Source of the DNA: Longivirga aurantiaca
GTDB taxonomy: Bacteria > Actinomycetota > Actinomycetes > S36-B12 > CAIYMF01
Reading direction: 5' to 3'
Length of the DNA stretch: 32,000 bases
Assembly: GCF_042660085.1 (NCBI RefSeq)
Contig: NZ_JBHSTI010000051.1
Span: 3,089 to 35,088 of the forward strand
Shown here: positions 1 through 32,000 of the stretch, piece by piece
How positions within the stretch are numbered: the first letter of the stretch is position 1
Layout: every line of letters begins with the position of its first letter
Program-made: the position numbers and the translations under genes
Notes under the pieces: model-generated
Database searches by the model: none
What the model was told of the DNA's origin: nothing
What the model saw: only the letters and a program-made list of their open reading frames with translations

Positions 1-1505
1 CGGGGCTCGGCGCAGGGGCGGGCCTGGTGACCGCCGTCGTGGCCGGACTGCTCGCGGCGCTCTTCGGCGGTAGCAACCTGCAGGTGAGCGGGCCGACCGG
101 CGCGATGACGGTGGTGCTGCTGCCGATCGTGGCGCAGTTCGGCACCGGCGCGGTGCTCGTGGTCGGCCTGATCGCCGGCGTCTTCCTCATCGCGCTGGCC
201 GCGATCGGCGTGGGGCGCTGGATGCAGTACGTGCCGCTGCCGGTGGTCGAGGGGTTCACCCTCGGCATCGCGGTGATCATCGGCCTGCAGCAGGTGCCGG
301 CCGCTCTCGGCGTGACGGTCGAGGGCGAGAAGGTGCTCGGCCGCGCGGTCGAAGCCATCAGGCTGTGGTTCGCCGACCCGCAGTGGGCGCCGGTGCTCGT
401 GGCCGGGTTCGTCGCGGCGTCGATGCTCCTCGCGATCCGGTTCCGCCCGGGCCTGCCGGTGTCGCTGCCGGCGGTCGTCGTGGCGACGCTGGCCGTGTCG
501 TACTTCGCGCTCAACGCGGAGACGATCGGCACCATCCCCACCGGCTTCCCGGCTCCCGCCCTACCCGACTTCGAGTGGTCGCAGGTGAGCGCGCTCATCG
601 TGCCGGCCCTCGCGGTCGCGGCACTGGCCGCGCTCGAGAGCCTGCTCTCGGCCACGGTCGCCGACGGCATGTCGGTGGGCGAGCGGCACGACTCCGACCG
701 CGAGCTGTTCGGCCAGGGCGTGGCCAACCTCGTCGGGCCGATCTTCGGCGGGGTGCCGGCCACCGCGGCCATCGCGCGGACGGCGGTCAACGTGCGCAGC
801 GGCGCGCGGTCGCGGCTCGCGTCGTCCACCCACGCCGTCGCCCTGCTGGTCGTGATGCTCGTCGCCGCCCCCTGGGTGGGTCACATCCCGCTCGCGGCGC
901 TGGCCGGCGTGCTGATCGCGACCGTCGTCCAGATGGTCGAGGTGTCGAACCTCCGCGCCCTCATGCGCGCCACCCGCGGCGACGCGCTCGTGCTCGTGGC
1001 CACGGCGGTCGCGACGGTCGTGTTCGACCTCGTGACGGCCGTGATCGTGGGGCTCGTGGTCGCCGGTCTCTATGCGCTGCAGCAGGTCTCGCGGTCGGCG
1101 CACATGGACGCTGTTCCCCTCGACACGAGCGACCACAGCGACGCCGAGCGCGCGCTGCTCGACGAGCACGTGGTGGCGTACCGCCTCGACGGCCCGCTCT
1201 TCTTCGGTGCGGCGCACCGGTTCCTGCTCGAGCTGTCGGAGGTGGGCGACGTACGCGTGGTCATCCTGCGCCTCGGCCGCGTGCAGACCCTCGACGCCAC
1301 CGGTGCCACCGTGCTCGGCCAGACCATCCGCGACCTCGAGGGCCGCGGGATCACGGTGCTGCTCTCGGGCATCCGCGACGACCACGACACGGTCTTCTCG
1401 ACCCTCGGGGTGTACGAGCACCTCGCGCACGCGGCGCACGTGTTCCCGACGACGCCCGAGGCCATCGAGCACGCCCGCCGCCACCTGGCCCGCACCCCCC
1501 ACTGA
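1..1505 (+). CDS. SulP-family inorganic anion (sulfate) permease with C-terminal STAS domain; 5' end truncated by the window edge
   Basis: The ORF frame is open from nt 3 to the edge. It shows the SulP motif FGGSNLQVSGPTGAMTVV, many hydrophobic helices, and a C-terminal STAS-like segment (VVAYRLDGPLFFGAAHRF...LDATGATVL). Stop TGA at 1503-1505. Confidence 0.9.
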   Translation, partial: GLGAGAGLVTAVVAGLLAALFGGSNLQVSGPTGAMTVVLLPIVAQFGTGAVLVVGLIAGVFLIALAAIGVGRWMQYVPLPVVEGFTLGIAVIIGLQQVPAALGVTVEGEKVLGRAVEAIRLWFADPQWAPVLVAGFVAASMLLAIRFRPGLPVSLPAVVVATLAVSYFALNAETIGTIPTGFPAPALPDFEWSQVSALIVPALAVAALAALESLLSATVADGMSVGERHDSDRELFGQGVANLVGPIFGGVPATAAIARTAVNVRSGARSRLASSTHAVALLVVMLVAAPWVGHIPLAALAGVLIATVVQMVEVSNLRALMRATRGDALVLVATAVATVVFDLVTAVIVGLVVAGLYALQQVSRSAHMDAVPLDTSDHSDAERALLDEHVVAYRLDGPLFFGAAHRFLLELSEVGDVRVVILRLGRVQTLDATGATVLGQTIRDLEGRGITVLLSGIRDDHDTVFSTLGVYEHLAHAAHVFPTTPEAIEHARRHLARTPH

Positions 1506-1508
1506 CGC

Positions 1509-1568
1509 GAGTTACTGCCCAGAGCGGGGTGATATGGGCACGCATAACCCCACTGTGGGCAGTAGCTC
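1509..1568. terminator. Long imperfect hairpin just after the sulP stop; degenerate copy of the 2763-2823 hairpin
   Basis: Arms are GAGTTACTGCCCAGAGCGGGG (1509-1529) and CCCCACTGTGGGCAGTAGCTC (1548-1568): 21 positions with 2 mismatches and 1 G-U pair. It starts 4 nt after the sulP stop. There is no U-tract. Confidence 0.55.
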
Positions 1569-1578
1569 CCAGCAGGGG

Positions 1579-1628
1579 TCAGGTGCGGAGGTGGGCCATG
1601 CCGCCGTCGACGCTGAGGATCGTGCCGG
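1579..1628 (-). pseudogene. Orphan 3' fragment of an SDR gene (last ~16 codons plus stop)
   Basis: The minus-strand translation is GTILSVDGGMAHLRT*, identical at the DNA level to the 3' end of the intact SDR gene at 2834-2883. No upstream SDR coding sequence is present. Confidence 0.7.
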
Positions 1629-1686
1629 GGGTGCGGGCGGGGGTCGCCTCTCCTGGCTGGGATCCGCGGCCCCCGCCCACGTCGGG

Positions 1687-2337
1687 TCACGCGGGGGCGG
1701 CGACACCCGTGCGTGCGGTACGGCGGCTGCGCACGGCGTACGCCGCGAAGAAGGCCATGGCCGCGATGCCCACGGCTACGACGAGGCCTGCCCACATCAT
1801 CCAGATGGTCATGACAACAGCTGTCGCACCCAGCTCGACCGCTGCCCGCACGGGGTGCGAGCGCAGCCCCATGAGCGCGTGGACGCAGAGGGCGAGCATG
1901 ACGACGCCCACCACGCCGAGGCCGATGCGCCACTGGAAATCGTACGAGCCGACCGCCGCGTTGCGGGAGTCGATCAGCATGCCGATGCCGATCAGCGCGG
2001 TCCAGGCGGTGACGATCGCTGCAACGCCGTACGCGGTGCGGGTCCAGCCGTCGAGCGGTGCGCGTGCGGTCATGACGACCTCCGGTTCCCGTGCGGATCG
2101 GGCGATCCGCCGTTGGTGGGTGCGCCAGGAGAGGTCGGCGGGGACGCCGAGGAGCGCGCGGCGCAGGACGTCGCGCGGGAAGGTGGACCGGGCCTGGCCG
2201 AGCGCGGCCAGCCGGTGGTCGTGCAGGTCGGACGCGAGCTCGTCCCGTCGATCGGCGGCGACGTCGGCGGGCAGGCCCCGGGTGTACAGGGCGCACCACC
2301 GCAGGACGAGGGCCGTGACTCGCCCGCCGGAGGTCAT
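1687..2337 (-). CDS. Membrane protein co-transcribed with PadR: N-terminal cytoplasmic helical domain plus ~4 TM helices; function unknown
   Basis: 216-aa ORF whose ATG shares an ATGA overlap with the padR stop (2334-2337). The N-terminal ~95 aa are soluble and Arg/Asp-rich. They are followed by hydrophobic helices (AAIVTAWTALIGIGMLI, GVVGVVMLALCVHALMGL, ATAVVMTIWMMWAGLVVAVGIAAMAFFAAY). This architecture is typical of PadR-adjacent membrane partners. Confidence 0.7.
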   Translation of the reverse strand: MTSGGRVTALVLRWCALYTRGLPADVAADRRDELASDLHDHRLAALGQARSTFPRDVLRRALLGVPADLSWRTHQRRIARSAREPEVVMTARAPLDGWTRTAYGVAAIVTAWTALIGIGMLIDSRNAAVGSYDFQWRIGLGVVGVVMLALCVHALMGLRSHPVRAAVELGATAVVMTIWMMWAGLVVAVGIAAMAFFAAYAVRSRRTARTGVAAPA

Positions 2338-2684
2338 GTCGTCGCCACCCTCGCTGCGGCGACGGTCGCGACCGGCTGCCGGCTTCGGGCCAGGGCCGTC
2401 TCGCCGGCCCCGGTGACGCGGTACAGCCGGCGTCGCGGCCGGCCCTCACGCTCGGCGATCGACGACTCCTCCCAGCGGGCGGTGAGCAGCCCGCGCTCGG
2501 TCATGCGACCGAGCGCCTTGTAGAGGGTGCCGTGGGCCGTGAGCCGGCGCGACCCATCGGAGTCCGCCAGCGCAGAGGCCAGCACGAACCCGTGGAACTC
2601 GCTGCCGTCACGGGTCAGCGCGAGGCCGGACTCGAGGATCGCCTGCTCGAGCGGCAGCAGCTGGTCGGGGCGTCGTCGGGCCAT
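2334..2684 (-). CDS. PadR-family winged-helix transcriptional regulator
   Basis: Motifs LPLEQAILESGL...HGFVLASAL...GTLYKALGRMTERGLLTARWEE...GRPRRRLYRVTGAG match the PadR wHTH. I chose the internal ATG at 2684 (MARRRPDQ) over the track start at 2756, because that upstream extension runs through the repeat/hairpin. Confidence 0.85.
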   Translation of the reverse strand: MARRRPDQLLPLEQAILESGLALTRDGSEFHGFVLASALADSDGSRRLTAHGTLYKALGRMTERGLLTARWEESSIAEREGRPRRRLYRVTGAGETALARSRQPVATVAAARVATT

Positions 2685-2692
2685 GGACACAG

Positions 2693-2714
2693 AATGAGAA
2701 GATATCTTCCCATT
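2693..2714. promoter_or_regulatory. Candidate PadR operator: AT-rich 22-bp near-perfect palindrome
   Basis: AATGAGAAGATATCTTCCCATT matches its reverse complement at 20 of 22 positions, with a perfect GAAGATATCTTC core. It lies 9-30 nt upstream of the padR ATG and has ATG...CAT outer arms similar to reported PadR-type ATGT-N8-ACAT sites. Confidence 0.55.
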
Positions 2715-2748
2715 GTCAAGAGGCCATCGCCTGACCCATCGCCCCGGG

Positions 2749-2883
2749 ACCCCCACTGACGCGAGTTACTGCCCGAAGTGGGGGGGATGCGGGCCGGCAT
2801 CACCCCACTTCGGGCAGTAACTCGAAGAAGGGGTCAGGTGCGGAGGTGGGCCATGCCGCCGTCGACGCTGAGGATCGTGCCGG
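2749..2883. repeat. Direct repeat copy B (~135 bp), paired with 1494-1628
   Basis: See copy A. Copy B holds the functional 3' end of the SDR gene and a perfect hairpin. It also carries a copy of the sulP terminal codons and stop (CCCCACTGA) with no sulP upstream of it. Confidence 0.85.
2763..2823. terminator. Perfect 21-bp-stem hairpin downstream of the SDR operon (minus strand)
   Basis: GAGTTACTGCCCGAAGTGGGG (2763-2783) pairs perfectly with CCCCACTTCGGGCAGTAACTC (2803-2823). The loop contains an inner GATGC/GCATC stem. It begins 11 nt after the SDR stop. Confidence 0.65.
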
Positions 2884-3574
2884 TGGTGCTGCCCGACAGC
2901 GGCGAGGCGAGGTAGGCGATCGCGTGCGCGACCTCGTCGGCCGTGACCAGGCGGCCCATCGGCTGACGCTGCCGCAGCGCCTCGCCCATCGCGGCGGGGT
3001 CGTCGGCCTGGTCGAGCAGCCGCGCGACCCAGGGGGTGTCGGCCGTGCCGGGAGCGACGGCGTTGACGCGGATGCCCTCTCCCACATGGTCCGCGGCCAT
3101 CGCGAGCGTGAGCCCCGACACCGCGCCCTTGCTCGCGCTGTAGAGCGCGCGGTTCTTCACACCGACCACCGCGACCACCGAGCTCGTGTTGACGATCGCG
3201 GCGCGCTTCGACTCGCGGAGGTACGGCAGCGCCGCGCGGGCCACGCGCGCCATCCCGACGACGTTGACGTCGAGCACGCGGTGCCACTCGTCGTCGTCGT
3301 TCGCGGCGACGTCGCCGCCCGCCCCGATGCCGGCGTTGTTGATCACGACGTCGATGCCGCCGAGCTCGAACGCCGCGGCGTGCACCGCCGCCTCGACCGA
3401 CGCCGGGTCGCTGACGTCGCACGGGATCCGCGAGGCGCGCTCCGGGCCGGCGTCGATCGTGAGGTCGAGCACCGCCACCTTCGCCCCGCGCTCGAGGAGG
3501 AGGGCTGCCGTGGCCGCGCCGATGCCGCTCGCGCCACCGGTGACGATCGCCGCGATGCCGTCGAAGTCGCCCAT
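2834..3574 (-). CDS. Short-chain dehydrogenase/reductase (SDR) family oxidoreductase
   Basis: Has the TGGASGIG cofactor motif, NNAG, and the catalytic YSASKGAV (YxxxK). 246 aa. There is a 1-nt gap to the upstream ADH stop. Confidence 0.9.
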   Translation of the reverse strand: MGDFDGIAAIVTGGASGIGAATAALLLERGAKVAVLDLTIDAGPERASRIPCDVSDPASVEAAVHAAAFELGGIDVVINNAGIGAGGDVAANDDDEWHRVLDVNVVGMARVARAALPYLRESKRAAIVNTSSVVAVVGVKNRALYSASKGAVSGLTLAMAADHVGEGIRVNAVAPGTADTPWVARLLDQADDPAAMGEALRQRQPMGRLVTADEVAHAIAYLASPLSGSTTGTILSVDGGMAHLRT

Positions 3575-3575
3575 G

Positions 3576-4607
3576 TCAGTCTCTCTTCCTCGGGTCCACG
3601 TGGATCTTCGGTCCGGCGCCCGCGCCGTCGGGCCGGTGCCCGGCGAGCACGTCCGCGACGCCGTCGAGCCCCACGGTCGTGGCCACGATCGGCCGGGGGT
3701 CGACCGCTCCCGCGGCGTACGCCTCGATCGTGCCCGCGAGGCCCGGCGACGCCGACAGCACGCCGACGGCGGTCACGTCCTTCAGCGCGATCGTGCGGGT
3801 GTCGACCAGGCTGGGGCTGCCCGCGAGGCCGATGTAGACCACGCGCCGACCGGGCTCGACGAGGTCGAGAGCCTTCGCCGGGAGGTACGCCGCATTGCTC
3901 GCGTCGACCACCGCATCCCAGGGGAGAGAGGGCAGCTCGGCCTCGGTCCACGCGTTGTCGAAGCCGACCGAGCGCGCGAAGTCGAGCGTGCGCGCCGAGT
4001 GCCCCAGCAGGTGCACCTCGGCGCCGGCGGCGCGCGCGAACATCGCCACGAGCAGGCCGATCGTGCCGGGGCCGAGCACGAGGACGCGGTCGCCCGGTGC
4101 CAGGCCGGCGCCCTGCGCGGCGCGCAGCGCGTTCCCTCCCGGCTCCACGAGAGCGCCGGCGACGTCATCGACGGCGTCCGGCAGCGCGTGCAGCGACGTC
4201 ACGGGGACGGCAAGCTGCTCGGCCAGCGCTCCGGCGCGGCCGCTGCGGATGCCGACCTCGCTGCGGTGCTCGCACACGTGCTGGTCGCCGTGCAGGCAGC
4301 GGTGGCACCGCCCGCACCCGAGCATGGTGTCGCCCGTGACGCGTCGTCCGACCCAGCGGTCGTCGACCCCCTCGCCGACCGACGCGACCGTGCCGCACCA
4401 CTCGTGCCCGAGCCGCAGCGGGAAGTGCGCGAACCCGTCGTGGAGGTACTGCATCTCACCGGTGAAGAACTCGACGTCGGTGCCGCAGACGCCGACACGC
4501 GCGACGTCGACGACGACCTCGCCCGGCGCAGCCACCGGTCGGTCGACCTCCTGCACGCCCGCCTCCCCCGGGGCCGTGACGACGAAGGCGCGCATCGTGC
4601 CCGTCAT
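3576..4607 (-). CDS. Zinc-dependent medium-chain alcohol/sugar dehydrogenase
   Basis: MTGTMRAFVV...GVCGTDVEF...LGHEWCGTV, a structural-Zn Cys cluster (GCGRCHRCLHGDQHVC) and an LGPGTIGL Rossmann motif. The ATG at 4607 forms an ATGA overlap with the FAH stop. The track's upstream extension to 4853 overlaps the FAH gene in another frame and was rejected. Confidence 0.85.
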   Translation of the reverse strand: MTGTMRAFVVTAPGEAGVQEVDRPVAAPGEVVVDVARVGVCGTDVEFFTGEMQYLHDGFAHFPLRLGHEWCGTVASVGEGVDDRWVGRRVTGDTMLGCGRCHRCLHGDQHVCEHRSEVGIRSGRAGALAEQLAVPVTSLHALPDAVDDVAGALVEPGGNALRAAQGAGLAPGDRVLVLGPGTIGLLVAMFARAAGAEVHLLGHSARTLDFARSVGFDNAWTEAELPSLPWDAVVDASNAAYLPAKALDLVEPGRRVVYIGLAGSPSLVDTRTIALKDVTAVGVLSASPGLAGTIEAYAAGAVDPRPIVATTVGLDGVADVLAGHRPDGAGAGPKIHVDPRKRD

Positions 4608-5464
4608 CGAGGAGCGAGGACGCTCTGCCGCTGGGTGCCGAGACCGGTGATGCCGAGCTCCATGACGTCGCCGGGCTGGAGCCAGACCGGCGGCTTGAAG
4701 CCGAGGCCGACGCCCGGGGGCGTTCCGGTGTTGATGAGGTCGCCGGGCTCGAGGACGAGGAACTGCGACAGGTAGTGCACGAGGAAGTAGGGGTCGAAGA
4801 TCATCGTGGCCGTCGTGCCGGTCTGACGCCGTACGCCGCTGACGTCGAGCCACATGTCGAGCGCGAGCACGTCGTCGATCTCGTCAGGCGTGACGAGCCA
4901 CGGGCCAGCGGGGTTGAACGTCTCGCAGCTCTTGCCCTTGCTCCACTGGCCGCCGCGCTCCATCTGGAACGCGCGCTCGCTCACGTCGTTCACCACGCAG
5001 TAGCCGGCGATCGCGTCGCGGGCGTCGTCGACGGAGTCGAGGTAGCTCGTGCGGCGTCCGATCACGATGCCCAGCTCGACCTCCCAGTCGGGCTTGGTCG
5101 CTCCGCGCGGGATGAGCACGTCGTCGTACGGTCCGATGAGGGTGTTGGGGGACTTGGTGAACAGGATCGGCTCGTCCGGCACGGCCTGGCCGGTCTCAGC
5201 GGCGTGGTCGCTGTAGTTGAGGCCGATGCAGAGGATCTGGTGCGGCCGCGCGAACGGCGCACCCACGCGCTGGTCGCCGAGCTCGATCACGTGGCCCGCG
5301 GCCGCGCGCGACGCCACGGTGTCGCGCACCCGCTCGATCGCACCGCCACCGAAGAAGGCCTCGTCGAAGTCGTCGACAACGTCGGAGAGGTCGACGTACG
5401 TGCCGTCGGCCACGAGGGCCGCGGGCTTCTCCGAGCCGGGAGCGCCGATGCGCATGAGCTTCAT
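4604..5464 (-). CDS. Fumarylacetoacetate hydrolase (FAH) family protein (2-keto-acid hydrolase/hydratase type)
   Basis: 286 aa. ILCIGLNYSDHAAE, VDWEVELGIVIG, YCVVNDVSERAFQ and FNPAGPWLVT are typical FAH-fold C-terminal domain motifs. Confidence 0.9.
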   Translation of the reverse strand: MKLMRIGAPGSEKPAALVADGTYVDLSDVVDDFDEAFFGGGAIERVRDTVASRAAAGHVIELGDQRVGAPFARPHQILCIGLNYSDHAAETGQAVPDEPILFTKSPNTLIGPYDDVLIPRGATKPDWEVELGIVIGRRTSYLDSVDDARDAIAGYCVVNDVSERAFQMERGGQWSKGKSCETFNPAGPWLVTPDEIDDVLALDMWLDVSGVRRQTGTTATMIFDPYFLVHYLSQFLVLEPGDLINTGTPPGVGLGFKPPVWLQPGDVMELGITGLGTQRQSVLAPR

Positions 5465-5494
5465 GGGATCTCGTCCTGTCGGTGAGTGGTGCGG

Positions 5495-6403
5495 TCAGGT
5501 CGTGCCGCGCCACGGACGGGCCGGCAGGCCCGGCACGTCCACGCGCGTGGTGAACAGCCTGCCCGACCGCGGATGGTCGGCGACATCCTGGGCGGTCATA
5601 TTCTCGCGCGCGGTCGTGATCACAAGCGTCCGCCGGTCCTCGCCCGCGAACGCCACGTTGGTGGCCTGCGGCGCTCCGGGCGTGCGGACGACGTCGACGA
5701 GCGTGCCCTCGGGGCTGAACCGGCGCACCTCGCCCTGGCCGAAGACGGCCACCCAGAGGTGGCCGTCGGCATCGAGCGCGATGCCGTCGGGGAAGCCGTC
5801 GTCGACCCGCACGAAGTCCGAGCGCCCACCTGCGGTGCCCGTGACGGCGTCGTACGGCCGCACCCGGACCACATGGCTGAAGGTGTCGACGCTGAAGAGG
5901 GTGCCGCCGTCCGCGGAGAACGCCAGGCCGTTGGACAGCCCGAGGTCGTCGTCGAGCACCGTGACCGTGCCGTCGTGGTCGACCAGCCACAGCCGCTCGG
6001 CGAACGTCCGCTCGCCCGTGGGTGCGGAGCCGACGAGGTAGCGGCCGAGCGGGTCGGTGACGCCGTCGTTCAGTCGGCGCGGCTCGTCGGCGCAGAGGAC
6101 GGCTACGAGGTGCTCGCCCCCGTCGACGTCGACGAACACCAGCCGGTCGTGCGCCGCGAGCAGAGTGCCGGGCTCATGGTCGAGGAAGGCGGGGGCCGCG
6201 ACGGCACCGAGCGTGGCCGGCGCGTAGGCCAGGGAGAACGACGCCTGCTCGTGAACACCGCCGCCGTCGTCGAGCGAGCCCACGTGCACCCGGCCGCCGA
6301 GGATGTCGACCCAGCGCAGGATCGCCCGTTCCGGGTCCCACACCGGGCCTTCGCCGAGCTCGTACGACGCCGTGGTCGCGACGTCGGCGTCCCACGTGGT
6401 CAC
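5495..6403 (-). CDS. SMP-30/gluconolactonase/LRE-family lactonase
   Basis: 302 aa with a GTG start. Shows YELGEGPVWDP, LNDGVTDPLGRY, SNGLAFSADG and PDGIALDADGHLWVA beta-propeller motifs. Confidence 0.85.
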   Translation of the reverse strand: MTTWDADVATTASYELGEGPVWDPERAILRWVDILGGRVHVGSLDDGGGVHEQASFSLAYAPATLGAVAAPAFLDHEPGTLLAAHDRLVFVDVDGGEHLVAVLCADEPRRLNDGVTDPLGRYLVGSAPTGERTFAERLWLVDHDGTVTVLDDDLGLSNGLAFSADGGTLFSVDTFSHVVRVRPYDAVTGTAGGRSDFVRVDDGFPDGIALDADGHLWVAVFGQGEVRRFSPEGTLVDVVRTPGAPQATNVAFAGEDRRTLVITTARENMTAQDVADHPRSGRLFTTRVDVPGLPARPWRGTT

Positions 6404-6467
6404 GCCGACGAGCCTAGACGGGCGGCGCGCTCGGCGAGGGTTGAGCCTCGCACCAGCCCCACCCCGT

Positions 6468-6522
6468 CAGCCTGATCAATCCGTTGCTTCCCGGGTGCAG
6501 AAGCAACGGATTGATGAGGCTG
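6468..6522. repeat. Long inverted repeat/hairpin in a divergent intergenic region
   Basis: ATCAATCCGTTGCTTC (6475-6490) and GAAGCAACGGATTGAT (6500-6515) are perfectly complementary over 16 bp with a 9-nt spacer. Six more complementary bp continue beyond one mismatch (6468-6473 with 6517-6522). Confidence 0.6.
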
Positions 6523-6591
6523 AGCTGGGGGGTGAACCGCCGGGGAGAGTGTGCAGGGTTGAGCGGCGGCCAGCGGGGGAAGACAGGACGA

Positions 6592-7335
6592 ATGACGACG
6601 TCGGACCCGCGGGTCGTGCAGAGCGGTGCCCGCGCCGCGTGGCTGCTCGGCTCCGGGTTGACCGCCGGCTGGTTGGCGCTGCTGGCGTGGGTGCGCGCCA
6701 CCGCCCCGGACGTCCCCGCCCTCGACAGCGGGCTGCACGACTGGGCCGTTCAGGTCCGCACGCCCGAGAGCATCGACCTCGCCAACGCCGTGAGCGTGCT
6801 GGGTCAGGTGGACGTGGCCGTGCCGCTCGCGGTCGTCGGCGTCGTCCTGGTCGAGTCGGTCACGCGCCGCTGGGGCCGCGCCCGTGCTGCCGTGGGCATG
6901 GCGGTGCTCGCGGGTGGAGGCGCGGTGGTCGGTCTCGCCATGAACCACGTGGTCGGCCGCGAGCGTCCGGTGCCCGACTCCTGGGCGGGCGCCGCCGGCG
7001 GCCCGTCCTTCCCCTCCGGCCACACCACGGCTGCGACCGTCGCCGCGCTGCTGCTCGCGTGGGCGGTCACCCGCGTCGTCACCCGCCGCTGGGCGCAGGT
7101 CGCCGTATGGCTCGTTGCCGCCGTCTGGGCCGTCGGCGTCGGCTGGTCTCGAGTCTGGCTCGGCGTCCACTGGCCGACCGACGTGCTCGCCGCGTGGCTG
7201 TTCGTCCCCTCGCTGCTCGTGCTCGGCCGGGCAGCGCAGCTCACCTGGTGGCCGGGCGACGCGCCCCCCACAGCGGTCCTCGACCCGTCCGACACCCCCG
7301 GCTCCGAGCCGGTCTACCGAGAGGTTCCCCGATGA
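6592..7335 (+). CDS. PAP2-superfamily (type 2 phosphatidic acid phosphatase-like) membrane phosphatase
   Basis: PAP2 motifs PSFPSGHTTAA and SRVWLGVHWPTDVLAA, with multiple TM helices. I chose the ATG at 6592 (MTTSDPR, with a purine-rich GGGGGAAGACAGGACGA stretch upstream) over the track start at 6484. Confidence 0.85.
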   Translation: MTTSDPRVVQSGARAAWLLGSGLTAGWLALLAWVRATAPDVPALDSGLHDWAVQVRTPESIDLANAVSVLGQVDVAVPLAVVGVVLVESVTRRWGRARAAVGMAVLAGGGAVVGLAMNHVVGRERPVPDSWAGAAGGPSFPSGHTTAATVAALLLAWAVTRVVTRRWAQVAVWLVAAVWAVGVGWSRVWLGVHWPTDVLAAWLFVPSLLVLGRAAQLTWWPGDAPPTAVLDPSDTPGSEPVYREVPR

Positions 7336-8264
7336 CCAAGGTCGCCGTGGTCGCGCATTCCGGCAAGACGTTCGGAGGCGGGCTGCCCGAGCTCCACGAC
7401 GTCCTCGCGCACGAGGGCGTCGACGTCCTCTGGTACGAGGTGCCGAAGAGCAAGCACGCCCCGAAAGCGGTGCGCAGGGCGCTGAAGCAGGGCGCCGAGC
7501 TCGTCCTCGCCTGGGGCGGCGACGGCATGCAGCAGCGCTGCATCGAGGTGCTCGCGGGCACCGGCGTTCCGCTCGGGATCCTGCCTGCCGGCACCGGCAA
7601 CCTGCTCGCGACGAACCTCGACGTGCCGACGACCGTCGCGGACGCGGTGGCGGTCGCGCTGCACGGCGACCGGCGGGCCCTCGACACCGGTGTCTGCAAC
7701 GGCGAGCACTTCGCCGTGATGGCGGGCGCGGGCTTCGACGCGCTCATGATCAAGGACGCCGACCGAGGACTGAAGGACCGCATCGGCAGGGCCGCCTACC
7801 TGTGGACCGGCCTGCGCAACATCAGCGCCGCGCAGGTGCACGGCCGGGTCAAGGTGGACGGCAACCTCTTCTACGAGGGGCAGCTCTCGTGCGTGCTCGT
7901 CGGCAACGTCTCGAAGGTCTTCGCGGGCATCGAGGCGTTCGACGGCGCCCGTCCGGACGACGGGGTGCTCGAGGTCGCCGTCGTGTCTGCCAGCACGCCG
8001 GTCGAGTGGACCCGCGCGGTGACACGCGTGGTCGCCGACCGCGCAGAGAGGTCGCCGTTCATCGACGTGACGAGCGGTCGGAGGATCCGGGTCGCTCTGA
8101 GGACCAAGCTCGCGTACGAGATCGACGGCGGCGACCGTCCGCCGACGAAGAAGCTGCGCATCGACGTCCGTCCCGCGTCCGTGACGGTGTGCGTGCCGCA
8201 GCGCACCACGGAGATCCAGCAGGTCGACCACGCCGAGGGGGTTGAGCCGGTCGCTGCCGGGTAG
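7332..8264 (+). CDS. Diacylglycerol kinase catalytic-domain family lipid kinase (YegS/Rv2252-like)
   Basis: MTKVAVVAHSGK...LVLAWGGDGMQQ...LGILPAGTGNLLATNL matches the DAGK_cat signature. ATGA overlap with the PAP2 stop (7332-7335). Only the last 310 codons of track ORF 6303-8264 are credible. Confidence 0.9.
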   Translation: MTKVAVVAHSGKTFGGGLPELHDVLAHEGVDVLWYEVPKSKHAPKAVRRALKQGAELVLAWGGDGMQQRCIEVLAGTGVPLGILPAGTGNLLATNLDVPTTVADAVAVALHGDRRALDTGVCNGEHFAVMAGAGFDALMIKDADRGLKDRIGRAAYLWTGLRNISAAQVHGRVKVDGNLFYEGQLSCVLVGNVSKVFAGIEAFDGARPDDGVLEVAVVSASTPVEWTRAVTRVVADRAERSPFIDVTSGRRIRVALRTKLAYEIDGGDRPPTKKLRIDVRPASVTVCVPQRTTEIQQVDHAEGVEPVAAG

Positions 8265-8320
8265 AACCCCTGGGCACGGTGCGAGGTGCGCCGTGCTCCG
8301 CACAACGAGAGGGGCCAGTC

Positions 8321-8596
8321 ATGGGTATCGGAGCGAGCATCTTCCTGCTGGCGGTCGGCGCGATCCTGGCGTTCGCCGTCAACGCGCAGGTCGCAGGCAT
8401 CGACATCCAGGTGGTCGGCTGGGTCCTCATGGGCGCCGGTGTCATCGGCCTGCTCATGACCCTGCTGGTCTTCGCCCCCCGTCGGCGTCGTCTGGTGCGC
8501 GAGACCGGCGTGCCGTACGGCTCGGTCGCCCCTGACGGCGACCTCCCCGTGTCCCGCAACGTCGTCACCACCGAGGTGCGCGACGACGTCGTGTGA
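8321..8596 (+). CDS. Small 2-TM membrane protein (DUF6458-like)
   Basis: MGIGASIFLLAVGAILAFAV...VVGWVLMGAGVIGLLMTLLVF followed by a basic RRRR stretch. ATG at 8321 is preceded by GAGAGGGG. The family assignment is from memory only. Confidence 0.65.
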   Translation: MGIGASIFLLAVGAILAFAVNAQVAGIDIQVVGWVLMGAGVIGLLMTLLVFAPRRRRLVRETGVPYGSVAPDGDLPVSRNVVTTEVRDDVV

Positions 8597-8597
8597 A

Positions 8598-8638
8598 GCC
8601 GCTGAGCCCCCGTCACGGGGGTGCGGGGGCTCAGCGGC
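8598..8638 (+). terminator. Intrinsic-terminator-like hairpin
   Basis: GCCGCTGAGCCCCC (8598-8611) and GGGGGCTCAGCGGC (8625-8638) form a perfect 14-bp stem 2 nt after the stop of the small membrane gene. There is no clear U-tract. Confidence 0.6.
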
Positions 8639-8745
8639 GGGTGACGAACGAGGCTCCGGGCGCGCGAGGACGGGGATGCGGTCCTACCGTGCTCCCTGTG
8701 GCGGCCCCGGGTGCCGTCCGACGTCGTGCGAACCGAGGAGCGCCC

Positions 8746-9063
8746 ATGTCCGAGCAGCTGACCGACCCCACCGCTGAGGCGACCGAGGGCTGCGTCGGCT
8801 GCGGATGCGGCGCTGGCGGCTGCGGCGGGTCGGGCGCTGCCCCCGTCGTCGACCTCGGGGCCGTGAAGTCCGAGGTGCGCCGGGCCGTCGTCGAGGCGGT
8901 CGTCGCCGTCGTGCCCGTGGACGACGAGGTCGTGTTCGTCGCCCCGCACGAGGTGCTGCCGCTGATGCGCTCGCTGATCGACTCCGACGCCGGCGCGCTC
9001 CAGGCGTCGTACGACGAGGAGGGCCCCGAGCTCTGGGCCCTGCGGGTGCGCCGCCTCCGCTAG
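8746..9063 (+). CDS. DUF2249-like small protein with an N-terminal Cys/Gly-rich four-cysteine motif (paralog 1)
   Basis: The ATG at 8746 is preceded by GAGGAG. The N-terminus is GCVGCGCGAGGCGG. The core VVDL...EVRRAVV...VAPHEVLPL...YDEEGPELWALRVRR follows the DUF2249 pattern (LDVR..RH....HDP.PL....Y.E.GPE.W.V.I). About half of the core positions are identical to the ORF at 19593-19907. Confidence 0.75.
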   Translation: MSEQLTDPTAEATEGCVGCGCGAGGCGGSGAAPVVDLGAVKSEVRRAVVEAVVAVVPVDDEVVFVAPHEVLPLMRSLIDSDAGALQASYDEEGPELWALRVRRLR

Positions 9064-9079
9064 CGCGCCCGTCCCTGAG

Positions 9080-9835
9080 TCAGCCGCGGCGGATTGGCTC
9101 CCAGCCCCGCTGCGGGTCGCGGTTGCCGGTGACTGTCGTGTCACGGCTGCGGTAGACGAGGTACGGCCGCGAGACGTAGCCGACCGGTGCGCTGAAGATG
9201 TGCACGAGGCGCGTGAACGGCACGAGGGCGAAGAGCAGCATCGCGACCGCGGCGTGGAGCTGGAACGACAGGGGCGCACCCGTCATGTCGCCCGGGTCCG
9301 GGCTCAGCACGAAGAGGCTCCGGAACCACACTGCAACGGACTCTCGGTAGTTGTAGCCGTCCGGGTAGCCGCCGGTGAGGTTGAGCAGGTTGATGCCCAC
9401 GGTGTTGAAGACGCCCAGGCCGACGACGGCACCCAGGAACACGTACATGACCTTGTCCATCGTCGTGGTCACGGAGAACACGCGTCCGACCGTGCGGCGG
9501 CGGTAGATCAGGATCGACAGGCCCGTGACGACCATGACCGCTGCGATCACGCCGAAAGCCACCGCGGCCACGTGGTACATGTGCTCCGAGACGCCGATCG
9601 TCTCGGTCCACCCGGCGGGGATGAGCAGGCCGAGCACGTGACCGCCGAGCGCCAGCAGGATGCCGACGTGGAACAGCGGGCTGCCGATGCGCAGCAGCTT
9701 GGTCTCGTACATCTGCGAGGACCGCGTCGTCCAGCCGTAGGCGTCGTACTTGTAGCGCCAGAACATCCCGACGGCGAACGCCACGAGGCTGACGTAGGGC
9801 AGGACGACCCAGACGAACGTCTGCACGGTGGTCAT
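9080..9835 (-). CDS. narI: Respiratory nitrate reductase gamma subunit (dihaem b membrane anchor)
   Basis: 251 aa. VLPYVSLVAFAVGMFWRYKYD..GWTTRSSQ..E...LRIGSPLFHVGIL is the canonical NarI N-terminus. ATGA overlap with narJ. Confidence 0.95.
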   Translation of the reverse strand: MTTVQTFVWVVLPYVSLVAFAVGMFWRYKYDAYGWTTRSSQMYETKLLRIGSPLFHVGILLALGGHVLGLLIPAGWTETIGVSEHMYHVAAVAFGVIAAVMVVTGLSILIYRRRTVGRVFSVTTTMDKVMYVFLGAVVGLGVFNTVGINLLNLTGGYPDGYNYRESVAVWFRSLFVLSPDPGDMTGAPLSFQLHAAVAMLLFALVPFTRLVHIFSAPVGYVSRPYLVYRSRDTTVTGNRDPQRGWEPIRRG

Positions 9836-10479
9836 GCGTGCACACCTGCCTTCAGCGACTCGACGGGGAAGAACGGGGCGAGGCCGACCTGCTCGGCCGG
9901 CGGGCCGGCGAAGGCGAGCTCCTCCGCCGTGGGGCCGTCAGGAGCGGCGGGGACGACGGCGAGCAGCGCCGACACCGGATCGACATAGGGCGAGTCGAAC
10001 TTCGCGAGCGCGTGCTCGAGCAGCTCGAGCCCGGCCCGGTGCCGGGCCAGCATCTCCAGCGCCGCGTCGACGGGTCCGACGGCACCGAACTCGAGCACCA
10101 CCGGCAGGAAGTCGGGGAGCTCTTCCGGCCCGAGGTCGAACCCGGCCTCCTGATACCTCTCCTTGAAGCCGACGAGGGCCATCCCGCGGCTTCGCGTGTC
10201 GCCGTTGAGGAACCAGGTGAGGTAGAGGCATGCCTTGCGCCTGCGGTCGAAGATCTCGACGTAATGCGCCTGAGCATTGACGAGGTCCGTGCTCGAGAGC
10301 CACTCGGTCATGCGCCGCAGTGGTTCGCGCGAACCGTGGGGGAGCTCGTCGAGGCTGCGGCCGACGAGGTTCAGCCTGTCGACCGCTCCCTGGTCCGGGT
10401 ACGACAGCAGCATCGACGTGGTGGCGAGCAGGCGGCGTACCGCAGGCGCCTCGCTCTCGGGGAGATGGTGGGTGATCAC
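9832..10479 (-). CDS. narJ: Nitrate reductase molybdenum cofactor assembly chaperone
   Basis: 215 aa positioned between narH and narI, with a NarJ-like LLSYPD...AHYVEIFD motif. GTGA overlap with narH and ATGA overlap with narI. Confidence 0.9.
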   Translation of the reverse strand: MITHHLPESEAPAVRRLLATTSMLLSYPDQGAVDRLNLVGRSLDELPHGSREPLRRMTEWLSSTDLVNAQAHYVEIFDRRRKACLYLTWFLNGDTRSRGMALVGFKERYQEAGFDLGPEELPDFLPVVLEFGAVGPVDAALEMLARHRAGLELLEHALAKFDSPYVDPVSALLAVVPAAPDGPTAEELAFAGPPAEQVGLAPFFPVESLKAGVHA

Positions 10480-12050
10480 TGCGACCCTCCCGGGAGGTCG
10501 GCGTTCGAGTCGGCCTCGAAGCGCTGCTTGGTGAGATGGAAGCTCTCGATCGAGACGGGTACCGGCTTGCCGTCACCGACGACGGGCTGCATCCCCGGCC
10601 CGCCCTCGAAGTCGAGCGAGCATCCGGGCGACTCCTCCAGCGCGGCAGCCGCCTCCTGGTGCGCGCGCGGGATCACATATCGGCTCTCGTACTTCGCGAT
10701 CGCGAGCAGCCGGTACATCTCGTAGAGGTCCTCGCCCGTGAGGCCGACCGCCTCCGCGATCGACTCGTCGGTGTCGCGACCGAGGTTGATGTCGCGCATG
10801 TACGAGCGCATCGCTGCCAGCCGCTTGAGGACGCCGTCGACCACGGGCACGTCGCCTGCCGTGAGGAGGTTGGCCAGATAGCCGATGGGGATCCGTAGGG
10901 CGTCGATCGCGCCGAACAGGTTGCCGGCGTCCTCGGCGTCATGGCCGCTGTTGGCGAGCGCGTCCACCACCGGCGACAGCGGCGGGATGTACCAGACCAT
11001 CGGCATGGTGCGGTACTCCGGGTGCAGCGGCAGCGCGAGGCGGTACTTCTTGGCCAGCGTGTAGACGGGCGACTTCTGCGCCGCCTCGATCCAGTCGTCG
11101 GCGATCCCGTCGCGACGTGCCTGGGCGACGACCTCGGGGTCGTTCGGGTCGAGGAGCACGTCGAGCTGCGCCTCGTACAGGTCCTTGTCGTCCTCGACCG
11201 AAGCCGCGGCGAGCACCTTGTCCACGTCGTACAGGAAGAGGCCGATGTAGCGCAGGCGCCCGACGCAGGTCTCGGCGCAGACGGTCGGCTGACCCACCTC
11301 GAGGCGGGGGTAGCAGAACGTGCACTTCTCGGCCTTGCCGGTCTTGTGGTTGAAGTAGACCTTCTTGTACGGGCAGCCCGAGACGCACATGCGCCAGCCG
11401 CGGCAGCGGTCCTGGTCGACGAGCACGATGCCGTCCTCTGACCGTTTGTACATCGCGCCGGACGGGCAGGCGGCGACGCACGCCGGGTTGAGGCAGTGCT
11501 CGCAGATCCGCGGCAGGTAGAACATGAACGCCTTCTCGAGCTCGAAGACCACGCTGTCCTCGATGCCCTTGAGCATCGGATCGAGGTGGCCGCGCTCGTG
11601 CGTCCCGCCGAGGTCGTCGTCCCAGTTGGCGCCCCAGCGGATCTCGGTGTCCTTGCCCGTGATCATGGACTTCGGGCGGGCGACAGGGGTGGTGTCCATG
11701 GCCGGCGAGCTGATGAGGGTGTCGTAGTCGTACGTCCACGGCTCGTAGTAGTCGTCGAGCGACGGGAGCTTGGGGTTGCTGAAGATCTGGGTGAGCCGGC
11801 GGATGCGGCCGCCGCTGCGCAGCTTGAGCCGGCCGCGCTTCGTGCGGACCCAGCCGCCCTTCCACTGCTCCTGGTCCTCGTGCCGCTTGGGGTAGCCGAG
11901 ACCGGGCCGGGTCTCGACGTTGTTGAACCAGACGTACTCGACACCCGTGCGGTTGGTCCACGTCTGCTTGCACGTGACCGAGCAGGTGTGGCACCCGATG
12001 CACTTGTCGAGGTTCATCACCATGCCCACCTGGGCCATGACGCGTGTCAT
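10476..12050 (-). CDS. narH: Respiratory nitrate reductase beta (Fe-S) subunit
   Basis: Starts MTRVMAQVGMVMNLDKCIGCHTCSVTCK. Further ferredoxin Cys clusters are present (CEHCLNPACVAACPSGA, CRGWRMCVSGCPYKK, CTFCYPR...CAETCVGR). The ATG at 12050 overlaps the narG stop by 1 nt. The track's 200-aa upstream extension was rejected. Confidence 0.95.
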   Translation of the reverse strand: MTRVMAQVGMVMNLDKCIGCHTCSVTCKQTWTNRTGVEYVWFNNVETRPGLGYPKRHEDQEQWKGGWVRTKRGRLKLRSGGRIRRLTQIFSNPKLPSLDDYYEPWTYDYDTLISSPAMDTTPVARPKSMITGKDTEIRWGANWDDDLGGTHERGHLDPMLKGIEDSVVFELEKAFMFYLPRICEHCLNPACVAACPSGAMYKRSEDGIVLVDQDRCRGWRMCVSGCPYKKVYFNHKTGKAEKCTFCYPRLEVGQPTVCAETCVGRLRYIGLFLYDVDKVLAAASVEDDKDLYEAQLDVLLDPNDPEVVAQARRDGIADDWIEAAQKSPVYTLAKKYRLALPLHPEYRTMPMVWYIPPLSPVVDALANSGHDAEDAGNLFGAIDALRIPIGYLANLLTAGDVPVVDGVLKRLAAMRSYMRDINLGRDTDESIAEAVGLTGEDLYEMYRLLAIAKYESRYVIPRAHQEAAAALEESPGCSLDFEGGPGMQPVVGDGKPVPVSIESFHLTKQRFEADSNADLPGGSQ

Positions 12051-15000
12051 CAGTACTGCACCTCCTGCGACCGGCGACGGATAGTCGTCACCTCGTCGCG
12101 CTGGTTGCCGGTGGGGCCGTAGTAGTTGAAGCCGTACGACAGCTGCGCGTAGCCGCCGATGAGGTGGGTCGGCTTGAGCAGCAGCCGCGTGAGCGAGTTG
12201 TGGATGCCGCCGCGCTTCCCGGTCTTCTCGACCCGGGGGACGCCGACCGTGCGGTCCTTCGCGTGGTACATGTAGACAGTGCCCTCGGGCATGCGGTGGC
12301 TGACGACGGCGCGCGCGACGACGATGCCGTTGCGGTTGTGCGCCTCGATCCAGTCGTTGTCGCGCACGCCGATCTTCTCGGCGTCCTCGCGGCTCATCCA
12401 GATGTCGGGACCTCCGCGCGAGAGTGCCAGCATGAAGAGGTTGTCCTGGTACTCGGAGTGGATCGACCACTTCGAGTGCGGGGTCAGGTAGCGGACGACG
12501 ACCTGCTGCTCGTCGTGGTCGCCGATCGTCGGGTAGCCCGCGATGGCCGCGAGGTTGAGCGGCGGCCGGTACGTGGGGAAGCACTCGCCGACCTCGGCCA
12601 TCCAGTCGTGGTCGAGGAAGAAGTGCTGACGCCCCGTCAGCGTGTGCCACGGCTTCTTGCGCTCGACGTTGATGGTGAACGGAGAGTACCGGCGCCCTCC
12701 GTGCTCGCTACCCGACCACTCCCACGAGGTGATGACGGGCTGGGGCCGGCTCTGGGTGTCGGCGAACGTGATGTGCTTGCCCTCGTTGTCGCGCGCGAGG
12801 TCGGCGAGCACCTGTCCGGTGCGCTTCTCGAGGAACTCGAAGCCGGCCACGGCGACCGCGCCGTTGCTGACGCCGGAGAGGGTGAGGATCGCCTCGCACA
12901 CCTGCTCGGCCGTCTCGATCCGGGGGCGTCCGTCGGCCACGCCGCCCACGACCGTGCCGTTGACCTTCTTCAGGTGCTCCACGGACTTCGGCTGCCTGAG
13001 CGTGATTCCCTTGACCACCGTGCCGATGCTCTCGACGTTGGGCCCGAGGGCGCCCATCTTCGCGGCGATGGCCGAGTAGTCGCGCTCGACGACCACGAGG
13101 TTGGGCATGGTGCGGCCGGGGACCGGCTCGCACTCGCCGGCGCGCCAGTCGAGCACGCGGCCGCCGGGCTGGGAGATCTCGCTGGGGGTGTCGTGCTGCT
13201 GCGGCAGCGCGACGACGTCCTTGACGACACCGAGCCGTGGCCCGGCGAGCTCGGTGAACACCGCCGCCATCTTCTGGAAGACGTCGTGGTCGCTGCGGCA
13301 CTGCCACGGTGGCGAGATCGCCGCGTTGAACGCGTGGATGAACGGGTGCATGTCGGTCGAGGAGATGTCGTACTTCTCGTACCAGGTCGCGGCCGGGAGC
13401 AGCACGTCGCTGAACAGCCCGGTGCTCGTCATGCGGAAGTCGAGCGACACCAGGAGGTCGAGCTTCCCGGTGGGCGCCTCGTCCCGCCAGGCCACCGTCT
13501 TCGGCCGCTTGCCCTCGGGCGTCTGGCCGCCGTCGATGGCGCCGTCCGCACCGAGCAGGTGGTGCAGGAAGTACTCGTTGCCCTTCCCGCTCGAGCCGAG
13601 CAGGTTCGCGCGCCAGACCGTGAGCACTCGAGGGAAGTTCTCGGGCGCGTCCGGGTCCTCGACCGAGAACTTGAGACGGTCGGCCTTCAGCTCCTGCACC
13701 ACGTAGTCGGGAGCGGACATGCCTGCGGCCTCCGCGTCGGCAGCGAGCGTGATCGGGTTGCGGTCGAACGTGGGGTACGACGGCGTCCAGCCCATGCGGA
13801 CCGCCTGGGCCAGCGTGTCGGCCATGGCCTGGCCGGTGAACCGACCGGTCCCGAGCGGGGTCGCGACCTCGTCGGCGCCGAACGCGTCGTACCGCCACTG
13901 GTCGGTGTGGAGGTACCAGAACGATGTGCCGGCCATCTGGCGCGGCGGGCGCGACCAGTCGGCGCCGAAGGCGAGCTGCGCCCAGCCGGTGAACGGCCGG
14001 GCCTTCTCCTGACCCACGTAGTGGGCCCAGCCTCCGCCGTTCTTGCCCTGGCAGCCGGTGAGCAGCACCAGGCTGATGATCGCGCGGTAGATCGTGTCGG
14101 AGTGGTACCAGTGGTTGGTGCCGGCACCGAGCGTGATCATCGAGCGACCGCCGGAGTCCTCGGCGTTCTGCGCGAACTCGCGGGCGATGCGCTCGACGGT
14201 CGCCGCCGGGACGGAGGTGATCTCCTCCTGCCAGGCCGGCGTGTACGGCGCATCCGCGTCGTCGTACCCGGCGCCCCACGTGCCGGGCAGGCCGTCGCGG
14301 GCCACGCCGTACTGCGCGAGCAGGAGGTCGTAGACCGTGGTCACGAGCCGGTCGCCCATGCGGCGCACGGGCACACCTCGCCGGATGACGCTGCCGCGCT
14401 CGGTGCCGTTCTCTCCGGCGTCGAACCGAGGAAGGTCGACGGTCACAGTCTCGGCGCCGTCCGCGTGCATGGTGAGCAGCGGGTCGACGTCGCCGAGGTC
14501 GAGGTTCCAGTGGCCCATCCCGGACTCGTTGTGGCGGAAGCCGATCGAGCCGTCGGGCACGACCGTCTCGCCGGTCGCGGCATCGATGAGAACCGGCTTC
14601 CACTCGGCCGCCTCGACATCCTGGCCGAGGTCTGCGGCGTTGACGAAGCGGTCGGGGACGAACGACTCGCCGTGCGCGCGGAGCGAGACGAGGAAGGGCA
14701 GGTCGGTGTAGCGCTTGGAGTAGTCGACGAACATCGGCACCTGCCGCTGCACGTAGAACTCGCGCAGGATCACGTGGCCCATCGCCATGGCGAGCGCACC
14801 GTCGGTGCCCGGGTGCGCGGGCAGCCACTCGTCGGCGAACTTGGTGTTGTCGGCGTAGTCGGGGCTGACCGTCACGACCTTCTGGCCCTTGTAGCGGGCC
14901 TCGGTCATGAAGTGCGCGTCCGGGGTACGAGTCGTAGGGATGTTGGAGCCCCACATGATCAGGTAGCTCGCGTTCCACCAGTCGGCCGACTCGGGGACGT

Positions 15001-15745
15001 CGGTCTGATCGCCCCAGATCTGCGGCGACGCGATCGGCAGGTCGCAGTACCAGTCGTAGAACGACAGCATCGTGCCGCCGATGAGCGAGGTGTAGCGGGC
15101 TCCGGCTGCGTGCGAGGCCATCGACATCGCGGGGATCGGCGAGAACCCGGCGACGCGGTCGGGACCCCAGCGGTCGATCGTGTGCACCTGGGCGGCGGCC
15201 ACCATCTCGAGCGCCTCGTCCCAGGAGGCGCGGACGAGACCGCCCTTGCCGCGGGCGGACATGTAGGTGCGGCGCTTGGCGTCGTCGTCGACGATGCTCG
15301 CCCACGCCGCGACGGGGTCGCCCCCGTGGGCGACCTTGGCTGCGCGGTACATCTCGAGGAGCACACCGCGGATGTACGGGTAGCGCACGCGCGTCGGCGA
15401 GTAGGTGTACCAGGAGAAGGCGGCACCACGGGGGCAGCCGCGGGGCTCGTACTCGGGGGAGTCGGCGCCGACGGACGGGTAGTCGGTCTGCTGCGTCTCC
15501 CACGTGATGATGCCGTCCTTGACGTACACCTTCCACGAGCACGAGCCCGTGCAGTTCACGCCATGGGTGGAGCGCACGACGCGGTCGTGCGACCAGCGGT
15601 CGCGGTAGAAGACGTCGCCCTCGCGACCGCCGACGTAGTGCACCGCGCGGTGGTCGGGAGAGGTCTCGCTGCGGGTCAGGAACGAGCGGGCGCTGATGAG
15701 GGCGTCGACGAAGGGGTCGTCGATGCGCGTCGGGGTCTCGGTCAC
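12050..15745 (-). CDS. narG: Respiratory nitrate reductase alpha (Mo-bisMGD catalytic) subunit
   Basis: About 1231 aa from the GTG at 15745 (VTETPTRIDDPF). Has the FS0 motif HGVNCTGSCSWKVYVKDG and NarG-typical blocks throughout. The track ORF's extra 187 N-terminal codons overlap the regulator gene out of frame. Confidence 0.95.
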   Translation of the reverse strand: MTETPTRIDDPFVDALISARSFLTRSETSPDHRAVHYVGGREGDVFYRDRWSHDRVVRSTHGVNCTGSCSWKVYVKDGIITWETQQTDYPSVGADSPEYEPRGCPRGAAFSWYTYSPTRVRYPYIRGVLLEMYRAAKVAHGGDPVAAWASIVDDDAKRRTYMSARGKGGLVRASWDEALEMVAAAQVHTIDRWGPDRVAGFSPIPAMSMASHAAGARYTSLIGGTMLSFYDWYCDLPIASPQIWGDQTDVPESADWWNASYLIMWGSNIPTTRTPDAHFMTEARYKGQKVVTVSPDYADNTKFADEWLPAHPGTDGALAMAMGHVILREFYVQRQVPMFVDYSKRYTDLPFLVSLRAHGESFVPDRFVNAADLGQDVEAAEWKPVLIDAATGETVVPDGSIGFRHNESGMGHWNLDLGDVDPLLTMHADGAETVTVDLPRFDAGENGTERGSVIRRGVPVRRMGDRLVTTVYDLLLAQYGVARDGLPGTWGAGYDDADAPYTPAWQEEITSVPAATVERIAREFAQNAEDSGGRSMITLGAGTNHWYHSDTIYRAIISLVLLTGCQGKNGGGWAHYVGQEKARPFTGWAQLAFGADWSRPPRQMAGTSFWYLHTDQWRYDAFGADEVATPLGTGRFTGQAMADTLAQAVRMGWTPSYPTFDRNPITLAADAEAAGMSAPDYVVQELKADRLKFSVEDPDAPENFPRVLTVWRANLLGSSGKGNEYFLHHLLGADGAIDGGQTPEGKRPKTVAWRDEAPTGKLDLLVSLDFRMTSTGLFSDVLLPAATWYEKYDISSTDMHPFIHAFNAAISPPWQCRSDHDVFQKMAAVFTELAGPRLGVVKDVVALPQQHDTPSEISQPGGRVLDWRAGECEPVPGRTMPNLVVVERDYSAIAAKMGALGPNVESIGTVVKGITLRQPKSVEHLKKVNGTVVGGVADGRPRIETAEQVCEAILTLSGVSNGAVAVAGFEFLEKRTGQVLADLARDNEGKHITFADTQSRPQPVITSWEWSGSEHGGRRYSPFTINVERKKPWHTLTGRQHFFLDHDWMAEVGECFPTYRPPLNLAAIAGYPTIGDHDEQQVVVRYLTPHSKWSIHSEYQDNLFMLALSRGGPDIWMSREDAEKIGVRDNDWIEAHNRNGIVVARAVVSHRMPEGTVYMYHAKDRTVGVPRVEKTGKRGGIHNSLTRLLLKPTHLIGGYAQLSYGFNYYGPTGNQRDEVTTIRRRSQEVQY

Positions 15746-15746
15746 G

Positions 15747-16469
15747 TCACTGCTCCCAGGGCGTCGGGCTGTCGCCCGCGGTCTGCGGGGCCGGGGCCGG
15801 GCGCAGGTCGGGGCGGTTGAGGTGGGCGACGCAGAGGTCGTCCTTGATGAAGATGTCGAGGCGGCGCACGGTGACGCCCGACCCGAGCTCGTCGAAGAAG
15901 CCGTGCAGCATCTCGTGGTGCAGGCGGCAGATGGCGCGGTCCTGGCGGGCGAGGTCGGCGAAGGGGCAGGTCGAGAGGTAGAGGCGGTCGCCGAGCGGAT
16001 CGGTCGTGGTCTCGAAGCCGAGCACCTCGAGGCCGTCGACGGCCATCTCGATGCTGGCCTCGGGGGTGATCGCCTCGGCGCCCGGCGCGACCTTCTCGCG
16101 CTGCGCCTTGGCCAGCCGGTGGCCGGCGGCCTCCCCCGGGGAGTGCGCGGTGTCGCCGGCGGCGGCCGCGAGCTCGGCGGCCAGCGCGCGGTAGGGGTCG
16201 GCCGGCTCGGCCGCCTCGGTGGCGCGATAGAGCAGCTTGGGCCGGCCGGGCCGGGTGCGGTTCTCCGGCACGACCTCGACCCGGCCCATCTCGACCAGCA
16301 GCGCAAGGTGCGAGCGGACGGTATTGGCGTGCTGCCCGGTGCCGGCGGTGATCTCGGCGACCGTCAGCGCCTGGCCCTTCTGGGCGAGCAGGTCCAGCAC
16401 CCGGCGGCCGGTGGCCTCGGTCTCCCCCGCGCTCGGCTCGGGCCTCGCGAACCGGTCCTGCAGCGACAC
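15747..16469 (-). CDS. wHTH (ArsR/COG2345-like) transcriptional regulator with a C-terminal three-cysteine domain; ArnR/SufR-like candidate redox/NO sensor
   Basis: GTG start preceded by GAGGAGGGG. The N-terminal wHTH is RRVLDLLAQKGQALTVAEITAGTGQHANTVRSHLALLVEMGRV...GRPKLLYR. The C-terminal Cys residues are at 168, 181 and 213 (STCPF-x10-CRLHH-x28-LCVAH). Its stop lies 1 nt before the narG start. Confidence 0.75.
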   Translation of the reverse strand: MSLQDRFARPEPSAGETEATGRRVLDLLAQKGQALTVAEITAGTGQHANTVRSHLALLVEMGRVEVVPENRTRPGRPKLLYRATEAAEPADPYRALAAELAAAAGDTAHSPGEAAGHRLAKAQREKVAPGAEAITPEASIEMAVDGLEVLGFETTTDPLGDRLYLSTCPFADLARQDRAICRLHHEMLHGFFDELGSGVTVRRLDIFIKDDLCVAHLNRPDLRPAPAPQTAGDSPTPWEQ

Positions 16470-16665
16470 GACCCCTCCTCAAGAGGTTTTTTCCACCACG
16501 TCGTGATTTATCCCTGAGCCCGACCGTACGCCGTCCACTGACCTGGGCCAACAGGCACAGCATGTGGGCCATATCACTAGTAAAAAACAATTCTGAGGGT
16601 GGACATCCCGCCGGGTCCGAGGTCTAGCGTGACTCGTGATTGGTAAATAACACTTCGGAGGGGAC
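16470..16665. promoter_or_regulatory. Divergent control region between the regulator-narGHJI operon and narK
   Basis: 196 bp, visibly AT-enriched compared with its flanks. Contains TCGTGATT twice (16501-16508, 16634-16641), a CRP/FNR-like TGTGG-N6-TCACT (16563-16578) and an A-run ACTAGTAAAAAACAATT. Confidence 0.6.
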
Positions 16666-18060
16666 ATGAGCATCACCGCGGCGGAGAGCTCGCCCGAGGT
16701 CCGTCAGCCGAGCGGCACGGCGATCAGCGAGGACGTGTCCCCGGGGCGCTACCGGGTCCTGACCACCTCGACCCTCGCCTTCACGCTGATGTTCGCGGTG
16801 TGGCTGCAGTTCGGGATCCTCGGCCTGTCGATCCAGAAGGAGTTCGGCCTCTCCGACACCGCCTTCTACTGGCTCACGGCGCTGCCGGTGCTCAACGGCG
16901 CGATCTGGCGGCTGTGGACCGGGATCCTGGCCGACCGCTGGGGCGGGCGCATCGTGATGACCGGCCTGCTCCTCGCCGCCGCCGTACCCACCTTCCTGCT
17001 CTCGGGCGTCCAGAGCGCACCGATGCTGTTCGTGCTCGCGTTCCTGATCGGCTTCGCCGGCAACTCGTTCAGCTCGGGCATCGCCTGGAACAGCGCGTGG
17101 TTCCCGCGCAGCCAGCAGGGCTTCGCCCTCGGGGTCTTCGGCGCCGGCAACGTCGGGGCCTCGGTCACCAAGCTCATCGGCCCGGCGATCATCGCCGGCA
17201 CGGCCGGCTCGCTCTACCTCGGCGGTCGCGTCGAGGGCGGGTGGCGGCTCATCCCGGTGATCTACGCCGTCGCCCTCGTGATCATGGCCGCAGTGCTGTG
17301 GTTCGTGGCTCCGAGGCCGGACCACCGGCCCGGGGCGACCACCCCGATGCGCGAGCACCTGCAGCCGCTCAAGCGGATCCGGGTGTGGCGCTTCAGCCTC
17401 TACTACGTCGCTGTGTTCGGCGCGTACGTCGCGTTGTCGTCCGCCCTGCCGAAGTACTACGAGACCAACTACGGCGTGCCGCTGTGGCAGGCGGGGCTGC
17501 TCACCGCGCTGTTCATCTTCCCGGCGTCGCTGCTCCGGCCCGTGGGCGGCTGGCTCTCCGACAAGGTCGGCGCGCGCCGGATCATGTACTGGACGTTCGG
17601 CCTGATGCTGGTCTCGACAGGCGTCCTGATGATGCCGAGCGGCTACATCACCGTCGAGGTCTCGACGAGCGTGTCGCCCGACGGTACGGCCGAGATCCTC
17701 CCGTGGAGCCTCGGAATCGTGCCCTTCACCGCGTTCGTCGTGCTGCTCGGCTGCTCGATGGGCATCGGGAAGGCCGCCGTCTACAAGCACATCCCGGAGT
17801 ACTTCCCGCACGAGGTCGGCTCGGTCGGCGGCGTGGTCGGGATGCTCGGCGCCCTCGGCGGCTTCGTCCTGCTCCCGATGTTCGGGTACGCCGTGCAGAT
17901 CACGGGCCTTCCGACCGCGCTCTTCGGCGTGCTCTTCCTGCTGACGCTCGCCTGCGCCGTGTGGATGCACCTCACGGTCGTCCAGATGCTCCACGACAGC
18001 TCGCCCGAGCTGTCCGACCAGTTCGAGACCCCGGTGCAGATGCCGGAGTACACCCCGTGA
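16666..18060 (+). CDS. narK: NarK/NasA-family MFS nitrate/nitrite transporter (copy 1)
   Basis: 464 aa with 12 TM-like helices. GILADRWGGRIVM and GVFGAGNVGASV match nitrate-signature-type motifs. ATG preceded by GGAGGGG. Confidence 0.9.
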   Translation: MSITAAESSPEVRQPSGTAISEDVSPGRYRVLTTSTLAFTLMFAVWLQFGILGLSIQKEFGLSDTAFYWLTALPVLNGAIWRLWTGILADRWGGRIVMTGLLLAAAVPTFLLSGVQSAPMLFVLAFLIGFAGNSFSSGIAWNSAWFPRSQQGFALGVFGAGNVGASVTKLIGPAIIAGTAGSLYLGGRVEGGWRLIPVIYAVALVIMAAVLWFVAPRPDHRPGATTPMREHLQPLKRIRVWRFSLYYVAVFGAYVALSSALPKYYETNYGVPLWQAGLLTALFIFPASLLRPVGGWLSDKVGARRIMYWTFGLMLVSTGVLMMPSGYITVEVSTSVSPDGTAEILPWSLGIVPFTAFVVLLGCSMGIGKAAVYKHIPEYFPHEVGSVGGVVGMLGALGGFVLLPMFGYAVQITGLPTALFGVLFLLTLACAVWMHLTVVQMLHDSSPELSDQFETPVQMPEYTP

Positions 18061-18088
18061 CCCGGCCCATCTCCCTGAGGAGCACGAC

Positions 18089-19498
18089 ATGAGCAGCGCG
18101 ACCGACGAACGCCGCACCGGCGGCGAGTGGCTGGCGGACTGGGACCCGGAGGACGCCCAGCACTGGGACAAGGCCCTGGCGTGGCGGACCCTCTCGATCA
18201 CGACGGTCGGGCTCATGCTCGCCTTCTGCACCTGGTTCCTCGCGAGCGCGCTGGCGCCGGTGCTCGGCAACCTCGGCTTCACGATCACCAAGGACCAGCT
18301 CTACTGGCTCACCGCCATGCCGGGTCTCGCCGGCGGCACGCTGCGCCTCATCTGGATGTGGCTGCCGCCGATCATGGGCACGCGCAAGCTCGTGTCGCTC
18401 ACCACGCTCCTGCTCGTGATCCCGCTCATCGGCTGGGCCGTCGCCGTGCAGAACCCCAGCACGAGCTACAGCACGTTCATGATCCTGGCGTTCCTGTCCG
18501 GCATCGGCGGCGGCGCGTTCTCCGGCTTCATGCCGAGCACGTCGTACTTCTTCCCGCGGCGGCTGCAGGGCACGGCGCTCGGGCTCCAGGCGGGGCTCGG
18601 CAACTTCGGCGTCTCGGTCGTGCAGTTCGTGACGCCGTGGATCGTCGGCTTCAGCCTGCTCGGAGTGCTCGGTGCCGCGCAGACGTTCCACAACCCGGCG
18701 ACCAACGTCAACAAGGACGTCTGGTACCAGAACGCGGCGTACATCTACGTGCCGTTCGTCGTGATCGTCGCGATCCTCGCCTGGACGATGCTCAAGAGCG
18801 TGCCGGTGCGCGCCAACTTCCGCCAGCAGCTGGACATCTTCAAGAACGTCGACACCTGGTGGATGACCGCCCTCTACGTGATGACGTTCGGCACCTTCGC
18901 CGGCCTCTCGGCGCAGTTCGGCCTGCTCATCAAGAACCTGTACGGCGCAGGCAATCCCGACATCGTCGCGACCGCGGCCGACGGCTCGACCACGGTGCTG
19001 GTCGCCGGGTACGCCGTACCTCTCGCCCTGACGTATGCGTTCATCGGCCCCCTCGTCGGTGCCGGTGCCCGCGTGCTGTTCAGCCCGCTCACCGACCGGT
19101 GGGGCGGCGCGCGCTGGACGCTCGTCTCGGGCATCGGCATCGCGGCCTCGATCGTCTACACGATGCAGTATGTGCAGCCCGATGTGGCTGCGGGTGCTGA
19201 GGCGTTGACGGCCCAGTTCCACAGCTTCCTGTTCGGCTTCATCGCGATCTTCTTCTTCACGGGAATCGGCAACGCCTCGACGTTCAAGCAGATGCCGATG
19301 ATCTTCGAACGCCGTCAGGCTGGAGGCGTCATCGGATGGACATCGGCCATCGCGGCATACGGGCCCTTCCTGTTCGGTGTGGGCCTCGCGACGCTGTCGG
19401 TGTCGGGCTTCCTCACCGTGCTGCTCGTCTTCGTCCTCGCCTGCGTCGCGCTGACGTGGGTGCGTTACGCGCGCCCCGGCGCGCCGAAGCCCTCCTGA
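18089..19498 (+). CDS. narK: NarK-family MFS nitrate/nitrite transporter (copy 2)
   Basis: 469 aa. WDPEDAQHWDK...WRTLSITT is a typical NarK2-type N-terminus, and GLQAGLGNFGVSVVQ is a nitrate-signature motif. It starts 28 nt after copy 1 and has its own GAGGAG. Confidence 0.9.
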   Translation: MSSATDERRTGGEWLADWDPEDAQHWDKALAWRTLSITTVGLMLAFCTWFLASALAPVLGNLGFTITKDQLYWLTAMPGLAGGTLRLIWMWLPPIMGTRKLVSLTTLLLVIPLIGWAVAVQNPSTSYSTFMILAFLSGIGGGAFSGFMPSTSYFFPRRLQGTALGLQAGLGNFGVSVVQFVTPWIVGFSLLGVLGAAQTFHNPATNVNKDVWYQNAAYIYVPFVVIVAILAWTMLKSVPVRANFRQQLDIFKNVDTWWMTALYVMTFGTFAGLSAQFGLLIKNLYGAGNPDIVATAADGSTTVLVAGYAVPLALTYAFIGPLVGAGARVLFSPLTDRWGGARWTLVSGIGIAASIVYTMQYVQPDVAAGAEALTAQFHSFLFGFIAIFFFTGIGNASTFKQMPMIFERRQAGGVIGWTSAIAAYGPFLFGVGLATLSVSGFLTVLLVFVLACVALTWVRYARPGAPKPS

Positions 19499-19500
19499 CC

Positions 19501-19545
19501 GGGTGGGGGGAGCGGCAACCCCCTCACGGACCGCTCCCCCCACCC
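19501..19545 (+). terminator. Perfect 15-bp-stem hairpin between narK2 and the DUF2249/moeA genes (terminator or attenuator)
   Basis: GGGTGGGGGGAGCGG (19501-19515) pairs with CCGCTCCCCCCACCC (19531-19545) around a 15-nt loop. It starts 3 nt after the narK2 stop. Confidence 0.6.
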
Positions 19546-19592
19546 TTCGATCCCGACGACCCACGTGAGACCCCGACGACCGGAGGATGACG

Positions 19593-19907
19593 ATGACCGA
19601 GGACCTGCCCGATCCGACGACCTCGCCGACGGCCTCGAGCGGCTGCGGCTGCGGCACCTGCGGGTGCGGCGCGGCGAGCGAAGCGCCTGTGCTCGACGTG
19701 CGGACGATCCCGCGCGAGGTGCGGCATGCGGCAGTGATCGGTGCCGTCGGAGCCGTCCCCGTCGACGGCTCGATCGTCCTGCTGGCTCCGCACGACCCGC
19801 TGCCGTTGCTGCGCGAGCTCGACACCCTCTGGCCTGGGGTGCTGACGGTCGCATACGACGAGTCCGGACCGGAGACATGGGCGGTCCGCCTGCTTCGGAC
19901 ACGCTGA
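19593..19907 (+). CDS. DUF2249-like small protein with an N-terminal four-cysteine motif (paralog 2)
   Basis: The N-terminus is SGCGCGTCGCG. The core VLDVRTIPREVRHAAV...LLAPHDPLPL...YDESGPETWAVRLLR fits the DUF2249 pattern. GGAGG lies 6 nt upstream of the ATG at 19593. An alternative ATG is at 19587. Confidence 0.75.
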   Translation: MTEDLPDPTTSPTASSGCGCGTCGCGAASEAPVLDVRTIPREVRHAAVIGAVGAVPVDGSIVLLAPHDPLPLLRELDTLWPGVLTVAYDESGPETWAVRLLRTR

Positions 19908-19914
19908 CACGACG

Positions 19915-21096
19915 ATGACCACCCTCGACACCCGTTCGACGACCCTCGTAGGTGCGGACTGGGCATCGGCGCGCACGGTCGCCCACGGCTGCCTTCCGCC
20001 CTTGGCCGCCGAGCACGTCTCGGTCGGACACGCCCACCGGCGCGTGCTCGCCTCGGATCTCGTCGCTGCGACGGCGCTTCCGGCGTTCACGTCATCCGCC
20101 ATGGACGGCTGGGCGGTGAGCGGTCCAGGTCCGTGGACGGTGACCGGAACCCTCCTCGCTGGAGGTTCCGCAGGGCCGCTGGCACCGGGAGAGGCGGTGG
20201 TGATCGCCACGGGCGCCCAGGCCCCGGGAGGTGCCACCGCAGTGCTGAGGTCCGAGGACGGCGTGGTGGTCGACGGCCGGCTCGAGGGACACGTGCGCGA
20301 CGGCGACCACCTTCGGCTGGCCGGTGAGGAGGCTCATCGGGGCGAGCTGATGGCACCCGCCGGCGTCGTCCTCACCGCCGGTCATCTCGGGCTCGCAGCG
20401 GCTGCCGGCTACGACGTGGTCCCGGTGGTACGCCGGCCGACGGTGGCCGTGCTGGTGCTCGGCGACGAGCTGCTCGACCACGGGGTGTCTGCGCGCGGCC
20501 GCGTGCGCGACTCTCTCGGGCCGCAGCTGCCGGCCTGGCTCGACCTGCTCGGCTGTTCCATACGGTCGGTGGCGCGCGTGCCGGATTCGCTGGCCGCCCT
20601 CGTCGAGGCGCTGATCTCGGTGGGCGACGTCGACCTGGTGGTGACCACCGGCGGCACCGCCGCCGGCCCGGTCGACCTCCTGCACCGGGCGATCGAGGCC
20701 CTTGCCGGGAGGCTGGTGGTCGACTCCGTCGCGGTGCGGCCGGGTCACCCCATGCTGCTCGCACGCCTCGCGCACCGCGTCGCGCTGCTCGGCCTCCCGG
20801 GCAACCCGCAGGCAGCGGTCGCCGCGCTGCTGACGCTCGGCGCGCCCCTCGTCGACGCGCTGCTCGGCCGCCCGCTCGCGGTGCTCGACCAGGTCCGGTC
20901 ACGTGAGGCGCTGGCTGCGCCCGGCCGGGCGACGCGGCTCGTGCTCGCGCGGCGTGGCGATGCCGGCGCGATCGCCGTCGCGCACCAGGGGTCGGCCATG
21001 CTCCGCGGCCTCGCGGAGGCGGACGGCTACCTGGTCGTCCCAACCGGTGGGTGTGCTGCCGACGACAGGCTTGCCTGGCTGCCCCTCCCACGATGA
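19915..21096 (+). CDS. moeA: Molybdopterin molybdotransferase
   Basis: 393 aa. Shows TSSAMDGWAV, the MoCF_biosynth block VLVLGDEL...VVTTGGTAAGPVD and LGLPGNPQAAVAAL. It starts 7 nt after the DUF2249 stop. Confidence 0.9.
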   Translation: MTTLDTRSTTLVGADWASARTVAHGCLPPLAAEHVSVGHAHRRVLASDLVAATALPAFTSSAMDGWAVSGPGPWTVTGTLLAGGSAGPLAPGEAVVIATGAQAPGGATAVLRSEDGVVVDGRLEGHVRDGDHLRLAGEEAHRGELMAPAGVVLTAGHLGLAAAAGYDVVPVVRRPTVAVLVLGDELLDHGVSARGRVRDSLGPQLPAWLDLLGCSIRSVARVPDSLAALVEALISVGDVDLVVTTGGTAAGPVDLLHRAIEALAGRLVVDSVAVRPGHPMLLARLAHRVALLGLPGNPQAAVAALLTLGAPLVDALLGRPLAVLDQVRSREALAAPGRATRLVLARRGDAGAIAVAHQGSAMLRGLAEADGYLVVPTGGCAADDRLAWLPLPR

Positions 21097-21144
21097 GGCC
21101 CGGATCGGGCGCACGGTGGAGGGGCGTGCCGGATACTCCGCAGG

Positions 21145-23523
21145 GTGCTGAGGTTCCGCGACTGCGCCGTCGATGTCGCCGGCCGCGTGCTGCTGCGCGG
21201 CGGCGTGCCTCAGCACCTCGAGCCCCAGGCCTTCGACGTCCTCGCACTGCTCGTCGATCAGCGACACCGGGTTGTGCCCAAGGAGGAGATCCTCGACGCC
21301 GTGTGGGGCGGGCGCTTCATCAGCGACTCCGCGCTCTCCACGCGCATCAAGGAGATCCGGCGGGCGACGGGGGACGACGGCGACGCGCAGGCGGTGGTCA
21401 GGACCGTGCGCGGCCGCGGCTACCAGTTCGTCGCCGAGGTCGGCTCGCGCGTCGCTTCCCCGGCCGCGCCGACGCTGGTCGGTCGCGACCGGGACGTCGA
21501 GGAGCTCCTCGATCGCCTGGCGCCTGGCTCGCTCGTGACCCTGGTCGGCACCGGCGGGGTGGGCAAGTCCACCCTGGCGCGCGAGGTGGTTCGCCGTGCG
21601 GCCGAGCGGCGGGGCGTTGCGTGGTACATCGTCGATCTGACGGTGCTCGACGATTCAGCTCAACTGCTCCCGGCCGTCGCCCGAGGCGCCGGTCTCGTCG
21701 ACGACGGACCAGACCTGCTCGCCAAGACCCTCGCCGGTCGCGACGTGATCGTGCTGCTCGACGACGCTGATCTGCTCGTGGCCGATGTGGCCGCGCTGTG
21801 CGATGCCGTGGCGGCTGCGGCCGGCGTGGCCACGATCGTGGTCACCTGCCGCGAGCGTCTCGGCGTCCGCGCCGAGCGGATCTGGCCCGTGCTGCCGTTG
21901 TCGCCCGACGCCGCTCGAGCACTTCTCGTCGCCCGTGCGCGGGACGCCGCTCCTCTGGCGATGCTCGACGAGCTGCCGGACAGCACCCTCGACGCTCTCG
22001 CCGACTCGGTCGATCGCCTCCCGCTGGCGCTCGAGATGCTCGCGTCGATGAGCGCCCTCCTCGACGTGCCCGAGCTGCAGGTGGTGGTCGCTTCGAGTGC
22101 TTCCGCCGTGACCACGGGGCGGCGGGATGCGCCCGAGCGCCACCGCTCGCTGGCCCGACTCGTCGAGGGGTCGCTCGACCGGCTCGCCTCCCGCGACGCC
22201 GACGCGCTCGTGACGTTGTCGGCGTTCGCGGGCGCGTTCGCCACGTCCGATGCGGTGCGGCTGCTCGCGACGGACGACGCCCTCGAGGTGCTCCGATCTC
22301 TGGCCGACCGATCGCTTCTCTCGCCGGTGGAGGGTCGAGGAGGCCGGCGCTATCAGGTGCTGCGCACGGTGCGACGCGCCGTCGACGGGCGGACCTCGAG
22401 CGCCAGGCGCGCGGCTGCCGCAGGGCGGCACGCCGTGCTGGTCACGACGCTGCTGGAGGCCGCCGACGCAGACCTCCGTTGCGAACGCGAGGCCCAGGGG
22501 GCAGTCGTCTTCGACCGGCTGGCGGACGAGGCGCGCGCCGCGCACACCTGGGCCCGCGACGTCGACGTCGACCTCGCGGTCCGGCTTACCGCGGCCCTCC
22601 ACCTGTATGCCTACTCGCGCATGTGGGCTGAGCCGTCGACGTGGGCGGACGCACTCGAGCACCGCACCGACCATCCGGCAGTCGTCGTCGCGCTTGCGAG
22701 CCAGGCCGCTCAGGAGAGCCGACTGGCAGAGGCGCGCACCCGCGCGCTCGACGCGCTGGAACGCGGCGACGAGCGGGTGCGGGCGGCGGCCCTCGAGGTG
22801 CTGTCGGACGTCGGCATCTATGAGCACCGGCTCGACGAGGCGGCCACCTGGGCGAGTCGGCTGGTCGAGTCGGCCGCGGCGTCGGGAGCGGTGCGCGATC
22901 GCGCGATCGGCCTTTCCAACCGTGCCCTCGCGGCGACGTACGCGGGGGACGCCGCAGGCGCCGCTGCCGCCACTGCCGCGATCCTCGAGACCCCGGAGGA
23001 CGGCATGGCACCGACCGAGCGGGCCTGGCTCGCCTTCGCGCGTGGAGACGCGTATGCCGCGCTCGGCGGCGGGGATGCGATCCCCTGCTATGGCTCGGCC
23101 ATCGCGATCTCGGACAGCGTCGGGAGCACCTTCGTCGGCGGGGTGTCCCGCTGCTCCCTCGCGGCAGCGGTGGCCGAGACCGATGGTCCGATGGTGGCTG
23201 CGGCGTACTTCCGCGACGTGCTCGACACATACCGGGAACGCGGCAACATCACCCACCTGACGACGGCCCTCCGGCTCGTCGTGCCCGTCCTCGCCGGCAT
23301 CGGGGCGGACGAGACGACGTGCTGCGTCGCGGGCTGGACGCTGGGACCATCTGCGCGTCCGGGGCTCGCCGGCGACATCGCGCGGACCCGCGCGACCCTC
23401 GACGTGGTGCGCGGACGGCAGCCGGAGCCCGACGTCGAGCGGTGGACGACCCGAGGCTCGACGCTGACCGCCGGCGAGGTGGCTCACGCGGCGTCGGTCG
23501 CGCTCGCGGCCGCCGCAAGCTGA
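21145..23523 (+). CDS. STAND-type regulator: OmpR/PhoB-type wHTH + P-loop NB-ARC-like NTPase + C-terminal helical (TPR-like) repeats
   Basis: GTG start. The N-terminal trans_reg_C-like region is LEPQAFDVLALLV...VVPKEEILDAVWG...STRIKEIRRA...VRTVRGRGYQF. Walker A is LVGTGGVGKSTLA and Walker B is VIVLLDDAD. An NB-ARC-like LPLALEML motif is present. The Ala/Leu-rich helical C-terminal half is ~450 aa. Confidence 0.8.
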   Translation: MLRFRDCAVDVAGRVLLRGGVPQHLEPQAFDVLALLVDQRHRVVPKEEILDAVWGGRFISDSALSTRIKEIRRATGDDGDAQAVVRTVRGRGYQFVAEVGSRVASPAAPTLVGRDRDVEELLDRLAPGSLVTLVGTGGVGKSTLAREVVRRAAERRGVAWYIVDLTVLDDSAQLLPAVARGAGLVDDGPDLLAKTLAGRDVIVLLDDADLLVADVAALCDAVAAAAGVATIVVTCRERLGVRAERIWPVLPLSPDAARALLVARARDAAPLAMLDELPDSTLDALADSVDRLPLALEMLASMSALLDVPELQVVVASSASAVTTGRRDAPERHRSLARLVEGSLDRLASRDADALVTLSAFAGAFATSDAVRLLATDDALEVLRSLADRSLLSPVEGRGGRRYQVLRTVRRAVDGRTSSARRAAAAGRHAVLVTTLLEAADADLRCEREAQGAVVFDRLADEARAAHTWARDVDVDLAVRLTAALHLYAYSRMWAEPSTWADALEHRTDHPAVVVALASQAAQESRLAEARTRALDALERGDERVRAAALEVLSDVGIYEHRLDEAATWASRLVESAAASGAVRDRAIGLSNRALAATYAGDAAGAAAATAAILETPEDGMAPTERAWLAFARGDAYAALGGGDAIPCYGSAIAISDSVGSTFVGGVSRCSLAAAVAETDGPMVAAAYFRDVLDTYRERGNITHLTTALRLVVPVLAGIGADETTCCVAGWTLGPSARPGLAGDIARTRATLDVVRGRQPEPDVERWTTRGSTLTAGEVAHAASVALAAAAS

Positions 23524-23589
23524 CGTGTCCCCACCTGATCCCCACGCAGCCCTCAAGCGGCGCGGCGGTGCGCGCTGTTGCCTGGGGGC

Positions 23590-24534
23590 ATGACGAACAA
23601 GCGCACGGATGGCCTCGCCGTTGACGACCTGATGCTCACCGACGGCGGACTCGAGACGGTCCTGGTGTTCCACGAGGGCATCGACCTCCCCGCGTTCGCC
23701 GCCTTCCCGCTCCTGGACTCCGCCGAGGGCCGCGACGCCCTTCTGCGCTACCACCGCGAGTTCCTGACGATCGCGGCCGACGCTGGTGCGGGCTATGTGC
23801 ACGAGACCCCGACCTGGCGCGCGAACCCGGCATGGGGGGCCGAGGTCGGCTACTCGGCGGACGGTCTGCGCCGGATCGCGTTCGACTCGGTCGCGTTCGG
23901 CACGTCGCTGCGCGATGAGTGGTCGGGCACCGGCGGCTTCCTCGTCAGCGGCTGCATCGGTCCGCGCGGCGACGGCTACGTGCCGGGTACGACGATGACG
24001 CCCGACCAGGCCGCGGCCTACCACCGCACGCAGGTCGGCGATCTCGCCGATGCCGGGGTCGACCTCGTCACGTCGTTCACCCTCCCGTACGCCGACGAGG
24101 GCACGGGGCTCGTCGCGGCGGCGGCGGAGGCCGGCGTGCCCGTGGTCGTGGGCTTCACGCTTGAGACGGACGGTCGGCTGCCGTCGGGGGAATCGCTGGG
24201 GGAGGCGATCGAAGCGGTGGACGCCGCGACGGGCGGATACGCGTCGTGGTTCATGGTCAACTGCGCGCACCCCGAGCACGTGCTCCCCGCCCTCGACGGG
24301 AGCGCTGCGTGGGCCTCCCGGATCGGCGCACTGCGTGCGAACGCGTCACGCATGACCCACGCCGAGCTCGACGAGGCCGAGGTGCTCGACGACGGCGACC
24401 CGGACGACCTGGCGCGCGGTTACGTCGACCTCGCCCGGCTGCTGCCCGGACTGCGGGTGGTGGGCGGATGCTGCGGCACGGACGCCCGCCACGTGGCCGC
24501 CATCGGTGCGGCGATGACGCGCGCGGCCGGCTGA
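23590..24534 (+). CDS. Homocysteine S-methyltransferase family protein
   Basis: LTDGGLETVLVF..., a GCIGPRGDGY Zn-ligand region and the C-terminal VVGGCCGTDARHV are typical of the Pfam S-methyl_trans domain. An alternative TTG start is at 23578. Confidence 0.85.
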   Translation: MTNKRTDGLAVDDLMLTDGGLETVLVFHEGIDLPAFAAFPLLDSAEGRDALLRYHREFLTIAADAGAGYVHETPTWRANPAWGAEVGYSADGLRRIAFDSVAFGTSLRDEWSGTGGFLVSGCIGPRGDGYVPGTTMTPDQAAAYHRTQVGDLADAGVDLVTSFTLPYADEGTGLVAAAAEAGVPVVVGFTLETDGRLPSGESLGEAIEAVDAATGGYASWFMVNCAHPEHVLPALDGSAAWASRIGALRANASRMTHAELDEAEVLDDGDPDDLARGYVDLARLLPGLRVVGGCCGTDARHVAAIGAAMTRAAG

Positions 24535-24541
24535 GACTGGT

Positions 24542-24997
24542 CTAGGGCTGGCGGAGCCGGTCGAGGAGCTTGTCGAGCCGGGCGAGGTCTGTGCCGCTGA
24601 AGCCGTCGAAGATCTCGTGCAGCTCGGCAGCATGGATGGCGGCGGCCCGCTCGACGACGTCGTGACCCTGCGGGGTGACGACGGCCCAGATCACGCGCCG
24701 GTCGTGAGGAGCGGGCACCCGCTCGAGGTAGCCGGCCTCCACGATGCGGTCGACGAGCCGCGTGACCCCGCCCGTGGTGAGCGCGAGCTGGGCCGAGAGC
24801 TCGCTCATCATGAGCCGCTCCTCGGGGGAGCGCGCGACCCGCAGCAGCACCTCGAACCACGTGAGCGGTAGGTCGGCCTCGGCCTCGAGCGTGCGGGCGA
24901 GCCGGCGCTCCATGCCGCTGAACGCCTCGAGGAGGCGTCCGAACGTGGTGATGAGCGGATCGTCGATGGCGCGCGGCACGTCCGGTACCTTACTCAT
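24542..24997 (-). CDS. MarR-family transcriptional regulator
   Basis: LTWFEVLLRVARSPEERLMMSELSAQLALTTGGVTRLVDRIVEAGYLERVPAPHDRRV is the canonical MarR wHTH. ATG at 24997; the track start at 25000 is TTG. Confidence 0.9.
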   Translation of the reverse strand: MSKVPDVPRAIDDPLITTFGRLLEAFSGMERRLARTLEAEADLPLTWFEVLLRVARSPEERLMMSELSAQLALTTGGVTRLVDRIVEAGYLERVPAPHDRRVIWAVVTPQGHDVVERAAAIHAAELHEIFDGFSGTDLARLDKLLDRLRQP

Positions 24998-25003
24998 CAA
25001 CGT

Positions 25004-25015
25004 CTGACACGTCAG
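25004..25015. promoter_or_regulatory. Candidate MarR operator (short near-palindrome)
   Basis: CTGACACGTCAG has CTGAC/GTCAG arms. It lies 7 nt upstream of the marR ATG in the 80-bp divergent spacer to the VOC gene. Confidence 0.4.
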
Positions 25016-25077
25016 GGAATTCCACGGCGGGTCCGGCTGTTGCCGTGTCGTCCGTCCCCGCTTCTCCGAGGTGCCCC

Positions 25078-25596
25078 ATGGTCGTCTCCGCCGTCAGGCT
25101 CAACCACGCCGTGCTCCACGTGTCCGACCTCGAGCGCTCGCTCGACTTCTACCAGCGCGTGTTCGGGATGGAGGTCGTCGCGCGGGAGCCCCGCGCCAAC
25201 GCCGCTTTCCTGAAGCTGCCGCGCAGCGGCAACCACCACGACCTCGGCCTCTTCGGCATCGGCGGCTCGTACGGGCCGAAGCGCCCGGGCATCGGGCTCT
25301 ACCACCTCGCCTGGCAGGTCGACACCATCGACGAGCTCCAGGACGCGCAGGTGGTGCTCGCCGAGGCGGGCGCCCTCGTGGGCGAGTCGAGCCACGGTGC
25401 GACCAAGAGCCTCTACGCGCAGGACCCGGACGGCAACGAGTTCGAGGTCATGTGGATGCTGCCGCGCTCGGAGTGGGGTGCGTACGAGAACTCGGCACCC
25501 ATCGAGCGGCTCGACCTGCGCGGCGACGTCGAGCGGTGGACCGGCGTCTCGACGTCCGATGAGCTCCGACCTCGGCTCGCCCAGGGCGACGCGTGA
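25078..25596 (+). CDS. VOC (glyoxalase/bleomycin resistance/extradiol dioxygenase) family protein
   Basis: VRLNHAVLHVSDLERSLDFYQRVFGM, HHDLGLF, LYHLAWQV and LYAQDPDGNEFEV are VOC beta-alpha-beta-beta-beta motifs. ATG at 25078 is preceded by GAGG. Confidence 0.85.
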   Translation: MVVSAVRLNHAVLHVSDLERSLDFYQRVFGMEVVAREPRANAAFLKLPRSGNHHDLGLFGIGGSYGPKRPGIGLYHLAWQVDTIDELQDAQVVLAEAGALVGESSHGATKSLYAQDPDGNEFEVMWMLPRSEWGAYENSAPIERLDLRGDVERWTGVSTSDELRPRLAQGDA

Positions 25597-26225
25597 CCGG
25601 CTTCGCCGAGCCCGTCGTCGCGACTGCCGGGAGCCTCGACCCCGACGCTCCGCTCGTGGTGCTGCTGCACGGCCGCGGCTCGCACGAGGGCGACATCATC
25701 GGCCTCGCGCGCTACCTGCCCGAGGGCCTGGCGTACGCCGCGGTGCGCGCGCCGATCGGCGAGGGCGGCGGATACGCCTGGTTCGCCAACCGCGGCATCG
25801 GGCGCCCGGTCGCGGAGTCGCTGCGCGCCACGATGGACTGGTTCCGCATGTGGCTCGACGCGGCCGCCGGCGAGCGCCCTGTGGTTCTTGTCGGCTTCAG
25901 CGGCGGCGCCGCGTTCGCCGGCGGCCTCGTGCTGGACGACCCGTCGCGGTACGCCGGGGCAGCCGTGCTGTTCGGCACCGTCCCCTTCGACGCCGGCGTG
26001 CCCGTGACCGATGGCCGGCTCGACGGCGTGCCGGTGCTCGTCGTCCAGGGCGACGACGACACCGTGATCCCGCGCGACCTGCTCGACCGGACCTGGGCCT
26101 ACGTCACCGGCGAGTCCCGGGCCGCGGCCACCACGCACCGCTCGCCGGGCGGCCACGGCATCGACCAGGGCGCCCTCGGCACCCTGCGCACCTGGCTCAC
26201 CGCCACCGTGCCCCGGCACGAGTAG
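25593..26225 (+). CDS. Alpha/beta hydrolase (phospholipase/carboxylesterase-type)
   Basis: LVVLLHGRGSHEGD, a nucleophile-elbow-like VGFSGGA and VLVVQGDDDTVIP are present. GTGA overlap with the VOC stop. Confidence 0.8.
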   Translation: MTGFAEPVVATAGSLDPDAPLVVLLHGRGSHEGDIIGLARYLPEGLAYAAVRAPIGEGGGYAWFANRGIGRPVAESLRATMDWFRMWLDAAAGERPVVLVGFSGGAAFAGGLVLDDPSRYAGAAVLFGTVPFDAGVPVTDGRLDGVPVLVVQGDDDTVIPRDLLDRTWAYVTGESRAAATTHRSPGGHGIDQGALGTLRTWLTATVPRHE

Positions 26226-26269
26226 CTCGAGCTGCTCGAGGACCGAGAGGCGAGCGGTAGCGTTCCCGC

Positions 26270-26539
26270 GTGACTGTGACGGACGTCCTCGGCTGGGTCG
26301 GAGCGCTCGGCGTGCTCGCGGCGTACGGCCTGCTGACCGTCGGACGCTGGGAGTCCGCGTCGATGCGCTACCAGGGCGCCAACACGGTGTTCGCGGCGCT
26401 GCTGCTCGTGTGGGCGATCTCGATCGCGGCCTGGCAGTCGGCGCTCCTCAACGGGGTCTGGGCCGCGGTCGGCCTGGTCGGCGTCCTGCGGATCCTGCGG
26501 CGTCGCTCCGACGCCCCGGAACCGCACGTGGGCGACTGA
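26270..26539 (+). CDS. Small 3-TM membrane protein of unknown function (possibly CBU_0592-like)
   Basis: 89 aa with three hydrophobic helices (VLGWVGALGVLAAYGLL, NTVFAALLLVWAISIAAW, LLNGVWAAVGLVGVL). The family assignment is from memory and weak. Confidence 0.55.
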   Translation: MTVTDVLGWVGALGVLAAYGLLTVGRWESASMRYQGANTVFAALLLVWAISIAAWQSALLNGVWAAVGLVGVLRILRRRSDAPEPHVGD

Positions 26540-26897
26540 TCGCACGTCCGGCGCCTGCTCCGATCGGGCGTCCAAGGTTGCGCCTGGGTCACGACCCGGC
26601 GCTTCAGCGCGCATCGGCGCTCCGGCGGTGGCACCGTCGGACGCGCACACAACCCGTCAGACCGTCCGACTGGGGAGCCGGCCGCAGGTGCGGCAGGGGG
26701 CTTCCCGCGGCGGTCCGATCGCGGTATCGTGGGAGCGCTCCATCGCCGAGCCACCGATACCAATTTGTAATCGGTTGCAGACCGGAAACTTCACTGAAAC
26801 CCCTTGCTTACGCGCGTGACTCGCAGCAAGATGCGAAACGCTTACAAGCCCGGGGATCAGCCACCCGGACCTCTCAAATCGGCTCGAGGGAGACAGA

Positions 26898-28280
26898 ATG
26901 TCCGTTCCCGTCCGTCGCCGGACTGCCGCCGTTGTCGGTGGCGTCGCGGCTGCCCTGCTTCTTGCTGCCTGTGGCAGCAGTGGTGGTGGCGACTCAACTA
27001 CCTCGGCTGCGCCGAGCTCCAGCACCCCCGTCGTGGCGGGCTGCGAGGACTACGCCTCGTACGGCTCGCACCCCGGCACCAAGGTGACCGTCTTCACCTC
27101 GATCCTGCCGCCCGAGCAGCAGAAGTTCGAGGCGTCGTGGGCCCAGTTCGAGAAGTGCACCGGGATCGACGTCGTGTACGAGGGGTCCGACCAGTTCGAG
27201 GCCCAGCTGCCGACGCGTATCCAGGGTGGTAACGCTCCCGACATCGCGTTCATCCCGCAGCCGGGTCTGCTCCAGAAGCTCGTGCAGCAGGGCGGCCCCA
27301 AGCCGGCTCCGCAGTCGGTCACCGACAACGTGGGCAAGTTCTGGACCGAGGCCTGGAAGAACTACGGCACCGTCGACGGCACGTTCTACGCCGCTCCTCT
27401 CAGCGCGAACATGAAGTCGTTCGTCTGGTACTCGCCGGCGGTCTTCGCGGAGAAGGGCTACACCGTCCCCACGACGTGGGACGACCTCTTCGCCCTCTCC
27501 GACAAGATGGCCGCTGACGGCATCAAGCCGTGGTGCGGTGGCATCGAGTCCGGTGGCGCCACCGGTTGGCTCGCTACCGACTGGATCGAGCAGCTCGTGC
27601 TCCGCCAGCAGGGTGGCGACGTCTACGACAAGTGGATCTCGCACGAGATCAAGTTCGACTCGCCCGAGATCAAGGAGGCGTTCACGACCCTCGAGGGCTG
27701 GATGCGCAACTCCAAGTACGCGAACGCCGGCTTCGGTGACACGAAGACCATCGCCACCACCGCGTTCCAGGACGGCGGCAAGCCGATCCTCGAGGGCAAG
27801 TGCGGCATGTACCAGCAGGCGTCGTTCTACGCGAACTTCTGGGTCAACTTCGACAAGACGGCGGAGATCGGCGAGGACAAGGACGTGTTCGCGTTCTACC
27901 TCCCGGCGATCAGCGCCGACGTCACCACCCCGATCGTCGGCGGTGGCGAGTTCGTGACGGCCTTCGCAGACCGTCCCGAGGTCCAGTCGTTCCAGACCTA
28001 CCTGGCGAGCGACACGTTCCACACGCTGAAGGTCAAGGAGGGCACCTGGGTGTCCGCGAACAACGGCGTGCCGCTGGACGCGTACTCCGACCCGATCTCG
28101 GCCCTGTCGGCGAAGTACCTCACCGACTCGACCGCGACCTTCCGGTTCGACGCTTCGGACCTCATGCCGGCTGCTGTCGGTGCGGGTTCGTTCTGGACCG
28201 GCATGACGGCCTTCTTCGGAGAGAACAAGTCCGTGGACGACACCGTCAAGGCGATCGACGCTGCGTGGCCTGCTAGCTGA
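26898..28280 (+). CDS. Carbohydrate ABC transporter substrate-binding lipoprotein (CUT1 family)
   Basis: Signal peptide with lipobox (AAALLLAAC-GSSGGG). Family-1 SBP motifs are GGNAPDIAFIPQPGLL, KSFVWYSP and PWCGGIESGGATGW. GGGAGACAGA precedes the ATG. Confidence 0.9.
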   Translation: MSVPVRRRTAAVVGGVAAALLLAACGSSGGGDSTTSAAPSSSTPVVAGCEDYASYGSHPGTKVTVFTSILPPEQQKFEASWAQFEKCTGIDVVYEGSDQFEAQLPTRIQGGNAPDIAFIPQPGLLQKLVQQGGPKPAPQSVTDNVGKFWTEAWKNYGTVDGTFYAAPLSANMKSFVWYSPAVFAEKGYTVPTTWDDLFALSDKMAADGIKPWCGGIESGGATGWLATDWIEQLVLRQQGGDVYDKWISHEIKFDSPEIKEAFTTLEGWMRNSKYANAGFGDTKTIATTAFQDGGKPILEGKCGMYQQASFYANFWVNFDKTAEIGEDKDVFAFYLPAISADVTTPIVGGGEFVTAFADRPEVQSFQTYLASDTFHTLKVKEGTWVSANNGVPLDAYSDPISALSAKYLTDSTATFRFDASDLMPAAVGAGSFWTGMTAFFGENKSVDDTVKAIDAAWPAS

Positions 28281-28329
28281 TCCGGTCACTGCCATCACGT
28301 CACGACCAGTCGTGACGAAGTAGTTCCGG

Positions 28330-28369
28330 CCGGGGCTCGGAAGGGGTAGACACTCCTTCCGGGCCCCGG
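28330..28369 (+). other. Intercistronic stem-loop between the SBP and permease genes
   Basis: CCGGGGCTCGGAAGG (28330-28344) pairs with CCTTCCGGGCCCCGG (28355-28369) at 14 of 15 positions around a 10-nt loop. Confidence 0.6.
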
Positions 28370-28430
28370 TTCACATCCGGGCTCGGAACCGATCGTTGGT
28401 TCACGACGCATCGAGAGGGTGGTCGAGGGG

Positions 28431-29396
28431 ATGGGAAACGCATCCAAACTGGCCTTGATGGCCAGCGTGGTGCTGGTGTTCTTCGGGGTCCTGCTGCTCG
28501 TGTTCTTCCTGGCGGCGCGCACCAGGGGCAAGGTGCAGACTCCGCTCGCACGACTGATCTTCCTGGGGCCGGCAGCGCTGCTGCTCCTCATCGGCCTGGT
28601 GATCCCGGCCGTTCAGACGACGTACCAGAGCTTCCTCGGCCCCGACGGCAAGAAGGTCGTCGGGCTGGCGAACTACCAGTGGATCTTCGGCACCGAGGCC
28701 AACTGGGTCTTCCTGCGCAACACCGCGATCTGGATCGTCATCACACCGATCTTCTCGACTCTCGTCGGCCTGATCCTCGCGTTGCTCATGGACCGCATGC
28801 GCCGCGAGTCGCTGCCCAAGTCGCTCATCTTCATGCCCATGGCCATCTCGTTCGTCGGCGCCTCGATCATCTGGGGTCTCGTCTACGAGTACCGCGACCC
28901 TGCGGAGCCCCAGGTGGGCCTGCTCTCGGCCGTGGTGTCCGCCTTCGGAATCACACCTGAGAACTGGCTGCTGCTCCAGCCGTGGAACACCTTCTTCCTC
29001 ATCATCATCATGGTGTGGATCCAGGTCGGCTTCGCGATGGTCGTGCTCTCGGCCGCCATCAAGGCCATCCCCATGGATGTCACCGAGGCCGCCATGCTCG
29101 ACGGTGCCGTGGGCTGGAAGCTCTTCTCCAAGGTCACCGTCCCGATGATCCGCGGCACGCTCGTCGTCGTCCTCACCACGATCGCCATCGGCGTCCTCAA
29201 GGTCTTCGACATCGTGCGCACGATGACGAACGGAAACTTCGGCACCCAGGTGCTGTCGAACGAGATGTACGCCCAGGCGTTCGTCCAGTTCGACAAGGGC
29301 CGTGGTAGTGCGCTCGCCGTCGTGCTGTTCGTCGCCGTCATCCCCCTGATCGTCTACAACATCGTGCAGCTGAGGAAGGAGCAGTCGATCCGATGA
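28431..29396 (+). CDS. Sugar ABC transporter permease (MalF/BPD_transp_1 type)
   Basis: Six TM helices and an EAA-loop region (EAAMLDGAVGWKLFSKVTVPMIRG). An alternative GTG start is at 28419. Confidence 0.9.
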   Translation: MGNASKLALMASVVLVFFGVLLLVFFLAARTRGKVQTPLARLIFLGPAALLLLIGLVIPAVQTTYQSFLGPDGKKVVGLANYQWIFGTEANWVFLRNTAIWIVITPIFSTLVGLILALLMDRMRRESLPKSLIFMPMAISFVGASIIWGLVYEYRDPAEPQVGLLSAVVSAFGITPENWLLLQPWNTFFLIIIMVWIQVGFAMVVLSAAIKAIPMDVTEAAMLDGAVGWKLFSKVTVPMIRGTLVVVLTTIAIGVLKVFDIVRTMTNGNFGTQVLSNEMYAQAFVQFDKGRGSALAVVLFVAVIPLIVYNIVQLRKEQSIR

Positions 29397-30397
29397 GCGT
29401 CGAGACTCCTGGAATCGCGGCCGCGGCCGAGAAGGCGCTGACCGCGGCACCCGACCACGGCGGCATGTCCAGCGCGCTGCGGCGCAACCTGTCGAGCCCC
29501 TGGGCCACCGGCTTCGTCATCCTCCTGACGGTGCTGTGGACCATCCCCACGCTCGGCCTGCTCGTCACCTCGCTGCGCCCGGCCGACCAGGCCAACAGCA
29601 GCGGCTGGTGGACGGTGCTCAGCAACCCCGTCTTCACCCTGGACAACTACCAGGAGGTGCTGACCGGTGGCGACACGATTCCGGGCGGCATCCTCCCGTA
29701 CTTCATCAACTCGTTCGTCATCTCGATCCCGGCGGCGATCATCCCGCTGACGCTCGCCCTCATGGCGGCGTACGCCCTGGCGTGGGTGCCGTTCAAGTTC
29801 AGCAACGCGATGTTCCTGGCGATCTTCGCGCTGCAGGTCGTCCCGCTGCAGATGGCGCTCCTGCCCCTGCTGCAGCTGTTCAACCTGGGCTGGTTCGGCT
29901 TTCCGCCGTTGCGAGATCTCGTGCAGGCCATCCCGCTCCTGGGATCCTGGATCTGGCCGACGGGCGGCACGAGCTTCATGCCCCTGTGGATCGCGCACTC
30001 GATGTTCGCGCTCCCGCTGGCGATCTTCCTGCTCCACAACTTCATCGCCCAGCTGCCGCGTGACCTCTTCGAGGCCGCGCGCGTGGACGGCGCCAGCCAC
30101 TTCCTGATCTTCCGGAGGATCGTGCTGCCGCTGTCGGTTCCGGCGATCGCGTCGTTCGCGATCTTCCAGTTCCTCTGGGTGTGGAACGACCTGCTGGTCG
30201 GTCTCACATTCGCCGGCGGCACGGTCGACGTCGCACCGATCACGGTGTACCTGTCGAACATCAAGGGCACCTACGGGTCGAGCCTGCACCTCATCACGGC
30301 TGGCGCGTTCATCGCGATCATCGTGCCGCTCATCGTGTTCTTCTCGCTGCAGCGGTTCTTCGTCCGCGGTCTGCTCGCCGGATCGGTCAAGGGCTGA
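29393..30397 (+). CDS. Sugar ABC transporter permease (MalG type)
   Basis: ATGA overlap with the upstream permease. EAA loop: FEAARVDGASHFLIFRRIVLPLSVP. 334 aa. Confidence 0.9.
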   Translation: MSVETPGIAAAAEKALTAAPDHGGMSSALRRNLSSPWATGFVILLTVLWTIPTLGLLVTSLRPADQANSSGWWTVLSNPVFTLDNYQEVLTGGDTIPGGILPYFINSFVISIPAAIIPLTLALMAAYALAWVPFKFSNAMFLAIFALQVVPLQMALLPLLQLFNLGWFGFPPLRDLVQAIPLLGSWIWPTGGTSFMPLWIAHSMFALPLAIFLLHNFIAQLPRDLFEAARVDGASHFLIFRRIVLPLSVPAIASFAIFQFLWVWNDLLVGLTFAGGTVDVAPITVYLSNIKGTYGSSLHLITAGAFIAIIVPLIVFFSLQRFFVRGLLAGSVKG

Positions 30398-30415
30398 CAG
30401 GCCCGAGCACAGACG

Positions 30416-30454
30416 CCGCTGCCCCGAAGGTCCTGGAGGACTTCGGGGCAGCGG
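30416..30454 (+). terminator. Intrinsic-terminator-like hairpin ending the ABC operon
   Basis: CCGCTGCCCCGAAG (30416-30429) pairs with CTTCGGGGCAGCGG (30441-30454), with an inner TCC/GGA stem. It lies 19 nt after the permease stop. Confidence 0.7.
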
Positions 30455-30569
30455 TCTGTCCGGGCCCGTGCAGGTCGGTGCGCGGAGGTTCTGCGCGCCC
30501 GGATCCACGGGTGGTCAGCAGCCGGACACGAAGCGTCATGAGCGGCCGCGGCAGCCGCGCACCGCTCGG

Positions 30570-31139
30570 TCAGACGACCGGACGCAGGCGGAACATCCGC
30601 GGGGTGAGCTCGCCGCGGCGCTCGAGGTAGCCGGCGTACCCCGGGTAGACCGCCTCGAAGCGCGGGAAGATCTCGGCCCAGGTCTGCTCGTCGCAGAGCT
30701 CGGCACGGCACTCGAGGCGCTCGGGCCCGATCGCGATCGCGCAGTCCGGGTGGGCGAGCAGGTTGGCCGTCCACGCGGGGTGCTTGGCCTGGCCGAAGTT
30801 CGTGCCGAGCAGCATGACGTCGTCGCCGTCGCGCACGTAGAGCAGCGGCGACTCGCGCGGCTGGCCGCTCTTGGCCCCCGTGGTGTGCAGGGTGAGGAAC
30901 GGGAAGCCGTACAGCGCGGCGAGGAACCGGCCTTCGCGGATCTTCATGAGGGCGGGGTCGACCTTCGGCCCGATGCGCCGGTAGACCGCCGCGAACGCCG
31001 CGGTGCGGCTCGCCTGCCTCGTGACGGTCGTGAGCGGGTTGGCGCGCACCCTGGCCTCGTGGTCGGCGATGCGCCGCAGCCGGGCGCGCACGGCGCGCTC
31101 CGCGTCGGTGTCGGCGGTGGGGTCGAGGGCGTCGGGCAT
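30570..31139 (-). CDS. Deazaflavin (F420H2)-dependent nitroreductase/quinone reductase family protein (Ddn-like)
   Basis: LTLHTTGAKSGQPRESPLLYVRDGDDVMLLGTNFGQAKHPAWTANL is the hallmark of the PF04075-type split-barrel family. Confidence 0.85.
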   Translation of the reverse strand: MPDALDPTADTDAERAVRARLRRIADHEARVRANPLTTVTRQASRTAAFAAVYRRIGPKVDPALMKIREGRFLAALYGFPFLTLHTTGAKSGQPRESPLLYVRDGDDVMLLGTNFGQAKHPAWTANLLAHPDCAIAIGPERLECRAELCDEQTWAEIFPRFEAVYPGYAGYLERRGELTPRMFRLRPVV

Positions 31140-31256
31140 GGGCGCACGCTAGCCCGACCTGCGCCGTACGTCGAAGGCTCGCCACCCAGGGCGGCGCGCC
31201 CTGACACGGCGCAGTGGCCGCGTCAGCGGGGGTCGTGACGTCGAGCCCGGCGGATG

Positions 31257-31673
31257 TCAGGAGGGCAGGGTGAGCGCAAGCCGGTGCAGGGCCTCGTGCA
31301 GGGCGGCGGCGAAGCGGTCGACGTGGCCTCCGAGGTGTTCGAGGTCGTCCGGGCCCAGCACCACGCGCAGGGCGCCGTCGACCTCGGCGAGCACGGCCGG
31401 GGAGTCGTCCCAGCCCGTGACGAGGGCGGCCGTCGCGGCGTCGCGCTCGTCGAGGTGCACGAGCTCGAACGGCACCCCCAGACCGGCTGCCATGCGATCC
31501 CAGGAGGCCTTGCGGCGGATCGGCGAGTGGGTGATGTCGCACAGCGAGCAGTGCGCACGGCCGAGGAGCTTGCCGACGACGTAGTGGATCTCCCCCGAGA
31601 GGCTCCCCTCGGCCCGGTAGACGCCCACGAGGCGCGTCACGCGCGGGGCCGGGGTGATGGGAGCGGGGTCCAT
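31257..31673 (-). CDS. Hypothetical small protein with a CxxC motif
   Basis: 138-aa ORF with an ATG start and sensible composition. Contains AHCSLCDITH. No family was recognised. Confidence 0.5.
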   Translation of the reverse strand: MDPAPITPAPRVTRLVGVYRAEGSLSGEIHYVVGKLLGRAHCSLCDITHSPIRRKASWDRMAAGLGVPFELVHLDERDAATAALVTGWDDSPAVLAEVDGALRVVLGPDDLEHLGGHVDRFAAALHEALHRLALTLPS

Positions 31674-31873
31674 GCCAGGACCGTAGGCGGCGTTCCTGGG
31701 GCCCGCACCCCGGCCGTCCGGTGCCGTGCCGGGCCCCGCACCGTCGTGCCTGCCGACGGCCCGCCGTGCGCGCGCTGCGGTGCTCAGGTGAGCGGTGTCG
31801 CGGCGACACGCCGAAGCCCCCGACGTGTCGCTCGCGCCTGCGCGGCATCGGCGTTGGCAGACTGGAACATGGT

Positions 31874-31910
31874 GCGGGGCCCCTCGATGTATGAGATCGA
31901 GGGGCCCCGC
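31874..31910. terminator. Perfect 15-bp-stem hairpin; associated gene not identified in the window
   Basis: GCGGGGCCCCTCGAT (31874-31888) pairs with ATCGAGGGGCCCCGC (31896-31910) around a 7-nt loop. Confidence 0.45.
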
Positions 31911-32000
31911 GTTCGCACGTCCGGTCGGCCTGCGGTCGGGTTGCCCCGACCGCGAGGTCGACCTTCTGTGCAGCCGTGCGTCCGTCGGACCTCGTCGCGT

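What the first reader, a model, noticed from the sequence alone, without database searches (positions are those of the whole stretch)
8746..9063. Cys4 + DUF2249-like small protein (paralog 1): one of two paralogs bracketing the whole nar-narK-moeA locus
Two ~105-aa proteins, at 8746-9063 and 19593-19907, share one architecture that I do not recognise as characterised. Each has a disordered acidic/Thr-rich leader, then a compact four-cysteine Cys/Gly motif: G-C-V-G-C-G-C-G-A-G-G-C-G here, and S-G-C-G-C-G-T-C-G-C-G in the other. A DUF2249-like core follows (..LDV/VDL..EVRH/R....APHD/E.LPL....YDE.GPE.WA.R..R). By eye about half of the core positions are identical between the two.

They sit at the two edges of the nitrate-respiration locus. 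This copy is convergent with narI, with a 16-nt gap. The other lies between narK2 and moeA.

DUF2249 has no assigned function. To my recollection it has a TusA/ScdA-N-like small alpha/beta fold and often neighbours hemerythrin or NO-related genes. Four closely spaced thiols could bind a metal or an Fe-S cluster, or carry persulfide.

The position next to moeA and the Mo-bisMGD/Fe-S enzyme NarGHI suggests an accessory factor for cofactor handling or nitrosative-stress protection. This is a hypothesis only.
Basis: partly seen in the sequence, partly recalled or inferred. Interest (0 to 1): 0.7.

Follow-up and report, generated by a model that had tools for sequence, protein, structure and literature searches.

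The report
Cysteine-tailed DrpA-like nitrate-respiration accessory proteins
Two small paralogous proteins in an actinobacterial nitrate-respiration locus are relatives of DrpA, a Thermus protein shown by genetics to affect nitrate respiration, and they carry an undescribed cysteine-rich tail that probably binds a metal or iron-sulfur centre.

Summary
Both ORFs (8746-9063 and 19593-19907) are real, conserved and under purifying selection. They are 44% identical DUF2249 proteins, each with a disordered 4-Cys leader.

The interpretation needs correction.
- DUF2249 next to nar genes is not uncharted. Paralog 2 is 43% identical to Thermus DrpA and sits in the same place, after the nitrate transporter gene and a hairpin.
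- "Cys4" is a local expansion of a CxC motif. That motif lies about 8-10 residues before the core in 80% of the nearest family representatives.
- Most of those relatives are hemerythrin-CxC-DUF2249 fusions.
- The commonest neighbours are not nar or moeA. In 80 loci they are an ArnR/SufR-like Fe-S regulator (59) and a NirK-like copper nitrite reductase fusion (55). NarG is near 18 and MoeA near 6.
- The window has its own ArnR-like gene, coupled to narG.
- "Bracketing" is not conserved.

Best reading, which is inference only: a TusA-fold accessory protein that binds a metal or Fe-S centre and serves nitrate/nitrite respiration under NO stress. A DrpA-type sensor role is the main rival.

It is a new variant of a known kind, of moderate interest.

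The parts
8746..9063 (+). Paralog 1 CDS (105 aa): a divergent DUF2249 protein with a 4-Cys leader. It has lost both helix-1 histidines (VKSEVRR) and keeps only His68 (APH).
8791..8823 (+). Paralog 1 Cys/Gly motif CVGCGCGAGGC (Cys16, 19, 21, 26). It contains a CxxCGC pattern and is encoded by TGCGGC-type repeats.
   Evidence: all four Cys are conserved in orthologues P0001-P0003
8842..9060 (+). Paralog 1 DUF2249 core (residues 33-105), TusA-like beta-alpha-beta-alpha-beta-beta
8598..8638 (.). Perfect 15-bp GC-rich hairpin between the DUF6458 gene and paralog 1. It looks like a terminator but has no T-tail.
19593..19907 (+). Paralog 2 CDS (104 aa): a DrpA-like DUF2249 protein with a 4-Cys leader. 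It keeps His45 (RH) and His67 (APH).
19644..19667 (+). Paralog 2 Cys/Gly motif CGCGTCGC (Cys18, 20, 23, 25). It looks like a duplicated CGCG unit and contains a CxxCGC pattern.
   Evidence: conserved in P0004-P0010
19686..19904 (+). Paralog 2 DUF2249 core (residues 32-104)
   Evidence: 66.5 bits; 43% identity to DrpA
19501..19545 (.). Perfect 15-bp GC-rich hairpin between narK2 and paralog 2. Thermus has inverted repeats in the same place, between narT and drpA.
15747..16469 (-). ArnR/SufR-like winged-helix regulator (240 aa) with three C-terminal Cys (C-x12-C-x31-C) and a His after the second Cys. Its stop codon lies 1 nt before the narG GTG start.
   Evidence: literature
9080..15745 (-). narG (12050-15745), narH (10476-12050), narJ (9832-10479) and narI (9080-9835): the respiratory nitrate reductase
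16666..19498 (+). narK1 (16666-18060) and narK2 (18089-19498), nitrate/nitrite transporters. They are divergent from the regulator-narGHJI unit and lie upstream of paralog 2.
16470..16665 (.). Divergent promoter region with A/T-rich boxes conserved in syntenic relatives: CACTAGTAAAAAACAA at 16575-16590 and TTGGTAAATAACAC at 16640-16653
19915..21096 (+). moeA (molybdopterin molybdenumtransferase), starting 7 nt after the paralog 2 stop codon

Best explanation
**What they are.** Paralogs 1 and 2 are lineage-specific duplicates of a DrpA-type DUF2249 protein with a TusA-like fold.

**The leader.** The flexible N-terminal leader is an expanded form of a CxC motif. That motif defines an actinobacterial DUF2249 subfamily, which is usually fused behind a hemerythrin di-iron domain.

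**Proposed mechanism (inferred).**
- The leader thiols bind a metal ion or a small Fe-S centre. They are helped by the histidines at the start of helix 1 and in the APH loop, which is the face where TusA carries its active cysteine.
- The protein uses this centre to supply, protect or repair the metal centres of the nitrate/nitrite respiratory enzymes when respiration produces nitrite and NO. This would make it a functional cousin of RIC/YtfE.
- Paralog 2 is probably expressed together with narK1-narK2 and moeA from the promoter region shared with the ArnR-like, presumably NO-sensitive, regulator.
- Paralog 1 is a more divergent copy in which cysteines may have taken over from the lost histidines.

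**Shown versus inferred.**
- Shown: homology, fold class, motif conservation, fusions, genomic context and purifying selection.
- Inferred: metal or cluster binding, NO responsiveness and the repair/delivery role.
For: **Homology**
- DUF2249 membership.
- 43% identity to DrpA, E 3e-16, with the same gene position after the nitrate transporter gene.

**DrpA genetics**
- The Thermus double drpAB mutant has about one-tenth of wild-type nitrate reductase activity although NarG protein is made.
- The authors note an extra role in enzyme maturation.
- DrpA is unstable in oxygen.

**Motif**
- CxC is present in 105 of 131 nearest 50%-identity representatives.
- In 83 of these the spacing is 9-10 residues.
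- The motif is nearly invariant in alignments A1 and A2.
- All four Cys are kept in orthologues under purifying selection.

**Cys/His trade-off**
- Extra leader cysteines go with loss of the helix-1 histidines: odds ratio 12.6, p 6e-8 on 206 sequences.
- After clustering at 70% identity the odds ratio is 6.3, p 0.03.

**Fusions to iron-centre modules**
- Hemerythrin-CxC-DUF2249.
- Three to five tandem DUF2249 domains followed by ScdA_N plus hemerythrin, which is a full RIC module.

**Context**
- 69 of 80 loci have NarGHI, a NirK-like protein or an ArnR-like regulator within 10 kb.
- The window has an ArnR-like gene coupled to narG.
- ArnR is a [4Fe-4S] repressor of narKGHJI and hmp, and NO abolishes its DNA binding.

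**From my own knowledge, not tested here**
- CGCGE resembles the C-terminal cluster-ligand motif of A-type Fe-S carriers.
- CxxCGC resembles the HypB N-terminal metal site.
Against: - There is no direct evidence of metal or cluster binding.
- AF2 leaves the Cys segment unplaced both in the short form (pLDDT below 50) and in the long form (residues 162-175 below 50, pTM 0.63). So no structural site has been shown.
- The window contains no hemerythrin, NirK-like or DrpB partner.
- The conserved operator of the long-form genes is absent from the window. Control by the ArnR-like regulator is therefore only inferred from position and A/T-rich boxes.
- The DrpA phenotypes are mainly regulatory, and its authors favour a sensor role.
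- The Cys-gain/His-loss association weakens once relatedness is taken into account.
- YtfE was not among the top 50 structural matches.
Confidence: 0.4

Rival explanations
1. Sensor or signal-transducing partner, the DrpA model. The Cys/His site senses NO, redox state, oxygen or a metal. The TusA-like domain passes this state by protein contact to a transcription factor, either the ArnR-like regulator or the SARP/STAND regulator downstream of moeA, and so tunes nar/narK expression.
For: - Paralog 2's closest genetically studied homologue is DrpA. Loss of drpA de-represses Pnar and Pdnr, and loss of drpAB makes expression independent of nitrate.
- Gene position is the same and identity is 43%.
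- In relatives, DUF2249 is fused to sensor-type domains such as hemerythrin and cupin. Thermus authors also report fusions to response regulators.
- Two regulators flank the operon in the window.
- 59 of 80 loci carry the ArnR-like regulator, usually transcribed divergently.
Against: - The window has no DrpB partner.
- The DrpA regulatory effects could be indirect. If the enzyme is not matured, or NO is not removed, the signals seen by the regulators change.
- No DNA-binding or known signalling domain is present.
- The mechanism proposed for DrpA (periplasmic nitrate sensing without a signal peptide) is itself unproven.
Confidence: 0.28
2. Copper handling. The CxC motif and neighbouring histidines bind Cu(I). 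The protein would then act as a chaperone or buffer for the NirK-like copper nitrite reductase that most relatives encode next door.
For: - A NirK-like fusion lies within 10 kb in 55 of 80 loci. It is often in the same apparent operon, two genes downstream.
- Many long forms have His-rich linkers directly before the CxC, for example GGHHHAEGGHSCGCG and HGHGHEHGHEH.
- From my own knowledge, Cys-x-Cys runs are typical of metallothionein-like Cu(I) binders.
Against: - The window has no NirK-like gene in 32 kb.
- DrpA acts on nitrate respiration itself: its mutant phenotypes are on NarG expression and nitrate reductase activity, and the drp genes co-transfer with the nar operon.
- NarGHI needs no copper.
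- Fusions are to iron proteins, not copper proteins.
Confidence: 0.1
3. Sulfur relay for molybdenum cofactor synthesis. As a protein with the TusA fold, encoded 7 nt upstream of moeA, paralog 2 would carry persulfide sulfur on its leader cysteines towards molybdopterin synthesis for NarG.
For: - The fold is TusA/SirA-like.
- Paralog 2 is immediately adjacent to moeA, and this is conserved in the closest relatives L001, L002, L066, L070, L072 and L082.
- From my own knowledge, E. coli TusA influences molybdenum cofactor biosynthesis.
Against: - The defining TusA CPxP cysteine is absent. That position holds His in most of the family, Arg in paralog 2 and Ser in paralog 1.
- MoeA is nearby in only 6 of 80 loci.
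- No moaD, moeB or cysteine desulfurase gene was identified in the 32-kb window; this rests on a provisional reading of translated ORFs, only some of them confirmed by a family search.
- The hemerythrin, RIC and NirK associations have no link to sulfur transfer.
Confidence: 0.08
4. The Cys/Gly run is a by-product of repeat slippage in GC-rich DNA (TGCGGC units) with no specific role, and paralog 1 is a decaying duplicate.
For: - The motif is encoded by TGCGGC-like hexanucleotide repeats.
- The leader is predicted to be disordered.
- Paralog 1 falls below the Pfam cutoff and has lost two conserved histidines.
- Only 3 clusters of paralog 1 exist in 5.8 billion proteins.
Against: - dN/dS is 0.26-0.34 for paralog 1.
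- Every Cys is retained across orthologues while neighbouring residues change.
- CxC is conserved at a fixed distance from the core in 80% of representatives spanning many actinobacterial genera.
Confidence: 0.04

Closest known systems
DrpA of Thermus thermophilus (denitrification regulatory protein A; DUF2249; PMC6282519)
   Same: - It is a single-domain DUF2249 protein.
- It is 43% identical to paralog 2 over 67 residues.
- Its gene lies directly after the last nitrate/nitrite transporter gene of the nar cluster, behind an inverted repeat.
- It shares the two conserved histidines (RH and [D/P]H-DP) with paralog 2.
   Different: - DrpA has no Cys-rich leader. Its likely start is directly at the core, MELDVR.
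- It works with DrpB (DUF1858 plus two DUF2249 domains), which the window lacks.
- Paralog 1 has lost the RH histidine and matches DrpA only over its C-terminal 34 residues.
Hemerythrin-CxC-DUF2249 proteins of Mycobacterium, Blastococcus, Nocardioides, Streptomyces and others (annotated 'cation-binding protein' or 'DUF2249 domain-containing protein'; uncharacterised)
   Same: - They have the same DUF2249 clade and the same CxC motif at the same distance from the core.
- They share the same kind of ArnR-like neighbouring regulator, which is 33% identical to the window's.
   Different: - They carry an N-terminal hemerythrin domain of about 170 aa.
- They usually have only 2 Cys and all three histidines.
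- Their operons continue with a membrane protein and a NirK-like fusion.
- They have a conserved palindromic operator that the window lacks.
RIC / YtfE / ScdA (repair of iron centres; ScdA_N plus hemerythrin di-iron protein)
   Same: - Both combine a small alpha/beta domain with a hemerythrin domain in NO-stress contexts.
- Some proteins fuse 3-5 DUF2249 domains directly to ScdA_N plus hemerythrin.
   Different: - The window proteins have no hemerythrin domain.
- In the long forms the domain order is reversed.
- The NCBIfam RIC model scores only 18 bits against a 205-bit cutoff.
- YtfE is not among the top structural matches.
TusA / SirA / YeeD (TsuB) sulfur-carrier fold
   Same: These are the best whole-domain structural matches: 2lxr (TM 0.74), 3hz7 (0.69), YeeD in 8j4c/8k1r, and TusA 3lvj_C (0.67).
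   Different: - The catalytic Cys of the CPxP motif is absent. The cysteines here sit in a disordered leader, not at helix 1.
- All Foldseek E-values are above 1e-3.
Cys motifs of metal and cluster carriers: HypB N-terminal CxxCGC and the A-type Fe-S carrier CGCG(E/Q)SF (recalled, not tested)
   Same: The pattern is identical: P1 has C16-x-x-C19-G-C21, P2 has C20-G-T-C23-G-C25, and the family consensus is C-G-C-G-E.
   Different: - There is no GTPase or Fe-S_biosyn domain and no Pfam or NCBIfam hit to either family.
- The resemblance is a short motif only.

Membership tests
DUF2249 (Pfam PF10006) | Whole-protein HMM score at or above the gathering cutoff (29.5 bits) | tested here: met
   - Paralog 2 scores 66.5 bits.
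- Paralog 1 alone scores 23.2 bits (E 6e-5), below the cutoff.
- Paralog 1 is nevertheless 44% identical to paralog 2 (E 8e-25), and its orthologues P0001-P0003 carry a precomputed PF10006 hit.
DUF2249 (Pfam PF10006) | Conserved core motifs LD[VA]R...RH and [AD]-x-H-D-P-x-P-L, then GPE-W-x-[VL]R | tested here: inconclusive
   - Paralog 2 has all of them.
- Paralog 1 keeps APH-E-x-LPL and GPELW-LR but has VDLG...RR in place of LDVR...RH.
DrpA-type nar-linked DUF2249 (Thermus) | Sequence homology to DrpA across the domain | tested here: met
   - Paralog 2: 43% identity over 67 aa, E 3e-16.
- Paralog 1: only the C-terminal 34 aa align, E 2e-7.
DrpA-type nar-linked DUF2249 (Thermus) | Gene immediately downstream of the nitrate/nitrite transporter gene of the nar cluster | tested here: met
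   - Paralog 2 follows narK2 after a 94-nt gap containing a hairpin, as drpA follows narT.
- Paralog 1 does not. It is convergent with narI here and lies elsewhere in L082.
DrpA-type nar-linked DUF2249 (Thermus) | Partner gene drpB (DUF1858 plus two DUF2249 domains) overlapping or adjacent | tested here: not met
   tblastn of DrpB against the window finds nothing below E 0.05.
DrpA-type nar-linked DUF2249 (Thermus) | Deletion alters nar/dnr promoter control and nitrate reductase activity | not testable with these tools
   This needs genetics. It is known only for Thermus.
Actinobacterial CxC-DUF2249 subfamily (defined here) | CxC motif about 8-10 residues upstream of the first core strand | tested here: met
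   - 105 of 131 representatives have it.
- Both window proteins have it, with the last Cys 8 residues before the [LV]D.
Actinobacterial CxC-DUF2249 subfamily (defined here) | N-terminal hemerythrin (PF01814) domain | tested here: not met
   - The window proteins are stand-alone.
- There is no hemerythrin-like sequence anywhere in the window.
- 59 of 131 representatives are also short forms.
TusA/SirA sulfurtransferase family | Two-layer alpha/beta sandwich fold | tested here: inconclusive
TusA/SirA sulfurtransferase family | Catalytic cysteine in a CPxP motif at the N-terminus of helix 1 | tested here: not met
   The sequence there is IPREVRH in paralog 2, VKSEVRR in paralog 1 and IPHAIRH in the family. 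There is no Cys in the core.
RIC / YtfE (TIGR03652) | ScdA_N domain followed by a di-iron hemerythrin domain; HMM above cutoff | tested here: not met
   - Neither window protein matches NCBIfam.
- The long-form relative scores 18.4 bits against a 204.7-bit cutoff.
ArnR / SufR-like COG2345 regulators (for the neighbouring gene 15747-16469) | N-terminal winged helix plus a C-terminal sensory domain with three conserved Cys and a non-Cys fourth ligand | tested here: inconclusive
   - Winged-helix Pfam hits are present.
- C-x12-C-x31-C with His after the second Cys is seen in the sequence, compared with Cys179/193/223 in ArnR.
- There is a faint SufR_cyano hit for the L005 homologue.
- A direct comparison with the C. 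glutamicum ArnR sequence was not possible.

The most novel reading that the evidence does not exclude
The leader CxC (here expanded to Cys4), together with the histidines on the TusA-like face, forms a previously unrecognised metal or Fe-S binding site. The site reacts with NO. On this reading, CxC-DUF2249 is a new class of NO-responsive cluster-donor or sensor module. It serves respiratory nitrate and nitrite reductases across Actinomycetota under ArnR-type control. The Longivirga stand-alone Cys4 versions could hold the centre without a hemerythrin partner.
Probability: 0.25. Interest if true: 0.7.

Novelty: new variant of a known kind. Interest (0 to 1): 0.45.

Why it matters
**An open question about DUF2249.** DUF2249 proteins recur next to nitrate, nitrite and NO respiration genes in Thermus, haloarchaea and, as shown here, many actinobacteria including environmental mycobacteria. 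Their biochemistry is unknown. The only genetic study left open whether they sense, or help to mature, the reductase.

**A testable handle.** The actinobacterial subfamily adds one:
- a conserved CxC motif beside three conserved histidines;
- frequent fusion to a di-iron domain;
- a dedicated Fe-S regulator with a conserved operator.

If the site binds iron or a cluster, this would give a mechanism for DrpA-type proteins. It would also give a second, RIC-independent route for protecting Fe-S and molybdenum enzymes from self-generated NO.

**If the site binds nothing.** The finding is then an ordinary lineage-specific decoration of a known accessory gene.

Tried and rejected
1. **Long-form operator in the window.** I searched the window for TTTnCCACGG-N7-TGTAGTAAATT, both by pattern with up to 3 mismatches and with a position weight matrix built from 27 sites. 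It is absent: the best score was 2.2, against 38.8-60.1 for the training sites. Control of paralog 2 by the ArnR-like protein therefore cannot be claimed from that motif.
2. **AF2 and the Cys segment.** I hoped AF2 would place the Cys segment against the histidines or the di-iron site. In both models it is unplaced.
4. **NnrS label.** I first labelled the 360-aa membrane neighbour 'NnrS-like'. It has no Pfam or NCBIfam hit, so I dropped the label.
5. **DrpB.** It is absent from the window, and paralog 1 is not DrpB-like.
6. **Cys-gain/His-loss trade-off.** It is strong on raw counts but only p 0.03 after clustering at 70% identity, and uninformative at looser clustering. I keep it as suggestive only.
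7. **Consensus promoter/terminator scans.** These found nothing near either gene.
8. **Secreted protein or RiPP precursor.** I considered and rejected both. There is no hydrophobic signal segment, and no gene resembling a peptide-maturation enzyme was recognised in the window on a provisional reading of translated ORFs, most of them not run through a family search.
9. **Literature.** Searches for PF10006 and for hemerythrin/ScdA/DUF1858/TusA combinations gave nothing relevant.
10. **SCO0212.** This S. coelicolor hemerythrin gene lies next to narK2/nar2 and is in the OsdR regulon. It may belong to the long-form family, but I could not check its sequence.
Full report
**1. What is in the sequence**

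The window has 71% G+C. It comes from Longivirga aurantiaca (Sporichthyales, Actinomycetota), because paralog 2 is 100% identical to that species' annotated 'DUF2249 domain-containing protein'.

Both ORFs exist as described.
- Paralog 1 is 8746-9063(+), 105 aa, with a GAGGAG ribosome-binding site 6 nt upstream.
- Paralog 2 is 19593-19907(+), 104 aa. The ATG at 19587 lies too close to the GGAGG, and NCBI also aa.
- The Cys/Gly runs read CVGCGCGAGGC and CGCGTCGC.
- The two proteins are 44% identical, E 8e-25.
- Pfam DUF2249 scores 66.5 bits for paralog 2. It scores 23.2 bits for paralog 1, below the 29.5 cutoff. NCBIfam has no model for either.
- AF2 gives a disordered leader (residues 1-30, pLDDT below 50). 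The beta-alpha-beta-alpha-beta-beta core has pLDDT about 80-86.
- Both genes are under purifying selection: dN/dS is 0.26-0.34 for paralog 1 and 0.17 for paralog 2. Every cysteine is retained in all orthologues while the residues between them change.

**2. Gene map**

The plus-strand and minus-strand genes around the finding are as follows.
- The minus strand carries an ArnR/SufR-like regulator (15747-16469). Its stop is 1 nt before the narG GTG start.
- It is followed by narG (12050-15745), narH (10476-12050), narJ (9832-10479) and narI (9080-9835).
- Divergent from these, on the plus strand, lie narK1, narK2, a 15-bp perfect hairpin and paralog 2. Then, 7 nt after the paralog 2 stop, come moeA and a SARP/STAND regulator.
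- Paralog 1 lies after a diacylglycerol-kinase-like gene, a DUF6458 membrane-protein gene and another 15-bp perfect hairpin. It is convergent with narI across a 16-nt gap.

These assignments rest.

**3. The core is a known kind**

The held literature has only two papers on DUF2249.

One characterises T. thermophilus DrpA.
- DrpA is a 72-aa DUF2249 protein encoded directly after the nar operon's last transporter gene.
- It is co-expressed with DrpB (DUF1858 plus two DUF2249 domains).
- Single deletions de-repress the nar and dnr promoters.
- The double deletion makes expression independent of nitrate. It leaves about one-tenth of nitrate reductase activity even though NarG is made.
- DrpA is unstable in oxygen.

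The other paper shows that all four Haloferax DUF2249 genes are induced under denitrification. [quoted passage not shown]

I took the DrpA sequence from the paper's supplement.
- Paralog 2 is 43% identical to it over 67 residues, E 3e-16. That is as close as paralog 2 is to paralog 1.
- Paralog 2 keeps both histidines that the authors marked as conserved.
- Paralog 1 aligns only over its C-terminal 34 residues.
- No DrpB homologue is in the window.

So the statement that DUF2249 has no assigned function is outdated, and the nar linkage is not new.

**4. The leader is the new part, and the conserved unit is CxC, not Cys4**

An exhaustive profile search of 1.84 billion representatives found 1,565 relatives at E of 1e-3 or better. 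I analysed the 131 single-domain proteins among the best 150.
- 105 (80%) have a CxC within 30 residues upstream of the core.
- In 83 of these, the second Cys lies 9-10 residues before the [LV]D[VA]R strand.
- Only 3 have four cysteines, and 30 have three.
- The consensus around the motif is (G/H)-H-x-C-x-C-G-(E/H)-x-D.
- 72 of the 131 are long proteins.

Pfam shows the long proteins are hemerythrin plus CxC plus DUF2249, some with an extra N-terminal cupin. The tandem-repeat DUF2249 proteins and DrpA lack the CxC.

In the window, the Cys-Gly run is encoded by TGCGGC-type repeats. Duplication of a CGCG unit is therefore a simple origin for the four-Cys versions.

**5. Histidines and cysteines**

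Most of the subfamily has three histidines: IP-H-xx-R-H at the start of helix 1, and A-P-H-D-P after strand 2.

I aligned the sequence by eye to E. coli TusA, whose sequence I recalled from memory. In that alignment the first of these histidines falls at the position of TusA's catalytic cysteine. This is inference, not a computed superposition.

Paralog 2 has lost one of the three histidines. Paralog 1 has lost two (VKSEVRR).

Across 206 non-identical sequences, three or more leader cysteines go with loss of a helix-1 histidine: odds ratio 12.6, p 6e-8. After single-linkage clustering at 70% identity, the odds ratio is 6.3 and p is 0.03. At looser clustering there are too few groups to test.

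This suggests that the leader thiols and the helix-1 histidines belong to one site, and that Cys can substitute for His. The evidence is weak once relatedness is considered.

AF2 does not place the Cys segment in the short form. It does not place it in a long form either: both domains have pLDDT above 90, the linker 162-175 is below 50, and pTM is 0.63.

**6. Fold**

No relative has a solved structure by sequence search.

By Foldseek, the best whole-domain matches of the core are TusA/SirA-like.
- They are 2lxr, 3hz7, YeeD in 8j4c/8k1r, and TusA 3lvj_C.
- TM scores are 0.67-0.74, but E-values are above 1e-3.

The hemerythrin half of the long form matches the Rv2633c-like protein 6q09. YtfE does not appear in the top 50.

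**7. Genomic context elsewhere**

A scan of one genome per species found 450 relatives, and 80 loci were kept. Nearly all are Actinomycetota. The counts within 10 kb are:

| Neighbour | Loci (of 80) |
|---|---|
| ArnR/SufR-like regulator | 59 |
| NirK-like copper nitrite reductase fused to a membrane domain and a cupredoxin domain | 55 |
| 360-aa multi-pass membrane protein with no Pfam hit | 47 |
| NarG | 18 |
| NarK | 13-14 |
| MoeA | 6 |
| Any of NarGHI, NirK-like or ArnR-like | 69 |

- The NirK-like protein scores E 7e-52 against TIGR02376, which is below that equivalog model's cutoff.
- The regulator is usually divergent from the long-form gene.
- The intergenic region holds a strongly conserved palindrome, TTT(T/A)CCACGG-N7-TGTAGTAAATT, in Mycobacterium, Blastococcus, Nocardioides, Streptomyces, Oerskovia and others.
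- The window's regulator is 33% identical to these regulators, E 1e-13.
- The window lacks this palindrome. Its narK promoter region has other A/T-rich boxes that are conserved in the syntenic relatives L081 and L001.

From the literature, C. glutamicum ArnR is a [4Fe-4S] repressor of narKGHJI and hmp. NO abolishes its DNA binding. It belongs to the SufR-like COG2345 group, which contacts A/T-rich DNA through AT-hooks.

The arrangement narK-DUF2249(-moeA) recurs in Nanopelagicales-type genomes and in Ornithinimicrobium.

The position of paralog 1 is not fixed. It is the same in L081. In L082 it sits between a homocysteine methyltransferase gene and marR, downstream of paralog 2. Only three 90%-identity clusters of paralog 1 exist in the large protein collection. 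Paralog 1 is therefore a narrow-lineage divergent duplicate, and 'bracketing' is incidental.

**8. Fusions pointing to iron-centre chemistry**

DUF2249 is fused to several iron-related modules.
- It is fused behind hemerythrin.
- In other phyla, three to five tandem copies are fused to a complete RIC module, ScdA_N plus hemerythrin (P0043, P0045, P0049).

Two motif resemblances come from my own knowledge and are untested. CGCGE resembles the C-terminal cluster-ligand motif of A-type carriers. The CxxCGC present in both window proteins resembles the HypB N-terminal metal site.

**9. Most likely function**

I commit to the following reading, at about 0.4.

These are metal- or Fe-S-binding accessory proteins of nitrate/nitrite respiration. 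They are built on a TusA-like platform. They supply, protect or repair the enzymes' metal centres when nitrite and NO accumulate. Paralog 2 is expressed with narK1-narK2 and moeA under the ArnR-like regulator.

What is shown: homology to DrpA, fold class, motif conservation, fusions, context and selection.

What is inferred: ligand binding, NO response and the repair/delivery output.

The main rival, at about 0.28, is the DrpA-style sensor that signals to a regulator. It uses the same site but with a regulatory output. The Thermus data fit both readings.

The minor rivals are:
- copper handling for the NirK-like enzyme (0.1);
- sulfur relay to molybdenum cofactor synthesis (0.08);
- a functionless repeat or decaying paralog (0.04).

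Each has specific counter-evidence: no NirK-like gene in the window, no CPxP cysteine and MoeA near only 6 of 80 loci, and purifying selection with conserved Cys.

**10. Novelty and verdict**

The family and its link to nar genes are known, so this is not categorically new.

I could not find the following described in the held literature:
- the conserved CxC leader of an actinobacterial DUF2249 subfamily;
- its predominant hemerythrin-fused form;
- its partnership with ArnR-like regulators, a conserved operator and NirK-like fusions;
- the stand-alone Cys4, His-depleted versions seen here.

I rate it a new variant of a known kind, with interest 0.45.

Noticed in passing
window 15747-16469 (-) and 16470-16665: An ArnR/SufR-like regulator gene with three C-terminal Cys lies immediately upstream of narG, with a 1-nt gap. 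It is divergent from narK1. The shared promoter region has A/T-rich boxes conserved in L081 and L001: CACTAGTAAAAAACAA at 16575-16590 and TTGGTAAATAACAC at 16640-16653.
   Followed up: partly
L005 about 9430-9470 and the equivalent upstream regions of about 35 other loci (e.g. L013, L017, L023, L058): A strongly conserved 26-31 bp palindromic, A/T-rich element, TTT(T/A)CCACGG-N7-TGTAGTAAATT. It sits between the ArnR-like regulator gene and the hemerythrin-CxC-DUF2249 gene across many actinobacterial genera, and is a likely operator overlapping the promoter. It is absent from the window.
   Followed up: partly
L005 5080-7650 (-) and 7647-8735 (-); homologues in 55 and 47 of 80 loci: Two genes lie next to the ArnR-like regulator gene, on the far side of it from the long-form gene. 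One is an ~860-aa fusion of a polytopic membrane domain, a cupredoxin and a NirK-like copper nitrite reductase domain. The other is a 360-aa multi-pass membrane protein with no Pfam or NCBIfam hit.
   Followed up: partly
window 8598-8638 and 19501-19545: Two unrelated, perfect 15-bp GC-rich hairpins, with 11- and 15-nt loops and no T-tail. Each lies about 50-110 nt upstream of one of the two paralogs.
   Followed up: no
window 21097-23523 (+): A SARP/AfsR-type regulator (OmpR-like winged helix plus STAND NTPase plus C-terminal repeats) starts right after moeA. The arrangement is conserved in L082. It may belong to the same transcription unit as paralog 2.
   Followed up: no
L082 5434-5751: In a relative, the paralog-1 orthologue (75% identical) has a different location, between a homocysteine S-methyltransferase gene and marR. 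The gene has therefore moved within the neighbourhood.
   Followed up: yes
P0043, P0045, P0049 (representative proteins, not in the window): Proteins with 3-5 tandem DUF2249 domains fused to a complete ScdA_N plus hemerythrin (RIC-type) module. Others carry a cupin in front of hemerythrin-CxC-DUF2249.
   Followed up: partly
window 8785-8830 and 19635-19675: The Cys-Gly runs are encoded by TGCGGC-like hexanucleotide repeats. Repeat slippage is a plausible way for the motif to expand from CxC to four Cys.
   Followed up: no
window 16666-19498: Two tandem narK-type MFS transporter genes (narK1, narK2) precede paralog 2. The same pair is found in the Nanopelagicales-type and Ornithinimicrobium loci.
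   Followed up: no
Streptomyces loci L049, L075; literature SCO0212: In S. coelicolor, a 'hemerythrin cation-binding' gene (SCO0212) is listed downstream of narK2 (SCO0213) next to nar2, in the OsdR dormancy regulon. It may be a member of the long-form family, but I could not check the sequence.
   Followed up: no
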